Shown: piece after piece, positions 1-64,000 of the stretch | How positions within the stretch are numbered: position 1 is the stretch's first letter | Layout: each line of letters opens with the position of its first letter | Assembly: GCA_965372795.1 (NCBI GenBank) | Contig: CBDVDR010000012.1 | Span: 1 to 64,000, forward strand | DNA from: an uncultured bacterium | Lineage (GTDB): Bacteria; Zixibacteria; MSB-5A5; GN15; FEB-12 | Reading direction: 5' to 3' | DNA length: 64,000 nucleotides | Notes under the pieces: model-generated | Database searches by the model: none | Told to the model about the DNA's origin: nothing | The model's input: the letters and a program-made list of their open reading frames with translations, nothing else | Made by a program: the position numbers and the translations under genes

Positions 1-38
1 ACGTGGGGCTTTGTCCGTTCAAATTTCTCCTTAGCCAT
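1..38 (-). CDS. tuf: Elongation factor Tu, 5' end only (runs off the window)
   Basis: The reverse complement reads MAKEKFERTKPH..., the canonical EF-Tu N-terminus. GGAGG at 51-55. Lies directly after tRNA-Thr(GGT). Not in the ORF track. Confidence 0.95.
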   Translation of the reverse strand, partial: MAKEKFERTKPH

Positions 39-70
39 TGCTCTCGCAATCCTCCAAAAAAATTTTTTAA

Positions 71-143
71 AGCCCAGAACCAGGATTGAACTGGTGACCT
101 CATCCTTACCAAGGATGTGCTCTACCGACTGAGCTATCTGGGC
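71..143 (-). tRNA. tRNA-Thr(GGT)
   Basis: GCCCAGATAGCTCAGTCGGTAGAGCACATCCTTGGTAAGGATGAGGTCACCAGTTCAATCCTGGTTCTGGGCT folds as a cloverleaf with anticodon GGT and a GTTCAA T-loop. CCA is not encoded. Confidence 0.96.
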
Positions 144-208
144 GATTTAGCTTCCGAAATAACATTAATAAGCAAAAAAAAAGGCTAAATCACCTTTAAG
201 CAAGCTCT

Positions 209-236
209 ATTATATAGTTACGAGCCGACAAGTCAA
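209..236 (-). promoter_or_regulatory. Sigma70-type promoter for tRNA-Thr/tuf
   Basis: Minus strand TTGACT-16 nt-TATAAT. Confidence 0.6.
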
Positions 237-512
237 GGCATATTTTGAAAAAATATCATTTTTTTCAATAAAATATAACCTTATTGTAAAATAGTTCGGT
301 AATAACCTTACAAAGGTTAGACAATCTGTTCAATAATCATACAATTATTGAATAATTATTATAATCCGTATTACAACAATGCTTAAATATATCAACAATA
401 CGCTTTTAATGTCAATAGATAATAGTATTATTCTTATGATTGCCCAATAATTGTGCATGAAAGATTGATTTGTCAATTTCAATAAAATAAATATCGTGGA
501 GAATTAAAAAAA

Positions 513-585
513 AGCGGGAGACGAGGTTCGAACTCGCGACCAACAGCTTGGAAGGCTGTGACTCTACCAACTGAGTTACTCCCGC
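513..585 (-). tRNA. tRNA-Gly(TCC)
   Basis: GCGGGAGTAACTCAGTTGGTAGAGTCACAGCCTTCCAAGCTGTTGGTCGCGAGTTCGAACCTCGTCTCCCGCT; anticodon TCC, GTTCGAA T-loop. Confidence 0.96.
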
Positions 586-599
586 ATTTGGCAAAGGCA

Positions 600-628
600 A
601 TATTATTGGGAAAATCCCCTTAACGCAA
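600..628 (-). promoter_or_regulatory. Sigma70-type promoter for tRNA-Gly
   Basis: Minus strand TTGCGT-17 nt-TAATAT, 14 nt upstream of the tRNA. Confidence 0.45.
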
Positions 629-799
629 GTGTTTTTTTGTATATGATTGATAATCAACAGATTTGAGTTTAAAACTCTTCTGTTTTACTTTATAAAAACT
701 AAATTTATAAATTTCCTGCTGATTGTAGTTTATAATGATGTCCATTTAAAGCCGTAACATGCTATTACTCAATATCTTTTGATGGGCTGCCAATGACTG

Positions 800-827
800 T
801 CAAGTATCACATATTATATACCGATAA
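800..827 (+). promoter_or_regulatory. Sigma28-like promoter upstream of hemerythrin
   Basis: TCAAG-16 nt-CCGATAA. Confidence 0.4.
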
Positions 828-863
828 AAATAATATAAACACCTAAGGATTGCATAAAACTAA

Positions 864-1292
864 ATGAATTACTTCATTAGCTGGAACGACACCTTTACTG
901 TATACAATGATTTGTTGGATGAACAACATAAAGAATTAATTACAATCCTCAATATGGCCTATTCCTGTTATCATTCAAAGGGATCAAATGAGGAAATTTA
1001 TGATATTATTGATTCATTACTATTTTTTGCAGAACATCATTTTAAAGCAGAAGAAAATTATATGAGAGAAAACAATTACTCTGATATCAAAAAGCATATC
1101 AAACAACATCAAAAGTTAATGCAAAATATAATTTATTATAATGATCAGATTGAAAAAAATATTGAAGTTTCCTGCGAAGAAGTACTTCAATTTATCTGGA
1201 CATGGTTTATGAACCATGTGCAGGTTGAAGATCAAAGATACGCAAAATCAATTCAGGCTAAACTTGAAGTGCTTGAAGTGCTTGAAGTTTAA
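864..1292 (+). CDS. Single-domain bacteriohemerythrin
   Basis: W..F.V....LDEQH, HF..EE..M, H..QH and W...H...ED give the full di-iron ligand set. The C-terminus is LEV x3. Confidence 0.9.
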   Translation: MNYFISWNDTFTVYNDLLDEQHKELITILNMAYSCYHSKGSNEEIYDIIDSLLFFAEHHFKAEENYMRENNYSDIKKHIKQHQKLMQNIIYYNDQIEKNIEVSCEEVLQFIWTWFMNHVQVEDQRYAKSIQAKLEVLEVLEV

Positions 1293-2314
1293 AATATTCC
1301 CTTTAGTCTCATCACTGCTTCTTTACAGTCAGATTCCGAAACATCCAGATGGGTTACGAATCTAATTTTTTTCGGACCAAACGGCACCGCCCAAACAGAA
1401 ACATCTTTCATTTTTTCAAGAACCTGATCAGCCATCATTTCATTGGTGATATTAACTAAAATAATATTAGTATCAACCCGGGAAGTATCAACCTTGAAAT
1501 TATCAATTTCATTTAGTTCGTTAGCGAGTAGTTTGGCGTTGGTGTGATCGTTTGACAGACCAGAAATATTATTTTTAACCGCATAAAGACCGGCTGCAGC
1601 AATTAACCCAACCTGTCTCATCCCCCCGCCAAAAATCTTTCGTTCCCGGCGGCATTTTTCAATGTATTCAACCGTACCCAAAATCATTGAGCCGATTGGA
1701 GCTCCCAGACCTTTAGATAAACAGACTGAAACAGAATGGAACGGTTTAGTTAGTTCCACCAATGATATTCCGGTAGCAACATGCGCATTCCAAATTCTGG
1801 CGCCGTCAAGATGGAAAATCAGACCAAGCTCATCGCAAACTTCACGCACTTTTAAAATTTCATCCTGAGGTAAAACTGTTCCCCCATGACGATTATGAGT
1901 ATTTTCAAGAGCCACCATTTTGGTCTCAGGACAGTGAATATTTATAGGGCGGAAATTTTCCCGGACAACATCAGCCGAAATCATCCCCCGATCGGTTTGT
2001 AATAAATTGATAAGTAAGCCCGAATGAATTACCGGTCCGGCAGCTTCATAATTTACAATGTGACATTCTCTTTCACACAACAGCTCCCATCCCGGCTGGC
2101 TGTTAACTTTGAGCGCAATTTGATTCGCCATCGTTCCTGAGGGAACATAAAGAGATGCTTCTCTGTCAAAAAGGTTGGCAATATATGCTTCCAACTCTTT
2201 GACAGTCGGGTCATCGCCCAATACATCATCACCCAATTTAGCGTGAGCAATTGCATCCATCATCCCGGCGGAAGGACGGGTTACGGTATCTGATCTTAAA
2301 TCTATTATTTTCAT
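1289..2314 (-). CDS. ltaE: Low-specificity L-threonine aldolase
   Basis: DLRSDTVT, PSGTMAN, LENTHN, HLDGAR and SKGLG (PLP lysine) motifs. Confidence 0.92.
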   Translation of the reverse strand: MKIIDLRSDTVTRPSAGMMDAIAHAKLGDDVLGDDPTVKELEAYIANLFDREASLYVPSGTMANQIALKVNSQPGWELLCERECHIVNYEAAGPVIHSGLLINLLQTDRGMISADVVRENFRPINIHCPETKMVALENTHNRHGGTVLPQDEILKVREVCDELGLIFHLDGARIWNAHVATGISLVELTKPFHSVSVCLSKGLGAPIGSMILGTVEYIEKCRRERKIFGGGMRQVGLIAAAGLYAVKNNISGLSNDHTNAKLLANELNEIDNFKVDTSRVDTNIILVNITNEMMADQVLEKMKDVSVWAVPFGPKKIRFVTHLDVSESDCKEAVMRLKGIF

Positions 2315-2371
2315 AGGCTGAATATATGATAATGAATAATTATTACAAGAGTAGTGTAATAAATTTAGTAC

Positions 2372-2403
2372 AAAAAAAACCGCTCAAAAGAGCGGTTTTT
2401 TTT
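2372..2403. terminator. Intrinsic terminator downstream of the cold-shock gene
   Basis: A8-CCGCTC-AAAA-GAGCGG-T8. Confidence 0.85.
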
Positions 2404-2417
2404 AGGTGGTAATTTGT

Positions 2418-2624
2418 TTATTCAGCTGGTCGAACATGTTGCGCTTTAAGACCAGCGTCAGAATCAACAACTTCAAATTGCACATCCTGCCCTTCTTTCA
2501 AAGTGCGGAATCCATCCATATCTATGTCTGAATAATGGACATAGACATTTTCATCCTCTGAATCGCTTGAAATAAACCCGTACCCTTTGCGGTCGTTGAA
2601 ATACTTAACTTTTCCCTTGGACAT
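2418..2624 (-). CDS. Cold-shock protein (CspA family)
   Basis: KGKVKYFN..KGYGFI (RNP1) and VYVHYS (RNP2). Confidence 0.95.
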   Translation of the reverse strand: MSKGKVKYFNDRKGYGFISSDSEDENVYVHYSDIDMDGFRTLKEGQDVQFEVVDSDAGLKAQHVRPAE

Positions 2625-2715
2625 CTATTTCCCTCCAAATTGATGTTGAGAATCCCTCTCTTGTTATTATCATACAATTATTATACGAAGCTATCAAGAT
2701 TTTATTTCAACTATT

Positions 2716-3333
2716 TCACAAACTCATCAATATTTTTTGACACAGCATCATACTTAGACCCGAGATAAGCGGTACGGTCAGGTTATCATCAATCTTCAAA
2801 GGCATTGCTTCCGTTACAGTTGCGACAACAGAGCCGAAAACTGCGACAAAAAGTGTCAACCCGGGAGCAAATATGGCAACAATTAAAGTACTTATTAAAA
2901 ATGCGGCCGAGCCTTCAATTGTTTTATTATTTATAATTTTATGTTTCCCGTATCTTCGCCCAATTAGCGCCGCCCAGGTATCGCCAACCATGATATAAAT
3001 TAAGGCTGTAACTGCTATTGGTTTAGGGAATAATGCCACTGTTAGAATAATTGAAATTAGGATATAAGTTGCACCGGTAAAATCACCCTTTGATTCATGT
3101 TTGCGTACCATGGATGATAAATATTTTTGAGCAAATTCAGTCCAAAATGACCAATTTCTTAACCTTGAGATGTCTGCAGATAAAACCAAAATTAAAGCGA
3201 CACCCATAAGTATGAGCATTTGTGGTTTGGAAATATCTAAAAAATAATATCCAACCGGGATAATTAAAGCACCGGTATGAGTTGCTTTTCTAAGAATCTC
3301 ACTCAGAAAACTAATCTGCCCAGTATCAGACAT
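2716..3333 (-). CDS. CTP-dependent polyprenol/phytol/diacylglycerol kinase family membrane protein (SEC59/DGK1/VTE5-like)
   Basis: RKATH, GD..AALIGRRYG, KTIEGS and DDNLTVP motifs; multiple TM segments. Confidence 0.8.
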   Translation of the reverse strand: MSDTGQISFLSEILRKATHTGALIIPVGYYFLDISKPQMLILMGVALILVLSADISRLRNWSFWTEFAQKYLSSMVRKHESKGDFTGATYILISIILTVALFPKPIAVTALIYIMVGDTWAALIGRRYGKHKIINNKTIEGSAAFLISTLIVAIFAPGLTLFVAVFGSVVATVTEAMPLKIDDNLTVPLISGLSMMLCQKILMSL

Positions 3334-3335
3334 TT

Positions 3336-5099
3336 TTATTCAGTCCGATACTCAAGTGGTCTCATATGAATATCATTGAGTTTATTCGGATATTTAACCC
3401 CAAATTGCTTGAGAAGACTAATTTGGAAATCACGTTTGAATTTTACGGCATGTTCATACTCAAGATTTTTACCGATTTCAAATTTTGCCTGATCATAGGT
3501 TCTCGAGGAAAACCGCTCAACAACCTTAAACATATAATATTTATCGTTATATTTAAACGGTTTAGAAATTTCACCGGTTGTTGTTGTTAGGGCTTTCCGA
3601 TATAATGCACGATCAATATCTTTAGGACCGATAGGACCGATATCTCCTAATTTACGTTTTTCATCAGGTGAATTACCGGGATTATACTCAGAAGCTAATT
3701 TCAGGAAATCAATTCCGGAGTAAGCCTGATCCCTGACAAATTCACATAAAGCAGAATCATCACATATAATTTGTTGAATACTTACTGTATTTTCAGTTAC
3801 AAAATCATCAATGTTGTCATTGTAATATTTTCGTTTCATTTCTTCAGAAACTTCAAAGAGATAATCTTTTTGGGCATCTTTGATTATACTACGAGCATAT
3901 TCTCGTTTCCATAGCGAGGATTTATCTCTTACCACCGGCAGCGTATCAATTCGAGCCGCCCGTGCCATTCTTTCAATTACAAAAGGTTCTTTTAAAACAT
4001 TGACAATTTCCCTTTTCATCTCCGGTGTAGTATTGGAAATTTTATAATGTTTTCGATATTGATCTTCCCACTCCCTTAAATGAAAAACGGTGATTGTATC
4101 TATGTCATCGAGTACCGCTATCCAATCGTATTGGTTTGCTTTATAAATATTTTTATCCAGAAGAGGTTCATTATATTCAACTTTATTAATAAATTGTCTC
4201 AAGGAGTCTTTTACAACCGCCCCTCGAACATGCGATTTTTCGATCAACAGGTTTATCTTTGCAAAATCAAATACTTCGGCTGTAAATTCAGGCAACCCGT
4301 CATAGATATGTTCATCAACATAAACAATATGCCAGCCATCTTTATCCTGATAAGGCTTGGAATGCTCTCCCGCTGCTAATACAAAAGCGACTGAATCAAA
4401 GGGATTATAGTATCGTCCCGGAGATACAAATCCAATTCGCCCGCCTTGACCTTTTCTGAATCCATCATGATTAATATCGTAGGCAATTGAAGAGAATAAT
4501 CGATTTTTACCTAACAAACCATAGATATCATAAATATAAGCTTTAGTAAAAGCCTCCAAAGAATCATTTGAAAGAGTGCGGAATTTCAAAGAGTCAGGAC
4601 CATTTAAAAAACCTTTTTTGTTTATCAAAATGTGATAAGCATCTATCTGTTCCTCAAGGGAATAGATATCAGGATTATTATAAAAATGATCGACCACTTC
4701 CATTGAATCGGCAGACATTTGAGATCTGACATATACATTAAAATAAGAATCAATCAATAATTCTCTTAATCTGGACCGATAGCGACGATCAATATCAGGA
4801 TATTTCGACAGATCAAGTTCTTTAGCTGCAATCGTCGCAAATGTGTCAACAAGAATGCTATCAAGAATAAGTGCAATATCCTCAGCTTTTACAATGCCAC
4901 CAAATGGTGCGATATTGCTTTGCTTTAGAATTTCATACAGATCCCCCATTGTCATAGAAAAACCATTGTCAGATTCGACAATAACAGGATTTTTTTCAAG
5001 CAGACTGCTCTCAGAAATTATGATATTTTTTGCACATCCCAAAAATAATACCGTTGAAATTATAATTGTCAGACTAATTATCTTTATTCTTCTCATCAT
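3336..5099 (-). CDS. Parvulin-type peptidyl-prolyl isomerase lipoprotein (SurA/PrsA-like, two PPIase-like domains)
   Basis: Lipobox LFLGC; HILI...GGRIGF...FDSVAF...SKP....GWHIV; second domain F.KLA.EY...GDIG...GEISKP. Confidence 0.75.
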   Translation of the reverse strand: MMRRIKIISLTIIISTVLFLGCAKNIIISESSLLEKNPVIVESDNGFSMTMGDLYEILKQSNIAPFGGIVKAEDIALILDSILVDTFATIAAKELDLSKYPDIDRRYRSRLRELLIDSYFNVYVRSQMSADSMEVVDHFYNNPDIYSLEEQIDAYHILINKKGFLNGPDSLKFRTLSNDSLEAFTKAYIYDIYGLLGKNRLFSSIAYDINHDGFRKGQGGRIGFVSPGRYYNPFDSVAFVLAAGEHSKPYQDKDGWHIVYVDEHIYDGLPEFTAEVFDFAKINLLIEKSHVRGAVVKDSLRQFINKVEYNEPLLDKNIYKANQYDWIAVLDDIDTITVFHLREWEDQYRKHYKISNTTPEMKREIVNVLKEPFVIERMARAARIDTLPVVRDKSSLWKREYARSIIKDAQKDYLFEVSEEMKRKYYNDNIDDFVTENTVSIQQIICDDSALCEFVRDQAYSGIDFLKLASEYNPGNSPDEKRKLGDIGPIGPKDIDRALYRKALTTTTGEISKPFKYNDKYYMFKVVERFSSRTYDQAKFEIGKNLEYEHAVKFKRDFQISLLKQFGVKYPNKLNDIHMRPLEYRTE

Positions 5100-5169
5100 G
5101 TCTCCACATTAGAATTATTATTGAGTATTATACAAACAATTAACGAAGATAATACGAAAAAAATATAAA

Positions 5170-6885
5170 TCAAGCCGTAGTAGGCTTTAATGTATGATTC
5201 GGATCCGATTCTTTGGGATTAGTAATTGGGTCAGAAGTATATTCCGGGATTTCTATTAAAAAAGTTGTGCCTTCGCTTAATTGAGAATCTACTGATAGAT
5301 TAAGTCTCAGAGCAGTGCAAATCCGATGCACAATGGACAATCCGAGTCCGGTGCCACCTTTTTTGGTGGAATAAAATGGTTTGTAAATATTCTTTAAATG
5401 GATCGCTTCAATTCCCGGTCCATTGTCCTGAACATATAATTCGATGAAATTGCTATTAAGATTCCTTGCAATTCTGAAAACAAGCTCACCTTCCTTAGTT
5501 TCCATCGCTTCACAAGCGTTCACAGCCAGATTCAAAAGTAGCTGACGGAATAAATCCTCATCTCCAACAACATAAGTTATTGAATGATCGGTCTCAAAAT
5601 TAATGTCTATTTTAGAGTGATATGAATTATGATGATACAGCAATTGGATTACATCTGTAACCACATGACATAGTTCAACTTTATTATAAATTCTCTTGTC
5701 AACTCGTGCGTAACTAAGAAAATCACTCAATATCCTGCTTAGCCGATGGGATTCTTTGACAATTAAATCCATAAGTTTTTTATTATCATCTTCCAGTTCA
5801 AGTTCATTTTTCAAAACTTCTACTGATCCGGATATTGAAGCTAAGGGATTTCTTATCTCATGAGCAATTGATGCTGAGAGTTCACCAACCGCCGCCAGAC
5901 GGTCAGCCGCTCGAACTTTGGCTTCCATATTTTTGGCAGAAGTTAAATTTGAAAATATTGTAATTACACCTCGTAAGGTTCCATTATCTTCGGTCAATAT
6001 TGAGGTTGACAGACCCAGAGGGATTCTAACATTTTCATGATTTATTATCTCTGTTTCTTTTCTGGGATATTGAACTAATTGCGTTGTCCCTTGAATTAAA
6101 AAATCAGCTAACTCAGGCATTCTCTCTGAAAAAACATCACTGCAATGCAGCCCTCGAACATCTTCACTTCTAAAACCAAGTATTTTTTCAGCCGCCCGGT
6201 TAAAATATATGATAAATCCTTTGGCATCAATCGTGAGCAAGCCGGAATTAAGATGATGCAGGATTTCATCAGTTTCAAGACGTGCTTTTCTAAGGGCTAT
6301 TGAAGAATCTTTGAGCTGCTTATCCTGCGTTTTAAGTTTCTCGGCCAGAAACCCCGAAATAAATGCAACCAGGTAAAAAATCAAAATATGAAGTAATATC
6401 GAATAAAACGCATTCTCTTTACCAACAAATACAGTTTGCAGCATATGAAGCGAAATAGCCGTATCGGCACTTCCCACCAACCCGAACCAAATTATAAAGG
6501 CATAAGCAATAGAGACAACTGAGGCTATTAAAAGCGTACCTACCATGCCATAAATTAAAGCCGCCGAAACAATAGCCAGAATAAACAAACCTGAAAATGG
6601 CGAGTTTATATTTCCGGTGGCATATATTATTCCCGATTCTATCAGGATTTCAAATACAAATTGTAAAGCAATTAAAGATGACGTGACATTTATAAGTTTT
6701 AGTTTTTTATCGAAGGTTATAAAGAGAGCAAACGCAAGGGTTAAAACAGAATAGATTACAAATTGAAGCCTGAGAAATAAAGGATACCCCATCCAGAAGA
6801 CTACGACCGAAAATAATATTATAAACGATGCGAATCTTAAAGGTATAAACCAACTGAATTGTTTTGATTTTTCAACTTGTTCCAT
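5170..6885 (-). CDS. pilS: Membrane PAS sensor histidine kinase, PilS-like
   Basis: N-terminal TM helices, PAS domain, AHEIRNPL H-box, N-box LNLAVNA, DNGPG, GTGLGL; lies directly after pilC. Confidence 0.8.
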   Translation of the reverse strand: MEQVEKSKQFSWFIPLRFASFIILFSVVVFWMGYPLFLRLQFVIYSVLTLAFALFITFDKKLKLINVTSSLIALQFVFEILIESGIIYATGNINSPFSGLFILAIVSAALIYGMVGTLLIASVVSIAYAFIIWFGLVGSADTAISLHMLQTVFVGKENAFYSILLHILIFYLVAFISGFLAEKLKTQDKQLKDSSIALRKARLETDEILHHLNSGLLTIDAKGFIIYFNRAAEKILGFRSEDVRGLHCSDVFSERMPELADFLIQGTTQLVQYPRKETEIINHENVRIPLGLSTSILTEDNGTLRGVITIFSNLTSAKNMEAKVRAADRLAAVGELSASIAHEIRNPLASISGSVEVLKNELELEDDNKKLMDLIVKESHRLSRILSDFLSYARVDKRIYNKVELCHVVTDVIQLLYHHNSYHSKIDINFETDHSITYVVGDEDLFRQLLLNLAVNACEAMETKEGELVFRIARNLNSNFIELYVQDNGPGIEAIHLKNIYKPFYSTKKGGTGLGLSIVHRICTALRLNLSVDSQLSEGTTFLIEIPEYTSDPITNPKESDPNHTLKPTTA

Positions 6886-6891
6886 ATTATA

Positions 6892-6913
6892 AACGGCGCC
6901 ATCGGGCGCCGTT
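6892..6913 (-). terminator. GC-rich hairpin between pilC and pilS
   Basis: AACGGCGCC-ATCG-GGCGCCGTT perfect 9-bp stem, 6 nt from the pilS start codon. Confidence 0.5.
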
Positions 6914-6944
6914 AATTATTTAAAATTTAGATTTTTATTTCTTT

Positions 6945-8141
6945 CTATATTTTGCCAATGATATCAAACATAGGTAAATACATCGCAACCAGAATACCAC
7001 CGATCACAATACCCATAAGTACAATAATTATCGGTTCGATAACCGACGTCAACGCAGTGACAGCCTCATCAACTTCTTCATCGTAGAAATCAGAAATTTT
7101 GTTAAGCATATCATCAAGACCACCGGTTTTTTCACCAACAGAAATCATCTGGGTCACCATCGGAGGAAATACTCCTGATTCCTTTAGAGGAGCAGTAATT
7201 GTATCACCCTCAGCAATTGACACCACTGATTTATTAATGGCATTGGCAATCACCAAATTTCCGGATGTTTTTGCAGTTATTTCCAAAGCTTCCAAAATTG
7301 AAACACCCGAGGAAAGCAAAGTACCCAGGGTACGGGTGAATCTTGCTACCGATGATTTTCTAACTAAATTTCCAAGAACCGGCAGTCTCAAAAGAATCTT
7401 ATCAAACATCAGCGCACCGGCATCTGTTTTCTTCCACCAAAAGAATAAAATCGACGAACCGATAGTTCCTCCAATTAAATAAAGAAAATTTGCCTGAAGG
7501 AAATTTGATATCTGTAAAACAACCTGAGTCGGTGCCGGCAAATCAGCATTCAATCCGCCAAACATCTTCGCAAAAACAGGAACGATAAAAGTCAACATAC
7601 TGATGGTTACCCCTGCTGCTACAATCATAATAACAACCGGATATATCATCGCACCTTTTACTTTTCTAACCAACTGGTCAGCCTTTTCACGATAGATCGC
7701 AAGACGGACTAATATACCATCAAGAGCTCCACCAACTTCACCGGCTTCCACCATGTTAGTATAAAGAGGATCAAATATTTTTGGATGGCGTGCCATGGCA
7801 TCAGAAAGAGTAGCACCACCCTGAACACCGTCCTGAACCTGTTTAATAATTTTAGCTAATTCTTTATTTTCAGTCTGCTGGGCAAGAATTTCAAGACACT
7901 GCACCATTGGTAATCCGGCGCCAATCATCGTTGCAAATTGGCGGGTAAATCGAGAGATTTCAACCTTTTTGATTCCGGTTCCAAATCTGATATCAAGTTC
8001 CGGTGCTTTCTTAGTAATCGAATTTACCATAATTCGATTTTGTCTAAGTACCCGTTCAATATCACTCTTTGTTTTTGCCTTCATCTGCCCTTGAACAGCA
8101 GCACCGGCAAGAGTCTTTCCTTTATATTCAAAAACTGGCAT
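6945..8141 (-). CDS. pilC: Type IV pilus platform protein PilC
   Basis: Two T2SSF domains: FTRQFATMIGAG, GEVGG.LD..L.RLA, GEKTG.LD.ML, AMYLPMF. Confidence 0.95.
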   Translation of the reverse strand: MPVFEYKGKTLAGAAVQGQMKAKTKSDIERVLRQNRIMVNSITKKAPELDIRFGTGIKKVEISRFTRQFATMIGAGLPMVQCLEILAQQTENKELAKIIKQVQDGVQGGATLSDAMARHPKIFDPLYTNMVEAGEVGGALDGILVRLAIYREKADQLVRKVKGAMIYPVVIMIVAAGVTISMLTFIVPVFAKMFGGLNADLPAPTQVVLQISNFLQANFLYLIGGTIGSSILFFWWKKTDAGALMFDKILLRLPVLGNLVRKSSVARFTRTLGTLLSSGVSILEALEITAKTSGNLVIANAINKSVVSIAEGDTITAPLKESGVFPPMVTQMISVGEKTGGLDDMLNKISDFYDEEVDEAVTALTSVIEPIIIVLMGIVIGGILVAMYLPMFDIIGKI

Positions 8142-8164
8142 TCAAATATCCTTTCATCCTTCTA

Positions 8165-9241
8165 TTAAGTAAATGCTGGAGATTTTTGCCGTGACATCAT
8201 CTCAGATAGTTCTTGGGTATTGTGACTGAAGTTCATAGCATCATTTATTGTTATTTTTCCAGCTATATATAGTTCTGATAATGATTGATTCATTGTTTTC
8301 ATACCAAATTTCTGTCCTGATTGAATCATTGAATACATCTGGTGAATCTTGTCATCACGAATCAGGGCTCTGATTGCCGGAGTAGCAATCATTATTTCCA
8401 GCGCAATTGTTCGACCGCCGCCAATTTTAGGTATCAGAGTCTGGGAAACGATTGCCTGTAAAGTAAATGATAATGAAACTCTGATCTGTTCCTGCTGATT
8501 TGTCGGAAACGAATCAACTATCCGGTTAATAGATTCTGCCGCTGAGTTAGTATGTAAAGTTGCGAAGGCAAGGTGACCGGTTTCAGAGATTGATAAAGCC
8601 GCTTCGATTGTTTCCAAATCACGCATCTCACCAACCAGTACCACATCAGGATCTTCACGTAAGGCATATTTCAAAGCGGTTGCAAAGGAGGTCGTGTCTG
8701 AATAAACTTCCCGTTGATTGATCAAAGCTTTCTGATGGCGATGAAGATACTCAATCGGATCTTCTACAGTGATAATATGAACCGGGCGTTCTTTATTTAT
8801 TTTATCAATGATCGCTGCCAGAGTCGTTGATTTACCCGAACCGGTTGGACCGGTAACCAATATTAAACCACGTGGTAAATTTGAAAAATCGGCACAAACC
8901 TTAGGCAGAGCCAATTGCTCAAAAGTCATAATTTCATAGGGAATTTGACGAAGCACGACCGCTACATTACCTCTCTGCATAAACAGATTGCACCGAAACC
9001 GACTCATCCGCTCAATACCAAAAGAGAGATCAAGTTCTGAGTTTTGCTCAAATTTCATTTTCTGTTTTTCATTTAACATTGAATAGGCGAGTTTTTTTAT
9101 CTGCTCACTGGTCAACATATCATGACTTGTTCGTTGGAGTTTTCCATCAACTCTTATCACAGGTGGGGCTCCAACAGTTAAATGAAGATCAGAAGCCCCT
9201 GCTTTCACCATCTCTTCTAATAATTCACGCAAACTTGCCAT
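8165..9241 (-). CDS. pilT: Type IV pilus retraction ATPase PilT
   Basis: ASDLHL, GPTGSGKST, TVEDPIE, LREDPD, ETGHL...TLHT and AIRALIR motifs. Confidence 0.95.
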   Translation of the reverse strand: MASLRELLEEMVKAGASDLHLTVGAPPVIRVDGKLQRTSHDMLTSEQIKKLAYSMLNEKQKMKFEQNSELDLSFGIERMSRFRCNLFMQRGNVAVVLRQIPYEIMTFEQLALPKVCADFSNLPRGLILVTGPTGSGKSTTLAAIIDKINKERPVHIITVEDPIEYLHRHQKALINQREVYSDTTSFATALKYALREDPDVVLVGEMRDLETIEAALSISETGHLAFATLHTNSAAESINRIVDSFPTNQQEQIRVSLSFTLQAIVSQTLIPKIGGGRTIALEIMIATPAIRALIRDDKIHQMYSMIQSGQKFGMKTMNQSLSELYIAGKITINDAMNFSHNTQELSEMMSRQKSPAFT

Positions 9242-9297
9242 TAATTACTCCATAACTCAAAATTACAGAAATTTAGATATAATAATTCTTTTTAATG

Positions 9298-9324
9298 TTA
9301 TCGGAATAAAACGACTATTCTTGA
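9298..9324 (-). promoter_or_regulatory. Sigma28-like promoter upstream of pilT
   Basis: Minus strand TCAAGAATAGTCGTTTTATTCCGATAA (TCAAG-15-CCGATAA). Confidence 0.55.
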
Positions 9325-9387
9325 CTCTGAAGGGCTTTTATTTCACCTCTCAAGGCTTTGAGAGACAAGGGTTTTACAACTGAAGGC

Positions 9388-11088
9388 TTAAGAACTTGTA
9401 GTGGTGGAAAAAACTTCATCAATACTTACAATACCATTTTTCATCTTCTCAACAGCACTCATCCGAAGACTGAACATACCTTCCTCGATTGCTTTTGCCA
9501 TAATTTCAAGATCAGAAGCTTTTCTTAAAATTAAAGACTCAATGGCAACGGTTATCGGCATGACTTCAAAAATACCGATACGCCCGGATTTTCCGGTATT
9601 ATTACATTGTGAGCAACCTTTACCCTGGAAAGCTCGTAAATTTTTCAATAATTCATCAGGGACATCCAAACCTTCAACTTGCTCTTTTGTCAAATTGATT
9701 TCCTCTTTACAGTGTTGACAAATTTTCTTCATCATACGCTGGGCAAGGATTAGTTTGGTTGATGAGGCAACCAGGTAATTTGGTATATTCATATCAATTA
9801 AACGGTTGATTGATGACGGAGCATCGTTGGTATGCAGCGTAGAAAAAACAAGGTGACCGGTTAAAGCTGCTCGAATCGCAATTTCGGCGGTTTCACCATC
9901 ACGAATTTCTCCAACCATGATAATATCAGGATCCTGACGTAAGAAGGATCTTAATGCCGATGCAAATGTTAATCCAATATCAGATTTAACCGCTACCTGA
10001 TTGATCCCCTCGAAGTTAAACTCGACCGGATCCTCAGCAGTCATAATATTCACATCGACCTGGTTTAAAGTTTTAAGACCTGAATACAATGTGGTAGTCT
10101 TACCTGATCCCGTAGGACCAGTTACCAGAATAATACCGTAAGGCAATTTAATTTTTTCTTCGAATTTCTCCAAATCCTGTTCACGGAATCCTAAAAGCTT
10201 TAGATCAACCTGCAAAGCTAATGGATCCAAAATACGCATAACGACTTTTTCACCAAAAATGGTAGGCAAAACCGACACACGAAGATCAACTGTTCTACCG
10301 GAAATTTTAATTTTAATACGTCCATCCTGAGGAAGCCGTCGTTCAGAAATATCCAGCTCAGCCATAATCTTTATTCGGGAAACGATTGCAGAGCGATACT
10401 TAAATGGCAGCGGAGCCATCTCCTCCAATTCACCATCAACACGATAACGAACTCTGATTTTCTTTTCATAAGTCTCAATATGAATATCAGAAGCGCCCCC
10501 GCGGATCGCATCTCCGATAATTGAATCAACAAGTTTAACCAGCGGCTTATCCTGAATTGCAGAGAGTAAATCCGATTCGCTCGGACCTTCATCTTCTTGT
10601 GAGACAACCTCTAAATCTGGATCATCTTCAAGACCTCTGACAATTTCAGACAAACCGGAGCTGTCCCTATAATACGTTTCAATTGCTTTATCAATAGAAG
10701 CTTCGGGAGAAATTACCGGTTGTATGGTTAAACCGGTAATAAATTTCAAGGCGTCGAGAACATAAATATTATTAGGATCACTTAAGGCAACCAACAATGT
10801 TTTATTTAATTTGGAGACTGCAATAACTTTGAATTTGCGGGCAATATCTAAAGGAATTAATTTGATAACTTCAGGATTAAGTTCAACATCGCCTAATCTT
10901 AAGGCTCCGATTTTCAAATGTTGACCGATAAATTTGGCAATGTCATCCTCGGACTCGATGGCACCTATCTGCACAAGTACCGTTTCGAGTTTTTCATTTT
11001 TATCTTTGGTAACTGCGAGAGCTTTCTCAAGCTGTTCTTGAGTAATTTTTCCCGCTTTTACCAGTACACTTCCGAGTTCGGCTGACAT
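9388..11088 (-). CDS. pilB: Type IV pilus extension ATPase PilB
   Basis: GSPII_N region, ASDIHIE, RLPQDGR, GPTGSGKTT, LRQDPD and zinc motif CQHC...CSQC. Confidence 0.95.
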   Translation of the reverse strand: MSAELGSVLVKAGKITQEQLEKALAVTKDKNEKLETVLVQIGAIESEDDIAKFIGQHLKIGALRLGDVELNPEVIKLIPLDIARKFKVIAVSKLNKTLLVALSDPNNIYVLDALKFITGLTIQPVISPEASIDKAIETYYRDSSGLSEIVRGLEDDPDLEVVSQEDEGPSESDLLSAIQDKPLVKLVDSIIGDAIRGGASDIHIETYEKKIRVRYRVDGELEEMAPLPFKYRSAIVSRIKIMAELDISERRLPQDGRIKIKISGRTVDLRVSVLPTIFGEKVVMRILDPLALQVDLKLLGFREQDLEKFEEKIKLPYGIILVTGPTGSGKTTTLYSGLKTLNQVDVNIMTAEDPVEFNFEGINQVAVKSDIGLTFASALRSFLRQDPDIIMVGEIRDGETAEIAIRAALTGHLVFSTLHTNDAPSSINRLIDMNIPNYLVASSTKLILAQRMMKKICQHCKEEINLTKEQVEGLDVPDELLKNLRAFQGKGCSQCNNTGKSGRIGIFEVMPITVAIESLILRKASDLEIMAKAIEEGMFSLRMSAVEKMKNGIVSIDEVFSTTTSS

Positions 11089-11140
11089 TATTTACTATCC
11101 AAATTTATAAAATTCAAAAATATTTTATGGAACAGGGCTA

Positions 11141-11632
11141 TTAATCCTGAAATATATCATCCATTTTGTCTGATGCCATATCAGCAAATTCATTGCTAAT
11201 AGCCGGCTTATCATTTGACATCGCCTTCTTCTCTACCTGTTGAAAAACCTTGTTCAACTCCTGAGATGTTTCCTTGGCATAAAGACGAACCATCCCGATT
11301 GTAGTTCTGTCATCAAAAATTACAACTAAGATTGACCTGCCACCAACAATTGACATGTGGATATGGTCTTTCTTACCCTGATGAAACAGAACTGAAAACT
11401 CTTCCTCACCTACCAAACGTGCTATCTCATGAGTCGATGCAAATGAGCCGGCAAGTAAAGCTGCTAAAGCAGTGGTATCAAGTGAATGTGTAAATCCCTG
11501 GCGGGTTATTAAATGACCATCCTTATCAACCAGCAAAGCACACTTAGCCTCACACCCCTTGATCATCTTAGAGATGAATGCTTCAATTTGAGCAATCTCT
11601 TCTTCGTATATAATCAAACTATCGTTTGACAT
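11141..11632 (-). CDS. mglB: MglB roadblock/LC7 GTPase-activating protein
   Basis: LVDKDG.LI...ALAALLAGSFAS...FSVLFHQG..DHIH...VIFD.RTTIGMVRL, as in Myxococcus MglB; acidic C-terminal helix; GAGGAGG RBS. Confidence 0.9.
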   Translation of the reverse strand: MSNDSLIIYEEEIAQIEAFISKMIKGCEAKCALLVDKDGHLITRQGFTHSLDTTALAALLAGSFASTHEIARLVGEEEFSVLFHQGKKDHIHMSIVGGRSILVVIFDDRTTIGMVRLYAKETSQELNKVFQQVEKKAMSNDKPAISNEFADMASDKMDDIFQD

Positions 11633-11651
11633 TAAAAAACCTCCTCAGCCG

Positions 11652-12659
11652 TTATTTTATTCCAAATAATCGTTTAAAAAATCCACGTTTCTTGGTCTCA
11701 CGCTTTCGTTTCAATGAAGGCGCCATGATAGGACGGTTTAATCCCCCACTATCATCTCCGGAAACTATATTATTATTAGTTACTGTTTTTTCTAAAGTTG
11801 CATCAGCAACCCCTTCTGTTTGTTGGGGTGCATAATTTGATGGAGAAATTTTCTTCTCCTGTGTCTCAGCTGCCGCACTTCCGGGATAAGGACGATACGT
11901 GACATCCGAAACCGGGGCGGGTCGAGGTGCTTCCGTCTGAGAAGCAACAACGGTATTAGATTGTGAAGCTGATGGCGATGTGGAATAATCGGTTTGAGCA
12001 GCCGGCTGATTTTCCGGTTGAGATTGGGTAGTGGGGATTTGAGCTGATGCTTCCAGAACCCGTGTTTGTTTTACATTTGTACTTTTAGCTTTATCCAAAA
12101 CAAGCTTGATAATCAATTTTAGAGTATCAAAAACTCCGTTGCCAATTGAAGCCGAAGCTTCAAAAATAGGCAGCCCTCTTGGATTAAGCCTGCGATTCAT
12201 TTCTTCAACTGACAAAATGCCCGGTAAATCGCGTTTATTATACTGAAGAACAATTGGCATATCGTTTATATCGTAGCCATATTCTTTCAGATTTTCTTCA
12301 AGATTCGATAGCGATTCAATATTTTCATCCATCTTGTCAGGCTGACTATCAGCTACAAAACAGACACCGTCAACACCTCGCAATACAAGCTTCCTGGTAG
12401 CGTTATAATATACCTGTCCGGGAACAGTATAAAGCTGAAATTTGGCCGCCAATCCATTGATATTGCCAATATTTATTGGCAGAAAATCAAAAAACAGAGT
12501 TCGATCTGCTTCGGTTGCCAAAGAGATAAGCTTCCCGCGAGTAGTCTGAGGAACTTTTGAATGGATATACTGAAGATTGGTGGTCTTCCCCGACAGACCA
12601 GGACCATAATAAACAATCTTACAGCAAACTTCTCTCGATGAATAATTTATTGATACCAT
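11652..12659 (-). CDS. mglA: MglA small Ras-like GTPase with a ~140-aa C-terminal extension
   Basis: INYSSRE..CKIVYYGPGLSGKTTN, DRTLFFDF, TVPGQ, NKRD and EASA motifs, followed by a Q/S/T/P/A-rich tail. Confidence 0.93.
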   Translation of the reverse strand: MVSINYSSREVCCKIVYYGPGLSGKTTNLQYIHSKVPQTTRGKLISLATEADRTLFFDFLPINIGNINGLAAKFQLYTVPGQVYYNATRKLVLRGVDGVCFVADSQPDKMDENIESLSNLEENLKEYGYDINDMPIVLQYNKRDLPGILSVEEMNRRLNPRGLPIFEASASIGNGVFDTLKLIIKLVLDKAKSTNVKQTRVLEASAQIPTTQSQPENQPAAQTDYSTSPSASQSNTVVASQTEAPRPAPVSDVTYRPYPGSAAAETQEKKISPSNYAPQQTEGVADATLEKTVTNNNIVSGDDSGGLNRPIMAPSLKRKRETKKRGFFKRLFGIK

Positions 12660-12682
12660 TCTTTACTCTCACCTTTAATTAA

Positions 12683-13024
12683 TTAACTGGATAATTTAAG
12701 ATTGTTTAATGCATTTTTAATTTCTAAACGAATCAATCCAACGTTTACATTCTGTTCCGTTGTCACAACCAAAATGCCGACTCCGGCATCTGAGAAAAAT
12801 AGTTTTGCATTCTCAGCTTCAATTGTAACCTGTTTCAACGGTGTTGCATCAAGCCTATCCAATGATTTCCGGATATTTGATGTGATGGACGCTGCTAAGG
12901 CGCCAACGGTTTCATCCTCAAATGATTCCTGAAGATCTGCGGCGATAACAATACCGTCTTTTCCTACAACCATCGAACCGGTAATCCCGGTTGTTTTGTT
13001 CAACTCATTTAATACATTATACAT
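12683..13024 (-). CDS. Standalone roadblock/LC7 protein
   Basis: GITGSMVVGKDGIVIA...VGALAA...NVGLIRLE. Probable start is ATG 13024 (RBS GGAG), overlapping the upstream stop. Confidence 0.88.
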   Translation of the reverse strand: MYNVLNELNKTTGITGSMVVGKDGIVIAADLQESFEDETVGALAASITSNIRKSLDRLDATPLKQVTIEAENAKLFFSDAGVGILVVTTEQNVNVGLIRLEIKNALNNLKLSS

Positions 13025-13991
13025 ATGACTTCTCCGATTGTATGACCAGATCATGATCATAGCGTTCGTTAATATACTTTTTAATTATTTCGACACCCTG
13101 TTTAACTCTAATATTTATGAGATCATCTGTCTTTTGCTCTGCAACAACCATCAAATAGAACGAATCTTCACGAACCAGAATAATTCTTTTTTGACCGCTG
13201 TAAAAATCAATATGTTTCGGGGTTGGAAGACCTGCTTTTTGCATTACCGATCCGTTAGACTCGAATAATACCAATGCCAGAGGAGCCCAATCTTCCGCTT
13301 CATAATCTTGAGTAACATAGTTTGAAAGAAGCAACCCTTCATTATCGACAACAGCTACTAATTCAACCGTGGCACTTTCACCAATATATTTCGTTGCTTT
13401 ATCAAATCCGTTTAATTCACCTGTAACTGTTTCTTTATTATCATATTTTTTAGCCGAAACAGAAGAAGATGCAGGAGCTTGTGTTACTATATTAATGGGC
13501 TGAGTCTGTTTCTTTTCTTTGGATAAAGCTATATTAGTCATCCCGGAATTTACATTTGAAGCATCTTGTTCAGCAGGAGGTGTTAATTTTCTTTTTTGTT
13601 CTGGAATGATTTCCATAATTAACGGTTTCAAAACAAATGGTGCTGATAAAATGTGCAGGAAAATCCCGGGGATATAACTTGTTATTCCCATGGTAAGTGA
13701 TATTCCGAAATTCATTTTATACATTAATGTAATCAAGGCACCAAAGAAAACTCCAAGACTTATCCTGTATATAAAGCATAGTCCGACAACTTGAAAGAGT
13801 TTCACCAATGTAGCTTTTCGATTAAAGAAAAATACTACAAGACCATAAAAGACCAGCTCTATTAAAGCATTCGCCAGAGATGCTGTTCCCAGCGAGGTTC
13901 CAAATCGTTCTGGAAAAGCAACCATTGGGACAATCATCAACAATAATGATAAAAGCAATATCTGACGGCCATTTCGACCTGATAATTTCAT
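13017..13991 (-). CDS. Membrane-anchored roadblock/LC7 protein
   Basis: About 4 hydrophobic N-terminal segments, a low-complexity linker, then a C-terminal roadblock (VAVVDNEGLLLS...AEDWAPLA). Confidence 0.75.
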   Translation of the reverse strand: MKLSGRNGRQILLLSLLLMIVPMVAFPERFGTSLGTASLANALIELVFYGLVVFFFNRKATLVKLFQVVGLCFIYRISLGVFFGALITLMYKMNFGISLTMGITSYIPGIFLHILSAPFVLKPLIMEIIPEQKRKLTPPAEQDASNVNSGMTNIALSKEKKQTQPINIVTQAPASSSVSAKKYDNKETVTGELNGFDKATKYIGESATVELVAVVDNEGLLLSNYVTQDYEAEDWAPLALVLFESNGSVMQKAGLPTPKHIDFYSGQKRIILVREDSFYLMVVAEQKTDDLINIRVKQGVEIIKKYINERYDHDLVIQSEKSYV

Positions 13992-14002
13992 TTTTGTACC
14001 CT

Positions 14003-14860
14003 CTATTTATTTCCAAATAGGTTTTCAATTTTCATTCTAAGCGATCCAAGATTAGTCCCTGATTGAGCGATAAACAAATAAATCCCGGGATCAGTTACAA
14101 CCTGATAAAAATTCAAGTTCTCAGTTTCAATCAGGATAGTTGAAATATTTCCAAAAGAGTTCTGAATCATTTCAGCATTAAGATTTTTGGAAATCTCAAC
14201 CATATTTGCTCCGCATACTTCTGAATCCATCTGGAGGACCCATTCCTTTTCTACAATCAGACCTTCATTATTTAAAAACAAAGCTCCATCGATACCTTTA
14301 AAAGTTATAGCATCTTTTAAAATATCCAACGGTTCCTTAATTACTGGCTCTGATTTTCTCTTTTCTACTTGTAAAACAGCAGGCTCTTTAACAACTGGTT
14401 TCATTTTTTCTTGCGAAGCCGCATGAATAAGGGTCTGCTCTATCGGTATTTTCTCGGCTATATCCAATAATTTTTTAACCTGATCATTAGTCGGATCACT
14501 CTGGTGAAGCTTCCTTAAAAGCCTGATCGCCTTGGAGAATTCCCCTTTATATATATGAATTTCAGCCATCAATAATTCTACGGCTCTGGTCTTACCGTCA
14601 ATTTCAGCCGATTTCTGAACCTCTATCTCTGCCCAGTCATAAAGTCCCCGATCAAGATTTATTTTCGCCATGACTAAATGAGCAGAACCGTATTTTAGAT
14701 GAACTTTCAATCCATTACGGCATACTTTAAACGCTCTATCCAATTCCCCTTTTTTTCTGTATGCTTCTGCTAAAGCTGCAAAAATCTGAGAATTCGGATC
14801 AGCGTCTAATATTTTCTGACACTTATTGATTCTGTCGTCTATTTCCAAAGTACTAATCAT
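14003..14860 (-). CDS. TPR-roadblock fusion protein
   Basis: DPNSQIFAALAEAYRKKG plus further TPR-like repeats; C-terminal GIDGALFLNNEGLIV...NLGSLRM roadblock. Confidence 0.8.
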   Translation of the reverse strand: MISTLEIDDRINKCQKILDADPNSQIFAALAEAYRKKGELDRAFKVCRNGLKVHLKYGSAHLVMAKINLDRGLYDWAEIEVQKSAEIDGKTRAVELLMAEIHIYKGEFSKAIRLLRKLHQSDPTNDQVKKLLDIAEKIPIEQTLIHAASQEKMKPVVKEPAVLQVEKRKSEPVIKEPLDILKDAITFKGIDGALFLNNEGLIVEKEWVLQMDSEVCGANMVEISKNLNAEMIQNSFGNISTILIETENLNFYQVVTDPGIYLFIAQSGTNLGSLRMKIENLFGNK

Positions 14861-14925
14861 AATCTTCCCTACAAACTGTTGAGGGATACCCTATTAAACA
14901 ACCAAGTTATTTTGGTCTGAAGATA

Positions 14926-14954
14926 AATATATATCCCTCAAAAAGTTATGTCAA
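14926..14954 (-). promoter_or_regulatory. Internal sigma70-type promoter upstream of the TPR-roadblock gene
   Basis: Minus strand TTGACA-17 nt-TATATT. Confidence 0.55.
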
Positions 14955-14965
14955 CATCAAAGAAA

Positions 14966-15328
14966 CTAACTTAGTATTTTCTTTGTCTCAAAAATCCCAT
15001 ATAAAAACAGTCCTGCTGTTAGTACCATCATTGCCGGCACTACAAAGATTGGAAGACTAAGGACTTCAAAGGCTACACATAAATAGCCGATTTGGCTCAA
15101 AGCTAAGATCACAAAACCTAAAAGGAATAATTGCCAGCTTTTGCTCATACTGCCACCTCGAACAAGATCATAAACCCTGACGCAACCGAAGATACATCCG
15201 CAAGATAACAGCAAAATAAAGGCATTTAAAAATACCGGAGGGCTTGTAATAACTGCAAAATTAGCCGCTTGTGCGTTAACAGCGGTAACAATTGTCATTG
15301 CCATAAAAGTAATAATCATTCTTTTCAT
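14966..15328 (-). CDS. Small hypothetical membrane protein
   Basis: Signal-peptide-like N-terminus (AVNAQA) and 3 TM segments; starts 4 nt after the DUF4388 gene stop. Confidence 0.75.
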   Translation of the reverse strand: MKRMIITFMAMTIVTAVNAQAANFAVITSPPVFLNAFILLLSCGCIFGCVRVYDLVRGGSMSKSWQLFLLGFVILALSQIGYLCVAFEVLSLPIFVVPAMMVLTAGLFLYGIFETKKILS

Positions 15329-15332
15329 ATAA

Positions 15333-16535
15333 TTAACCTCTAATCATTTTCACGACTTTATCAGCCTTTTTAACGGTTCGATAGAAACTATCTTCAATAT
15401 TATATCGTTTAACAATTTCTCTGCGTATAGCCAATGGTTGAGCAATCTCTTTTTTTACACTAATGGCAACCTCTTTGAAGGTGCCTACCCCGGCAAGCTG
15501 AAAAATAAACTCAAGCTGTTCAGAGAGCATAATATCAAGATCAGCCATCAATTTACAGAATCTGATATTGGCGGGGATATTTTTTATCACCGGTAGAAAT
15601 TTTTCGAATTGCGGAGCCAGTTCTGATGATGGATCGACTCCGGAAAAGAAAACCATTATACCGTTTCGATACTGAGATGCAAACGAAGCAAATCGGCTGT
15701 TTTCTTCACCAAGCAGTTCATCGACAATAGATCTAATTCGGAAAAAACATCCGTTGTATAGATCAAAAATGATTCTTAATACAACTTCTTCTTCATCTTC
15801 CTGATCAGCCGATTGTTTTTCTTTTTTCCCGACTACTTCAATTAGCTTATTTAAAATTAAGCGATAAATACACCGATAAGTTACAAATTCACCCATAGGC
15901 GATTTTGAAATTAATTCCGGCATCGTATGCTCACCGTCAATTAAGGCTAAAATTTTAAACTCATCTAAAGTAAGTACTATTTCATCAGATTTTCGTTTAG
16001 GATTTTTGTTAACTGCAAACAAAACATTATCAGGAGGGAGGACCTTTTGAATTTCAATCCATTCATCTATACGGCGAGTTCCTTCCATGATAACACTCAT
16101 GGTATTAAGTTCAATCAGGAATGGTGCATTTTTTGGTTTTTCATTTTCATAAAATACAAAATCCCCTTGAGGCCATGAAAAAAGATTATAAACCGTCTCT
16201 TCAATCTGAAGCTTCAGACATTCGGCTATCTCAGACTTCTCGAAGATATTCATATCAACCAAGGTCGTACCAAGTTGTCGTCCGGTTTGTTTATGGAGAG
16301 TAATAGCCCGATCAAGATCAGTTTTAGAAATTTTCCCTCGCTTTAATAGCATATTCCCAAGCAAGTCTTCATTTGAGTTAACTGATGATGCATAAATAAT
16401 ATTTCCGTCTTTAAAAAAGACTTCTTTCTGTCTGCTGGATGTTTTCACTTCCAACAGTCCAATTTTCTTTCCTGTTGCTAACAACTGCAATATATCAGAG
16501 AAAGAAACTGTTTTAAGATTTCCTGAAAGACCCAT
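15333..16535 (-). CDS. DUF4388 (PATAN-like) domain protein
   Basis: LSGNL...SFSDILQLL...KK.G.L...F.DG.I.YA, LFSW..G.F.F and MEG.RR.DEW; internal MshEN-like helical repeat. Confidence 0.85.
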   Translation of the reverse strand: MGLSGNLKTVSFSDILQLLATGKKIGLLEVKTSSRQKEVFFKDGNIIYASSVNSNEDLLGNMLLKRGKISKTDLDRAITLHKQTGRQLGTTLVDMNIFEKSEIAECLKLQIEETVYNLFSWPQGDFVFYENEKPKNAPFLIELNTMSVIMEGTRRIDEWIEIQKVLPPDNVLFAVNKNPKRKSDEIVLTLDEFKILALIDGEHTMPELISKSPMGEFVTYRCIYRLILNKLIEVVGKKEKQSADQEDEEEVVLRIIFDLYNGCFFRIRSIVDELLGEENSRFASFASQYRNGIMVFFSGVDPSSELAPQFEKFLPVIKNIPANIRFCKLMADLDIMLSEQLEFIFQLAGVGTFKEVAISVKKEIAQPLAIRREIVKRYNIEDSFYRTVKKADKVVKMIRG

Positions 16536-16602
16536 CTTTGCTTATATCTCCATACAAAAATGTATATTTGACGCCTATTGGCGTTACTTTTCATTTATTT
16601 AT

Positions 16603-16630
16603 TTATCGGAATTTAACTGACTATTCTTTA
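16603..16630 (-). promoter_or_regulatory. Sigma28-like promoter upstream of the DUF4388/Mgl operon
   Basis: Minus strand TAAAGAATAGTCAGTTAAATTCCGATAA (TAAAG-16-CCGATAA). Confidence 0.55.
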
Positions 16631-16674
16631 TTAGAAAATGAGATTAAAGGCATTATTTGTTAATCGTTTAAGAA

Positions 16675-18936
16675 CTAAGGCTTTAGGTCAATCTGATAGA
16701 AACCTCTGGCTTTAAGATTATTTAGTTTCAATATCTGCTGTTTATTAATTACAGAACTGTTTTTTTCAATTTTATGCATAATCTGCTGTTCAATATTTGA
16801 ACAGATAACCATATCAAAATAACCGAGAACTGACATTAGGTTGTCATAGTGTGACATCTTAACTTTGGAGCTGATACACAAAATACCCCTCTCAAAATCC
16901 CGAAGATCTTTGCACTCACTAATATTCTCAACAAACGAAAGATTAATTGAATCTGTCTTAAAATTATAAATTCTATCAGCTTGCAGATTAGCTGAGCCAG
17001 TTAATTTTATTATTGGCTCCACCGTAATTTCATTAATTAAGTCATTGCCGGAAAGCTGCTTAATGTCATAGAACATATTTAATAGAGGTTCATTTACAAA
17101 CATTGTATCACCCTGATGAGTCGCCATGAGATTCATTAAATCTTCAGCCGCTTTATATTGTGATGATAATACATAGACATTATTGATCTTTTCAATACTA
17201 TAATGAATAAGCATTGGGCGTATAATTACTTCATCAATTGGATAATCTTTTTTATACAACCCGTTTACAATCATTGTAGAACTTCTGGAAACCGGATCAA
17301 TATGAAGCAAACCCATCCCGCCCGGTAGATTAAATGCAATCAGGCGATTAGATTCTGATTCGAAATATGGCGAAATTATTTTATAGCCAAAACCAATATT
17401 TAGGATCACTAAAAGACTTATAACGGTAAGTCGTCTAATTTTTGTCTTATATAATGACATAACAATTAAAACCGTAATAATAAAATATAAGATGACATAA
17501 CTAACCGAAAACTCCCCTGTCTCCCATATCATTCGTTCATCACCATTAAAGAATATCAATAATTTTATGATAAAACTCATGAGAACATCAAGGAGGCTCC
17601 CGACAAATTGTCCTAACAAGGGATGAATCAAAGCCGCCACAAGTAAAACCAGCACGCCTACTAAGGCTATAGAAACCAACGGAACAATAATAAGGTTGGC
17701 AATAACTGAGACCAGCGGAATTTTTTGGAAATAAAACGCAATAACAGGCGCTGAACAAACCTGGGCAACCAGTGAAATAATCAGGGGCAGAAATAAATAC
17801 TTGTAGATTTTATAATTATAATATTTTTCAAATTTACGATGAATTATAGGAACAAGAAAAATCAACCCCCAGGCTGTTATAAATGAAAGCTGGAACCCAA
17901 TATGATAAAACTGTCCCGGATCAAACAGTAAAATAATTGAAGCCGTCAGAGCTATTATATTATTCAAATTATATCGACGTCCGACCAATCCGGCAATAAT
18001 CACTAAAGTTGCCATAACCGATGCGCGAACAACCGAGGGCTCACCATATGAAAGAAAAGTGAATATAAAAACTATAGCCATTAAGATTAAACTGCGGATA
18101 TTTCTTTTTAAAGAAAAAGGGCGCATCACAAATATAAAAAACAAAATAACCAAAGCAACATTAGAACCGGATACGGCCAAGAGATGCAATGTCCCCGTAT
18201 TGCGAAAATATCGATAAATATCAACAGGAATATTTCTTGTCTCACCGATTAAAAAACCAGAGGCTAATGAGGCTGACATCGGTGAAAGATTATCTTCAAA
18301 AACATTTGTAATCTCTGCTCTCAACTTATCAATTAATGACAACAATTTAATTGATGAAGACCGACCGATACGAACATCAATCAAAGTTGGCAGATAGACA
18401 ACTCCGAATATTCCTTTAAGATTTAAAAATCGCTGGTAATTAAATCCGATATTTTTTTCTATCTCACGAACAGGATAAATCACGCCAAAAAATTCGACCT
18501 TATCCCCTCTTTGAAGGGTGGTTGTGGTATCATATACTTTTAATAATATATCACCCTTGACTGAAACTGAAGTTTCTCCCACAAGTGAATCAACTCGAAT
18601 AGGAATTTCCGTTCGGTTGGCTTTTAATAAGGGCCAGTTAGAAACTTCTCCAAAAATATGATAGCGCTGATTTTCTTCAACAATTTGCTTCAAACTGTTA
18701 GGACCGGTATCATAAAATTGAACGGCAAAATTCAAAGCGTTGAAAAATAAAATAGCCAGTGAAAAACCGATCAGACCTAATTGTATTCTGTTTTTTTTGA
18801 ATAATACATAACCGCCGATCATGCTTATCAATGCAAACAAAAACAATAACAGCGATGATATCCGTGTAAGATCGGCTAATAGAATCCCTGCGATAATCAC
18901 CAGCAGCAGGAAGATGCCGGGATATTTGCGAAACAT
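16675..18936 (-). CDS. comEC: DNA uptake channel ComEC/Rec2
   Basis: DUF4131/OB region, HLLAVSG.N, PSVVRA..M and GFQLSF; degenerate C-terminal MBL-like region. Confidence 0.9.
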   Translation of the reverse strand: MFRKYPGIFLLLVIIAGILLADLTRISSLLLFLFALISMIGGYVLFKKNRIQLGLIGFSLAILFFNALNFAVQFYDTGPNSLKQIVEENQRYHIFGEVSNWPLLKANRTEIPIRVDSLVGETSVSVKGDILLKVYDTTTTLQRGDKVEFFGVIYPVREIEKNIGFNYQRFLNLKGIFGVVYLPTLIDVRIGRSSSIKLLSLIDKLRAEITNVFEDNLSPMSASLASGFLIGETRNIPVDIYRYFRNTGTLHLLAVSGSNVALVILFFIFVMRPFSLKRNIRSLILMAIVFIFTFLSYGEPSVVRASVMATLVIIAGLVGRRYNLNNIIALTASIILLFDPGQFYHIGFQLSFITAWGLIFLVPIIHRKFEKYYNYKIYKYLFLPLIISLVAQVCSAPVIAFYFQKIPLVSVIANLIIVPLVSIALVGVLVLLVAALIHPLLGQFVGSLLDVLMSFIIKLLIFFNGDERMIWETGEFSVSYVILYFIITVLIVMSLYKTKIRRLTVISLLVILNIGFGYKIISPYFESESNRLIAFNLPGGMGLLHIDPVSRSSTMIVNGLYKKDYPIDEVIIRPMLIHYSIEKINNVYVLSSQYKAAEDLMNLMATHQGDTMFVNEPLLNMFYDIKQLSGNDLINEITVEPIIKLTGSANLQADRIYNFKTDSINLSFVENISECKDLRDFERGILCISSKVKMSHYDNLMSVLGYFDMVICSNIEQQIMHKIEKNSSVINKQQILKLNNLKARGFYQIDLKP

Positions 18937-18945
18937 AATTGGTTA

Positions 18946-20511
18946 TTATCCCCTTCTCATAAATAACCTTTTAATAAGGCGCACCTCTTTTATTCTAAAC
19001 ATTGAACATAAAATCAAGTAAATAATTATTGCTTCGACTGCCGGAATAACCAGATTTATCAATCTCTGGACAGATTCCGGTGCAACTGTTGGTATAAATG
19101 GAATCATCCGAGCCAGATAAACGGCAATAATAGCCGCCACTAATACTCTAAAAGTATGCAACCCTATTTTACCAAATGGAATAGATATCCCTTTGCGTGG
19201 CAGGAAATAAAGTAATAAGCCGCAATTCAAAATTCCCGCAATAGAAGTTGCTGCTGCCAACCCGGCAAAGTTGAGTATTTTTATCATTGGATAATAAAGA
19301 GCTAAATTAACCACTACTGTAATAATTGAAAATTTCATCGGCATTTTTGAATCATCAAAAGCATAATAAAACGGAACAATGATTCTCACTGTTGCAAAGC
19401 CGATTAATCCATAAGAATAATGAAGCAGGGCTAAAGATGTATTTCCGGCATCAGCGACTGAAAAGGCTCCCCACTGAAAAATGAGACTTACTATCTCAGA
19501 ACCCAAAATTGCCAATAAAACTGCCGATGGAACAAGAATAAACATATTGAGATTAAATGACTCAACAAATGTATCGGTTAACGCCTGATCATCTTTTTTA
19601 CTGACCAACTCGGCAACTTTTGGCAAAGCCACGGTTCCTAAGGCTACCGCAAAAACCCCCATCGGGAAATGCATCAAACGATATGAGTAATTTAAATAAG
19701 AAATTGAACCTTCAATTAGAAAAGATGCTAACAGCGTGCTGACCAGAACATTTACCCGACTGGCTGACAATCCGATAATCATTGGGATTACCAGATTAAT
19801 TACTTTTTTAAAATCAGGATTCAGAAAGTTAAAATTGAACCGAAACCGGTAGCCGATCTTTCGAAGTGACGGTATCTGAATAAATAACTGCCCCAAGCCG
19901 CCTATCACCACCCCATAAGCTAAAGCATAAATTGGCTGATCAAGATAATCATAGGTTAACACAACGGTGAGAATCATCCCCAGATTGAACATCGCCGATG
20001 ATAAAGCCGGAATTCCAAAGCGACCAAATGAATTTAAAATGCCCATTACTAAAGCAGCCAGAGAAACAATTAGTAAGTAAATAAACATTATTCGCGTCAG
20101 CGAAACAGTCAGATTAAATTTTTCCGGGTCGGCGGTAAATCCCTTGGCTGTTAAATAGATAATTGCCGGAGCAGCAATAATGCCCAGGATTACAATCGTC
20201 CCGACCACCACAAATATAAAACTGATTATCGTTGAGGCGAGTTGGAAAGCCTTGGTTTCCTCATCGGAAACCAGCTTTTTCTTAAAAACAGCAATAAAAG
20301 CCGCCGATAACGCCCCCTCGGCAAACATATCTCTCAATAAATTAGGTACTCTGAAAGCAGTAACAAAGGCATCAGTAAGCATCCCGGCACCGAAATAATA
20401 AGCCATAACCTGTTCCCGGACAAGCCCTAAGACTCTTGAAAAAGCTGTTGCCGAAGAAACTTTTGATGCTGATCGAATAAGTGTTTCTTGTTTATTTTTG
20501 CTTATTGACAA
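18946..20511 (-). CDS. murJ: Lipid II flippase MurJ
   Basis: SRVLGLVRE, DAF..AFRVPNLLRDMFAEGA and many TM segments; TTG start uncertain. Confidence 0.93.
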   Translation of the reverse strand: MSISKNKQETLIRSASKVSSATAFSRVLGLVREQVMAYYFGAGMLTDAFVTAFRVPNLLRDMFAEGALSAAFIAVFKKKLVSDEETKAFQLASTIISFIFVVVGTIVILGIIAAPAIIYLTAKGFTADPEKFNLTVSLTRIMFIYLLIVSLAALVMGILNSFGRFGIPALSSAMFNLGMILTVVLTYDYLDQPIYALAYGVVIGGLGQLFIQIPSLRKIGYRFRFNFNFLNPDFKKVINLVIPMIIGLSASRVNVLVSTLLASFLIEGSISYLNYSYRLMHFPMGVFAVALGTVALPKVAELVSKKDDQALTDTFVESFNLNMFILVPSAVLLAILGSEIVSLIFQWGAFSVADAGNTSLALLHYSYGLIGFATVRIIVPFYYAFDDSKMPMKFSIITVVVNLALYYPMIKILNFAGLAAATSIAGILNCGLLLYFLPRKGISIPFGKIGLHTFRVLVAAIIAVYLARMIPFIPTVAPESVQRLINLVIPAVEAIIIYLILCSMFRIKEVRLIKRLFMRRG

Positions 20512-20533
20512 AATGATTCTGCCGATTTATATT
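20505..20533 (+). promoter_or_regulatory. Sigma70 promoter of rpsT
   Basis: TTGACA-17 nt-TATATT; the -35 overlaps the predicted murJ start. Confidence 0.6.
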
Positions 20534-20573
20534 GAATGTTACTGTTTAACAAATTATTTGAAAGGATGAACTG

Positions 20574-20828
20574 TTGCCAAATCATAAGTCGTGTGCCAAA
20601 CGGATGAAAACTTCTTCCAAAGAGAGAATCCGCAACCGTACCTTTCGTACGAAACTTCGTAACGCTGTCAGAGAACTGCGTGATGAAACTAATAAAGAAG
20701 CCGCCGGAACGAAACTTCATAGTGTAACGAAGATTATCGATAAAGCAGCAGCCTACGGATTGATACATAGAAAAAATGCCGACAGAAACAAATCTCGTCT
20801 GGCTCTCTTTGTAAATAAACTCGCTTAA
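20574..20828 (+). CDS. rpsT: 30S ribosomal protein S20
   Basis: PNHKS..KR....R.RN...IDKAA..G.IH...A.R.KSRL; TTG start. Confidence 0.97.
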   Translation: MPNHKSCAKRMKTSSKERIRNRTFRTKLRNAVRELRDETNKEAAGTKLHSVTKIIDKAAAYGLIHRKNADRNKSRLALFVNKLA

Positions 20829-20852
20829 TTTCATCTTTGCTGAAAAATTAAT

Positions 20853-20879
20853 GCCTCCGGTTATCCGGGGGCTTTTTTT
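20853..20879 (+). terminator. rpsT terminator
   Basis: GCCTCCGG-TTAT-CCGGGGGC followed by T7. Confidence 0.8.
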
Positions 20880-20946
20880 ATCCCTTTTATTAATTTTGAT
20901 TAAAATTATTCTATCCGGTGAAATCATTCAACTAATATTTTAAAAT

Positions 20947-20977
20947 AAAAAAAGGCAGCTCGCTTAACGAACTGCCC
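20947..20977 (-). terminator. Probable terminator of the M28 peptidase gene
   Basis: A-run followed by a GGCAG...CTGCC stem. Confidence 0.55.
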
Positions 20978-21000
20978 TCAAAGATTTATTATCTCAAATA

Positions 21001-23742
21001 TTATTCAATACATCCCACGACAGGCATTGGACCTGACAGGAAAATATAATTGACAAGGTATGTCAAATCTGAAATATCAAGCACACATGATCCGTTCACA
21101 TCGGCAGTGTTCATGATAATCGGCGGCGGTCCGCCTCCAAAAAAATAATCCACGATATAAACAACATCTCCGATATCAACCGTTCCCGACCCGTTCACAT
21201 CACCCGCAGTTTCAATTACTGCGGTTTCGCCAAAGGTTTGTTTGACAAATGAAATCAGAGCTGTTGCTGATTCGGTCGTTAAGAAATAGACCGGGAAAGT
21301 CAGAAATATTCTCAAACCTTCAGGGGTAGCATACAAAACTCCACAGGGTTGGTTTTCAAATAACGGACTATTTGTAAATGAATCAAAACGATAGATTATT
21401 GTTGCTCCGGATCTGGTTGTGATAACCGGAATATTAGGCATATTTGTAAACATAATTCCGGGGTCCATTTGTAAATCAGGCCAGCTGCCTTCTCCTTTTG
21501 CCCCGGCAAAATCCATTCCGGTATTTACGTTATAAGAAGTTACCCCAAACTCTCGATATAATAAATGACTGCTATAAAGAGGTGATTGAGTCCAATCTGA
21601 AAGTACGGCATAGCCGGAAACAAAAACATTAGTCTCAAAATTGAGATACCAATCAAGAGTGTCTTCACTAAGAGGAATCATATTCGGAGACAAATCATCA
21701 TCAAACCAAAAGATTGAAGAATATTGTCCGGCAATATTTCGGGAAAGCTTTTCTCCAAGAATATAAGATTCAACCTGAACAACTCCGTGAGGAGTGCCAT
21801 CGAACAGCGAATCAAAGTATGCTAACTGTTCTGTTTGATCAGGCAATGGATTTGTTTGGGTCATATCATCAACGACTAAAATACCGCCATCAAAGGTTGC
21901 GGCAAAGGCTTCAACTTCTTCTGAATAATCGGACTCATAGCCATCGAAATCCACAGCTGTTAATTTATAAGTATATTGAATCTGTCCAAGAGTGTTAACA
22001 TCTTCGTAATATGAAGGAACATAGTTGTCTTCATAAAGTGAATAACTAAGATCATTCATTTTCCTATAGATACGATAATAACTAAAATCGGCTTCTATAT
22101 TATCATTCCAATCGAGGAGAATTTTATGATCGGCTGGATCAGCCTGAATATTTGCCGGGGCTCTCGGAATCAACAATGGCATCTCACTGCTTTCAACTGT
22201 ATAAATCGCCGGATAACCATCATCTATATCACCAAATACACCAAAATAATATATTTGACCATCGGTCAATCCATTGATTGTGTAAGAACAAATTCCATCC
22301 GGGACAATTATAGAATTGGTGTAGACTTCTGAAGAGGTGCCATATCTAATTGTGTAATGATAACTCGGGTCACAATCAGACCAGAAAAGTTCCAATGCCT
22401 GACCATCACCAATATCTACTATTTGTTCAATTTCGGTCGGATGAGCAGCATTGGCAACATGAGCCAGGGCACTGGTTGCCATCTTTACAACTTCTGTAAA
22501 GAAAGGAAAATTCAATGCGGTTGTAAGATCAAGATTTGTATGCCAGCCCTGATAGTTAAAATTGGCTTCAATATTATTACAAATATTAAATCCAGCCTGA
22601 TCAAATGAAGCATGATCGGAACCGCCGGGAGATGAGTTGCCTTTTATCGGATTCACACCCGAAACTCTTAAAGCGGCATCGTAAGTCAGATCGCGGTAAC
22701 TTCGGTTGGCTCCACCGGAAATTTCAAGCTGATAATAGTTGTTTGGATCATAAGCAACCATATCATAGTTAAACATTACTTCAACATCCGTTCCCGTATA
22801 AGCAAATTCATCGGCAGCATAATATGATCCGACCAGACCAACTTCTTCAGCAGTAAAAGTCATAAAAACAATTGTTTTTCTAAAAGGAACATCTACCAGG
22901 ATTCGGGCAATTTCCAAAACAAGTGCTGACCCCGAACCGTTATCATCAGCTCCCGGAGCATAATCCATTGGGTCGGTTGGCTGATTATATGTTATTGAAT
23001 CATAATGACCGCCAATTACAATAACTTTGTCAGGCTCAGTTGTCCCCGGTTTGACACATTTCACATTGTATTGATTTCCGTTAAAATAAAATGACGGCGT
23101 TGTAACATCGGTATAGCCCCAGGCTAAAAACTTCGAGACAATCCAGTCACGAGCCTGATCAATTCCAGCGGTGTAAATATAACGGGTTTGGAAATTTTCA
23201 AGATGATAATCAAAGGCATAAATTGAATCCTGATTTACTCTCAAAGCAAGAGTATCGGTGGGGAAATCATCAATTTCACTAAATAGATTAGCGACCGATT
23301 TGGGTAAATATATTATTCTTATTTCAAGGTCTGTTAATGAAGTCACAAAGAAATCAGGATTTTCTTCATAACTTGCCGCCTCTGATCTTGCCAGAGGCAT
23401 GATTGACATACTATTGCCAATATCAATCTGTTCTCCAAAAACATCAAATTGTTTATTTGTTACAAATCTCGTTCGCGGACGAATTAAATATATCGAACTT
23501 ACATCAGCATCTTTCACGAGAACATCAAAACTGATTCCGGCTCGGGAAAGAACCCCTGTTTGTACTTTATTAAGGCTAACAGTAAAATCGTTACCGGAGC
23601 GAACATGGGCGGATTCGATAGCTTGGTTAACTACCTTTTCCTGAAATTTATTCTTCACTTTGACAATAGCAATATCTTCTGCGAAAATTGCCGGGGATGA
23701 CAACAAAACAACAAGAAGCAATGAACTAATTAGTTTACGCAT
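21001..23742 (-). CDS. Secreted M28 metallopeptidase with two Fn3 domains and a C-terminal dockerin-like domain
   Basis: Signal peptide; GGHYDS, PGADDNGSG, AEEVGL.GS, NYDM, SDH..F and WHT motifs; Fn3 repeats; GDVNGSG.VDIGD and ADVNGS..LDISD duplicated Ca-binding loops. Start ATG 23742 with GGAGG. Confidence 0.88.
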   Translation of the reverse strand: MRKLISSLLLVVLLSSPAIFAEDIAIVKVKNKFQEKVVNQAIESAHVRSGNDFTVSLNKVQTGVLSRAGISFDVLVKDADVSSIYLIRPRTRFVTNKQFDVFGEQIDIGNSMSIMPLARSEAASYEENPDFFVTSLTDLEIRIIYLPKSVANLFSEIDDFPTDTLALRVNQDSIYAFDYHLENFQTRYIYTAGIDQARDWIVSKFLAWGYTDVTTPSFYFNGNQYNVKCVKPGTTEPDKVIVIGGHYDSITYNQPTDPMDYAPGADDNGSGSALVLEIARILVDVPFRKTIVFMTFTAEEVGLVGSYYAADEFAYTGTDVEVMFNYDMVAYDPNNYYQLEISGGANRSYRDLTYDAALRVSGVNPIKGNSSPGGSDHASFDQAGFNICNNIEANFNYQGWHTNLDLTTALNFPFFTEVVKMATSALAHVANAAHPTEIEQIVDIGDGQALELFWSDCDPSYHYTIRYGTSSEVYTNSIIVPDGICSYTINGLTDGQIYYFGVFGDIDDGYPAIYTVESSEMPLLIPRAPANIQADPADHKILLDWNDNIEADFSYYRIYRKMNDLSYSLYEDNYVPSYYEDVNTLGQIQYTYKLTAVDFDGYESDYSEEVEAFAATFDGGILVVDDMTQTNPLPDQTEQLAYFDSLFDGTPHGVVQVESYILGEKLSRNIAGQYSSIFWFDDDLSPNMIPLSEDTLDWYLNFETNVFVSGYAVLSDWTQSPLYSSHLLYREFGVTSYNVNTGMDFAGAKGEGSWPDLQMDPGIMFTNMPNIPVITTRSGATIIYRFDSFTNSPLFENQPCGVLYATPEGLRIFLTFPVYFLTTESATALISFVKQTFGETAVIETAGDVNGSGTVDIGDVVYIVDYFFGGGPPPIIMNTADVNGSCVLDISDLTYLVNYIFLSGPMPVVGCIE

Positions 23743-23869
23743 GTATCCTCCGTTTGATCTAATCAAGACGTGTATAATCGCCGAGTATTTTTTTGATTAA
23801 AAAGCCAGTACAACTACAAGGTAACGATGAGACACAATTTGTCAAGAATTAAACTTATAAACGGATGGA

Positions 23870-24394
23870 TTACAATTGAATACCTTTTTGAAAAGGTTTA
23901 AAAGATGCTTCCTGAAAAGCCTTATTGAGATTTCTTAAATTAATTGATTTTGACTCTGGAAGCGACGGATAATCTGCGGCGGAAATCAGTGCTTTATTTT
24001 TAATTGGTTCAAGATATCCAATTTGAAACTTTATTTTCTTTTGAAATGCATTCAGCATAATCCGTCGGGCTGAGCCATCTTTTAAATGAGCTGAATTATC
24101 GGTAAAACTAAAAATAAATTCCGGACTGGAAGAATAAACAATAATATCTTTGATTTTCTCTTCTTTTAAATCGGAGGTAATAAACTTCAGCAATGAAAAT
24201 AGCGCCCCGAAATCCATCCCTATTTGGTCTCCATCGACCCGACATCGAAACATTATTCCAAAATCAGGGATTGCAAATAGAATCATTCCCGTACAAAACT
24301 CATTTTTTTTCAAAAATGGCTCCAGTTCGGGAATATGATAAGAGGCTACATAACATTTAATCTGTTTGGGCTTAGTTGTCTTCTTTTTATTCAT
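23870..24394 (-). CDS. Hypothetical protein, possibly a degenerate RNase HI-like fold
   Basis: MDFGALFSLLKF...IIVYSSSPE resembles RNase HI AEY.AL...V.SDS. Start uncertain (ATG 24394 or TTG 24412). Confidence 0.55.
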   Translation of the reverse strand: MNKKKTTKPKQIKCYVASYHIPELEPFLKKNEFCTGMILFAIPDFGIMFRCRVDGDQIGMDFGALFSLLKFITSDLKEEKIKDIIVYSSSPEFIFSFTDNSAHLKDGSARRIMLNAFQKKIKFQIGYLEPIKNKALISAADYPSLPESKSINLRNLNKAFQEASFKPFQKGIQL

Positions 24395-24523
24395 AAAGAA
24401 TAAATAAAGCAATATAAATGCCGCAATTTAAACCTGACAAAAAAATTAAAATCTGTTGATAAACTTAGACTTAGGGCGTAGGAATTTAATCTAAGTCAAG
24501 GGTATGAAATAATTAGCATAATC

Positions 24524-24955
24524 TTAGTCGATTGATTTCATAAGTGTATCTTTTAGAGTCTGGTCTGCTTCGATATATTTACCCGAAGCTGTGGCAAAGA
24601 TTTCACCATCCTCATTTTTTACCTCACCCTCGGTAATATAAATTCGCCCCTTATTTTTTACAACTTTCCCCGAAAACTCAAGTTTTTCACCTATTTGAAC
24701 CGGTTTAAGAAACCTGATCGTCATTTCAGCAGTAACTGCATAAATATCTTCTGCCAAAATAGCTTTAATCATAACCTCATCTAAAAGGGTCGAAATAATC
24801 CCGCCATGGTAAATTCCGTTGTACCCCTCGAAATTCTCAGCGGCGACAACTTTGGCAAAAGCTTTGGAGCCATCATAGTAAAATTTTGCTTTTAGACCAA
24901 TTTCGTTTTTGTCACCGCAAACAAAACATCCCGAATATTTTAAAACTTCTTTCAT
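24524..24955 (-). CDS. PaaI-family hot-dog thioesterase
   Basis: CFVCG..N..GL, G..HGG....LLDE.M and VTAE..IRF.KPV motifs. Confidence 0.9.
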   Translation of the reverse strand: MKEVLKYSGCFVCGDKNEIGLKAKFYYDGSKAFAKVVAAENFEGYNGIYHGGIISTLLDEVMIKAILAEDIYAVTAEMTIRFLKPVQIGEKLEFSGKVVKNKGRIYITEGEVKNEDGEIFATASGKYIEADQTLKDTLMKSID

Positions 24956-24970
24956 AATTTACTCTTATTC

Positions 24971-24998
24971 AAAAAAAGTCCGATTAATACCGGACTTT
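24971..24998 (-). terminator. argF terminator
   Basis: A7-GTCCG...CGGAC-TTT hairpin. Confidence 0.6.
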
Positions 24999-25010
24999 AA
25001 TTAGATTATT

Positions 25011-25928
25011 TTAATTCTTCTTCATCTCTTCTTTTAAGAAAAGCATAATCGCTTTTTGAATATGAAGCCTGTTTTCTGCTTCATCAAAAACGACCGACTG
25101 TTTCGAATCCATCACTTCATCAGTAATTTCTCTACCCCGTTCGGCAGGCAGACAATGAAGTACGATAGCTTTTGGATCGGCATGTTTCATCAATTCAGAA
25201 TTGATCTGGAATTTTTTGAGCTTGTCAGCTTTTGCTTCGGCTAAATCTTTCTGTCCCATTGAAGCCCAAACATCGGTATAAACAACATCAGCACCTTTGA
25301 CAGCCTCAAGCGGATCGTCGGTAATGAGAATATTACTTTCCGGGTTAGCTTTGGCTTTTGCAACAATGTCTGCATCCGGGTGACAATCTTCAGCAGTACC
25401 GATTCTAAAATCAATCGGAATCAAAGAAGCCAGATTTAACCAGCTGTTGGTAATATTATTTCCGTCGCCCAGATAGGCTATTTTATATCTGTCTTTTGGT
25501 TCAAGATGTTCGGTGATTGTGAAATAGTCGCCTAAAATTTGACAAGGATGAACCAGATCAGTTAACCCATTGACAATTGGAACGGAAGCATTTTGAGCCA
25601 ATTCTTCAACATCAGACTGCTTAAAAGTTCTAATCATTATAGTTGAAACATATCGTGAAAGAACTCTTGCGGCATCGGCTACCGTTTCCCGCTGTCCAAG
25701 CTTGATCTCTTTATCGGTAATATAAATCGGAGCACCGCCAAGTTCGGAAATCCCGACTTCAAATGAAATTCTTGTACGCAGTGACTCTTTGGTAAATATA
25801 CAGGCTACCGACTCGCCCTGAAATGGTTTTGGAGCAATTTCTTTTTGCTTCATTTTACGGCAAAGTTCAAAAATTTCTCTTACTTCATCGGCGGTAAAAT
25901 CAGTGATTTGGCAAAGTGAACGTGGCAT
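25011..25928 (-). CDS. argF: Ornithine carbamoyltransferase
   Basis: SLRT, HPCQ, GDGNN, DVWASMG, HCLPA and AENRLH motifs. Confidence 0.93.
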   Translation of the reverse strand: MPRSLCQITDFTADEVREIFELCRKMKQKEIAPKPFQGESVACIFTKESLRTRISFEVGISELGGAPIYITDKEIKLGQRETVADAARVLSRYVSTIMIRTFKQSDVEELAQNASVPIVNGLTDLVHPCQILGDYFTITEHLEPKDRYKIAYLGDGNNITNSWLNLASLIPIDFRIGTAEDCHPDADIVAKAKANPESNILITDDPLEAVKGADVVYTDVWASMGQKDLAEAKADKLKKFQINSELMKHADPKAIVLHCLPAERGREITDEVMDSKQSVVFDEAENRLHIQKAIMLFLKEEMKKN

Positions 25929-26173
25929 TATTAAATCTCCTATTCTTTTATTTTTATAAACTTCGTGAATAATGGATAAAAATTTTTAAAAGTCAAGTCT
26001 ATCAATTGGATAGTCACTTAAATATTACTAAAAATAATCAAAAAATAGGTTTAATTTTATAGTTGATTTATATTTGAAATATATTTTTAATATCTGATAA
26101 CTCAATAAATAATGGAATTTTAAATAAAGAAAAATTAAAATTTTCTTTTAAACAACTCTACAGAGGAGGTAGA

Positions 26174-27445
26174 ATGAGGAATTTAGCTAAGTATGCTTTA
26201 TTTGGTACTTTAATTTTGATGTTCGCGATTCCGATTCAAGCGGAAACCGATCTATCCATCACAGGGCAGGTAAGAGTAAGAGGAGAATTGGAAAGAAAAT
26301 CGTTTGACACAACTCTCTCTCATTTTCAAGATTTTTCAATCATGCGTACCAGAATAAATATAAAAGCTAAAGTGGATAAGAATGCTGTTGCATTTATTCA
26401 GCTTCAGGATAGTCGTACCTTGGGTGGCTATAACCAATTTGGTGATATGCAAGCCGTAGCCCTTAACGACAGTAAAAATGTTGATGTCCATCAAGCTTTT
26501 ATTAAAGCTACTATTTGGGAAAATAGTAATAGAAAAGTAGGCTTCTTAGCCGGTCGGTTCGAATTTAACTGGGGCAACGAACGTCTTCTCGGCGGCGTTG
26601 GCTGGAGCAATGTTGGTCGTTCCTGGGAAGGTGGCTTGATTTGGTATAAAACCAACAAATATGATTTCTCTGCCGGTAAATTAAAAGTTATGGAAATCAA
26701 TGACCCGGGATATAATCGTGACTATGATTTTCACTATGCAACCCTCAAGCTTAAAGAATTCAACCTTGATCTTTTAAGCATCTATGAAGTCAATAGTGAT
26801 ACGACAGGATATGACCCTGATATCAAAGCCTTGGAAAGATTTACGTTTGCAGCCTATTACGAACGTGAACATAATCAATTCGATTTTGAAATGAATACTG
26901 CTTACCAATTTGGTCAAAGACCAAGAACTTTGACAACAGAGTATGACATTTCAGCCTTTTTGTTTACCTTTGAAGCTGGTTACAGCTTTGATAACGATTA
27001 CAACACCCGTTTTGCAGTTGGTATTGACTATATGTCAGGTGACGATGACTTGACTGACGGCGACTGGAAAACATTCGATGATTTATATCCAACCGGACAT
27101 AAATTCTCCGGTTATATGGATTATTTCCTTGGTGGCGGTCCAAACGGTTTGGTGGATATTATGGCTCGCGGTGAATTTGATGTTACCGATGGCTGGACTG
27201 TCAAAGGCGATTTCCATATTTTCAGAGCTGCTGAAGAATATCCAAGTGCGCTTGGTCTTGCTTTTGGTGATGCTAAAAATATTGGTACTGAGATTGATTT
27301 AACAGTAACAACTAATCGCATCAAAGGCTTAAAAATGCAATGGGGCGCTTCAATGTTTATCGCAAAAGACGACTTTGCAGGTCTTGAAGATGATGGTAAA
27401 CAGAGCGGCTTTTGGTTTTACGAACAAGTCATGATCAATTTCTAA
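26174..27445 (+). CDS. Alginate-export family outer-membrane porin
   Basis: Signal peptide; GQVRVRGE, F.QLQDSR, GR......ERL.G..GW.N.GR, SGD.......TF..LYPT.H; terminal F. Confidence 0.8.
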   Translation: MRNLAKYALFGTLILMFAIPIQAETDLSITGQVRVRGELERKSFDTTLSHFQDFSIMRTRINIKAKVDKNAVAFIQLQDSRTLGGYNQFGDMQAVALNDSKNVDVHQAFIKATIWENSNRKVGFLAGRFEFNWGNERLLGGVGWSNVGRSWEGGLIWYKTNKYDFSAGKLKVMEINDPGYNRDYDFHYATLKLKEFNLDLLSIYEVNSDTTGYDPDIKALERFTFAAYYEREHNQFDFEMNTAYQFGQRPRTLTTEYDISAFLFTFEAGYSFDNDYNTRFAVGIDYMSGDDDLTDGDWKTFDDLYPTGHKFSGYMDYFLGGGPNGLVDIMARGEFDVTDGWTVKGDFHIFRAAEEYPSALGLAFGDAKNIGTEIDLTVTTNRIKGLKMQWGASMFIAKDDFAGLEDDGKQSGFWFYEQVMINF

Positions 27446-27456
27446 TTTAGTATTTC

Positions 27457-27489
27457 AAAGGACTTCTATTTTATAGAAGTCCTTTTTTT
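27457..27489 (+). terminator. Porin gene terminator
   Basis: AAAGGACTTCTAT-TTT-ATAGAAGTCCTTT followed by a T-run. Confidence 0.8.
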
Positions 27490-27518
27490 ATTGGAAAAGT
27501 TAAAGAAAAATTTCACAA

Positions 27519-27532
27519 TTGACTTAAATCAA
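27519..27532 (+). promoter_or_regulatory. Crp/Fnr-family (Fnr/Dnr/HcpR-type) box upstream of the octaheme cytochrome
   Basis: TTGAC-TTAA-ATCAA is one mismatch from TTGAT-N4-ATCAA. TATACT at 27554-27559 gives class II (~-41.5) spacing. Confidence 0.6.
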
Positions 27533-27629
27533 ATTAAATAAAACGTTTCCAATTATACTAAAATATAATTTGTACCAAATTATTCAATTTTGACGTACAA
27601 CTTAATATTATCATATAAGAGGAGGATTT

Positions 27630-29030
27630 ATGAAAAGGATCACAACTGTTCTGTTAGTGCTCTGCTTAGTCTTAGCAGTATCAGCAACAGCACAAGATTA
27701 CCGTTCAATTCCAACTACGATGTCAGAAGAATCAAAAGCCTGTATTGAATGTCATGAGGCTGAAATACCGGCAATGGTTAAAGAATGGCGTTACAGCCGT
27801 CACTTTGGCGCTGACGTTGGATGTTATGAATGTCATGCCGCAAATGCTGATGATCCGGATGTTTATGATCATAATGGTTATAATATCGCGATTATTGTCT
27901 CCCCAAAAGATTGTGCAAAATGTCATCCCAATGAAGCAGAACAATTTCAAAATTCTTATCATGCTGATGCCGGTAAAATTTTAGGCTCACTTGACAATGT
28001 TCTCGGTGAAGTAGTCGAAGGTCCTTTTGCTGCGGTTAACGGCTGTAAACAATGCCACGGCTCAGTAGTTGAAGTCCTTGAAGACGGACAACTTTCTGCA
28101 GAAACCTGGCCGAATACAGGTATGGGTCGTTTGAACCCCGATGGTTCCAAAGGCTCCTGTTCTGCCTGCCATAGCCGTCATTCATTTGATGTTGCCTTAG
28201 CCCGTCAACCTGAAAATTGCGGCAAATGTCACCTCGGTCCTGATCACCCTCAAAAAGAAATTTATGAAGAATCAAAACATGGCATAGCATATTATGCTAA
28301 TATAGATCGCATGAATCTCCATAGTTCTTCCTGGGTTGTCGGTATAGATTACTCCGCAGCCCCTACCTGTGCAACTTGCCATATGTCTGCGACAAAAGAT
28401 ATGCCAATCACTCATGATGTTGGTGATCGTATCAGCTGGACTCTTCGTCCGCCGGTTTCAAGAAAAATCGATGCCTCGGCAATTAAAAAAGGTTTATCTG
28501 TAAAACCTTGGCAGGATCGACGTAACGACATGAAAAATGTCTGTTCCAACTGCCACACCTCAAACTATGTTGACAATTTCTATACCCAGTACGATGGCGC
28601 AGTAAATCTTTACAATGATAAATTCGGTATCCCCGCAACAAAGATTTATAAAAAAGTCCGCTCATTGGGTTTAATCTCTAATGATATAAACTTTGACGAT
28701 GAACTCGAATGGACCTATTTCTATCTCTGGCACCATGAAGGAAGAAGAGCCCGAATGGGGGCGGCGATGTTTGCTCCGGATTATACCCAATGGCACGGAT
28801 TTTTTGAAGTTGCTGATAACTTCTATATGAAATTTATTCCTCAGGTTAGAGAAATAATCGAGCACGCTAAAGCTGCCGGTGGCGACAAAGCGGCGGCTGC
28901 CTTAGAAGTCGAAAAAATTGTCGATGAAGTCTTTGCGATGGATGAGCATAAATGGTTTACCGGAAATGAACCGGATGCTGTTAAAAAGGCTAGATTGAAA
29001 GCTCGTGAAGAGTTTGATAAACGATATTAA
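27630..29030 (+). CDS. Octaheme cytochrome c of the hydroxylamine oxidoreductase family (epsilon-Hao/reductive type)
   Basis: Signal peptide; 8 CxxCH motifs (CIECH, CYECH, CAKCH, CKQCH, CSACH, CGKCH, CATCH, CSNCH); GPDHPQ and MGAAMFAPDYTQWHG. Confidence 0.9.
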   Translation: MKRITTVLLVLCLVLAVSATAQDYRSIPTTMSEESKACIECHEAEIPAMVKEWRYSRHFGADVGCYECHAANADDPDVYDHNGYNIAIIVSPKDCAKCHPNEAEQFQNSYHADAGKILGSLDNVLGEVVEGPFAAVNGCKQCHGSVVEVLEDGQLSAETWPNTGMGRLNPDGSKGSCSACHSRHSFDVALARQPENCGKCHLGPDHPQKEIYEESKHGIAYYANIDRMNLHSSSWVVGIDYSAAPTCATCHMSATKDMPITHDVGDRISWTLRPPVSRKIDASAIKKGLSVKPWQDRRNDMKNVCSNCHTSNYVDNFYTQYDGAVNLYNDKFGIPATKIYKKVRSLGLISNDINFDDELEWTYFYLWHHEGRRARMGAAMFAPDYTQWHGFFEVADNFYMKFIPQVREIIEHAKAAGGDKAAAALEVEKIVDEVFAMDEHKWFTGNEPDAVKKARLKAREEFDKRY

Positions 29031-29051
29031 TATCAATTTATAATATTGAAC

Positions 29052-29086
29052 AAAAAAGGCTGTCTTTAGTAGATAGCCTTTTTTTT
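29052..29086 (+). terminator. Terminator after the cytochrome gene
   Basis: AAAAAAGGCTGTCT-TTAGT-AGATAGCC followed by T8. Confidence 0.8.
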
Positions 29087-29163
29087 ATATCAAAACAAAC
29101 TTGCCAAGTGCAACTACCTATGCAATATTACGTATTCTAAAAGTAAGAGAAACGGAATGTAAT

Positions 29164-29907
29164 ATGAGTAAGAGAAAAATTGTTTTTGGAATAGCTTTAA
29201 TATCTTTCGGCTTTTTGTTGCTGGCAAGAAGTACCGGGATTTTCTATATTGATTTTGGCGACATGATCCGTTTATCTCTTCCTTTCATATTTATCGGATC
29301 AGGGATATGGCTGATAATCCGTAAGAAAAAACTGGATATCAAAATTGAAAACGATGAAATCCATATAAATCGTGCTTATTCATCATCAGGACAAACTCAA
29401 AACAAGACTGAATATACAAACTATTCCAAATCAGATACTCAAGATTTTGCCAAAGAACAATCCCAACAGGCAGGCAGTACCTATTCGGCAAATTTCAGCA
29501 GCAAAGCCACCGAGTCTCCCCACTCGTCGAAAGGTAATAAAACCAAATATAGTAAATCAATCGGAGACATGTTTATAGATTGCAAAGGTCAATGCCTCGA
29601 GAATATAGACATTTCTATTGGAATTGGTGATTTGGAATTAAAACTACATGAGGGCAAACTCTCGCCCGGGCTTAACCGGATTCTTATTTCCGGATTAATC
29701 GGAGATGTCCGTATTTTTGTCCCTAAAAATATCCCCCACTACTGCCATTGTTCAAACTTCATTGGCGATATTGAAATGGGCGGTAAAAGAGCTTCCGGTT
29801 TTAGCAACAATGTTGAAGTTTATTCCGATAATTATGCTGATGCCGAGTCGAAAATATTTATCTCCGCCAACGGCTTCATCGGTGATATCAGAGTCTACGT
29901 CATTTAA
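29164..29907 (+). CDS. LiaF-like (DUF2154) membrane protein
   Basis: Two N-terminal TM helices (FGIALI..G..LL, LPFIFIG.GIWL) and repeated IGD beta-motifs; probable start ATG 29164. Confidence 0.75.
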   Translation: MSKRKIVFGIALISFGFLLLARSTGIFYIDFGDMIRLSLPFIFIGSGIWLIIRKKKLDIKIENDEIHINRAYSSSGQTQNKTEYTNYSKSDTQDFAKEQSQQAGSTYSANFSSKATESPHSSKGNKTKYSKSIGDMFIDCKGQCLENIDISIGIGDLELKLHEGKLSPGLNRILISGLIGDVRIFVPKNIPHYCHCSNFIGDIEMGGKRASGFSNNVEVYSDNYADAESKIFISANGFIGDIRVYVI

Positions 29908-29910
29908 CTT

Positions 29911-31260
29911 CTACAATATATATTTACTTAAATCTTCATCCTCAATAATTTCAGACAGAGTTTTCTCAACCATTTTTGCAGAAATAGTTACCTTTTTCTT
30001 ACCTTTGGTTGGATCAAACAGTATATCTTCAAGCAGCGTTGTCAAGACCGTGTGAAGTCGGCGCGCACCTATGTTTTCAGAATCATTATTAATCTGCTCC
30101 GCATATTCAGCAATCTTTTTAATCGCTGTCGGTGCAAAATTAAGATCCAATCCTTCGGTTTTCAACAAAGCTTTATACTGCTTCACCAGCGAAGCCTGGG
30201 GTTCGGTTAAAATCTTTTCGAAATCTTCTGCTGTCAGAGAATCAAGTTCAACCCTGATTGGGAATCTGCCCTGAAGCTCCGGAATGAGATCAGATGGTTT
30301 TGATGAATGAAAGGCTCCGGCTGCAATAAACAAAATATGATCGGTACGAACCAAGCCATACTTTGTACTGACCCCACAACCCTCTACAATCGGCAATATA
30401 TCTCGCTGTACTCCTTCACGACTGACATCGGGACCGGTTCGTGAATCATTGCCAACTATTTTATCTATTTCATCAACAAATATAATTCCTGATTCCTGCA
30501 CCCGTTCTAATGCTTCCGCAATAGCTTCATCCATATTAACCAAACGGTTAATCTCTTGATGCTGTAAAAAAATACCGGCTTCTTTAACAGTCATCTTTCT
30601 CCGCTTGGTTTTCTTGGGCATCAACCCGGAGAACATCTCCTGAAAATTAGCCCCAAGTTCTTCCATTCCCATTGGCGTAAAAATCTCAACTACCGGAGAC
30701 AGGTTTTGGGGGGCATCAAGCTCAACTTCACGTTTGTCAAGATCACCCTTCAGAAGTTTGACCTTTAATTTGTCGCGGGTTTTGGAAATTGTATTTTTAT
30801 CAGCCGATTTCAAATCATCCTTGTCCATCCGTTTCGGAGCCGGCATCAACAATAGATCAAGCAAACGTTCAACAACATTTGAATTGGCTTTTTCCTGAAG
30901 GTCTTTTGATTTTTCTGTCTTTACCATATTAACACTGATGTCAACCAGATCTCTGACCATCGATTCAACATCACGCCCGACATAGCCGACCTCGGTAAAT
31001 TTTGAGGCTTCAACTTTTATAAATGGGGCGCTCGCCAGATCAGCAAGCCGACGGGCAATCTCGGTTTTTCCTACTCCGGTGGTGCCAATCATAATAATAT
31101 TGTTGGGCATAATTTCGTTACGAATATCTTCAGGAGAATTCTGTCGACGCCATCTGTTGCGCAAGGCAATGCCAACCGATTTTTTGGCTTTATCCTGACC
31201 GATAACAAATTTATCTAAATATTCTACTATCTCTTTAGGAGTGGGGTAATTGTTATTCAT
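29911..31260 (-). CDS. hslU: ATP-dependent protease ATPase subunit HslU
   Basis: [33 protein letters not shown] and ENIGARRL motifs. Confidence 0.97.
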
Positions 31261-31794
31261 TTATAAAGTTTCCACCGTAATATTTTTATTAGTGTATACG
31301 CATATATCTGCTGCAATTTCCAAAGATTTTTTGGCAATGCTTTCGGCTGTCATTTTCGGACTCGCCAAAATAAAAGCTCGTGCCGCGGCCAGAGCATAAA
31401 CCCCACCTGAACCGATGGCAATAATTCCGTCATCCGGTTCAATCACATCCCCGGTTCCGCTTACTAAGAAAATATGTTCTTTATCCGTTACTGAAATTAT
31501 TGCTTCGAGATTTTTCAGCATCTTATCAGTACGCCATTCTTTGGCAAGTTCAACCGCCGCTTTGGGGAGGTTGCCCGAATACTCTTCAATCTTTTTTTCA
31601 AGCAGATCAAAAAGCGCCAGAGCATCAGCCGCCGTACCGGCAAAGCCGGCCAAAATTTTATCATCATACATTCTACGTATCTTAACAGCATTAGCTTTGA
31701 GAACCGTATCATCATAAGATACCTGACCATCTCCTGCCATAGCTGCCTGTCCTTTATGTATCAAGCCGATAATTGTCGTGGCATGATATTTCAT
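31261..31794 (-). CDS. hslV: ATP-dependent protease peptidase subunit HslV
   Basis: HATTI, GDGQV, AIGSGG and DICVYTN motifs. Confidence 0.97.
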
Positions 31795-31803
31795 GAATAC
31801 TCC

Positions 31804-32718
31804 TTATTTATTTGAACCCGATCTCGGGTGAGCCGACTTGTAAGCGGCTTTCATTTTCTCTGCTGTAATATGAGTATACTTCTGGGTTGTAGATAAAGAA
31901 GCATGCCCCAAAATTTCCTTAATTAACATCAAATCCGCACCGTTTTCCAAAAGATGAGTCGCAAATGAGTGTCTCAAAGTATGCGGCGTAAAATCCAAAC
32001 CGCTTTCAGACCCGTATTTTTTTACAATCCGCCCCACTGAACGCACCGTCAATCCCTCACCAACCCGATTCAGGAAAAGATAAAGCGGAGTAGTATTTTT
32101 TAAAATTATAAATTCATTTCGTTTTAATAAGTAACGATCAATATCCTCGCGCGTTGTATCCCCCATTGGTACCTGTCTGATTTTATTTCCTTTACCATAG
32201 ATAGTAATCATACTATTAGATAAATCAATATCATTTAATTTAATATTAGTTAATTCTTCCCTTCTTATTCCGGTAGCATAAAAAAGAGAGATTATCATAA
32301 AATCCCGAATGAATTGATATGAGTTTGATTTAGTGGGTCCAATTTTGTTTTCAAATAGCTTTTCAGCATCTTTTTGAGATAAAAAATCTGGAAGATTCTG
32401 GCTATATTTCATTTTAGGAATTTTAAATATAAATTCTTTTGATCTTGTCTTGTTTGCATAATATTTTTGAAAATTTGAAATTGAAGATAGCAAACGAGCT
32501 AAAGAACGATTTGACATCCCGGCTTCGGTTTTCTGACGTAAAAACATCCGCAAAAACATCGGATCATTCTTAGGTGAAGATGAATAATCAGTGTGCATTT
32601 TATCAAGAAATTCAACCCACCCGGATACATCGCGGCGATAAGCCTCAATCGTCTTGGCCGAATAGCTTTTCTCAGTTGAAATATACTTGATATATTTTTG
32701 CAGCTCTTTTTTCAACAT
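31804..32718 (-). CDS. xerC: Tyrosine recombinase XerC-like
   Basis: TGIRREE, GKGNK, HTLRHSFATH, LGHASLSTTQKYTH; topA-xerC-hslVU synteny. Confidence 0.85.
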   Translation of the reverse strand: MLKKELQKYIKYISTEKSYSAKTIEAYRRDVSGWVEFLDKMHTDYSSSPKNDPMFLRMFLRQKTEAGMSNRSLARLLSSISNFQKYYANKTRSKEFIFKIPKMKYSQNLPDFLSQKDAEKLFENKIGPTKSNSYQFIRDFMIISLFYATGIRREELTNIKLNDIDLSNSMITIYGKGNKIRQVPMGDTTREDIDRYLLKRNEFIILKNTTPLYLFLNRVGEGLTVRSVGRIVKKYGSESGLDFTPHTLRHSFATHLLENGADLMLIKEILGHASLSTTQKYTHITAEKMKAAYKSAHPRSGSNK

Positions 32719-32803
32719 GGTGGAATCATATCAAAAAAAACTGCTTGGGTCAATTAGTTTGAACCAGGATTTAAAAATAGCTAACTATTATATATTTTAA
32801 TAA

Positions 32804-35089
32804 TCAGGAAATAGTCGCCGTATCAGCCGATTCTTCAACCAATTCATGTTTGCATTGCGGGCATCTGATAAAATCCCCTTTGGCTTTTGATGTTTTTGCC
32901 ACCATAAAAGGATTTTTGCAAGCCGGACATTCTTTTTTTATCGGCATATCCCAGGATGCAAAGTCGCATTTTGGATATTTGGTACACCCGTAAAAAGTCC
33001 GTTTTGCCTTGGTCTTTCGTTCGACCAACTCGCCTTCACACCCGTCTTTAGGGCATTTAATCCCCATAGTTAGCGGTTGTGTATTTTTACAATCAGGATA
33101 AGCTGAACAAGCTAAGAATTTACCAAATCTGCCGGTCTTAACAATCATAGGGGATTTGCATTTTTCACAAATCTTATCAGTTTTCATCTGCTCTTCTTCA
33201 CCCGGCAAAGGTTTGGCATTTTTGCAGGCAGGATAATCAGAACAGGACAGAAAACGTCCGTTTCTTCCCCATTTTATGATCATTCCAGAATTACATTTAT
33301 CACACTTGATATCTGTTTTTTCAGTTAATTCTTCTTTAATCTCTTTAATTTTACCTTTTAGAGATTCCATTGTTTCCATGAAAGGATTATAGAATTCTTT
33401 TAAAACTTTCACCCAATCATCATCGCCAACTTCAACTAAATCCAGCTCTTTCTCCATGCCGGCTGTAAATTTGACATTGAACAGATCCGGAAAGCTTGCG
33501 ACTAAAGTTTTATTGACAACTATGCCAAGATCGGTTGGTTTGAGTTTTCTTTCGATCAAATCAACATATTTACGATCTTTTATGGTAGAGATAATAGAGG
33601 CGTAGGTTGACGGACGACCGATTCCATCAGCTTCAAGCTGTTTAATCAGCATGGCTTCAGTGAATCTTGCCGGCGGTTTTGTAAATGATTGAATCGGTTT
33701 TAACTCTTTTAAATTAAGTTTATCACCCTTTTTCAAAACAGGAATTGAAACAGCTTTATCATCATCATTGCCGTTTTCATCTGCATCTTTGGCAACATTG
33801 TAAACTTTAAGAAATCCTTCAAAGTTGATTTTCTGAGAAGTTATTCTGAAGGTAAATTTGTCTGCGCCAATATCAACAGTGTGGACATCAAATTTAGCCG
33901 GATTCATTTGAGAGGCTACAAAACGATTCCAGATGATAGTGTAAAGTTTCAGTTGCTGAGGAGAAAGATGTTTTTTCATTCTTTCCGGAAACAGAGCCAT
34001 ATTGGTCGGGCGGATAGCTTCATGAGCATCCTGTGAAGATTTCTTTTTGCCATATTGATTCGGTTTATCGGGTAAAAATTCTGAACCAAATTCATCATTG
34101 ATATAAGTGCGAACAGCTTCAATAGCTTCAGTAGAAATTCGGGTAGAGTCGGTTCTCATATAAGTGATCAAACCGGTGGCACCCTCTTTACCGATTTCAA
34201 CCCCTTCATATAGTTTCTGGGCCAGTGCCATTGTCCGTTTGGGTGTAAACCCAAAAGCTTTGGCACCTTCCTGCTGTAAAGTTGAAGTTATAAACGGGGC
34301 GGTCGGTTTTCTTGTGGAGGTAGTATTCTTAACTTCAGAAACTGCAAAATCGGCTTCTTTTAGATCTTTAAGATACTCATTAACTTCTTTTTCAGAAGTT
34401 ATAGTAATTTTTTTGGCTCCGGTATCGCCTGCTTTTACAACCGATTTATCTTCTATCTTAAATAGTCTGGCTGTAAATCCTTTTTTACCTTTTAATAAAT
34501 CGGCGGTGATATTCCAGTATTCCTGAGGATTGAACTTGAGAACTTCTACTTCCCGTTCACAGACCAAACGTAAAGCTACCGATTGGACTCGACCGGCGGA
34601 TAAATTTCGTGCGATTGTTTTCCACAGAAATGGTGAAACAGTATAACCTACTATTCGATCAAGGGCTCTTCTTAGTTGCTGGGCGTTTACCAGATTTAAG
34701 TCTACTTCGGTTGGATTTGCAATAGCATTTAAAACTGCTGACTTTGTAATCTCGTTAAAAGTAACTCTGACAATTTTTGCTTTAGTAGATTTCCTGACTG
34801 TATTTTCAACATGCCAGGCAATGGCTTCCCCTTCACGATCCGGATCAGGAGCAAGGTAGATAACATCTGCTTTTTTAGCGGCTTTCTTTAATTCATTAAC
34901 TACTTTTTCTTTACCAGGAATAGTCTCATACTGCAGCTCAAAATTCTTATCAGGACTGACTCCAATTTTGGATTTTGGAAGATCGATTATATGTCCGATT
35001 GTAGCTTTGATTTCAAAATCATCGCCTAAAAAACGGGCAAGAGTTTTCGTTTTTGCGGGTGACTCAACGATAAGAAGATTTTTGGCCAT
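32804..35089 (-). CDS. topA: DNA topoisomerase I
   Basis: IVESPAK, DPDREGEAI, SAGRVQS, LITYMRTDS and C-terminal zinc ribbons; start ATG 35089. Confidence 0.97.
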   Translation of the reverse strand: MAKNLLIVESPAKTKTLARFLGDDFEIKATIGHIIDLPKSKIGVSPDKNFELQYETIPGKEKVVNELKKAAKKADVIYLAPDPDREGEAIAWHVENTVRKSTKAKIVRVTFNEITKSAVLNAIANPTEVDLNLVNAQQLRRALDRIVGYTVSPFLWKTIARNLSAGRVQSVALRLVCEREVEVLKFNPQEYWNITADLLKGKKGFTARLFKIEDKSVVKAGDTGAKKITITSEKEVNEYLKDLKEADFAVSEVKNTTSTRKPTAPFITSTLQQEGAKAFGFTPKRTMALAQKLYEGVEIGKEGATGLITYMRTDSTRISTEAIEAVRTYINDEFGSEFLPDKPNQYGKKKSSQDAHEAIRPTNMALFPERMKKHLSPQQLKLYTIIWNRFVASQMNPAKFDVHTVDIGADKFTFRITSQKINFEGFLKVYNVAKDADENGNDDDKAVSIPVLKKGDKLNLKELKPIQSFTKPPARFTEAMLIKQLEADGIGRPSTYASIISTIKDRKYVDLIERKLKPTDLGIVVNKTLVASFPDLFNVKFTAGMEKELDLVEVGDDDWVKVLKEFYNPFMETMESLKGKIKEIKEELTEKTDIKCDKCNSGMIIKWGRNGRFLSCSDYPACKNAKPLPGEEEQMKTDKICEKCKSPMIVKTGRFGKFLACSAYPDCKNTQPLTMGIKCPKDGCEGELVERKTKAKRTFYGCTKYPKCDFASWDMPIKKECPACKNPFMVAKTSKAKGDFIRCPQCKHELVEESADTATIS

Positions 35090-35140
35090 TGATGTCCTCA
35101 ATTATAAATTAAAACTGGAATTTCTATTATCTATCGAACT

Positions 35141-35356
35141 TTATTTCTTATACTTTATCTTACCGTCCAATAGATCTGTCAACGCAACCATAGTAATTTT
35201 TCTGGCATCAAGTTCAATTGTCGGGTCTTCTTCTAATCTCTCCAGTCTTGCAATCCGATCAGTATTTAATCGGCGCGAATGCTGAGAGGCGATAATTACT
35301 GCCTCATAACGATTTAGACTTATTTTAGCTAATCTTTCTGATGATATAACTTTCAT
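35141..35356 (-). CDS. rpoZ: RNA polymerase omega subunit
   Basis: NRYEAVIIAS...R.L and K....AL..L..GKI; yicC-gmk-rpoZ synteny. Confidence 0.85.
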   Translation of the reverse strand: MKVISSERLAKISLNRYEAVIIASQHSRRLNTDRIARLERLEEDPTIELDARKITMVALTDLLDGKIKYKK

Positions 35357-35407
35357 TATTCCTCCTGTTCGAATCTATTAACCGAATATTCTCTTATTTT
35401 GTTCCTG

Positions 35408-35998
35408 TCATAATATATTGCTTCTACAATGAGAGCAATCTATTATACTCAAAACATCTTTAACTGCCTTATTTAACACGTCATTAGTAACGGTATATTC
35501 AAATTTTTTATAAAATTCCATCTCTTTTTTAGCATTTTCAAATCGCACCCGCAATTGCTCTTTTGTTTCCGTTCCACGAGCCTTCAAACGTTTCCGAAGA
35601 GCTGCAATCGACGGAGGACGAATAAAGATAGTAACAGCTTCCGGATAATCTTTTTTGATTTTCCGGCCACCCTTCACATCAATATCAAGCAGTAAAACCC
35701 CACCCTTTTTCAAAGTATCTTCGATTTCTTTCCGTGGTGTGCCATATTGATAAAGATGAACCTTAAAATGTTCAGCAAAAGCGTTTCCGCGGGATAACCG
35801 GTTGAATTCACTATCGGTTACAAAATTATATTCTCTTCCATCTCTCTCTCCGACCCTTTTTTGGCGGGTGGTATAAGAAACCGAAAATTTCCATCCCTGT
35901 TTTTTTCTTGAAGCGGAAAGTAATTTTCTGCAAATAGAAGTTTTTCCTCCTCCGGATGGAGAGGAAATAATTACAATTTTACCCGGTTTAGTTATCAC
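35408..35998 (-). CDS. gmk: Guanylate kinase
   Basis: SPSGGGKT, SVSYTTR..R..E.DGREY.F, YGT and DIDV.G motifs. Confidence 0.95.
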   Translation of the reverse strand: MITKPGKIVIISSPSGGGKTSICRKLLSASRKKQGWKFSVSYTTRQKRVGERDGREYNFVTDSEFNRLSRGNAFAEHFKVHLYQYGTPRKEIEDTLKKGGVLLLDIDVKGGRKIKKDYPEAVTIFIRPPSIAALRKRLKARGTETKEQLRVRFENAKKEMEFYKKFEYTVTNDVLNKAVKDVLSIIDCSHCRSNIL

Positions 35999-36018
35999 TA
36001 TTTATACTCAACCCAATA

Positions 36019-36894
36019 CTATTCAACGTTTTGAACCAATTCACGAATTTTTTCAATTTCATTTTTCATCGAGATCGACAAAGCTGATATTTCCACATCA
36101 AATGATTTGGAAGCTATCGTATTTACTTCGCGATTCATCTCCTGAAGAATAAAATTGAGTTGTTTTCCAACCGGTTCTTTTTTCTTGAGTGTTTCACCAT
36201 ATTGTTTGAAATGGCTGGAAAGTCTGGTACATTCTTCGGTTATATCAATCCGATCAGCAAAAATGGCTATTTCTTCTTCCAATCGTTCTTTATTGATGTT
36301 AGTAGAATCCATTAAATCGCTAATTTTTTTTGAGAGTCTTTCTCTTCTTTTTTCAATTGAGTTACCGGAAAGTTTCATGGTGCCTTTAAGCATCGTCTCC
36401 AGTTCGCTAAGTCGCTGGGTCATATCCTTTTTCATCTCAATGCCTTCACTTTTACGCATTTTGAGAAGCTGATTAACAGCCTTGGTTACAACCTTTTCCA
36501 TAGGGGGCCAAATCATTTTTTCATCAATACTGTCTTTTGCCGGGTTAGAAATCTCGGGCAACAACAGCAAATCGTTAATTTTGATTTCGCCTTCAAGTTT
36601 GAATTCTTTTTTCAATTTTTCAAGCTGTTTATAATAAGCTTTAAAAGCTGATTCATTAATAAGGAATTTCCCCGGAGAGTCATCTGATTCATCAAAACTA
36701 ATGTAAACCTTAGCCTTACCCCGATTAATTTTTGAGCTGACCAAGTCGCGTACTTTTGATTCTAAGGGAGAAAATTGGCGGGGTAATCTAACTGAAATTT
36801 CAAGAAAACGATTATTGACCGATGAGATTTCCACCTCAAATCTTCCGATTACTGATTTTAGTTCCGACTTTCCAAATCCGGTCATCGAGTTCAT
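36019..36894 (-). CDS. yicC: YicC/YloC family endoribonuclease
   Basis: SMTGFG, SVN.RFLE, DITEEC.RL.SH and QEMNREVNTI.SK motifs. Confidence 0.93.
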   Translation of the reverse strand: MNSMTGFGKSELKSVIGRFEVEISSVNNRFLEISVRLPRQFSPLESKVRDLVSSKINRGKAKVYISFDESDDSPGKFLINESAFKAYYKQLEKLKKEFKLEGEIKINDLLLLPEISNPAKDSIDEKMIWPPMEKVVTKAVNQLLKMRKSEGIEMKKDMTQRLSELETMLKGTMKLSGNSIEKRRERLSKKISDLMDSTNINKERLEEEIAIFADRIDITEECTRLSSHFKQYGETLKKKEPVGKQLNFILQEMNREVNTIASKSFDVEISALSISMKNEIEKIRELVQNVE

Positions 36895-36962
36895 TAGAAC
36901 CTGCCTTTATTAAAATAGGGACAAAGTTAGGGTATATAGCGGTTTTGTCAACTGAAATTATT

Positions 36963-37682
36963 CTAAACGAGTGATTTATCTTTAGATTTAGTATAAATAC
37001 GGGATTTTTTGGGGTCAACCAAAGTTCCGGTTATTGTATCTATTAATGAGGGATGGGAGATATTTGAGAGACGGTTAAGAGACTTTTTAATCCTTTCAGC
37101 CGACTTCCTGATTATCTTCAATTTTTTCGTAACTTCATTATTATCAAATAGTTTACTCTGCAACAACAGCTCCACCGTACCCTGAATCATCATAAGGGGA
37201 TTATTGATTTCATGAGCCAATGTCCCGGCAGCTATATTCATTATATCTTTTTGCTGAGTTTCGCGTAATCTCTCTTCCATTTCCCGATTATTGAGAATCA
37301 AAACCCGCCGCCTGAATACTTCCCCAACAATTCTGGATAAAGATTGATGATAATTCCCTTCTTTTACAATAAAATCAGAGGCACCGGAATTCAGGGCTTC
37401 TGTTGCTGTGTACTCAGACTCCTTTGAAGCGGTAATTATTACCGGAATATCGATATCATTTTGTCGTAAAAGCTGCAAAAGCTGTATACCATCCATATCA
37501 GAAAGACCATATTGAATTATTGCAACGTCATATTCTTTATTAACCGCGGCTTCTAAAACAGCCGAGCCGCTGCTAAAAACATCAACCTGACTTTTTTTAT
37601 AATAATCAGTTAAATTGCGTTCCATCAGAATTGCATGGAATTTATTTTTTTCTACGAGAATGATTTTAAAATCTTTTTTCAT
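36963..37682 (-). CDS. Atypical receiver plus HisKA (DHp) protein, no ATPase domain
   Basis: REC fold (..DMDG, PVIIT, GA.DFI.K) with Gln at the Asp site; LAHEINNPL H-box; ends without a HATPase domain. Confidence 0.8.
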   Translation of the reverse strand: MKKDFKIILVEKNKFHAILMERNLTDYYKKSQVDVFSSGSAVLEAAVNKEYDVAIIQYGLSDMDGIQLLQLLRQNDIDIPVIITASKESEYTATEALNSGASDFIVKEGNYHQSLSRIVGEVFRRRVLILNNREMEERLRETQQKDIMNIAAGTLAHEINNPLMMIQGTVELLLQSKLFDNNEVTKKLKIIRKSAERIKKSLNRLSNISHPSLIDTITGTLVDPKKSRIYTKSKDKSLV

Positions 37683-37686
37683 CGAT

Positions 37687-39615
37687 TTAATCCGATATCA
37701 ATTCAACCGGTAAGATCAAATCAACTGTTATTGATTTTCCTTTTCTCGAATTGAATTTGATATCTCCTCCAAGTTCTTTTACAAGACAATGCGAGATTGC
37801 AATGCCATTGCCGTAAGATTCTGCATCATTTGAATTATCATGATACTCATCAAAGGAAAAATCATAAACACTCTTAACATTAATTTCTGATAAACCTGAA
37901 ATATTACTCTGGATTTTTATCGTACAATTATCATTTTCAATTTTAGAAGTTATAATTAGATTAACTTTTTGTGAGCGATTGAATTTTATAAAAACAGACA
38001 GGATGTTATTAAGAATTTCGTTTAAAAGCTTTGATGATGTATATAATTTGGGCAGATCCTTGCAGTCGTATGTGACATCAACCCCCGGATAATCCAATTT
38101 AATTTTATAAATCAATTTATTAATAACTATTCCTACATCTACTTTTGTTTTATTTCCGGACTGATTACAAGCTTCATAAAGATCATCCAGACAATTTATA
38201 GTCGTTTCTAATGAGCTGGTATTCTCTAAAAGATTTTCAAGACAGTTATTGCCATCTTTTCCAAGTTTACTGTAAAACTCGTGTCCCAACTTTTCAGAGT
38301 GCCCATTGATTGCTTTTAAAGTTTCTTTAATATGTTTTAAAAATTGATCAAACGGGATAATTGCCCCGCCCTGATTAGGAACAATTTCACTATTTGTTTT
38401 AATGGGAAGAAAAGCAAAACAACTGCTAAGATCACCCGGATCGAGCGAGAATTTGACAATGACTAATTCAGCTGTTTCTTTTGAAGGCAGCTTAACCTCA
38501 AGATGTAAATCTTCGGGGTTATCCTCTTCAAGCGGTTTAGTCATATAACCGTAAATCCGGTCAATAATTTCTTTAGAATTATGCCCTTCAAGCTTTGATA
38601 TGACTTCCTCAAAATTCCCATTTACTTTTTCGTCCTCAACCACTTTTATAAGCGATGGGTTATATCCGGTCAGATCGCCGGTTTCATTAGTGATAAATGA
38701 TGGAATTGAAAGCGAATCAAGAAATCCTATGGTAAATTTTATATCAGGTGCAACATCTTCTGCAGCTACATTTTTTAATGAAAGTTCACTGAATCTTTTA
38801 AAGGCTGCTAAGCCGAGTTTAATCCGTTCAATAGATTCAACTGCTTCAGCCGGATTATCTTTATTTGAATAAATAACTCTGAACAGATATGAGTAAGTAT
38901 CATTAATCTGAACAACTTGAAGATATTCATTTGGTGCTTCCCCAATAATCTCTATCGCTTTTTGAACATCAACCTCTTTTGAAAAATCATAACTGCTTTG
39001 CTCATGGGCGATATAGGCGTGGAGATCATTAGGCGACGGAATTGACTTGAAAGTAAACTCTGCCGAGTCATCGTTGGTAGAACCGGCTCTTGGTTCAAGA
39101 TCATTTTCATTTATAACATATATGGAAACTTGATTGGCTAAGGAGTATTTCCTGAGCAGTCGTGCAAATCCTTTCAAGTTATCAAGACAGTCTATTTTAA
39201 TAATTTCATTCAGGAAAATATTGTGCAAATTATTATTATCTGTTCGTATATTTCCGTTTTCTGAATTTTTATTGGAATTAATAATTAACTGAAAGTTTAC
39301 CGGATTACCGGCGATAAAGTTCAGCGCTACGATTACATTGGCAGAGATATGTTCAGAATCTCGGTTGATGATTACGATATCGGTTGATTCATAAAATGTT
39401 TCGTAATGATTTCTTTTCCCAAGAAGCTGTTCAACTAAATTGATCGAGCCTTCATCAAGGAACTCACTAAGCTGTTTCCCGAATAGTTCTTCTTTAGTGT
39501 ATCCTAAAAGATTCTCGAATTCATCATCAATGTATACAAATCTGCCTTTGAGATCAATTTTACAAACGGCGCATCGCCGAATTCCTGCGTTAGGAGCAAT
39601 TGTTTTTTCAGTCAT
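37687..39615 (-). CDS. Cytoplasmic PAS-domain histidine-kinase-like protein (degenerate catalytic boxes)
   Basis: PAS (GRFVYID..FENLLGYT.EEL.G), second PAS-like region, C-terminal HATPase-like fold (GNGIAIS...V..LGG.I). Confidence 0.7.
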   Translation of the reverse strand: MTEKTIAPNAGIRRCAVCKIDLKGRFVYIDDEFENLLGYTKEELFGKQLSEFLDEGSINLVEQLLGKRNHYETFYESTDIVIINRDSEHISANVIVALNFIAGNPVNFQLIINSNKNSENGNIRTDNNNLHNIFLNEIIKIDCLDNLKGFARLLRKYSLANQVSIYVINENDLEPRAGSTNDDSAEFTFKSIPSPNDLHAYIAHEQSSYDFSKEVDVQKAIEIIGEAPNEYLQVVQINDTYSYLFRVIYSNKDNPAEAVESIERIKLGLAAFKRFSELSLKNVAAEDVAPDIKFTIGFLDSLSIPSFITNETGDLTGYNPSLIKVVEDEKVNGNFEEVISKLEGHNSKEIIDRIYGYMTKPLEEDNPEDLHLEVKLPSKETAELVIVKFSLDPGDLSSCFAFLPIKTNSEIVPNQGGAIIPFDQFLKHIKETLKAINGHSEKLGHEFYSKLGKDGNNCLENLLENTSSLETTINCLDDLYEACNQSGNKTKVDVGIVINKLIYKIKLDYPGVDVTYDCKDLPKLYTSSKLLNEILNNILSVFIKFNRSQKVNLIITSKIENDNCTIKIQSNISGLSEINVKSVYDFSFDEYHDNSNDAESYGNGIAISHCLVKELGGDIKFNSRKGKSITVDLILPVELISD

Positions 39616-39621
39616 AGTTTA

Positions 39622-41613
39622 TCATCTAATCTTCAATACCTTTAAATGCTTCACAGCATTTTTAGTTTTTACCAGCAAAATGTATGGGCCATCGGACAAT
39701 TCCTCCCCTCGAAGATTTGTTCCGTCCCAATGCCATATATCGGCAGACGGGGACGATTCATTGACCTTTTTCCATACTTTTTCACCTGCTATATTGAAGA
39801 CAGTGATTGACACAAGATTACCGGCAGTTGGGTTGAGAGATATATTAATAGATTCTGAAAATGGATTTGGGTAGGCAAAAATTGCTTCAGAATTATCCGC
39901 AGAGACTGTAACCTCAACAAAAGTTGTCTCTGCAAAATATCCGACATCGGCGACCAGTCCAATTGTAGTTTGGATCGACTCACTGCTTACGGCATTATAA
40001 ATTAACAAGCCCCGCCCGTTGGCACTATCAATAATTTCGGCCTCTGCGGGATGGTTAAAGGCAGTTATAACAGGAATATCCGGTGATGATCCGGAAGTTT
40101 CAACATGTAATAACGCCACAGTATTAGGAAGTACTCTCAGACTATATTCACTATTAAACTTTATTATATCGGCAGCTCTGGCAGCATCATATAAACCATA
40201 ACCATACACATTATCAGGATTATCAGCTCTGTCACCTGTGGCTCTGATAAGATTCCTCATCTCCTCGGCGGTTAACAGAGGATTGTGTTCCATTGCCAGA
40301 GCCGAACCGGCAGCAATCATCGGTGTCGAAAATGATACACCCTGAACATTGATATAACCACCAACTGAACGAGTAGACAAAACTCCGGTTGCCAATGACA
40401 CAATATCCGGTTTGATTCTTCCATCAGCAGTTGGACCTATTGATGAAAAAAAGGCGGCTGTGCTATCAGAATTTACACCGCCAACGGTAATTACAGAGTC
40501 CCCGTCAGCTGGAAATGTTATTTTCTCCCAGGATGTTGCCCGTTCATTTCCGGCACCGGTTACTACCAAAATATTTTTTGAAGCAGCAATGTCGGCGGCT
40601 ATTGTAATCAAAGCGGTATTGCCGTCAAGATCATCTATAGTATAGTCTTCTGAATCTGTAATATCTGAAAAAATCGTGTATCCAACCGAACTGCTGATTA
40701 TATCAGCACCCTGAACATCAGCCCATTCAGCGGCTGCAATCCAGTTATCTTCCTCTACCTTGATTTCAGTATTGTCACAGGTTATTTCGGTTTTCGCCAG
40801 TAACAGCGATACATTTGGAGCCAGCCCGACATATTCTCCCGGTACAAATCCAGCTATGACACCCATGACCAGCGTCCCGTGATAGTCTTGTTGCTGTGAC
40901 TCCGAATTATCATCACACCCAGTTTCTGACACCGAGGTATCATTATTTATAAAATCATACTTCCCGGCAATATTGATTGAATCTATAAAAGCCAGATGAT
41001 CGATATTGAAACCACTGTCAAATAATGCAAGCGTAACACCCCGTCCGGTTAATCCGGCTTGATGTAACTTAATGACCTTTGAAAATTCTGCATTTTTTAA
41101 TGAACCCCCATAATCAAAAGCAGTTGTTTTATCCGGTCTGACAAAAGATGTTTCTTTAGACACAATATCTTCAACAGAGGCTGTCAAAGTTTTTACCAGA
41201 TCTATTTTCTTAACAAACTTATGCTTCACAATTTCTTCAGCTTGTTCTGTTGTGGCTTCCACAGATACAGCTTTCAGCCAGCGAGAAACTCGGCGAACTT
41301 TAATTCCGGATTTTTTTATTTCAGAAACATAAATTGGAGCAATTGAATAATCATAATTATCTACAAGAAAATTATTCGGGTCAACTTTCCCCCTACGAAT
41401 TAAGGCTTTTTCAGAAAGAGCAACTATAGTCTTATTAACGGTCGTTGAGTCAAGATACAACCATAACCGATGAGTATCAAAACTGTTCGACTGGCTAAAA
41501 GCAGTTTTCGCCCGGGAAGTAATTTTGGTAGATTTCCCCCAATCACCGCCAAACGTTGTTTGTGAAAGGAGAAAGAGTATAAGAACAATTTTATATTTAA
41601 ATTTCAATATCAA
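39622..41613 (-). CDS. Secreted S8 subtilisin-like peptidase with a FlgD-Ig/T9SS-type C-terminal domain
   Basis: Triad motifs FDSG, HGT and GVSFS.P; tail YPNPF...VFNIAGEKV...WDG.N..G.....G.Y. Confidence 0.88.
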   Translation of the reverse strand: MILKFKYKIVLILFLLSQTTFGGDWGKSTKITSRAKTAFSQSNSFDTHRLWLYLDSTTVNKTIVALSEKALIRRGKVDPNNFLVDNYDYSIAPIYVSEIKKSGIKVRRVSRWLKAVSVEATTEQAEEIVKHKFVKKIDLVKTLTASVEDIVSKETSFVRPDKTTAFDYGGSLKNAEFSKVIKLHQAGLTGRGVTLALFDSGFNIDHLAFIDSINIAGKYDFINNDTSVSETGCDDNSESQQQDYHGTLVMGVIAGFVPGEYVGLAPNVSLLLAKTEITCDNTEIKVEEDNWIAAAEWADVQGADIISSSVGYTIFSDITDSEDYTIDDLDGNTALITIAADIAASKNILVVTGAGNERATSWEKITFPADGDSVITVGGVNSDSTAAFFSSIGPTADGRIKPDIVSLATGVLSTRSVGGYINVQGVSFSTPMIAAGSALAMEHNPLLTAEEMRNLIRATGDRADNPDNVYGYGLYDAARAADIIKFNSEYSLRVLPNTVALLHVETSGSSPDIPVITAFNHPAEAEIIDSANGRGLLIYNAVSSESIQTTIGLVADVGYFAETTFVEVTVSADNSEAIFAYPNPFSESINISLNPTAGNLVSITVFNIAGEKVWKKVNESSPSADIWHWDGTNLRGEELSDGPYILLVKTKNAVKHLKVLKIR

Positions 41614-41681
41614 CTCTGAAAATTATTAATAATTCTATTTTATCTTAAACATATTCTTCGGTAATATAGTTCTCAATTATC

Positions 41682-44507
41682 CTAAAAAAGTCCTTTAAGT
41701 AAATTCTTGGCTTCTTTTTCGATAGACTTACCGGCTTCTTTTGAAATTGCTGAAATATCAATATTCATCTTTGGCTTATCAACCGTCCCCCCGATTAACA
41801 GGGGAAGTTTTATCTGGTCGACGCTTTTATCATTCAAAAACCCAGACAAATCCCCCAGCAACCCACCTTTGGAAAGAAGTTTCTTGGTCCATTCTTTCGA
41901 AAGTAAAAGCGAGCCTTTGTAATCCAATTCACCGGAAAAAGAGTAGTAACCGTCTATCGAGATAACACCAAGTTTCCCGAAACTGGTCTTTAACTGATCT
42001 AATTTGACTTTCCCGTCATTGACCTGAATATTTGTCCACATATTTCGAACCTCCTGCTCTTTATCAAAAGGTTCGCCGACTTGATTGGCCATGCTGTTTA
42101 TGGCGCTGTAGGCAAATCCGGTGGTTACAATTTTTCCCTTTTTCATATCTGCAGTTGAATTCATCGAAAGCGAATTAAGGAATTCTTCCGGCTCCCACCC
42201 AAAGGCATCATAGCTCCCGTTCAGATCAACCTTTCCGAAAATATGTCCGCCAAATTTTGAAAACCGGCTCACAAAATCATCCGCTTCAATTTGACTGGCT
42301 CTGAATTTACCGACATAATGAGGCTTGTTAAAATCGTTTAAATCAATCGTCGTATTTCCACTGACTTTCCCGGTATAAACATCTCCGCTAACATTATAAA
42401 CTTCGATAATACGATCAGCAATTTTCACATTACCTTTGACATTGGCAAGCTCAACCTGCGCATAGATCAGCGTATCAATACTCATCGTTCCCCGCCCGTC
42501 AATATCAGGCAGGATTACAATAGAGATTGAATCTTCAGGAATATTCGCCCGTTCGGTCCCTGCCCCGGGGGTAGCCTCGGGGAATAATTTATCCGTATCA
42601 AAATAATTTGATTTTAATTCAAATAGAAACAGCGGTTTCTTCGCTCGGGAACGGTCTATATTTTCAAGCGGAAGCAAATATGGAAACGGGTTGGCAAGTT
42701 TCCCTGTAAATGAAATATCACTTGAGGTAAACTTGACGGTCATCTTTTTAACTGTAATCGTATCAGGTGCGATACTAAGTGATGATTCAAAAAGTTCTAT
42801 CGGTTCCGGAAGAAGGTTATCGTTATACGATCCATTTTTAATTATTACTTCTCCCTGCGAAATTATCCGTTCCGGCTCTTCCATACTGCCGGCAAGTTTT
42901 AACCTGATGGACATCTCCCCCTTGAGTTGCGGGTCACCCTTGGGAGGAAGATATTTCGTCAGATAGGAAAAATCGAGTTCAGAATTAAAATCACCGTCAA
43001 TTTCAGGATAGATCGGATTTTCTTCAAGGCTGTCAGAAATTAAATAAGGAATCAATTTGGTGATGCGACCATTAAAATTGAAACTACCTGATGACATTTT
43101 TCCGGATAGGTTTTCTATTTTTGCCACTTTCTTATCGATATAGGTATCAATGGTAAATTCCTCCAACGGCTCTGGCAGCAAACCGGAGGAATAATATCCA
43201 TCGGTGATTTTTAATTTACCTGAATAATCCATATCTCTCAGCTTTTTGGTCTTACCCGAAATTTTCAAATCAAAATCAGCTATCCCGGAAATATCACCCC
43301 GGAAATCATCCGGCAAAAACGGGGTTATAAAAGAAAGATTCAACGAGCCGGCCAGGTTGGCATTTATGGTTGGATTCTTAAAATCATCAATTACCAAATG
43401 TCCCCGGAGCGGTTTCCCGTCGAATGTCCCCTTTTCAATATTCAACCTCAGGTTGTCCGGTTTAAAATCAATCAAAGCCCGTTCAAATTTTAACACGCCC
43501 TCAATATCTTTTTGAGTTAAAATAATATTCCCCAGAATAACCGTCCCATTGTACGACAAAACCTGTTCGCCATCAGGAACATATTCATAATCAACATCTA
43601 TCGCCAACCCGCCATCAAATTTATAATCTTTGATGACATCCAATTTCTTAGCAGGTATAAAATTTAACAAATCATCAATCATCACATTGTCTGATTTCAG
43701 ATTCCCTTTGACATAAAAATTATTTTTTGCATGTGAAACATTGGCTTTGATTTTGAGTTTCATACCATTCAAATCAAGGCGCGCCTCACTTAATTCAAGC
43801 AAGCCGACATTCATATCATAATTAGCCAAATATTTTAAATCGACCTTAAATACCGGAAGGTCGGTTTTACTTTTAACAACCAGACTGTCGATAGAAACTT
43901 CACCCTTGGATTCAAATATCCCCGGCTTATTATTGGCAAGGCTTGTGGACAGATTTAATCCCATAATTTGCATCGACAAATCAAGGCTGTCATCCCGATA
44001 ATTGATAGTGCCATTTTCGATTTCAAAATTATCAAACGACAACGCTACCGAGGCGGCTTTGGTTTCCGGAGTAAGTTTTTCGGCTATTCCCGGGGGGGCT
44101 TTTTCTTCAGCTTTTTTAAAAGTATAGTTATTGAACCCGTTCTTATTTTTGTGCATCGAGATAATCGGTTGATTGATTATTAACCGGTCGATTCGGAATT
44201 CCCCTGAGAAAAGCGGCAAAATTTGAAGTTTCAGATCAATATTTTCTGCAGTCAGGAAATTTGTTTCATCAAAATTTTCAGGCGTGCTTATTTGAACCTC
44301 GACCAGTTTCAACCCCAATCCGCCCCAGATCGAGAGATCGAGTTTTTCGATTGAAATTTCCCGTTCGAGTAATTCGCTCCCTTTTTCAATTGCCATTGCC
44401 TTAACTTTTTCTGCCGGGAAGAAAAGTTTGAATCCGACAACCACAACTAACAAAAGTCCTATAAAAACCCCTGCGGTCCAGAGAGATATTTTCAAAAATT
44501 TATTCAT
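41682..44507 (-). CDS. AsmA family protein
   Basis: N-terminal TM anchor, L.L.ILPLF.GE..I..L.I.QP AsmA N motif, long beta-rich body and LP..IGGT...PK C-terminus; start ATG 44507. Confidence 0.8.
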   Translation of the reverse strand: MNKFLKISLWTAGVFIGLLLVVVVGFKLFFPAEKVKAMAIEKGSELLEREISIEKLDLSIWGGLGLKLVEVQISTPENFDETNFLTAENIDLKLQILPLFSGEFRIDRLIINQPIISMHKNKNGFNNYTFKKAEEKAPPGIAEKLTPETKAASVALSFDNFEIENGTINYRDDSLDLSMQIMGLNLSTSLANNKPGIFESKGEVSIDSLVVKSKTDLPVFKVDLKYLANYDMNVGLLELSEARLDLNGMKLKIKANVSHAKNNFYVKGNLKSDNVMIDDLLNFIPAKKLDVIKDYKFDGGLAIDVDYEYVPDGEQVLSYNGTVILGNIILTQKDIEGVLKFERALIDFKPDNLRLNIEKGTFDGKPLRGHLVIDDFKNPTINANLAGSLNLSFITPFLPDDFRGDISGIADFDLKISGKTKKLRDMDYSGKLKITDGYYSSGLLPEPLEEFTIDTYIDKKVAKIENLSGKMSSGSFNFNGRITKLIPYLISDSLEENPIYPEIDGDFNSELDFSYLTKYLPPKGDPQLKGEMSIRLKLAGSMEEPERIISQGEVIIKNGSYNDNLLPEPIELFESSLSIAPDTITVKKMTVKFTSSDISFTGKLANPFPYLLPLENIDRSRAKKPLFLFELKSNYFDTDKLFPEATPGAGTERANIPEDSISIVILPDIDGRGTMSIDTLIYAQVELANVKGNVKIADRIIEVYNVSGDVYTGKVSGNTTIDLNDFNKPHYVGKFRASQIEADDFVSRFSKFGGHIFGKVDLNGSYDAFGWEPEEFLNSLSMNSTADMKKGKIVTTGFAYSAINSMANQVGEPFDKEQEVRNMWTNIQVNDGKVKLDQLKTSFGKLGVISIDGYYSFSGELDYKGSLLLSKEWTKKLLSKGGLLGDLSGFLNDKSVDQIKLPLLIGGTVDKPKMNIDISAISKEAGKSIEKEAKNLLKGLF

Positions 44508-44575
44508 AATGCTCCACTCCAATTTAACTGTATACAGGCGAGACAAGTATATCTTCCCAACGCATTAATATCAAT

Positions 44576-44606
44576 AAAAAAGGCAGAGCCAAATTGACTC
44601 TGCCTT
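44576..44606 (-). terminator. Terminator of the hydrolase gene
   Basis: AAAAAAGGCAGAG-(9 nt)-CTCTGCCTT. Confidence 0.7.
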
Positions 44607-44626
44607 ATATCATAAAATTTTAATAA

Positions 44627-45307
44627 TTAGCCCAAATCGATCATTTCTCCCGGTTTGAGAATAATTACTTCCGAGCCGGTTACTTTTTCAGCAAATTCTT
44701 CCGGTTTTGTTTCAATAATCGGAAACGTATTGTAATGAAACGGCACTACTTTTTTCGGTTGAATAAGCTCAACCGCTTTCACAGCATCGTCAATACCCAT
44801 CGTAAAATTATCACCAATCGGCAAAAAGGCCAGATCAATATCATACATAGCGCCGATCAGTTTCATATCGTAAAACAAGCCGGTATCTCCGGGATGATAA
44901 ATAGTTTTACCGCCCATTGTCACCAGGAACCCAACCGGAGGACCGGTATATCGGGAAGCATCTTCCCCATAGCCGCCGCCGTGATGCGCGATAGTGAGTT
45001 TAACTTTTCCAAAATCGAAATCATGAGCCCCGCCGATATGCATCGGATGGATTTCAGCGCCTTGACTGGCACACAGATGAGCCAATTCAAAATTCGCTAT
45101 GATCGTGGCTTTGTTACGTTTGGCAATTTCGACCCCATCCCCCACATGATCGCCATGACCATGAGTAATCAACACATGACTGACTATTACATCTTCAGCT
45201 TTGATTGGCGAGAGGGGATTTCCGGTGATGAACGGATCGATTATTACGTTATGATTATCATGCTCAAGCATCACACAGGAATGACCTAAGAAAGTAACTT
45301 TTGGCAT
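44627..45307 (-). CDS. UPF0173 metal-dependent hydrolase (metallo-beta-lactamase fold)
   Basis: FLGHS, IDPF, THGHGDH, H.GDTG, PIGD.FTM and P.HYNTF motifs. Confidence 0.92.
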   Translation of the reverse strand: MPKVTFLGHSCVMLEHDNHNVIIDPFITGNPLSPIKAEDVIVSHVLITHGHGDHVGDGVEIAKRNKATIIANFELAHLCASQGAEIHPMHIGGAHDFDFGKVKLTIAHHGGGYGEDASRYTGPPVGFLVTMGGKTIYHPGDTGLFYDMKLIGAMYDIDLAFLPIGDNFTMGIDDAVKAVELIQPKKVVPFHYNTFPIIETKPEEFAEKVTGSEVIILKPGEMIDLG

Positions 45308-45328
45308 TATAAACTCCTTTGATGTTGC

Positions 45329-45396
45329 TTTTTAAATTCAGTTCGATATTAAATTCAGCAACTTTTTAAATTCAGCGACCTTTTAAATTCAGTTCC
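45329..45396. repeat. 4 x 17-bp tandem repeat with invariant TTAAATTCAG core
   Basis: tttttaaattcagttcg / atattaaattcagcaac / tttttaaattcagcgac / cttttaaattcagttcc. Confidence 0.9.
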
Positions 45397-45421
45397 ATTG
45401 AATTATCATATATGTAATAAA

Positions 45422-45450
45422 ATATTACAGCCTCAGCCTGATTGTGTCAA
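45422..45450 (-). promoter_or_regulatory. Sigma70-type promoter for the hydrolase gene
   Basis: Minus strand TTGACA-17 nt-TAATAT. Confidence 0.6.
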
Positions 45451-45499
45451 TATTTTAAATTTAGGGATATTTTGAATCAACCCTGCCTGATTTGATAAT

Positions 45500-45756
45500 A
45501 AACCACCCGAAGGGTGTTCTGTTGGGTCCTGATTTGCCGAAGGGAAATTGTGACCCTACAGCTTCCAATTGGGGTGGGTTTACTATTCATCCTACAAAGA
45601 GAAAATCACCCAAAGGGTGTCATTGCGAGGAGCGAAGCGACGAAGCAATCTCACACTTCGTGTGTCTATTCGAGGTTTTGCGTGGGCGGCAGACGTCCTC
45701 GTCTGCCCCATCCTTCGTTCGATATTTTGGCAGCATCACATTGATATAGCCCTACT
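45500..45756. repeat. Cluster of REP-like palindromes (GTAG-tagged and TGTC-tagged types)
   Basis: Several hairpins ending ...CCTAC (GTAG on the minus strand); TGTCATTGCGAGGAGCGAAGCGACGAAGCAATCTC; GGCAGACGTCCTCGTCTGCC. Confidence 0.75.
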
Positions 45757-45761
45757 TGAAC

Positions 45762-46586
45762 TTATAAATTTTCATCAGAATCATTCAAACCTGAATTTTC
45801 TGAAATTTCTTTGTCATTTATATTAGCATTCTTTATAGTTTTTTTTCTTTTAATCATAGAGTTGCTTTTCTTAAGTTTCTTTAATACATTTTTTAATTCA
45901 TCTCCTTCAATCACTTCTCTTTTTAAAACCTCATTTAATAATATTCGATCTATTTCTTCAGTTGAGACTTTAACACCTGAATAAAACTTTCTTAATTCTC
46001 TCTTAATCAAATTTAACACCGGATCGGATTGAATGATTGCGCTTATGGTAAAACGATTAACATTCTTAATATGCTCATGAAACGTCTCAATTGCACCTTT
46101 ATTCAACCCTTCTTTACAGAGCAAGAAAAGGCTTTGATGGTCATCTTTCCTTTTATTGTTTAATTCGAGAAAATTGAATGAACAAATTAAATCTGAACCA
46201 ATAGGACGTTCAAATTTAATCTTGTGAATCTCCCAAAATTCTCCATTTGTTAAAACAACCCATTGAATTCCCTGATTTGAACCATAATTTAATGCTTGTT
46301 GTAAATGATTTTCTTTTAAATTTAAACCTACGGCTTTTACCTCAATTATAAATTTAATATTTCCATTCATTTTTATAGCAAGATCACAAAAGGTTCCTTT
46401 TATAGCTTGTTCACTAGTAACCTCTACATATTTATCATAGCCAAAGACCCTTGATAACATATCTGTGATAATTGTTACAGTATCAGATTCGTTCACATCT
46501 CTGTCTTTTGCACCTAATATGACTTTTTGAAATCCAGGTATTTCTTTAGTTAGCCTACTAATAACATTTTTTGGAATATTAATCAT
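45762..46586 (-). CDS. Standalone HsdR_N-like PD-(D/E)xK nuclease domain protein
   Basis: NESDT, CDLAI...IIEVK, QALNY and VLTNG..W motifs; no helicase domain. Confidence 0.8.
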   Translation of the reverse strand: MINIPKNVISRLTKEIPGFQKVILGAKDRDVNESDTVTIITDMLSRVFGYDKYVEVTSEQAIKGTFCDLAIKMNGNIKFIIEVKAVGLNLKENHLQQALNYGSNQGIQWVVLTNGEFWEIHKIKFERPIGSDLICSFNFLELNNKRKDDHQSLFLLCKEGLNKGAIETFHEHIKNVNRFTISAIIQSDPVLNLIKRELRKFYSGVKVSTEEIDRILLNEVLKREVIEGDELKNVLKKLKKSNSMIKRKKTIKNANINDKEISENSGLNDSDENL

Positions 46587-46679
46587 ATTACCCTCATAAA
46601 ATAAATATTATTTTCCCACGTAGAAATAATGCATGAATATTATTAATATTATAACTATTATGTATTATTATGTCAATAA

Positions 46680-47477
46680 ATGAAATTTGACATTGAGTTT
46701 ATAAATCATTATTTTAAATTTATGTTAGACAATATTAAAAACTGGTTTTTCCAAGCTCTTGATAATTCTGAAGAGCAATCAAAGTGGCAAAAGAGTGTAG
46801 GAATATTTATAGTTATCCTCATCACTTTCAATGTTGCAGCAGTTATTCTTGAAACTGTAAAAAGTATCAATGCTCAACTTTCTGAATTTTTCTATTATTT
46901 TGAAATCTTTTCTGTAGTAATATTTTCATTAGAATATGTCATTCGTATTTGGAGTTGTACAACTATCCCTAAGTACAAACACCCAATTTATGGACGCATC
47001 AAGTACGGATCTACTTTTTTAACTCTGGTTGATCTATTTGCAATATTACCTTTCTTTTTGCCAATATTTATTGGGCTTGATTTACGATTTATAAGAATAT
47101 TAAGAATGTTTAGATTCTTTAGAATTCTAAAATTGGGCAGGTATTCAAAATCAATGAAAGTTTTGGGAAATGTTTTTAATGCCAAAAAAAGTGAACTCTT
47201 TGTAAGTGTTTTTATAGTGATGATTTTATTATTGATCTCTTCAAGTTTGATGTATTTTGCAGAACATAAATCACAACCCGATATATTCTCAAGTATTCCC
47301 GCAACTATGTGGTGGGGTATTGCAACCCTTACTACAGTTGGATATGGTGATATGTACCCAATCACTGCTCTTGGAAAATTTCTTGGAGCAATCATTTCAT
47401 TACTTGGTATAGGAATGGTAGCTCTACCTGCCGGTATTTTAGCCTCGGGGTTTAGTAACGAATTGAAGGATAATTGA
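46680..47477 (+). CDS. Voltage-gated-type potassium channel (6TM ion transporter)
   Basis: S4 R.IRILRMFRFFRILKLGR; WW...TLTTVGYGD filter; start may be ATG 46722. Confidence 0.92.
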   Translation: MKFDIEFINHYFKFMLDNIKNWFFQALDNSEEQSKWQKSVGIFIVILITFNVAAVILETVKSINAQLSEFFYYFEIFSVVIFSLEYVIRIWSCTTIPKYKHPIYGRIKYGSTFLTLVDLFAILPFFLPIFIGLDLRFIRILRMFRFFRILKLGRYSKSMKVLGNVFNAKKSELFVSVFIVMILLLISSSLMYFAEHKSQPDIFSSIPATMWWGIATLTTVGYGDMYPITALGKFLGAIISLLGIGMVALPAGILASGFSNELKDN

Positions 47478-47589
47478 GTTAGAATTACTCCCCCATTTTC
47501 CCCACTAATTCGTTGGTGAATGAGAAACCGTACCCCTATATAAAAGGAGGAACGGTGAGTTATGTCCAAAATTTATGATTAAAAAATTA

Positions 47590-48030
47590 AAAATCACCCA
47601 AAGTGTACGCCAGAGAAAAACACACAAAGTATGCGAAATACACGAAGTGTGCAAACGAACCCATTTTCATTGTACAAGGATTCGTCATAATGATTTACAG
47701 CAATAAAATGAATATTTTCTGGAGTTTACCAAATGACAGAACTGGCAGGATCGCAGGGATCACTGCCCTACTTGTTGTCAAAAATGAGGAAACGAACCCA
47801 AATAGTTGTAATATTAAATCACAGATGAAGTTACAAGGAAATAAAAGAAAGAGTTACAAAGATAAACATGATAAATATAAACCACACAAAGTGTGAGATT
47901 GCTTCGTCGCTTCTCTCCTCGCAAAGACAAAATTGGCAGGATCACAGGGATCACTGCCCTACTTGTTGTCTAAAAGTGAAGAAACGAACCCATTTTCATT
48001 GTACAAGGATTCGTCATAATGAGTTACAGC
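47590..48030. repeat. Mosaic intergenic repeat block
   Basis: 49-bp direct repeat 47653-47701/47982-48030 (1 mismatch); ~58-bp direct repeat 47743-47800/47934-47992; inverted copy of 45618-45664 at 47883-47929. Confidence 0.85.
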
Positions 48031-48055
48031 GAAAAAGAAATAATTTAGCGTGAAA

Positions 48056-49141
48056 TTATGCGATCAAGCCGCCGGCAAGGAGATAATCACCTTCATAAAA
48101 GACAACCGATTGACCCGGGGTAATCGCTCGTTGGTGATCCTTAAAAGTCACCTGCACCCGATCATCCGGCAAACAGACCAACTCCGCCGGCCCGGGGGTG
48201 TGAAGATAACGAATTTTCACTTCAGCCGAAAATGCCGAAGCGGTCGGTTGCATCCCGACCCAGTTAATCTGTTCCGCAATCAATTCAAATCTAAACAGAG
48301 AATCGTTTTCGCTGACAACAACCCGATTATTGGCCACATCCAGCTCTTTAACATAAAGCGGGGTCGGATGAGTTAAGCCCAGACCTTTGCGTTGCCCGAT
48401 AGTATACAGGGCGGTTCCAAGATGTTGACCGAGGACCTCGCCGTTTTCGTTAACAATTTCGCCCGGTTCGTAATTTCGGTCCTGTTTATGATGATGCTCG
48501 ATTAAAAAGCGGCGGTAATTATCATCGGGAATAAAACATATTTCGCGCGACTCGGCTTTGTCGGCCGTGCGAAGTTTATACTTGCGGGCAATCTCGCGAA
48601 CTTCGCTTTTGAGCAATCCGCCCAAAGGCATCAGAGTTTTCGAGAGTGCTTCCTGCGAGACACCCCAGAGAACATACGACTGGTCGCGGGAACCATCGAT
48701 CCCCTTTTTGATTGTGTATCTTTGATTGGGAAGTTTTTCAATTTTGGCATAATGACCGGTTGCAATATAATCGCATCCAAGTTCGAGAGCTTTTTTTAAA
48801 AAGGTATTCCATTTGACATCGGAGTTACATCGCACACACGGGTTCGGCGTCCGCCCCTGGTCGTATTCGCTGATAAAATCTTTGATAACAGTATCGCGAA
48901 AATGTTCGGACATATTTAAAACATAAAATGGGGCATCAATAGAATCACAAACAATCCGGCAATCGGTGATCGAATCAATCGTGCAGCACCGGCCGTCTTT
49001 GTAAATATCTGCGCCGACATCAACATAGTCCCACAGTTTCATATGAGCGCCGACAACTTCGTACCCCTGCTCTTTCAACAGAAAGGCGGCCACAGATGAA
49101 TCGACACCGCCGGACATAGCTACTAATACTTTTTTACTCAT
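48056..49141 (-). CDS. mnmA: tRNA-specific 2-thiouridylase MnmA
   Basis: AMSGGVDSS, TPNPC..CN, ATGHYA, DQSY, ES..ICF, TIGQRKGL and PGQ motifs. Confidence 0.97.
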   Translation of the reverse strand: MSKKVLVAMSGGVDSSVAAFLLKEQGYEVVGAHMKLWDYVDVGADIYKDGRCCTIDSITDCRIVCDSIDAPFYVLNMSEHFRDTVIKDFISEYDQGRTPNPCVRCNSDVKWNTFLKKALELGCDYIATGHYAKIEKLPNQRYTIKKGIDGSRDQSYVLWGVSQEALSKTLMPLGGLLKSEVREIARKYKLRTADKAESREICFIPDDNYRRFLIEHHHKQDRNYEPGEIVNENGEVLGQHLGTALYTIGQRKGLGLTHPTPLYVKELDVANNRVVVSENDSLFRFELIAEQINWVGMQPTASAFSAEVKIRYLHTPGPAELVCLPDDRVQVTFKDHQRAITPGQSVVFYEGDYLLAGGLIA

Positions 49142-49167
49142 AAGATTTCAGATTTTTTGGCAATAGC

Positions 49168-50346
49168 TCAAGTTGCCTGACTTCCTTTTTTATAAACCGG
49201 CGATAAATCGCGCAGTCTTTCAATTATCGGTGCCAATTCGGTGACTACAAAATCGAGTTGTTCTTTCGTGGTTGATCGTCCCAAAGAAAAACGAATCGCA
49301 CCCTGGGCTCTAAGCGGTGGAATATTCATCGCCGTTAAAACATGCGATGGTTCGGTGGCACCCGAAGTACAGGCTGAACCGGATGAGACAGAGATGCCTT
49401 TGAGATCAAGCCCGAGAACAATCGACTCACCTTCGGCACCAACGAATGACAGATTTACAGTTTGCGGAATCCTATTTGCAGCAGGACTGTTAAGATAAGT
49501 ATCAGGAATATCGTTTTTGACTTGTTCAATGAAATAATCCGCCATTTTTGACAGACGTTCATAATCAGTTTCCCGGCATTTTTCGGCAATCTCCAAAGCT
49601 TTGGCAAGTCCAACCGCCCCGGCAACATTTTCAGTCCCCGGTCGGCGTTTTTTTTCGTGCGACCCGCCATAAATTAACGGTGCGATTTTTACACCGGCAC
49701 GAATAAACAAAGCACCGGTTCCCTTGGGTCCGTAAATTTTATGACCCGTCAACGACATCATATCAACGCCGAGTTCTTTGGCGTCGACCTTGACTTTGCC
49801 GATTGACTGGACCGCATCGGTATGAAAAAGGCTTTGCTTCTTTTTGACAACCTCACAGAGAGCTTTGATATCCTGAATTGCGCCGGTTTCGTTATTGCCG
49901 TGCATCACCGAAACAATTGCGGTATTGTCTTTGACTAAACTTTGAAGTTCATCGACTGATGAAAAACCTTCGCTGTTAACTCCGAGCAGATCCAGCTCGA
50001 ACTCTTTGTTATGATGCAGGTATTCGGCCGGTTCTAAAATAGCATGGTGTTCTGCGGCACCGACGATCAGGTGATTTTTTCTGGCTCCATATTGAAATAT
50101 GGTGCCGAAGATCGCCATGTTATCCGATTCGGTTCCGCCGGAGGTGAAGTATAATTCCTGCGGTTCGCAATTTATAATTTCCGCAATAGTTTCTCTTGAG
50201 TTTTCCAAAGCAACTTTTGCATCTCTTCCAAAGTTGTGAACCGAGCTGGCATTGCCGAATTTTTCGGTCAGATAAGGAAGCATCGCTTCGACAACAGCCT
50301 CGTCTACGGGAGTAGTAGCATTATGATCAAGATATATTTGTTTCAT
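49168..50346 (-). CDS. iscS: Cysteine desulfurase (IscS/NifS group I)
   Basis: YLDHNATT, TSGGTES, HTDAVQ, GHKIYGPKG and SSGSACTS motifs; adjacent to mnmA. Confidence 0.93.
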   Translation of the reverse strand: MKQIYLDHNATTPVDEAVVEAMLPYLTEKFGNASSVHNFGRDAKVALENSRETIAEIINCEPQELYFTSGGTESDNMAIFGTIFQYGARKNHLIVGAAEHHAILEPAEYLHHNKEFELDLLGVNSEGFSSVDELQSLVKDNTAIVSVMHGNNETGAIQDIKALCEVVKKKQSLFHTDAVQSIGKVKVDAKELGVDMMSLTGHKIYGPKGTGALFIRAGVKIAPLIYGGSHEKKRRPGTENVAGAVGLAKALEIAEKCRETDYERLSKMADYFIEQVKNDIPDTYLNSPAANRIPQTVNLSFVGAEGESIVLGLDLKGISVSSGSACTSGATEPSHVLTAMNIPPLRAQGAIRFSLGRSTTKEQLDFVVTELAPIIERLRDLSPVYKKGSQAT

Positions 50347-50412
50347 TTATATTCCTTCTTTATTCCAAACTTATACGCCATCAAGTAATTTTTCTCTAAA
50401 GAAAATTGTAAT

Positions 50413-52347
50413 TTAGAAGGCGTACAATATAGTAAAATGCCATCTATCCGCAAAGTCAAAATAATCAGTTTTTATCCGGCGAGCATAATCGACTCTGATA
50501 GGACCTGCCGGCGAAACTAATTGTAACCCGGTTCCATAACTGAGCGCAAGATGATTAAAATGAAATCCTCTATGGTCTGAAAATCCGTTACCAACATCAA
50601 CAAAGACAGACTGCCAGAGGGGAAAAGTTCTAAGAAGATCATTCAAAACCGGTATGACGCTAAAAAGCTGTAATGTTTTCCAGCGAAATTCCTGATTGAA
50701 AACAACCGTAAAATCGGCTCCTAAGGGAAGGTTATCAGACCCAACCGGACCAAGGGTGTTTTCTCTGAAAGCTCTTATGCTATTGGCTCCACCCAAATAG
50801 AGCCGGTCATTTATTGGAACTACCGAAGAGTTTCCAAAAGCTTCAACGGAGCCTAATTTTATTCTTGTAGCCGAGATCCATCCGGGCCAGACAATCATAT
50901 ACCTTGACCAACTAACTTCAAGGTGAGTAAAATTATCATCACCGCTTAAGATCCCGCCATAATATTCACCAATTATTTCAGTTACGGAACCTCTTCTGGG
51001 TAGAAAAATATTGTCCCGGCTATCACGGCGAAAAGTCAGATACAACTTTCTACGAACCGAGAGAAGGTTTTCCGCTTTTATAATTTCTTCCAATTCTGCC
51101 GAAGCCCCGGAAATTTTAATCGATTCATACTCAAGCCCCACTGTTGTTCTTATTTTATGTCCGAATCTTTTTTGGGAGGCAACTGATAATGACCACGATC
51201 TTATTAAATAGTCCTGTACCGGGTCTTTCAAAGTCGGTTCCCATTCTCCGGTAATAGCCAGAGGCATTCTTAGACCGATGAACCATGGTTCTGTAAATCG
51301 TAAACGATAGCGATGAGTAATTAATTCTACTCCGTCACCTAAAGCTAAAGAGTAGTCGGCAAGGATATCATATCTTCTGGAACCCAAAAAATTCCGTTTA
51401 CCAAATCCACTTGAGATGTCCCAGATCAAATCTTTATAGACCGATTGACCGGCACCGGTTTGGAGCGTGAAATATTTTGGCTTACGTTCTCGCACTCGAA
51501 GGACAAAATCGGGTTGGAGACGGTTAAGGTTTTCTTTTTTATGGTTTAATTGTAAAGTGCTAAAATACCCGGATTCAAACAACCGTCTTTGTGAATCCAG
51601 AATTGTTCTTCGGCGGTAGATGTCGTTATTGTTTATTTTAACTTCTCGCCGGGCAGTATATTCGGGGTAACGGTCAATCCCTTCAATTTCAACCTTTCCA
51701 AAATGAGTCAAAGAATCAGAATCGATATAAAATATTAAGGGAGGCAAATCATTTATTTTAGCAGTATCAACAATATGACTTATTCGAGCGTAGGGATAGC
51801 CTTCGTTGGCAAGAATAGTTTTCATCGCAAAGCCAGCCTGTTGAACTTCAAAAAGATTTAATGGTTTTCCTTTTTTCAACCCATCAGCTATTTTATTAAA
51901 TCCATGTTGAAGCTCTTCGGGATAATTCCCTTTAATCTGCTTATCGCCATAAAAATATTGTTTCCCTTCGTTGATACCAACTCTGATCAAGGCTGATGAA
52001 TCTGGTCTCATCTCAAAAAATTCAACAACAGAAATATTAAGAAATCCTTTTGAAAGATAAATGAATTTTATCTCAAGCGAATCCCGTTCGGGAGTTTCCC
52101 TTTGGATTTTCCTGCGCCGATCTCCTTTGATAACTTTCCAAATGGAATTTTCCCGGGAGTACATCCTCTTTTTAATATGACTGTCAGTAAAATATTCATT
52201 ACCTTCAATTACTATAGAATCGATAACAGGTTTGTCTCTCAGCCATCTCAAATGGGCTTTATCAACAGCCTGGCTATCTTCTGAAGAAAAGACAGAAAAC
52301 AAAATCATAAAAAAAAGAACTGATATGAATAAACGAAATCTTATCAC
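50413..52347 (-). CDS. Omp85 family outer-membrane protein (TamA/BamA-like)
   Basis: About 3 POTRA-like repeats, GGANSIRAF, FVDVGN, G.GL...SPAGPIRVDYA and terminal F. Confidence 0.85.
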   Translation of the reverse strand: MIRFRLFISVLFFMILFSVFSSEDSQAVDKAHLRWLRDKPVIDSIVIEGNEYFTDSHIKKRMYSRENSIWKVIKGDRRRKIQRETPERDSLEIKFIYLSKGFLNISVVEFFEMRPDSSALIRVGINEGKQYFYGDKQIKGNYPEELQHGFNKIADGLKKGKPLNLFEVQQAGFAMKTILANEGYPYARISHIVDTAKINDLPPLIFYIDSDSLTHFGKVEIEGIDRYPEYTARREVKINNNDIYRRRTILDSQRRLFESGYFSTLQLNHKKENLNRLQPDFVLRVRERKPKYFTLQTGAGQSVYKDLIWDISSGFGKRNFLGSRRYDILADYSLALGDGVELITHRYRLRFTEPWFIGLRMPLAITGEWEPTLKDPVQDYLIRSWSLSVASQKRFGHKIRTTVGLEYESIKISGASAELEEIIKAENLLSVRRKLYLTFRRDSRDNIFLPRRGSVTEIIGEYYGGILSGDDNFTHLEVSWSRYMIVWPGWISATRIKLGSVEAFGNSSVVPINDRLYLGGANSIRAFRENTLGPVGSDNLPLGADFTVVFNQEFRWKTLQLFSVIPVLNDLLRTFPLWQSVFVDVGNGFSDHRGFHFNHLALSYGTGLQLVSPAGPIRVDYARRIKTDYFDFADRWHFTILYAF

Positions 52348-52349
52348 TA

Positions 52350-55300
52350 TTAAAATTCCAAATGCAGTTTTAAGTTCAAGTGATACAATTCTTCTTCATC
52401 CCGTCTTCCTTCAACTAAGAAGGCTTTGTTAAAGCGATATTCAAAGCCAACCTCCTGTCCGCTCTGACCGGATAGCTGGGACTTACCATACACATATAAT
52501 CCCTGAGTTGTATAAAAACCAACCGTTATTCGAGTACTTAAAGGATTTGCCAGAGTTCCCGAGTAAGGTTCGATTTCAAATGTTTCCACTCCCACCCCGA
52601 GTTCGTTTAATTGCCGGGCTCCGATTTGCGATACCTGCGATGAAAGTATTCCGGTAAAGCGTTCTTCAAACTGTCCGGTTGAGGAAGTTGTGTCGCCGCT
52701 GTAATAGTTTGCTACAATTAATGGAATGATATCTTCTTTTGAAAAGGTTGAGCCATCGACAGGATTTATATCCGCAGTATCAAGCGTTCCGGTCACATGT
52801 ACTCCAAGCTCAATTAAATCTCTGGTTTCATTTTCTTCAAAAGCAGCTTGTGATAAACCCGGTACTCTGGTGTAGCCGATAAAATCCAGTCGGGGATTAA
52901 ATCGTTCTTCGCCTTCAAACAACACCAGACCGCCTTGTTCCAGACGGAAAGTTTTATCAAACAGATAACCGCGTCCCCGTACAATTTCCATCTCTCCAAT
53001 AAAACGATACTGACCATCATCACGAAGAAGTTTTACCAGTCCGGAAAATTCAGCATCAATGTCTTCATTTTTAATCCAGTAATTGGAAAGGATGTCAATA
53101 TTGATATCAAGGTCCCAAGTATTTTCACCTGATAGTGCCATCATTATAGGTGAGCCTTCATCAGGTTCAGCAAAATTCACAAGATACCTCATGGTCAGCA
53201 AGGTAATATCACCGGTGACCAAAGGAGGGGTATCGCCTTCTATATGCAATTCACCTTCAAGTTTCCCGCGAATATCATCGAGTTCGTAAGCGAAAGGGAA
53301 ATCCTTTTTAATTTCCACATCAAGATCATAAAAAAGATTATCGAAAGAGTTTACAACGATATTTCCTTCGAGATTAGCATACCTTTTTTTGCCGCCCCGT
53401 TTTTTATTTTCGGTTGAATACATTTCCATATTTTCAATAATGATCAGATTATCCCTCATTATTGCAGTTGCCGTATCAACAAATATTGGATGTTCCAGAT
53501 CAAAATATTTTAGGCGGCCGTTTATAATGGTAGCCAGACCTTCAAGATGCGGTTCTTGAGAAGTACCGCTCAGCCTTATATTAGAATAAAAATCTCCATC
53601 AAGCTGTTCTACCGAGGGTAAAATCAGACTGACTAAATCAAAGCGATTGTCTTGTGCCGTAACTCGGAAATCCATCGGTTTATCGGGAAGTCTATCAATG
53701 TTAGCAGAAGTAAAAGCAAGATCAATCGGGAAATATCCATTACCGTAATATAGTCCCGGGTCCGAGAAAATCACGACGCTATCGACTGATAGGATATAGT
53801 CAGAATAATTTAAGGAGGCTGTCATATTGCCCAGGATGAGATCACGATACTCAAGCGAATCAATAGTTCCGTCTACTTTGATTTCGGGTTTAAGGAAGTT
53901 TCCTGCGAGTCTACCATCACAAGAAAGTACTCCCCCCAGATCATAAGAGCCTTCAAATAATTTCACCCATGGTGCAATATCAACCTGTTTTATCAAGATC
54001 GCCATATCCATTGATTCATCAAAATTTACTCTGCCCACTGATGAAAGAAGAGCGTCCTCACTTTTAATGACCGCTTGTAAAAAATCAAAACCAAGAGTAT
54101 CGACTAAAAATTCAATTTCATATTCATTACTAAAGGTTCGATCAAAGAGATTTATGTTCAAAGTATCAAGATGTACCTGAAATGGATATTCACCATAATC
54201 CAGGTAGCCCTTACTGGTCATTACTGCTAACTCGTTTCTAATATTCGCAGTATCAATAAATACTAAATTTGAATCAATCGTGATAATTGCTTTAGCGGTA
54301 TCAAATGGGAGCGACCAGGCTTGACCGGAGAAAAAGTCAACTTCCACTTTTCCCTGTTTACCGGTTAAGAACCGATCAATGTCAAAAGTTGAATAAAGGC
54401 TGTCGGAATATAATCCATAGATCCAAATCGAATCAGAGATAAAATATCCGCTCAAATCCGGGAAAGCTGTTTTACCGGTCAGGGTTGCTTCGCCATAGCC
54501 TCTGCCACCCGGTTGATCGATAAACAATTTCCCGCGATAACGATCAAGATTGTCGAGGTTCGCAATTATGGCCAGGTCGATATCATTTCTGTATTCTACC
54601 TTTCCATTAACAAAAAATCTATTTTCAAAATAGTCGATCCTGAAATAATCACTGAACATAATCGAATCAGTTGTGATAGACATCATCCCTTTAGCAGAAT
54701 GTATCGGATATTTATCAAAAGCTGATTCATACAGATCAGCATCGATATCAATTAGCATTCTTTCTTTTTTAAAGGCTCTTCCGCTTAATTCGATATGTCC
54801 GGATAAATCAGATTCAAAAGAATTATTGACCATGTTTTTCAAATTAAAATTTCTTAGATCGGCAGAGACAAGGTATGTTTTTTCAGGTTTCGTAAAATCA
54901 ATCGCACCCGACCCGTCAACTTTACAATTTCCTAAGAAAGTACCATAGATCGTATCAAAGCTTAAATATTTATCGGCATAATTAAAATCTGTGTAAATAT
55001 TTTGGAAGCTAACCGAAAAGAATTTCCCGCCAATATCTACCGAACCATTAAATTTAGCACCCTCAAAAGATATATTACCATTGAGATCAACTTCACCATT
55101 TAGTTTGGCGCCTGTAAATTGAGTAACATCGTTTATGTCAATATTGTCAATTACAAACTCAACATTCCCCTTAAGAATATCCTCAAAGGAAACATTGCCA
55201 TTAAATTTCATTTTAGTTTTATCAGAGCTTAAAGAGACATCCTGAAAGACAAGTGTTTTGTTATGATAGGTAAGTTTTCCTTCGGCTGACTCAAGAAAAT

Positions 55301-55895
55301 ACTTTTCCTGATTAGACTGGAAAGCTAATGATTTTAACTCAAGAGAATAAGTGTTCTCGGTTAATTTTATTCCTGCTCTAAAATTAAAATCATTGACTAA
55401 AAGAGTATCTTTGTTATCGATAAATTTAAAATTCAGGTTATTGATAATTAACTCATCAACAGCCAGCATTGATAGAATAATTCCGGAACTTTCAGTGTCA
55501 GTTTTCTTTGAAAAATCAGGGATCATCATAGCGCCGGTTGAGTCTTTTTTCAGCATGATTTCGGCTGAGTCAATGGTCAGGTAATCGAAAATATATTTTC
55601 TATCCCATAAATTTGAAAAAGAATAGGCTGCCGTAATTTTTGGGAAATAAATAAGCCGGTAACTGCTGGCTGAATCATCATAGAAGATTGAAAGACTTTT
55701 CAGTTCAATACCAGAGAGTATATTCCCATTGATTTCCCCGATAGTAAATTTAATATCTGATTGTTCTTTAAAGCTTTCGGACAATTGTTTTTGAACAATT
55801 TCTTCAAACCCGCCCAGTTCAAATAGAAACAAAAAGGTTCCACTAACTAAAAGAACTATTATTATCAGCGATATGTAGATTATTTTTTTTAACAT
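52350..55895 (-). CDS. TamB/DUF490 family protein
   Basis: N-terminal anchor, long beta-taco body and C-terminal DUF490-like region (NP.LD..., V.VTGTL); adjacent to the Omp85 gene. Confidence 0.8.
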   Translation of the reverse strand: MLKKIIYISLIIIVLLVSGTFLFLFELGGFEEIVQKQLSESFKEQSDIKFTIGEINGNILSGIELKSLSIFYDDSASSYRLIYFPKITAAYSFSNLWDRKYIFDYLTIDSAEIMLKKDSTGAMMIPDFSKKTDTESSGIILSMLAVDELIINNLNFKFIDNKDTLLVNDFNFRAGIKLTENTYSLELKSLAFQSNQEKYFLESAEGKLTYHNKTLVFQDVSLSSDKTKMKFNGNVSFEDILKGNVEFVIDNIDINDVTQFTGAKLNGEVDLNGNISFEGAKFNGSVDIGGKFFSVSFQNIYTDFNYADKYLSFDTIYGTFLGNCKVDGSGAIDFTKPEKTYLVSADLRNFNLKNMVNNSFESDLSGHIELSGRAFKKERMLIDIDADLYESAFDKYPIHSAKGMMSITTDSIMFSDYFRIDYFENRFFVNGKVEYRNDIDLAIIANLDNLDRYRGKLFIDQPGGRGYGEATLTGKTAFPDLSGYFISDSIWIYGLYSDSLYSTFDIDRFLTGKQGKVEVDFFSGQAWSLPFDTAKAIITIDSNLVFIDTANIRNELAVMTSKGYLDYGEYPFQVHLDTLNINLFDRTFSNEYEIEFLVDTLGFDFLQAVIKSEDALLSSVGRVNFDESMDMAILIKQVDIAPWVKLFEGSYDLGGVLSCDGRLAGNFLKPEIKVDGTIDSLEYRDLILGNMTASLNYSDYILSVDSVVIFSDPGLYYGNGYFPIDLAFTSANIDRLPDKPMDFRVTAQDNRFDLVSLILPSVEQLDGDFYSNIRLSGTSQEPHLEGLATIINGRLKYFDLEHPIFVDTATAIMRDNLIIIENMEMYSTENKKRGGKKRYANLEGNIVVNSFDNLFYDLDVEIKKDFPFAYELDDIRGKLEGELHIEGDTPPLVTGDITLLTMRYLVNFAEPDEGSPIMMALSGENTWDLDINIDILSNYWIKNEDIDAEFSGLVKLLRDDGQYRFIGEMEIVRGRGYLFDKTFRLEQGGLVLFEGEERFNPRLDFIGYTRVPGLSQAAFEENETRDLIELGVHVTGTLDTADINPVDGSTFSKEDIIPLIVANYYSGDTTSSTGQFEERFTGILSSQVSQIGARQLNELGVGVETFEIEPYSGTLANPLSTRITVGFYTTQGLYVYGKSQLSGQSGQEVGFEYRFNKAFLVEGRRDEEELYHLNLKLHLEF

Positions 55896-55906
55896 AATTC
55901 AAACAG

Positions 55907-56569
55907 CTAATTAAGCTCATCTATAATTGAGCAGGCACTTTTATATCCATCACCGGCCGAGATACTGATATCTTCAACAACTTGCCGAACCATCGCAAGG
56001 GATGCGCCCACATTTAAAGAACCTTTAATGTGTGAATAAAGTTGCTTATATTTATTCTCCACCGTTAAAATTGCTACAATTGCAAGTTCACGATCAATGA
56101 TCCCTAATTGGTCTCTTGATAAAACCTTTCCATAACCTTCTACAACCATCCAGCGAAAAATCTCCGGTGCTATTTTTTCAACTTTGTTTTTTAAAGAATC
56201 AAATTTATCAGTGTAAACCAGATTACATAAATTCATACCTCGTTTAAACCATGAATTAGCTTCATCCTCGGTAATTGGATTTAGGCTTACCTGTCCGGGA
56301 TTAACCGGATTGTATTTATCGAGGAATTCCGCAGCGATTAACATCCGGGGGAATCCAAGAAAGAGATATGATTGCAGCATGATTTCATATAAATACTCTG
56401 ATGGAACCAATAGTTGTTTAGATTTTCCCAATATAATTTTAGATGATGATTCATCAGCGAAGGCAATTGCAGCAGCATACATTGACAGGGTACGGCTGAG
56501 GATATTTTCATCCGGTGAAAAGTTGTCAAGCCTTCGATGGAATTCGCCAATGTCTGCTGTTAAATTCAT
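55907..56569 (-). CDS. Carboxymuconolactone decarboxylase (CMD/AhpD-like) family protein
   Basis: E..LQSYLFLGFP, YG.VLSR..L...DREL..VA.L and QL.SH.KG.L.VG motifs. Confidence 0.8.
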   Translation of the reverse strand: MNLTADIGEFHRRLDNFSPDENILSRTLSMYAAAIAFADESSSKIILGKSKQLLVPSEYLYEIMLQSYLFLGFPRMLIAAEFLDKYNPVNPGQVSLNPITEDEANSWFKRGMNLCNLVYTDKFDSLKNKVEKIAPEIFRWMVVEGYGKVLSRDQLGIIDRELAIVAILTVENKYKQLYSHIKGSLNVGASLAMVRQVVEDISISAGDGYKSACSIIDELN

Positions 56570-56614
56570 ACTGTAAAGAAAGATAATATTATAAAAGATA
56601 GCAATGTCAAATTA

Positions 56615-57799
56615 CTATTTTAAGCGGATCAATTTTTTTTCAAGTTTATACAATGCCGATTTAAGTGAATTTATTTCATTTAGGAGGGATTCTCTAGAAG
56701 ATTTTGATAAAATTCTATTAGCCTGATTATTAACTGATGGCCTTTCGATATTCAAACTTCCACTGCCGATAGTCATTTTTACAAAAAACGGTATATTTTT
56801 ACGAATTAACCCGATCTCAACAATCGTTCCCGGAGTCGTGCGAATAATCTCTTTTTTTAGCCCGGCAGCGGAACTTATGTTTACACCATTATATTTAAAT
56901 AACAGGTCACGTTTCATCAGACCTGCTTTTTTAGCCGGTGAATTTGGATCAATGTCGGTAATCAGAAGTCCTCGACTAATCATCAGACCGCTTCTGTTAC
57001 TGACGTTAATTATCTCACCGGGAAGATTTATGACGATTCCGGGTGAAATTTCAATCTCTGAGGTTGTTATTCCGATAAAACCTGCTAATCGGCTTCCATA
57101 CCTTAAAATATGCTGAACAACAGCCGGAATCAGATGTGCCGGAATAGCAAGTCCTGCACCCGGGCTGTCGGGAGAATTTATACTACCGGATATAATACCA
57201 ACAAGATTACCTGTAAGGTCGAATAAACCTCCACCAATAGTTCCAGATGTTAAAGCACCGGAATATTGGATTAAACCTTCCGGGCGAACTCCAGCGCAAA
57301 AGCCTAAGGTTGGACTTGAGCGAAGCCCATAGGCATTGCCCAAAGCTATAATCAGTTGTCCCCCGCATAAATATTGTTTTGAAATTTGGGCTGGTTGTCC
57401 GATACGTTTATCAATTTCAAGTAGTGCCAAACCGGTTTGGTAATCAATTCCAAGCAATTTTGCCGGAAGGGTATGCTGATTAAAATGAACCGCTATTTTA
57501 TCTGAACCGGCGACACTCTTGGCTGAAGTGATAATATGGCCGAGGCTGTCATAGATAATGCCCGAAGAAATCATGCTATGAACCAGCTCTTCCCCGCTTC
57601 CAAAATAATTTGTATATGAAACAGGTTTGATTACTTCAACAGTGACAACCGAACCAGACAGATTGTAGATTAGATCGTTTATTTCTGATTCAATAGAATA
57701 AAGCGTACTGTCTGACGAGTATGTGGAAGTTGTAAAAAAGACCGTTAGAATAACGCCTGACAGACAAGCTCTAACGGTCCTGTAAAAATTCGTTAGCAT
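56615..57799 (-). CDS. HtrA/DegP-like trypsin-PDZ protein lacking the catalytic triad
   Basis: SG.I.D..GHIIT, ALGN.YGL, GG.LF.L.G.LVGI and PDZ (SPAKKAGL...D); the His, Asp and Ser positions are substituted. Confidence 0.8.
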   Translation of the reverse strand: MLTNFYRTVRACLSGVILTVFFTTSTYSSDSTLYSIESEINDLIYNLSGSVVTVEVIKPVSYTNYFGSGEELVHSMISSGIIYDSLGHIITSAKSVAGSDKIAVHFNQHTLPAKLLGIDYQTGLALLEIDKRIGQPAQISKQYLCGGQLIIALGNAYGLRSSPTLGFCAGVRPEGLIQYSGALTSGTIGGGLFDLTGNLVGIISGSINSPDSPGAGLAIPAHLIPAVVQHILRYGSRLAGFIGITTSEIEISPGIVINLPGEIINVSNRSGLMISRGLLITDIDPNSPAKKAGLMKRDLLFKYNGVNISSAAGLKKEIIRTTPGTIVEIGLIRKNIPFFVKMTIGSGSLNIERPSVNNQANRILSKSSRESLLNEINSLKSALYKLEKKLIRLK

Positions 57800-57800
57800 T

Positions 57801-58511
57801 TTAGTATCCTTGCGGTGCCTCCTTGTTATTCAATGATTTTGGAGACACATAGACTTTGATAATCGGTCTAATTTTAAAATATCCTTTTAGATATGGTAAC
57901 GGAATCTGTTGGAATTCAATCGAACTATGCCGATGAGTGCTTGATCTGTGGAAACCATCATTAGTACTGGAACTGGTAAGAGTATTAGAAAGTCTCATCA
58001 TTCGCTCATTTTTAGCCATCTGCTGGTTGAAAGACCAGTTTTTATCAACATTGGCGACACGAGTAGCATAATTAGGATTGTTAGTCGGCATCGCGGTGAG
58101 ATATGAATCATCAAGATGAGTATGTTCGGCAGCAAGTTGAGTCGGGTTAGAATCCAGATCAATGTTACTAACAGTTAAGTAAGTTGCAACAAAGAGAATA
58201 CAAACGGTTGCAACCGCTGATACAAGTTTGGGCCATGACAACAATGGTGGATTTTTTGGAAGATAAGCTTTGCTTCTTGTTTCAGCAAAGCGTTCATGAG
58301 CAATTCGATCCATCAATTTGTTATTAAAATCCGAAGATACTTTAAATTTAGGTATCTCTCGGCTGTTGTCCAGCATGGAACGGTAGACCGCTTCCTCCTT
58401 GCGACAGTCAGCACACTCGGTTAGGTGCGCACTGATTTCTTCTGCCTTGCGAGGATTCAGCTCATCGCTACAAAAAGCTGACAGGAAGAAGCGTGTTTTT
58501 CGACAACGCAT
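57801..58511 (-). CDS. Zinc-binding (ZAS/zf-HC2) transmembrane anti-sigma factor
   Basis: C...R..LS....EL...HLTECADC; one TM segment; overlaps the sigma gene. Confidence 0.85.
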   Translation of the reverse strand: MRCRKTRFFLSAFCSDELNPRKAEEISAHLTECADCRKEEAVYRSMLDNSREIPKFKVSSDFNNKLMDRIAHERFAETRSKAYLPKNPPLLSWPKLVSAVATVCILFVATYLTVSNIDLDSNPTQLAAEHTHLDDSYLTAMPTNNPNYATRVANVDKNWSFNQQMAKNERMMRLSNTLTSSSTNDGFHRSSTHRHSSIEFQQIPLPYLKGYFKIRPIIKVYVSPKSLNNKEAPQGY

Positions 58512-59070
58512 TATATTCCTCCACTCTGGGTTTTAATTTATCTCGCAACATCAACCTTGCCCGATTAACTCTTGATTTTACAGTTCCAAGAGGCACATCC
58601 AGCACTTTTGCTACTTCGTCGTATGCCATCTCCTGGACATCACGTAACATAAAGGCGGTACGGTATTTTTCGGGTAAGCTTGATATTGCTTCATTAAGGA
58701 CTTCCGGGAGTCTTGTCGGGATTTTCATCTCAACGGCAAACTCCTTTTCGTTCCCTTTCATTTCAGTAATATCGTAATGTTTAAATTTCTTTCTTTTTCG
58801 CAATTCATTGCGACCTAAATTTAACCCGATAGTGTAAATCCAGGTTGACAGACAATGCTGGAAATTGAATGATTGACGATGTTGATAAACACGGATAAAT
58901 GTTTCCTGAACAATATCCTCGGCTTCTTCGGTCGAATTGACCATCCGCCCAATAACATTCATAAGTCGGTCTTTGTATCGGTCGACCAATTCGTTGAAGG
59001 CAACCATATCGCCGTTTTGCACGGCTTTCATCAACCTAAAATCAATATCTTTTTCAGATTCTTTCGCCAT
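58468..59070 (-). CDS. ECF RNA polymerase sigma factor
   Basis: GD..AF.ELV..Y, AEDIVQETF, TWIY.I..N and Y.EVA.VL.VP.GTVKSR..RAR motifs. Confidence 0.95.
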   Translation of the reverse strand: MAKESEKDIDFRLMKAVQNGDMVAFNELVDRYKDRLMNVIGRMVNSTEEAEDIVQETFIRVYQHRQSFNFQHCLSTWIYTIGLNLGRNELRKRKKFKHYDITEMKGNEKEFAVEMKIPTRLPEVLNEAISSLPEKYRTAFMLRDVQEMAYDEVAKVLDVPLGTVKSRVNRARLMLRDKLKPRVEEYNALSKNTLLPVSFL

Positions 59071-59096
59071 AAATACCTTTCAGTCTGCTTAAATAT

Positions 59097-59123
59097 AATA
59101 CCCACAGACGAATTTAAAGTTCC
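59097..59123 (-). promoter_or_regulatory. Putative autoregulatory ECF promoter
   Basis: Minus strand GGAAC-17 nt-GTATT, 26 nt upstream of the sigma ATG. Confidence 0.55.
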
Positions 59124-59309
59124 AAAAATAGCCGTGAAAGATAAAAATTTTATCTGGCTGTATTACAGCCACTTACGAGGGCTATTTGGGCCGGTTTTTG
59201 GGTCTTATGCGCCAATTTCTGGAATTAATACAAATTGGAGGTAGATTTCTTCCCAAAAAGTGGGGAAAAGTTGAAGGAGGGACGGATCCGCCGAAGAGGA
59301 TTGCCATAG

Positions 59310-59918
59310 AACAAAGACTGGATCCCCGCGTTCGCGAGGATGACAATAGGGTCGCAGGTTTTAAACAAATGAATGGTTTATTTAATTGCGAAATTCTTAG
59401 AAACGGCTAATTACAAATTTTTAATTTACAAAATGATTTAATACTATTATTTAAATAACAATTCTCAGATAATGTCATTCCTGTGAAAACAGGAATCCAG
59501 TGTTAATTTACAGACTATTATATAAGTCTTCCCAATTCGGATTATCTTTTTCAATCAATTCTAATTTCCAAATTCTTTTCCAATTCTTCAATTGTTTCTC
59601 TCTGATGATAGCTTGAGTTATATCTTCATGAATTTCATAATAAACTAATTTATGTACATTATATTTTGCTGTGAACCCCTTAACCAAATTATTTTTATGC
59701 TCGTAAATTCTTTTTATCAGATCATTTGTTACCCCAACATAAAGAGTACCATTTTTTCTACTGGCTAATATGTAGACAAAATACTGTTTCATAACAAAGA
59801 CTGGATCCCCGCGTTCGCGAGGATGACAATAGAGAGTCTTCCTTTTAAGATTTTATTAACTAAACTCCTCGTTATTATATATAAGCAAGACTGGATCCCC
59901 GCGTTCGCGAGGATGACA
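59310..59918. repeat. Four TGTC-tagged REP-like palindromes around the GIY-YIG gene
   Basis: Identical 40-mers at 59310-59349 and 59793-59832, a 32-bp copy at 59887-59918 and an inverted variant at 59473-59501. Confidence 0.9.
59508..59792 (-). CDS. Small GIY-YIG endonuclease family protein
   Basis: YFVYIL...LYVGVT..L.KR..EH, FT.KY....LVYYE and A..REKQLK.W.R.WK..LIE..NP.W.DL. Confidence 0.93.
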   Translation of the reverse strand: MKQYFVYILASRKNGTLYVGVTNDLIKRIYEHKNNLVKGFTAKYNVHKLVYYEIHEDITQAIIREKQLKNWKRIWKLELIEKDNPNWEDLYNSL

Positions 59919-59936
59919 CCAGCATAGCTGGTCTTA

Positions 59937-61157
59937 CTACCCGGCGAACAAATCGCCCCAGCCGATAAGATATAGAATTATGCCGGCAGTCATTAACAAA
60001 AGTACAAGAGGAATTAGTCGTTTGTAAACTTTCATTAAGTCACTTCCAAAGTATTCGTTAGTCAGTATCAAACAGAGATGGCTTGGAGAAAGCATCACCC
60101 CAACAAAACCTGACAAGTAAGCAATCATCATTAGACCGGGATTTAAACCGTTTTGATATAAAAATCCGGCTAAAATTGTATAGCCCAAGCCGACATAAGC
60201 CGAGACCATGCCGGTCAAAATACCAATGGTAAACGGGACCAGAAAAACAACAAACTCTTTGGGGAAATTGTAGGTGGTGGCTAATTCCGGAATAAAATCA
60301 ACAGCATGAGCTAATTCAATGACCATTTGGAATGAAAGGACCCCACAAACAAGAAAAATAAGATTAGGTGCAAAGGCGCGTTTTAAAGATTTTTTGATAA
60401 TTTCTGTACTTGGGCGAGTTATAACCATTAGTAAAATTGATGAGATTAAAACCGACAAGGAGAGGTCGACCTTCAGGACTCCATAGAGAAAGATTGATAA
60501 TAAAATCGACCAGAGGGGTGTTAGTACCCGATACAAAGAGACAAACAATGATCCGTTTTTTTGCGAGTTGTTTTGAATTTTGCGAATATAAATAAAATAA
60601 CCAATGGTTGCCATCCCAATTGATAATGGAAATTGCATCATTGAAACCTGCAACATCGGTAGCCCGGTAATAGCTTCAGATAGAATCACTCCGGCATACA
60701 GGGGCCAGAAAAATTCAGCCAGATGTCGGAACCAGTAATTCACAACGAGTTTGAATTCAGGCGAATGGTTTTTATTTTTAAGAACATTATCAACTAAAGG
60801 AGCCGACATTAATGATCCGCCCGGCATAGGCATCATCCCAATCAAAGGAGGTAAGGCTGCCACGGCAGTTTTACTTCCGCCCGGTAGACCCTGAACCGCG
60901 ACTGACAACCGCTCAAGAAAGCCGAGTTCTTTTAGTAACGAGCCAAGATAGGTAATGAAAATCACAACCAGCGTCAGCATTATAAACGTTTGTGATTTAA
61001 CGAGATCCAAATAGCCTTGAGTTAAATCTGTAAAGGGGACATCAAAAAGAAGAGCCATCAGCAGCCCGGCAAAAAACAGAGAAATTCCGACCGAGACATT
61101 TTTTTTCAGCGCAATAACTATGACAGCAAATATTAAGAGCAGTTTTAACGTTTCCAT
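59937..61157 (-). CDS. DUF401 family membrane protein (putative transporter)
   Basis: P.LIG..PMPGG.L.SAP, NYWFRH..E..WPLY and LSP.HLC motifs; start ATG 61157. Confidence 0.8.
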   Translation of the reverse strand: METLKLLLIFAVIVIALKKNVSVGISLFFAGLLMALLFDVPFTDLTQGYLDLVKSQTFIMLTLVVIFITYLGSLLKELGFLERLSVAVQGLPGGSKTAVAALPPLIGMMPMPGGSLMSAPLVDNVLKNKNHSPEFKLVVNYWFRHLAEFFWPLYAGVILSEAITGLPMLQVSMMQFPLSIGMATIGYFIYIRKIQNNSQKNGSLFVSLYRVLTPLWSILLSIFLYGVLKVDLSLSVLISSILLMVITRPSTEIIKKSLKRAFAPNLIFLVCGVLSFQMVIELAHAVDFIPELATTYNFPKEFVVFLVPFTIGILTGMVSAYVGLGYTILAGFLYQNGLNPGLMMIAYLSGFVGVMLSPSHLCLILTNEYFGSDLMKVYKRLIPLVLLLMTAGIILYLIGWGDLFAG

Positions 61158-61247
61158 AGGTGTGTAATAACGATGAAAGTTTATAAAAGTCAAACTGTCT
61201 AAAAGGAATTACTTGACTTAGAGCCTAACAAATATAGCTTTTCTAAA

Positions 61248-62588
61248 GTGATGAGTAAAATTGCTGAAATAAATAAAAAGATTAACCAAATTAACCTGCT
61301 GGCATCTTTTAAAAAGATAGCCAAAGATTATGGTTCTGTCTGGTTGGATTCTTCTTTGAGTTTTGAGGATCGGGGTCGGTTTTCTATAATTGCCCGTGAC
61401 CCTATCGGGTCGGTATCCCTTTGCAATAATGAAATTGTTTTGAAGCAATTTAATCAGCAACTTGTAATCAAAGCACCCGGTCAGATTTTTGAATATTTGG
61501 AACAATACTGGAAGGACCCCCAGTATATTTCAATCGGGTACTTCTCCTATGAATCATCGCTTAACTTTTTAAAACTTGGACATCTGGCAGCAACAGAGAA
61601 TTTAGTTCCTGAAATTAATTTTTTGATTTATGACTCGGCTTTAATATATGACCATTTACTGGACGAAATAAACGCGACTAATCCTGATCTGGATGATTAT
61701 TCGGATATGCTAACAACTGATATATCTGTTATACATAAGCCAAAAAGTGATACAGCAACAGTATTAGCATCACTAACAAAAGCTGAGTACCTTGAGAAAA
61801 TTAAAAAAATCAAGGGTCATATTAAAGAAGGCGACATTTATCAGGCAAATTTCACAACCCGTTTTGAAGTAGAATCAGCGACCGATCCATTTGAAGTTTA
61901 TAAAAAACTTCGTGAGTTAAATCCGGCGCCATATTCAGCTTATATGAATTTGGGTGACTATAATATTTTGTCGTCATCGCCGGAACGGATGTTTAAAAAG
62001 GATGGTGATTCAATTACAACTGGTCCAATCAAGGGGACGGTTGAACTTGGAAACAGTGAAAAAGAGATAATGGGAAACAAGCAACGCCTGCTTGATTCTG
62101 ATAAAGATAAAGCCGAGCTTTTGATGATTGTTGATCTGGAACGTAACGATTTAGGGAAAATTGCAAAGACCGGATCGGTTGAAGTTGAGACTTTGTTTAA
62201 GCCTGAGATTTATTCTTCTTTAATCCATTTAGTCAGCGATATTAAGGCAAAACTCCCTGATGATATTGAATATACTGATATAATTCAAGCGATGCTTCCC
62301 GGAGGATCCATAACAGGGGCTCCCAAAAAAAGAGCGGTTGAAATCATTCAATCACTTGAGACGGTTCCCCGTTCAATTTACACCGGATCTATCGGATATA
62401 TCTGGGATAATAAAGCTGATTTTAATATAGCGATTAGAACGATCTTGCATAAAGACAAAAAATATTATATACATGCCGGCGGCGGAATTGTTGCTGACAG
62501 TCAGGCTGAGGCAGAGTATAATGAGATGCTGCTGAAGGCAAAAAATCTTTTTAAAGCGGTAGGTGTAGTTAATAAATGCAACTGGTAA
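61248..62588 (+). CDS. pabB: Aminodeoxychorismate synthase component I
   Basis: GDIYQAN, SSPE, PIKGT (PabB-type Lys), MIVDLERND and PGGSITGAPK motifs. Confidence 0.9.
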   Translation: MMSKIAEINKKINQINLLASFKKIAKDYGSVWLDSSLSFEDRGRFSIIARDPIGSVSLCNNEIVLKQFNQQLVIKAPGQIFEYLEQYWKDPQYISIGYFSYESSLNFLKLGHLAATENLVPEINFLIYDSALIYDHLLDEINATNPDLDDYSDMLTTDISVIHKPKSDTATVLASLTKAEYLEKIKKIKGHIKEGDIYQANFTTRFEVESATDPFEVYKKLRELNPAPYSAYMNLGDYNILSSSPERMFKKDGDSITTGPIKGTVELGNSEKEIMGNKQRLLDSDKDKAELLMIVDLERNDLGKIAKTGSVEVETLFKPEIYSSLIHLVSDIKAKLPDDIEYTDIIQAMLPGGSITGAPKKRAVEIIQSLETVPRSIYTGSIGYIWDNKADFNIAIRTILHKDKKYYIHAGGGIVADSQAEAEYNEMLLKAKNLFKAVGVVNKCNW

Positions 62589-63415
62589 CTTCGATAAACG
62601 GTAAAATTGTTAAACGCGGACAGGATAAAATTTCTGTTTTTGATAATTCGTTGTTATATGCTGATGGTTTATTTGAAACCTGTCTGGCGATTGACAATGA
62701 GATAATTTTCCTCAAAGAACATATTGATCGTTTATTTAGAGGTGCAAAAGTAACCGGATCAAAAATCCCGATTGATAAAGAAACCTTGAAAAGCTGGATT
62801 CAATCTATATCAAAAAAACATCCTTCTAAGATCCAAAAGATACGCTTAACAGTAACTGCCGGAGAAGCTGCTCGATGGCTTGGGGAACAGGGGCAACCAC
62901 AAGTTATCATTTCGGCGGCACCTCATGTGATGCCGACCAAGCCTTTTAAGCTTCATTTGTCTGATTTCAGAGTGGATCAGGATTCAGTTTTCAGACGGAT
63001 TAAAACCCTTTCTTATGCAATTCATGCGGCAGCCTTACGTCAGGCGTTTTTGAAAAAATGTGATGATTCATTGCTTTTAAATGAGATTGATAATATTGCT
63101 GAAGTGACTTCTGCGAATATATTCTGGGTTAAGAAAAATAAAATCTACACTCCCCCGCTTACCTCAGGTTGTCTTGAAGGGATAACTCGCAAAATTGTCA
63201 TGCATGAAGCTCGTAAGTTAGGACATGAAATTATTGAACGAGATACTAATTTAGTTAAACTTTCAAACGCAGATGAGATTTTTATTTCCAGTTCATTAAA
63301 GCTGATAGTCGGCGTCTCTTTGATTAAAGCTAATCGCATAAATTTAAAATTCTCTGATGGTCCGTTTACAAAATTGTTTCAAAAACATTTTTATTCTTTA
63401 ATCAATCTATCATAA
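62576..63415 (+). CDS. pabC: Class IV aminotransferase, probably 4-amino-4-deoxychorismate lyase
   Basis: YADGLFET, H..RL, IKT..Y, E.TSAN.F and L.GITR motifs; overlaps pabB. Confidence 0.7.
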   Translation: MQLVTSINGKIVKRGQDKISVFDNSLLYADGLFETCLAIDNEIIFLKEHIDRLFRGAKVTGSKIPIDKETLKSWIQSISKKHPSKIQKIRLTVTAGEAARWLGEQGQPQVIISAAPHVMPTKPFKLHLSDFRVDQDSVFRRIKTLSYAIHAAALRQAFLKKCDDSLLLNEIDNIAEVTSANIFWVKKNKIYTPPLTSGCLEGITRKIVMHEARKLGHEIIERDTNLVKLSNADEIFISSSLKLIVGVSLIKANRINLKFSDGPFTKLFQKHFYSLINLS

Positions 63416-63506
63416 TCAAACATAACTACTTTCTGAGATCATGTTTTAATTGACTTGAAAAATTCAATTCATGACATTTGTGATAACATTATAAAGAGGA
63501 TTAAAA

Positions 63507-64000
63507 ATGAAAAAGATAATATTATCATTGATGATGATTGCTATATTTGCAAGGGTTGGCTTTGGTCAGGATTATATGCTTGATGAGTCAAGCACAACCT
63601 TTGAACTCCCTCCCCGTCAATTAGTTGACATGCCTACTGCCGGAACGCTGCCAAGAGCACATTATCAAATCGGTTTCAGATTTTATCCTTCGGGTGGTGC
63701 CATTGGGTTCACAGATATTGCATTGTCGGACCGGTTTATGCTCGGTATCTCTTATGGTGCTGATAATGTTATCAGTAATAAAAGTCCTCACTGGAATCCA
63801 CGAATAGAGTTTAATATTAAATTTCGTTTGATTGATGAAGTGGATTATTTCCCAGCCTTAGCAGTCGGTTTTACTTCTCAAGGATTTGGGGAATGGAATA
63901 TTGATAATGATCGTTATGCTTTTAAATCACGCGGCTTTTATGGTGTAATAAGCCGAAGCTTCTATTTATATAACATGGTGGCTGGCTGGCATGGCGGAAT
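63507..64000 (+). CDS. Exported beta-barrel-like protein (YjbH-like), 5' part only
   Basis: Open frame to the window end: MKKIILSLMMIAIFARVGFG...LVDMPTAGTL...KFRLIDE..YFPALAVG...SQG. RBS GAGGA. Not in the ORF track. Confidence 0.75.
   Translation, partial: MKKIILSLMMIAIFARVGFGQDYMLDESSTTFELPPRQLVDMPTAGTLPRAHYQIGFRFYPSGGAIGFTDIALSDRFMLGISYGADNVISNKSPHWNPRIEFNIKFRLIDEVDYFPALAVGFTSQGFGEWNIDNDRYAFKSRGFYGVISRSFYLYNMVAGWHGG

Follow-up and report, generated by a model that had tools for sequence, protein, structure and literature searches.

An array of genes for MglA, MglB and three further roadblock proteins leads into the type IV pilus motor genes of Candidatus Zixiibacteriota

Organization and conservation of the array

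The window, the whole stretch of DNA analyzed here, is 64,000 nucleotides long (positions 1 to 64,000 of contig CBDVDR010000012.1, assembly GCA_965372795.1, from an uncultured bacterium of the Zixibacteria). The MglA/pilus array runs from position 16535 to 9388 on the minus strand. The order along the strand is the gene for a PATAN/DUF4388 protein, that for a small protein with three transmembrane (TM) segments, those for a TPR-Roadblock fusion, a 4-TM-Roadblock fusion and a single-domain Roadblock, and then mglA, mglB and pilB. The genes for pilT, pilC and pilS come after pilB in a co-directional, tight run. The features of the region are as follows.

16675..20511, minus strand: murJ and comEC, conserved upstream neighbors of the array (Pfam MurJ, Competence/DUF4131)
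15333..16535, minus strand: PATAN/DUF4388 protein, 400 aa (Pfam PF14332, 117.2 bits)
16206..16361, minus strand: α-clip insert of the PATAN domain, residues 59–110, resembling the c-di-GMP-binding MshEN/GSPII motif
14966..15328, minus strand: small membrane protein, 120 aa, with a signal-peptide-like N-terminus and three hydrophobic segments
14926..14954, minus strand: promoter-like site in the gap before the TPR-Roadblock gene, TTGACA-17-TATATT, 11/12 consensus matches
14003..14860, minus strand: TPR-Roadblock fusion, 285 aa (Pfam TPR families, C-terminal Robl_LC7)
14441–14860, minus strand: TPR repeats of this fusion, about residues 1–140 (Pfam TPR families)
14006–14341, minus strand: its Roadblock domain, about residues 174–285, after a variable linker
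13017..13991, minus strand: 4-TM-Roadblock fusion, 324 aa (hydrophobic segments, AF2, Foldseek)
13608–13991, minus strand: four hydrophobic helices of this fusion, residues 1–128
13020–13415, minus strand: its Roadblock domain, residues 193–324
12683..13024, minus strand: free single-domain Roadblock, 113 aa from Met13 (the longest ORF, 125 aa, starts at 13060)
11652..12659, minus strand: MglA with C-terminal tail, 335 aa; G domain, residues 1–193 (Pfam Arf/Ras)
11655..12080, minus strand: MglA tail, residues 194–335 (~140 aa), low complexity, with many A, S, T, P and Q residues
11141..11632, minus strand: MglB, 163 aa (Robl_LC7, 45.5 bits)
9388..11088, minus strand: PilB, type IVa pilus extension ATPase (Pfam T2SSE and MshEN), with an N-terminal MshEN motif
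8165..9241, minus strand: PilT, retraction ATPase (T2SSE; TIGR01420, 497.5 bits)
6945..8141, minus strand: PilC, platform protein (T2SSF, 230 bits)
5170..6885, minus strand: PilS-type sensor kinase (6TM_PilS, PAS, HisKA, HATPase_c)

The open reading frames lie where the initial annotation had placed them, and its description of eight co-oriented, tightly spaced genes with one 8-nt overlap is borne out, the computed gaps ranging from −8 to 105 nt. The PATAN gene is separated by 4 nt from the gene of the 120-aa membrane protein, which is followed after 105 nt by the TPR-Roadblock gene and, 11 nt further on, by the TM-Roadblock gene. The latter overlaps the free Roadblock gene by 8 nt if Met13 is the start, and by 44 nt if the longest ORF is used. 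Met13 is taken as the start because it is invariant in 19/19 orthologs. The remaining gaps are 23 nt (Roadblock to MglA), 19 nt (MglA to MglB), 52 nt (MglB to PilB), 146 nt (PilB to PilT), 23 nt (PilT to PilC) and 59 nt (PilC to PilS). The promoter-like site is the best minus-strand consensus match within 5000–21000, and is a consensus match alone.

MglB aligns over residues 5–162 with M. xanthus MglB (phmmer E 1.5e-41), shows 81% mean column identity among orthologs, and scores 90 bits against NF052242, under its cut-off of 200. PilB scores 691.5 bits against TIGR02538 (cut-off 675.65), and its residues 5–54 score 43.4 bits against NF053729. PilC reaches 476 bits for NF052606, under the cut-off of 700. 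Another contig of the genome carries pilM-pilN-pilO-(unknown)-secretin and a pilin-like gene, and the pilus machine is thus present.

The order that had been noted at this locus is conserved in related genomes (30/30 genome loci and 121/121 further contigs), and it leads into pilB-pilT-pilC-pilS. From the PATAN gene to pilC it is identical in 20/20 loci of the order, with MglA of one of them (L028) recognized in the second locus survey alone, and from the PATAN gene to pilB it is identical in 10/10 loci from ten other families. Among 123 further genome and metagenome contigs, 121 carry at least two module genes, all colinear, and 41 carry all 13 genes. The TM-Roadblock was found in 40/41 relatives and in 276/285 Zixibacteriota genomes (195/198 among those of good quality). 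The gene of the 120-aa membrane protein holds the same position in 20/20 and 10/10 loci; its product has Kyte-Doolittle segments at 32–50, 67–85 and 94–112, and at E ≤ 0.01 neither Pfam nor NCBIfam yields a family for it. The array is lineage-wide in Candidatus Zixiibacteriota, beyond chance or a one-off.

The conserved neighborhood extends upstream. The comEC gene lies directly upstream of the PATAN gene in 20/20 and 10/10 loci, and murJ precedes it in 20/20 and 7/10; murJ was not seen in L082, L086 and L087, which have little sequence upstream of comEC. These genes are conserved as well as pilB on the downstream side, which would fit a module that sets polarity or serves a different process at the membrane (division, envelope growth, gliding or ComEC-dependent DNA transport, for instance) and merely shares an operon or neighborhood with pilBTC. 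In M. xanthus MglA is also described as governing gliding, and in Bdellovibrio predation. In one of the ten deep-family loci (L080), pilT, pilC and pilS are absent within 7.7 kb after pilB, and the promoter-like site and the 146-nt gap could divide the run into several transcripts. Against this stand the short mglB-pilB gap and the adjacency of these two genes in 30/30 fetched genome loci. We regard a non-pilus role as improbable, and the PATAN protein (see below) also argues against it.

Roadblock domains and their predicted assembly

All four roadblock domains of the array are genuine, two by Pfam and two by hhalign, AF2 and Foldseek. The free Roadblock (125-aa ORF) scores 54.0 bits against Robl_LC7, and like MglB it passes the Pfam cut-off of 23 bits. 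The two fused domains, at 13017–13991 and 14003–14860, fall below it (17.8 bits for the TM fusion and 16.8 for the TPR fusion), so that the profile search confirms two of the four proteins and the other two are confirmed otherwise. Robl_LC7 is the top match for both fused domains, spanning 9–89 and 12–89 of its 91 positions. The initial claim of four roadblocks, including a TM- and a TPR-fused one, is therefore upheld (Pfam 54.0/45.5 bits; hhalign 98.2%; Foldseek E 5.2e-8). They are the only four Robl_LC7 matches in the genome, which has one MglA.

The free Roadblock has 69% mean column identity among the orthologs of the 19-sequence set. In a PDB profile search it matches 7yh1_D (1e-13), MglB 6h5b (0.0057) and MglC (0.58). 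The TPR fusion matches the 125-aa Roadblock family with 98.2% probability (hhalign E 3.6e-14), and its PDB profile matches include 7yh1_D (9.6e-8) and LAMTOR2 (1.6e-4). The TM fusion has hydrophobic segments at 8–26, 38–56, 63–81 and 103–121, corresponding to four predicted TM helices, followed by a disordered linker (residues 132–191). Its hhalign matches to the other roadblocks are weak (36%, 26% and 0.3%), and dynein roadblock accounts for 9/11 of its PDB profile matches (best E 0.0031). Its AF2 model has an αββαβββα domain at residues 195–322 (pLDDT 81–91), which Foldseek aligns best with MglB of M. xanthus (6izw_C; E 5.2e-8, TMt 0.80, and an rmsd of 2.0 across 116 columns) and next best with LAMTOR2.

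The three extra roadblock domains are predicted to interact with each other. The three-chain fold gives ipSAE values of 0.65, 0.61 and 0.61, compared with 0.01 for the best of three controls; at least 82% of contacts are shared between runs, and partner pLDDT is 82 or higher. The ipSAE mark is reached by 116/157 solved complexes and by 2/215 mismatched pairs, counts that serve only as a rough guide here because custom alignments and three chains were used. In the predicted interface, the TM fusion contributes the β1-β2 hairpin, the start of α2, and α3, and the NxGxxR element of the other two roadblocks contacts it. This interface differs from that of the textbook roadblock dimer. Replacing the TPR-fusion domain abolished the confidence of the model, with the free Roadblock still present. 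Solved roadblock dimers may have guided the model. Of the hetero-oligomeric scaffold proposed initially, the interaction of its three roadblocks is retained as a prediction (0.61 against 0.01), at the level of a model only.

The extra roadblocks could instead be separate homodimeric, MglC-like adaptors that link MglB, rather than MglA, to different landmarks or partners, with no scaffold. M. xanthus MglC is a roadblock paralog that acts with MglB and RomR (PMC4719450, PMC7949163, PMC10329633). The non-canonical interface is in keeping with this reading, as is the number three, which is odd for heterodimers. The TM anchor is absent in two of the ten deep-family loci (L082 and L086), where the ortholog is the soluble domain only, and the anchor would then be a detail of the lineage. 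On the other hand, the three genes are adjacent in every locus examined (gaps of 11 and −8 nt here), the free Roadblock reaches no better than E 0.58 with MglC, and the three-chain fold stands well above its controls and depends on the TPR-fusion domain. Separate adaptors are, in our view, unlikely, but they are the strongest of the alternatives.

The trio could also act directly on hexameric PilB/PilT as a general NTPase platform, with MglA/MglB as a parallel input rather than a client. Its genes are located in the stretch from the PATAN gene to pilB, and the roadblock superfamily has been linked to the regulation of NTPases (Koonin and Aravind 2000, cited in PMC4316618). Nevertheless, the solved roadblock-NTPase complexes among the top matches all involve small GTPases (MglA-MglB and Rag-Ragulator), and mglA follows immediately after the trio. 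This mode of action appears very improbable.

The MglA tail and the PATAN protein

The G domain of MglA aligns with M. xanthus MglA ungapped, residues 3–192 on 3–192 (phmmer E 1.7e-79), and the motifs GPGLSGKT, Arg53, T78-VPGQ82 and NKRD can be read off the sequence. The tail consists of ~130 low-complexity residues, a polybasic stretch, and a terminal RGFFKRLFGIK (11655–11687). This terminal motif is shared by 19/19 orthologs of the order, and the C-terminus is polybasic with aromatic/hydrophobic residues in 11/11 further loci (10 from deep families). The membrane-targeting sequence (MTS) tag of E. coli MinD is KGFLKRLFGG (PMC5471200). Both are short basic amphipathic motifs at the extreme C-terminus, whereas the motif here is carried by a Ras-like GTPase on a long disordered linker, and its membrane binding is predicted. 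On the Fauchere-Pliska scale the helical moment of the tail is maximal in window 325–334 (0.62, compared with 0.55 for the MinD tag). On the Eisenberg scale the tail end does not stand out, with an observed maximum of 0.48, a shuffle mean of 0.61 and 96% of shuffles at or above the observed value. A search of the genome itself for MinD gave nothing above the family cut-off. The sequence of the tail end suggests a candidate membrane-targeting motif, MinD-like in character.

The PATAN protein (72% mean column identity, 21 orthologs) has a PATAN domain (residues 4–159) with an α-clip insert, a winged-helix-like middle and a helical C-terminal domain, and the mean pLDDT of its AF2 model is 80.9. 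Residues 160–243 match winged-helix-type domains, all with Z below 7, and the structure search gave no clear match for the C-terminal helices. The insert scores 46.5 bits against NCBIfam NF053729 (cut-off 38). Its local Foldseek match is GSPII-B of T. thermophilus PilF bound to c-di-GMP (8pdk_B; rmsd 1.0 over 52 columns, 33% identity, probability 1.00; whole-model E 0.58), and it also matches MshE with c-di-GMP (5htl_B, VIA; Z 6.6, rmsd 2.4, 60 aligned). The first position of each MshEN-like half-motif differs from what we take to be the RLG start in MshE.

PilB and the PATAN protein thus have an MshEN-type motif in common. PixE of Synechocystis has a PATAN domain that binds both the N-terminal half of PilB1 and PilC's N-terminal domain (10.1101/2021.06.11.447907). 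Both observations weigh against a role apart from the pilus motor. Because of this cyanobacterial binding, the PATAN protein is the more direct candidate link to the motor.

Comparison with known systems and a proposed mechanism

A comparison can be made with the polarity module of M. xanthus (MglA, MglB, MglC, RomR/RomX and RomY, with SgmX/FrzS/SopA leading to PilB). The two systems have in common orthologous MglA with Arg53, Thr78 and Gln82, orthologous MglB including its C-terminal part, additional roadblock paralogs, a TPR protein in the pathway, and an output expected at PilB. In contrast, the genes here form a single array with pilBTC, mglA precedes mglB, MglA has a long tail with a putative membrane-targeting motif, and there are three extra roadblocks (one with four TM helices and one TPR-fused) rather than one.

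The array elaborates known PATAN-MglB-MglA neighborhoods (Makarova 2006; Wuichet and Sogaard-Andersen 2014, Table S2). In these a PATAN gene adjoins a group 1 mglA, with up to two coupled MglB homologs (PATAN, MglA, MglB, MglB in Chloroflexus), a PATAN:MglB fusion in Chloroherpeton, and a 313-aa MglA followed by MglB in Fibrobacter. The survey of Wuichet and Sogaard-Andersen, which is older than the Zixibacteria genomes, excluded MglA proteins of more than 240 aa and scored MglA, MglB and PATAN alone, within four genes. Its survey sections and part of its Table S2 contain no TM- or TPR-fused roadblocks, tail motif or link to pilBTC.

The cyanobacterial PatA-type (PATAN-REC) regulators of PilB1/PilC likewise have a PATAN domain with an α-clip insert and are encoded with type IV pilus control. 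The protein here has the winged-helix-like part and helical C-terminal domain instead of a receiver domain, and is combined with MglA/MglB. The actinobacterial conservon (CvnA-D) likewise combines genes for a membrane protein, a roadblock and a GTPase of the MglA family, but the membrane partner is a histidine kinase, the GTPase belongs to group 2, and a pilus link, TPR/TM roadblock fusions and PATAN are absent.

As in Ragulator-Rag (LAMTOR1–5 with RagA/C), several roadblock domains at a membrane would serve a small GTPase, and LAMTOR2 is one of the best matches of the array roadblocks in both sequence and fold. Unlike in Ragulator, a lipidated wrapper of the LAMTOR1 type is absent, the anchor being an integral 4-TM domain of one roadblock chain, and the GTPase itself carries no roadblock domain. 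The likeness is an analogy of layout rather than membership, with no sign that the assemblies share a common descent.

From these parts, their folds and their conserved order, we infer a lineage-wide module that regulates the type IVa pilus motor, is tethered to the cytoplasmic membrane and is built around an MglA-MglB GTPase/GAP pair orthologous to that of Myxococcus/Thermus, with a probability of roughly 0.6. MglA would attach reversibly to the inner membrane through its polybasic stretch and MinD-like amphipathic motif, which terminate a flexible tail of about 130–290 residues; Ras/Rho proteins of eukaryotes have a comparable layout, with a hypervariable region and an anchor. The 4-TM-anchored, TPR-fused and free roadblocks would assemble as a hetero-oligomeric membrane platform that captures MglA or MglB, thereby setting the place and time at which MglA-GTP persists, and MglB would turn MglA off. 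That the trio may position MglA/MglB or couple them to PilB is suggested by synteny and analogy.

The TPR arm may pass the state of MglA to PilB, a role that TPR proteins play for MglA-GTP in Myxococcus; MglA and the TPR protein SgmX stimulate the pili of M. xanthus (PMC7519303). The PATAN protein may also do so, given the binding of the Synechocystis PATAN domain to PilC and to the N-terminus of PilB, and the MshEN-like insert of the array protein may add an input from c-di-GMP. The array looks like a membrane-bound means of switching pili on in Candidatus Zixiibacteriota, whose output would be the extension of pili at a set position, serving twitching or, with comEC directly upstream, DNA uptake.

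Gene array and its conservation

Eight genes on the minus strand, all in one direction, fill positions 16535-9388 of the window. They are listed here in run order.

Genes of the array at 16535-9388
PATAN/DUF4388 protein, 400 aa, minus strand; Pfam match of 117.2 bits
TM120 membrane protein, 120 aa, minus strand; no Pfam or NCBIfam match
TPR protein (TPR fusion, a TPR-Roadblock), 285 aa, minus strand
TM fusion (4-TM-Roadblock), 324 aa, minus strand; no family match for the whole protein at E <= 0.01
Free Roadblock, 125 aa, minus strand; Robl_LC7 match of 54.0 bits
MglA small GTPase, 335 aa, minus strand
MglB, 163 aa, minus strand; Robl_LC7 match of 45.5 bits
PilB, minus strand; last of the eight genes

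PilT, PilC and then a PilS-type kinase are located downstream of PilB, and the PATAN gene is preceded by comEC and murJ. The gene after the kinase (3336-5099) was considered as PilR and ruled out, as it encodes a PPIase-domain protein. Whole-protein scans of Pfam and NCBIfam give no family for the 324-aa or the 120-aa protein. From PATAN to PilS, the gaps between the genes are 4, 105, 11, -8, 23, 19, 52, 146, 23 and 59 nt. The 8-nt overlap, between the TM fusion and the free Roadblock, holds if the latter begins at Met13, a residue found unchanged in all 19 orthologues. The open reading frames, Pfam families and computed gaps, together with this overlap, show that the initial annotation described the genes and their spacing correctly. 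Judged by a consensus scan only, there is a promoter-like site in the 105-nt gap 5' of the TPR fusion, and no strong terminator-like site is found in the gaps of the run.

The PilB protein scores 691.5 against TIGR02538 (cut-off 675.65) and PilT scores 497.5 against TIGR01420 (cut-off 319.1). PilC reaches 476 and 421 against its equivalogs, below 700, and has a Pfam T2SSF match of 230 bits. PilB, PilT and PilC are thereby recognized as the motor proteins of a type IVa pilus. The set of pilus genes is complete in this genome, with pilM, pilN, pilO, the secretin and a pilin-like gene located on another contig. In that locus (L090; contig C17 of the source genome G000, 56000-72000) the order is pilM-pilN-pilO, a 497-aa protein and the secretin, flanked upstream by a GspH/N-methyl pilin-like gene and downstream by a gene for an 801-aa Big_1/invasin-like protein.

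The TM fusion is detected in 40 of 41 relatives and in 276 of the 285 genomes of the phylum Zixibacteria (195/198 genomes of good quality; 128/130 genera). It is absent in three genomes of one family (f6). The entire run, murJ-comEC-PATAN-TM120-TPR-Robl-TM-Robl-Robl-mglA-mglB-pilB-pilT-pilC-pilS, is present in every one of 20 loci (20 kb each) taken from four families of the order, a count that includes one locus (L028) whose mglA was detected by profile search only. The run from comEC to pilB is also present in ten of ten loci from ten other families, nine of them with pilT-pilC-pilS next. The exception is L080 (1-7713; genome G207 of family f13), where pilT, pilC and pilS are not found within 7.7 kb after pilB. 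The comEC gene adjoins the PATAN gene on its upstream side (the 16675-20511 region of the window) in all 30 fetched genome loci. It is preceded by murJ in 27 of these 30 and in 7/10 of the ten-family set; for the three loci where murJ is not seen (L082, L086 and L087), the region may end early, about 2.1 kb upstream of comEC. A further 123 genome and metagenome contigs were retrieved via the TM or the TPR fusion, so the two fusions are present in them by construction. Two or more module genes are found on 121 of these contigs, all 121 being contiguous, colinear slices of the run, and all 13 genes are present on 41 of the 123. The gene order proposed to be conserved is thus conserved, with the exception of pilT-pilC-pilS in L080 and possibly of murJ in three loci.

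There are variations within individual loci. In L082 (6911-7417; family f17) and L086 (6980-7387; family f16), the orthologue of the TM fusion is a soluble domain of 136-169 codons, stop to stop, with no TM part, and the rest of the array is unchanged. In L018 (genome G016), pilB, pilT and pilC downstream of mglB are each split into several short open reading frames, which may be due to assembly-error frameshifts or to decay.

A metagenome scan with the TPR fusion yields nothing but relatives of 41-61% identity. Outside the phylum there are leads only, namely ESM Atlas clusters of Roadblock/LC7/TPR proteins of similar length in Gemmatimonadota and WOR-3 (scores 0.95-0.97). Fibrobacter succinogenes has an MglA of 313 aa followed by MglB (Wuichet and Sogaard-Andersen, Table S2; PMC4316618). 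It may therefore be that FCB-related phyla have some parts of the module in common.

Other features were observed in the window. A 921-aa M28 peptidase (21001-23766) combines an fn3-like part with a dockerin type I domain at the C-terminus; the latter is unusual in organisms that do not make cellulosomes. At 26174-29030, an alginate-export-type outer-membrane barrel adjoins a multi-haem cytochrome with an MtrC/MtrF-like domain, and the two may be an extracellular electron transfer pair.

Roadblock domains of the fusion proteins and their predicted complex

In the genome (3.35 Mb, 98.65% complete), MglA occurs once and Robl_LC7 is matched four times, always within this array. The free Roadblock and MglB pass the Pfam cut-off of 23 bits for Robl_LC7 (PF03259). 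The initial annotation had also assigned roadblock domains to the C-terminal parts of the TPR and TM fusions. Cut out alone, these parts score 16.8 and 17.8 bits, respectively, below the cut-off, although Robl_LC7 is the top Pfam match for both and is aligned across almost the full profile. The assignment is therefore not carried by Pfam, and it stands on profile comparisons for the TPR fusion and on a structural model for the TM fusion.

A profile of 21 TPR-fusion orthologues matches the free-Roadblock family with an hhalign probability of 98.2% (E 3.6e-14), and among solved structures it matches 7yh1_D (9.6e-8) and LAMTOR2 (1.6e-4). The hhalign matches of the TM fusion are weak: the free Roadblock is matched at 36%, the TPR fusion at 26% and MglB at only 0.3%. 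In a profile search of the PDB, dynein roadblock chains account for nine of its 11 matches at E <= 10, the best with an E value of 0.0031. In the AF2 model, residues 195-322 of the TM fusion are arranged as alpha-beta-beta-alpha-beta-beta-beta-alpha (pLDDT 81-91). Foldseek ranks M. xanthus MglB first for this model (6izw_C; E 5.2e-8, TMt 0.80, rmsd 2.0 over 116 columns), ahead of LAMTOR2 and further roadblock structures. The predicted fold settles the question, and the C-terminal part of the TM fusion is a roadblock domain.

The N-terminal 128 residues of the TM fusion contain four hydrophobic helices. The segment that follows (residues 132-191) is disordered in the AF2 model and variable in the alignment. 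As the N-terminus is basic and the number of helices is even, a cytoplasmic location is predicted for the roadblock domain.

In the PDB, the free-Roadblock profile matches an Asgard roadblock (1e-13). It is also closer to MglB (0.0057) than to MglC, the roadblock paralogue of M. xanthus that binds MglB and RomR, for which the E value is only 0.58 (7ct3_A).

The three roadblock proteins other than MglB were folded together as residues 13-125 of the free Roadblock, 170-285 of the TPR fusion and 190-324 of the TM fusion (the scored partner), each with its own alignment. The ipSAE scores are 0.65, 0.61 and 0.61, compared to 0.01 for the best of three controls. The runs share at least 82% of their contacts, and the pLDDT of the partner is at least 82. 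In the calibration of ipSAE, 116 of 157 solved complexes and 2 of 215 mismatched pairs pass, but this calibration is only rough for the roadblock trio due to the use of own alignments and of three chains.

In the model, the TM fusion contacts both other chains through its residues 216-224, 233-241 and 310-316, meeting residues 106-119 in the free Roadblock and 270-276 in the TPR fusion. The contacted segments of the latter two are homologous N-x-G-x-x-R elements. The score drops to 0.01 when the TPR-fusion domain is replaced, and the model therefore seats the TM fusion on the pair formed by the free Roadblock and the TPR fusion. Solved structures of roadblock dimers exist, and the pass may in part reflect likeness to them; the predicted interface differs from the textbook roadblock interface. 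The hetero-interaction that had been suggested among the three extra roadblocks is thus predicted in this one three-chain model, which supports binding and does not prove it.

MglA, MglB and the PATAN protein

MglA is aligned to M. xanthus MglA without gaps, residues 3-192 to 3-192, with an E value of 1.7e-79. The P-loop, Arg53, Thr78-Val-Pro-Gly-Gln82 and the NKRD motif can be read from the translation. The protein has the residues of group 1 MglA, with Thr78 replacing the Asp of G3 (TVPGQ), the intrinsic Arg53 and the catalytic Gln82; the roles of these residues are described in PMC3000849. Its neighborhood is also that of group 1, for which an MglB homologue is expected within four genes (PMC4316618), as mglB is located 19 nt downstream and three roadblock genes are located upstream. 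The 163-aa protein is MglB, having a roadblock fold and similarity to M. xanthus MglB through the C-terminal part (E 1.5e-41, residues 5-162). Its score against the Thermus equivalog in NCBIfam (NF052242) is 90 bits, below the cut-off of 200.

At 335 aa, MglA exceeds the single-domain size of about 190-200 aa and extends 140 residues beyond the MglA proteins of solved structure. The best 120 relatives in the database are all 320-398 aa in length, and this search thus stays within the Zixibacteria-like set. The composition of the extra part, with much Ala, Ser, Thr, Pro and Gln, points to a tail rather than a second fold. The tail varies in length and sequence, and the orthologues in the order range from 328 to 415 aa.

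The end of the tail is conserved. In 19 of 19 orthologues of the order, it consists of a basic stretch and the motif G/S-F-F/W-K/R-K/R-L-F-G-x-K/R, and in all 11 further loci, of which ten belong to other families, a polybasic run is followed by a stretch rich in Phe, Trp and Leu. The terminal residues RGFFKRLFGIK are close to KGFLKRLFGG, the membrane-targeting tag of E. coli MinD (PMC5471200), and a membrane-targeting role is predicted from this resemblance. Sequences of the MinD type are short, basic amphipathic helices at the C-terminus that suffice to bind membranes. The Fauchere-Pliska helical moment in the tail peaks at residues 325-334, with a value of 0.62 (0.55 for the MinD tag). The terminal motif is not singled out in a shuffle test of the hydrophobic moment on the Eisenberg scale, a poor control here since shuffling spreads the few hydrophobic residues. 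The genome was also scanned for a MinD of its own for comparison with the tail, and no match was found over the cut-off.

A second conserved motif, P-x-M-A-P/E-S/P-L/M-R/K, is seen in the orthologues before the polybasic run (about residues 314-324; 11688-11720 of the window). It may serve in binding or mark where the helix begins.

The Pfam match of the PATAN protein (PF14332/DUF4388) covers positions 1-121 of the 122 in the profile, with a cut-off of 25. In the model of this protein, helices at 58-119 are inserted between strands. Residues 59-110 of this insert match NF053729, an MshE-related c-di-GMP motif of NCBI, with 46.5 bits (cut-off 38); the motif is also found in PilB (residues 5-54). 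The modeled insert can be superposed on GSPII-B of T. thermophilus PilF in its c-di-GMP-bound state (8pdk_B) with an rmsd of 1.0 over 52 columns and 33% identity. Its similarity to MshE in complex with c-di-GMP (5htl_B) is middling (Z 6.6). The insert resembles c-di-GMP-binding domains of the MshEN type by motif and predicted fold, which makes it a candidate for binding this nucleotide. These features of the insert, as well as those of the MglA tail, were overlooked in the initial annotation.

Foldseek gives no match at E <= 0.001 for the model of the whole PATAN protein. A relationship of its middle and C-terminal parts to phage baseplate helices was rejected, as the Z scores in VIA are only middling (8.4 at best). 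Three further PATAN-domain genes are present in the same genome (contig C5, 74545-75015 and 38120-38431; contig C14, 47611-47916), two of them in open reading frames of about 708 aa.

Relation to known systems and possible function

Some of the mglA genes of groups 1 and 5 adjoin PATAN genes, and some systems have two coupled MglB homologues, according to the survey of Wuichet and Sogaard-Andersen (PMC4316618). The mglA genes of M. xanthus and Bdellovibrio are described there as located away from the partner genes, and that analysis excluded sequences longer than 240 aa. Since neighborhoods of PATAN, MglA and MglB are known from this source, the Zixibacteria array is an elaboration of a known neighborhood. 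So far as the literature was searched, the new elements are the fusions of roadblocks to TM and TPR parts, the conserved, membrane-targeting-like end of MglA and the fixed union with pilBTC across the phylum. Neither the array nor an MglA or pilus paper naming Zixibacteria was found in the open-access literature that was searched.

A comparison can also be made with Ragulator, in which a lipidated subunit of the LAMTOR1 type wraps two roadblock heterodimers and the client GTPase has a roadblock domain of its own (compare PMC5680233). The array is similar to Ragulator in layout, but it does not belong with it, because it has no LAMTOR1-type subunit and its MglA has no roadblock domain. The anchor in the array is instead a 4-TM domain on a roadblock chain.

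The array is real, conserved and coherent, and we infer its function as follows. MglA would be held reversibly at the membrane by the end of its tail. The 4-TM domain would hold the roadblock trio, forming a platform that may retain or activate MglA, or place MglB. This state could then reach PilB through the TPR arm and the PATAN protein, a step that leans on two precedents. [quoted passage not shown] The neighboring comEC hints that the pili may serve in DNA uptake.

Taken further, Zixibacteria might hold a bacterial counterpart of the way in which eukaryotes place small GTPases on membranes. A Ras-like GTPase, with a basic membrane anchor and a tail resembling a hypervariable region, would be captured by an integral-membrane, multi-roadblock platform, acting as an exchange factor or a retention site as Ragulator does for Rag, and the platform would read c-di-GMP through its PATAN partner and fire the pilus motor. 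This reading is tentative, with a probability of roughly 0.3. If it is true, the logic of a GTPase with a roadblock platform on a membrane would be older, or more easily evolved, than thought, and the multi-roadblock platform would work without a RomR-type landmark.

In Myxococcus, the genes that bear on how MglA finds its membrane site and reaches PilB are dispersed in the genome. For a whole uncultured phylum, a candidate pathway is present here in one array, comprising a sensor-like PATAN protein, membrane proteins, three roadblocks, a GTPase, a GAP and a motor, from which a few candidate partner pairs can be read off. Both the tail motif of MglA and the roadblock with its TM anchor offer simple, testable cases of how a bacterial Ras-like switch may be tethered to the membrane. 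They also bear on the origin of the roadblock platforms that serve small GTPases, Ragulator and the longin/roadblock GEFs among them.

Follow-up and report, generated by a model that had tools for sequence, protein, structure and literature searches.

A gene in the 64,000-nt window (the whole stretch of DNA that was analysed), here called mglA-long, can with reasonable likelihood be read from its sequence as a canonical MglA switch followed by a disordered spacer and a two-part membrane anchor, whose attachment would probably be constitutive and monomeric. Among bacteria, MglA is the model for a Ras-like polarity switch, with MglB as its GAP, and in the solved structures a monomeric MglA is bound to MglB; to our knowledge, mechanistic work throughout regards MglA as soluble, about 195 aa long, and placed at the pole by partners. 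The mglA-long product probably acts in a membrane-tethered state beside the pilus motor, a design that would be new for the MglA family, and our literature search returned no description of an MglA with such a membrane-anchor tail. The host genome (3.35 Mb) is of the Zixibacteria type and uncultured, and function within the host is harder to reach because the organisms are uncultured. The gene and the parts of its product are as follows:

11652..12659, minus strand: mglA-long, an MglA-family GTPase with a C-terminal tail, 335 aa (ORF list and sequence; stop codon at 11652-11654)
12084..12659, minus strand: G domain (aa 1-192) of the canonical group-1 MglA type; intrinsic Arg53, P-loop, TVPGQ and NKRD present (gapless alignment)
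11736..12083, minus strand: predicted disordered spacer, aa 193-308, S/T/A/P/Q-rich (AF2 pLDDT, column identity)
11877..11897, minus strand: island YRPYPGS in the spacer, aa 255-261, a candidate short docking motif (conservation in 120 homologues)
11685..11732, minus strand: PxMAPSL motif and polybasic patch, aa 310-325, PIMAPSLKRKRETKKR (conservation, charge)
11655..11684, minus strand: predicted membrane-targeting helix at the extreme C-terminus, GFFKRLFGIK (aa 326-335), MinD-like and amphipathic (likeness to E. coli MinD, conservation)

The first 192 residues are those of an ordinary MglA. The product scores above the Pfam Arf cut-off and is the sole match in its own genome at E <= 1e-10. 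The alignment with the solved M. xanthus MglA runs from 3-192 to 3-192 without gaps (271 bits, E 1.7e-79) and stops at residue 192, close to where the first-pass annotation had placed the end of the G domain; the T. thermophilus MglA gives 245 bits, and the solved chains of the two species are 195-203 aa long. All of the G-domain motifs named in that annotation were located, namely GPGLSGKTT at aa 19-27, DRTLFFDF at aa 52-59 (with Arg53), TVPGQ at aa 78-82, and NKRD at aa 141-144, and GPGLSGKT and NKRD fit the P-loop pattern GxxxxGK[ST] and the NKxD pattern expected of a group-1 MglA. DRTLFFDF (intrinsic Arg finger, switch I) and YTVPGQ (Thr replacing Asp in G3) consist of the same residues in the M. 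xanthus chain and are invariant among 120 homologues, across which the G domain has a mean column identity of 0.90. At 335 aa, the protein exceeds the single-domain criterion of 150-240 aa used in the reference small-GTPase survey, which left out sequences of > 240 aa (PMC4316618); this limit is a length convention rather than a property of the fold.

The tail comprises residues 193-335 (143 aa, window positions 11655-12083, minus strand), and its reported richness in Q/S/T/P/A is borne out by 70 of the 143 residues being S, T, A, P, or Q. A low AF2 pLDDT over residues 212-312 (< 50 at 212-222, 224-228, 231-244, and 262-312) suggests a flexible region, which is followed by a polybasic cluster with Lys/Arg at 10 of the last 20 positions, and the protein ends in ...PIMAPSLKRKRETKKRGFFKRLFGIK before the stop. 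In the 120 homologues the spacer is 102-180 aa long, with a column identity of about 0.27 (0.26-0.28 over most of the linker), against a mean of 0.94 for aa 323-335. The check proposed in the first-pass annotation, whether the end is conserved while the linker diverges, thus came out in favour of its reading, with the correction that the linker is not uniformly divergent and contains the invariant islands RPYPG and PxMAPS, which that annotation had not noticed. In the former, R256, P257, P259, and G260 are invariant and RP[YFW]PG is present in 120/120 homologues; the RPYPG island was not found as such in the 15 other families sampled in the phylum. In the latter, P310, M312, A313, and P314 are each at least 90% conserved, a PxM[AST]-type motif occurs in 118/120 homologues, and the PxM..S pattern recurs in 5 of the 15 other families.

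The last residues of the tail, KKRGFFKRLFGIK, closely resemble the E. coli MinD ending KKGFLKRLFGG. This ending had been quoted correctly (K-12 MG1655 minD translates to ...EEEKKGFLKRLFGG), and the claim of near-identity is sound, with 7/8 residues shared in GF[F/L]KRLFG and the preceding KK shared too. A study on the E. coli MinD ending describes it as a proven, transplantable amphipathic membrane-targeting sequence, a single copy of which is reportedly too weak to keep a monomer on the membrane and needs ATP-driven dimerisation (PMC8155659). Compared with E. coli MinD, the last 20 residues here have a net charge of +9 instead of +3, and hydrophobicity of the 9-mer is greater. When all six frames of the 3.35-Mb genome were scanned for the motif G[FLIMW][FLIMW][KRN][KR][LIVFMS][FLIM]G, 2 occurrences came up, one at the C-terminus of mglA-long and the other in the interior of an unrelated frame. 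AF2 predicts a short terminal helix at residues 327-331, with a pLDDT of only about 55-62. The hydrophobic moment of the end (0.64 for the 9-mer, 0.49 for the 11-mer) is the top value within the tail and ranks 20th among 325 windows of the protein; the proposed helical-wheel and hydrophobic-moment check came out unremarkable on either scale and does not by itself set the peptide apart, its value being attained in 3419 of 10000 shufflings of the 13 terminal residues. CAAX-type lipidation was ruled out because Cys is lacking at the C-terminus, with 0/120 homologues having a Cys within the last 6 residues and the protein itself ending in GIK. A tail-only search (query aa 291-335) returned 11 passing sequences, every one of the MglA type, from 15 scored candidates, a number that says little about the sharing of the tail by other protein families.

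Conservation of the tail extends across the phylum. The gene was found in 271 of 285 genomes, mostly as frames of 330-460 aa, and the end motif is kept in all 120 nearest homologues, 99 of which have the exact GFFKRLFG. A 30-aa tail profile matched in 160/285 phylum genomes, including 152/159 in the four nearest families. Within these four families the end peptide varies much less than it could if it had only lipids to bind; this invariance, together with the RPYPG island (120/120), hints at protein contacts. Outside them, one genome was sampled from each of 15 families, and in all 15 the end has diverged in sequence but is of the same basic (+6 to +11), aromatic and amphipathic character. An aromatic 9-mer with an interfacial free energy <= -2.4 kcal/mol is found in 12/15 of these families and a hydrophobic i,i+1,i+4,i+5 pattern with basic residues also in 12/15, while among 1942 genome ORFs of at least 200 aa the i,i+1,i+4,i+5 rule holds for 28 and the combined free-energy and charge values for just 2. 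Such sequence turnover with retained charge and aromatic residues is more in keeping with binding to lipid than with a single specific contact to a protein. None of the 285 phylum genomes has a MinD that passes the NCBIfam cut-off, and the terminal peptide was therefore not copied from a resident MinD.

The gene lies in a co-directional block with several Roadblock-type genes and the type IV pilus motor:

15333..16535, minus strand: DUF4388 (PATAN-type) domain protein, head of the co-directional block (Pfam PF14332, E 5.9e-34)
14003..14860, minus strand: TPR protein whose C-terminal part is a probable Roadblock domain (Pfam TPR families)
13017..13991, minus strand: integral-membrane protein, probably ending in a Roadblock domain (hydropathy scan: about 4 hydrophobic segments, aa 7-129)
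12683..13060, minus strand: another Roadblock/LC7 protein, the next gene upstream of mglA (Pfam Robl_LC7, E 1.4e-14; 44/44 loci)
11141..11632, minus strand: mglB, Roadblock/LC7 (Pfam Robl_LC7, E 6e-12; 19 nt downstream of mglA)
6945..11088, minus strand: type IV pilus motor genes, downstream of mglB (Pfam T2SSE/MshEN, T2SSF)
9388-11088, minus strand: pilB
8165-9241, minus strand: pilT
6945-8141, minus strand: pilC

The order membrane-Roadblock, Roadblock, MglA, MglB, PilB is kept across 44 related loci from 16 families: mglB adjoins mglA in 44/44, pilB comes next after mglB in 43/44, and the integral-membrane protein gene is present in 43/44, the sole miss being a truncated locus. The Roadblock assignments of the two proteins further upstream are sub-threshold matches to Robl_LC7, with 17.8 bits (cut-off 23, E 0.0028) for the C-terminal 138 aa of the integral-membrane protein and 16.7 bits (E 0.006) for the C-terminal 126 aa of the TPR protein, which also has a weak LAMTOR5 match (E 0.044).

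From this anatomy and context we propose that a spacer of about 115 residues joins the MglA switch domain to a predicted two-part anchor, made up of the polybasic patch, which brings the final 20 residues to a net +9, and then the short MinD-like segment GFFKRLFGIK. The basic residues would draw the tail toward anionic phospholipids and the Phe/Leu/Ile face of the putative helix would enter the cytoplasmic leaflet, so that MglA would be kept at the inner membrane by a flexible leash, some tens of nanometres long. On this leash the G domain could encounter MglB (its GAP) and three extra Roadblock-type proteins, one of them integral to the membrane, and could also reach the bases of type IV pilus machines, where it may act in pilus polarity. 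GTP/GDP switching would then govern the choice of partners and not the membrane attachment, as the anchor is distant from the G domain and far more basic than that of MinD, which makes constitutive, monomeric binding most likely; a single MinD copy having been reported as too weak for a monomer, the sufficiency of the mglA-long anchor would rest on its added basic charge. An anchor of its own, if real, would give MglA two-dimensional diffusion and a high local concentration at the pilus bases, and would make membrane-embedded regulators possible.

The predicted membrane-binding tail could also be too weak as a single anchor and work as a regulated switch, governed by GTP-dependent self-association, by Roadblock clustering, or by release through modification of the Ser in PxMAPS, which we regard as rather unlikely. 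If true, it would permit a Min-like cycling between membrane and cytosol, with the modified Ser beside the basic patch serving as an electrostatic switch. There are two precedents: a lone copy of the E. coli MinD sequence requires ATP-driven dimerisation (PMC8155659), and oscillation on the membrane together with a partner is reported for a Ras-superfamily GTPase of archaea that has an amphipathic helix (bioRxiv 10.64898/2026.07.23.738820). A conserved Ser does adjoin the basic patch here (motif in 118/120), but the PxM..S pattern is found in just 5/15 other families. The long, predicted disordered spacer (102-180 aa, poorly conserved) between the anchor and the G domain argues against a direct coupling of membrane binding to nucleotide or oligomer state, and the charge of +9 compared with +3 in MinD, the more hydrophobic 9-mer, and the pairing of the solved MglA with MglB as a monomer likewise speak against a regulated attachment.

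A second alternative, which seems improbable to us, is that the end peptide and the islands are protein-docking motifs (e.g., for the TPR protein, Roadblock proteins, or pilus ATPases), in which case the MinD likeness would be convergent and membrane binding not the function. The C-terminal peptide of FtsZ, which docks on FtsA, offers a model for such an arrangement, and the near-invariance of the end peptide in the four nearest families (99/120 exact), the further invariant islands within the tail, and a TPR protein encoded in the operon would all agree with it. However, 15/15 other families change the sequence while keeping charge and aromatics, a behaviour of lipid-binding segments and not of a lock-and-key peptide, and sister MglA clades bear outright transmembrane-like ends. 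Binding of the basic tail to another polyanion (DNA, RNA, or polyphosphate) instead of the membrane is very improbable: the net charge, +9 for the final 20 residues and between +6 and +11 in the phylum at large, would suit it, but clustered Phe/Trp/Leu at i,i+1,i+4,i+5 and the MinD match are foreign to nucleic-acid-binding tails, and the membrane-embedded operon partner favours the membrane. An artefactual extension, for which the first-pass annotation had named an assembly error or a lost stop codon and which might also stem from a frameshift or from joining MglA to non-coding DNA, was dismissed as having next to no chance. Nothing was found in its favour, and it was rejected on the conservation data, with long frames in 271/285 genomes and the end motif in frame in 120/120 homologues and in 30/30 loci of the gene's own family.

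The membrane-anchored MglA favoured here may, as a tentative extension, not be peculiar to Zixibacteria but belong, as one branch, to a large and so far undescribed class of MglAs with tails. Depending on the clade, the C-terminus would bear a basic amphipathic end, a genuine transmembrane helix, or some other module, and these GTPases with their membrane-embedded Roadblock partners would be the bacterial equivalent of Ragulator/Ras logic, in which a small GTPase sends its signal from a Roadblock platform at the membrane. Among the best 150 cluster representatives of MglA (all 255-800 aa long), 19 have C-terminal transmembrane-like helices and 38 have similar amphipathic ends; this length range is not taken to mean that near relatives are all long, since short MglAs are probably hidden behind longer cluster representatives: the 150 include no short protein even though a score of 271 bits is reached by M. 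xanthus MglA. A second amphipathic-tailed clade has ends like KKPINPK...GFLxxLF, and the cluster members of 10 representatives gave a single organism name, a Schekmanbacteria record in the cluster of a transmembrane-type representative. A scan of genome contigs with P0158, aimed at the second amphipathic-tailed clade, gave 27 loci, which a P-loop/PGQ filter reduced to 18 ordinary MglAs of 193-203 aa (including WOR-3 and Atribacteria) that were used as control; the remaining loci (Lentisphaeria, Verrucomicrobia-type, and one Alphaproteobacteria) failed the filter. Long MglA-like clusters in the ESM Atlas from Fibrobacterota, Acidobacteriota, Krumholzibacteriota, and Myxococcota are leads only. 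If such a class exists, it would have been overlooked because the reference survey dropped all sequences of > 240 aa (PMC4316618), and in a phylum devoid of MinD a tethered MglA/MglB pair might generate a membrane pattern by itself and so pick the active pilus pole.

Compared with the group-1 MglA of M. xanthus and T. thermophilus (PDB 6h17, 5ymx, 6hjh, 3t12), mglA-long has the same G domain, with P-loop, Arg53, TVPGQ, and NKRD, and shares the adjacent Roadblock mglB and the link to the type IV pilus motor. Those proteins stop at the G domain, whereas mglA-long continues for a further 143 residues, which include the predicted membrane anchor, and sits amid three extra Roadblock-type proteins; bacterial MglA is called cytosolic in a 2026 preprint (bioRxiv 10.64898/2026.07.23.738820). 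The MinD membrane-targeting sequence has the same extreme C-terminal position, with 7/8 residues and the preceding KK in common, but is carried by a ParA/MinD ATPase, while here it belongs to a Ras-like GTPase with a stronger basic patch (+9 vs. +3) and a long, predicted disordered spacer. MinD requires dimerisation and we know of no dimerisation step for MglA. The likeness is one of functional class and not of homologous family. Archaeal ArcoA/DipA is also an MglA/SR-beta-related small GTPase with its own amphipathic membrane helix and a regulator, but the ArcoA helix lies at the N-terminus (residues 1-20), immediately adjoining the G domain, and ArcoA, whose partner is SepF-like, positions FtsZ (bioRxiv 10.64898/2026.07.23.738820), whereas the predicted anchor of mglA-long is C-terminal and its neighbours are Roadblock and pilus genes. 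The N-terminus of mglA-long matches M. xanthus MglA from residue 3 and does not have the ArcoA-type helix arrangement. The Ragulator-Rag system of eukaryotic lysosomes likewise has several Roadblock-fold proteins, one of them membrane-anchored, around a small GTPase, but here the GTPase itself bears the predicted anchor, any assembly of the four Roadblock-type proteins is putative, and 2/4 Roadblock domains are below the Pfam cut-off. Eukaryotic Ras/Rho proteins (e.g., K-Ras4B) follow the same order of G domain, flexible region, basic cluster, and hydrophobic C-terminal membrane anchor, while mglA-long is without a CAAX box, has a predicted peptide helix instead of a prenyl group, and has a spacer roughly 5-10x longer. 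The two layouts are of independent origin, and with its G domain, flexible region, basic patch, and predicted membrane anchor, mglA-long would represent the eukaryotic layout arisen independently in bacteria.

The window's mglA gene encodes an MglA G domain (residues 1-192) followed by a long C-terminal tail:

11652-12659, minus strand: mglA-long, an ORF of 335 residues
11655-12083, minus strand: the tail, exactly residues 193-335 of the protein

The sole Pfam domain in the protein was a small-GTPase (Arf) domain (27.4 bits vs. a cut-off of 22.3). In a Protein Data Bank search, the alignment over residues 3-192 was gapless both with M. xanthus MglA (its own residues 3-192; 271 bits, E = 1.7e-79) and with T. 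thermophilus MglA (245 bits). The chains of these two measure 195-203 residues, as opposed to the 335 found here. GPGLSGKTT (P-loop), DRTLFFDF (with the switch-I arginine), TVPGQ (G3 motif of the Thr type) and NKRD were each present, which together with the gapless M. xanthus alignment confirmed the complete MglA G domain described in the first-pass annotation. Homologues were searched in a 5.8-billion-protein collection and the best 120 were taken; all four motifs were invariant among them, and the mean column identity of the G domain was 0.90. The genome holds one mglA copy. In the AlphaFold2 model (m36628a27b839), pLDDT was below 50 in G-domain parts 19-33, 41-59 and 78-89 (P-loop and switch regions), the columns of which are nearly invariant nonetheless; the low values are probably due to a shallow, closely related alignment and a nucleotide-free model.

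The tail is rich in S, T, A, P and Q (70 of 143 residues) and the protein ends with PIMAPSLKRKRETKKRGFFKRLFGIK, while E. coli K-12 minD, translated here, ends with EEEKKGFLKRLFGG. The two are identical at 7/8 positions of GF[F/L]KRLFG, preceded by KK, so the previously noted likeness to the MinD ending holds. The terminal segment (residues 323-335) had a mean column identity of 0.94 in the 120 homologues vs. 0.26-0.28 for the spacer bulk (193-253, 262-268 and 280-308), the spacer ranging from 102 to 180 residues; the end is thus kept while the linker diverges. With the 120-sequence alignment, AlphaFold2 left most of 212-312 below pLDDT 50 and placed a short helix at 327-331 (pLDDT about 55-62), an output weakly consistent with a disordered spacer and a conditionally folded end.

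A 30-residue tail-end profile (A1, E ≤ 0.01) matched 160 of the 285 genomes of the phylum, concentrated in the four nearest families (f1 102/107, f2 14/14, f3 4/5, f4 32/33), with only 7/125 genomes in the remaining sixteen. ORF ends were inspected in one genome per family for 15 of these sixteen, and all 15 carried a Lys/Arg run and then a short aromatic or hydrophobic segment differing in sequence (e.g., ...KKKKRKFFLFRWF..., ...KSIWGKFWWRWIRKIV... and ...RRRQRSLFDRLFGWLFGR). Net charge over the last 20 residues was +6 to +11 in 15/15 (window protein +9, E. coli MinD +3), and the best 9-mer interfacial free energy (Wimley-White scale) was ≤ -2.4 kcal/mol in 12/15 (window protein -2.44 vs. MinD -1.55 kcal/mol). 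A rule demanding hydrophobic residues at i, i+1, i+4 and i+5 within the last 18 residues, together with ≥ 4 Lys/Arg and a net charge ≥ +2 within the last 28, was satisfied by 12/15 other families vs. 28/1942 ORFs ≥ 200 aa in the window's genome. Only 2 of the 1942 reached the free-energy and charge values together. Sequence turnover with retained chemistry would point to a lipid-binding segment and not to a lock-and-key peptide; this pattern across the 15 families is what a lipid-binding segment shows, and the tail end is putatively of that type.

The helical hydrophobic moment of the tail end (0.64 for a 9-mer, 0.49 for an 11-mer) tops the tail, but places only 20th among the 325 windows of the full protein; an Eisenberg-scale scan was likewise unremarkable. 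Analysis of the last 13 residues, proposed in the first-pass annotation, was not distinctive, as 3419/10000 shuffles reached the observed value. In addition, one study reports that the E. coli MinD sequence, as a lone copy, is too weak to keep a monomer at the membrane (PMC8155659). Given an ordinary moment and a weak single copy, the case rests elsewhere than on amphipathicity statistics, namely on how closely the end matches an already validated peptide, on its extra basic charge, on its extreme-end position and on the conservation pattern; on these features the earlier proposal of direct, tail-mediated membrane binding plausibly stands.

On balance, we favour a membrane tether that is constitutive and monomeric. 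Electrostatics would pull the basic patch toward anionic lipid, the GFFKRLFGIK segment would insert into the leaflet, and on its flexible leash the G domain could contact MglB, the Roadblock proteins and the bases of the pilus motors, with the GTP/GDP state setting partners and not attachment. Attachment under the control of clustering, nucleotide state or a modification close to the basic patch appears rather unlikely; the weakness of a single MinD copy speaks for it, and the nucleotide or oligomer dependence originally proposed is possible but unsupported.

The "linker" is not featureless, given two islands conserved in nearly every homologue:

11877-11897, minus strand: YRPYPGS island, RP[YFW]PG in 120/120 homologues
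11685-11732, minus strand: P.MAPSL motif region, PxM[AST] in 118/120 homologues

Mean column identity was 0.82 for the former (residues 254-261), 0.75 for P.MAPSL[KR]RR (309-319) and 0.48 for a KKISP..F.P region (269-279). Overlooked at first, at least two candidate motifs for docking thus lie in the linker; both islands may serve docking or modification. In the 15 other families sampled, the RPYPG island as such was absent, P..M..S occurred in 5, and spacers were often acidic and not S/T/P/Q-rich. A tail for protein docking only, which the islands would suit and the turnover of the terminal segment would not, is improbable, and binding of the basic tail to another polyanion very improbable.

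That the tail is an artefact is hardly credible: the best 120 homologues are 320-398 aa, nearly all spanning the entire query at about 54-65% identity, with the terminal pattern in 120/120 (exact GFFKRLFG in 99). The two named clusters among them are both Zixibacteria, in agreement with ESM Atlas taxonomy. An mglA match (E ≤ 1e-10) was found in 271/285 genomes of the phylum (195/198 high-quality ones), the listed frames being mostly 330-460 aa, and a lost stop codon or assembly error, a concern raised initially, is therefore excluded. For the few short frames inspected, tail-profile matches turned up elsewhere in the assembly, on further contigs, these assemblies being fragmented (e.g., G091).

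Beyond the phylum, a complete HMMER search of 1.84 billion cluster representatives gave 6808 relatives; the best 150, which were classified, are all 255-800 aa, a list overstating long forms, as each cluster is probably represented by its longest member. By our own rules, 38 of these 150 ends were basic amphipathic, 19 transmembrane-like and 93 other. Short canonical MglAs do exist outside Zixibacteria (18/18 ORFs extracted from WOR-3, Atribacteria and other bacteria, 193-203 aa). A FastTree G-domain tree (local SH-like supports only) comprised 176 rows: the window protein, 142 representatives (8 of the 150 were left out by the P-loop pattern or the 180-residue minimum), 15 family samples and the 18 short MglAs. 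Zixibacteria-type proteins formed one group (34 rows, 32 amphipathic, support 99), the transmembrane type a separate one (25 rows, 18 transmembrane-like, support 98), and a third group (38 rows, support 83) included 20 amphipathic ends of a distinct kind (KKPINPK...GFLxxLF). A separate MglA-like clade of 33 representatives had a beta-rich-looking C-terminal module, often finishing ...RRAA; P0154, P0161, P0167, P0171, P0216 and others belonged to this clade or to that with transmembrane-like ends. Canonical MinD (NCBIfam TIGR01968, above cut-off in 6 well-known control genomes) was above cut-off in 0/285 phylum genomes (198 high quality), and the MinD-like peptide of MglA is thus without a resident MinD counterpart.

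From 15333-16535 down to 5170-6885 every gene is on the minus strand and the gaps are short; the order is DUF4388/PATAN protein (15333-16535), small membrane protein, TPR protein, membrane protein, Roadblock protein, MglA, MglB, PilB, PilT, PilC and PilS-like kinase. The fourth is:

13017-13991, minus strand: membrane protein with about four hydrophobic segments

Its C-terminal domain and that of the TPR protein matched Roadblock below the cut-off of 23 (17.8 and 16.7 bits, respectively). Across 44 related loci (29 from the own family, 15 from other families), mglA was always flanked by mglB and the upstream Roadblock gene, while the membrane protein upstream and pilB downstream were each found in 43, both misses being loci cut by contig ends. 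A membrane-embedded regulator adjoining the GTPase fits a switch operating on the membrane. As listed, the last 44 nt of the membrane-protein ORF (13017-13060) are shared with the Roadblock ORF (12683-13060); starting the latter at a Met 12 codons further in (MYNVLNEL...) would remove most of this overlap. Directly upstream of the block, on the same strand, lies a ComEC-type competence channel gene (16675-18936, Competence + DUF4131). Elsewhere, the window encodes a 921-aa M28 peptidase with a C-terminal dockerin type I domain (21001-23766, minus strand) and, at 26174-29030 (plus strand), an alginate-export-type outer-membrane protein followed by a multi-haem cytochrome (MtrC/MtrF-like; cytochrome c7 and c554 matches), possibly an extracellular electron-transfer pair.

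Full-text literature searches found no published description of an MglA with a membrane-targeting tail and no paper joining Zixibacteria with MglA. The reference survey of prokaryotic Ras-superfamily GTPases left out proteins above 240 aa (PMC4316618). The tailed MglA is real and strongly conserved, and this form of a well-known switch is apparently undescribed; the prediction it makes is specific and easily testable at the bench. In a 2026 preprint, archaeal ArcoA is presented as a membrane-binding Ras-superfamily GTPase and oscillator, set against "bacterial MglA (cytosolic)"; its amphipathic helix is N-terminal, whereas the segment described here is C-terminal (bioRxiv 10.64898/2026.07.23.738820).
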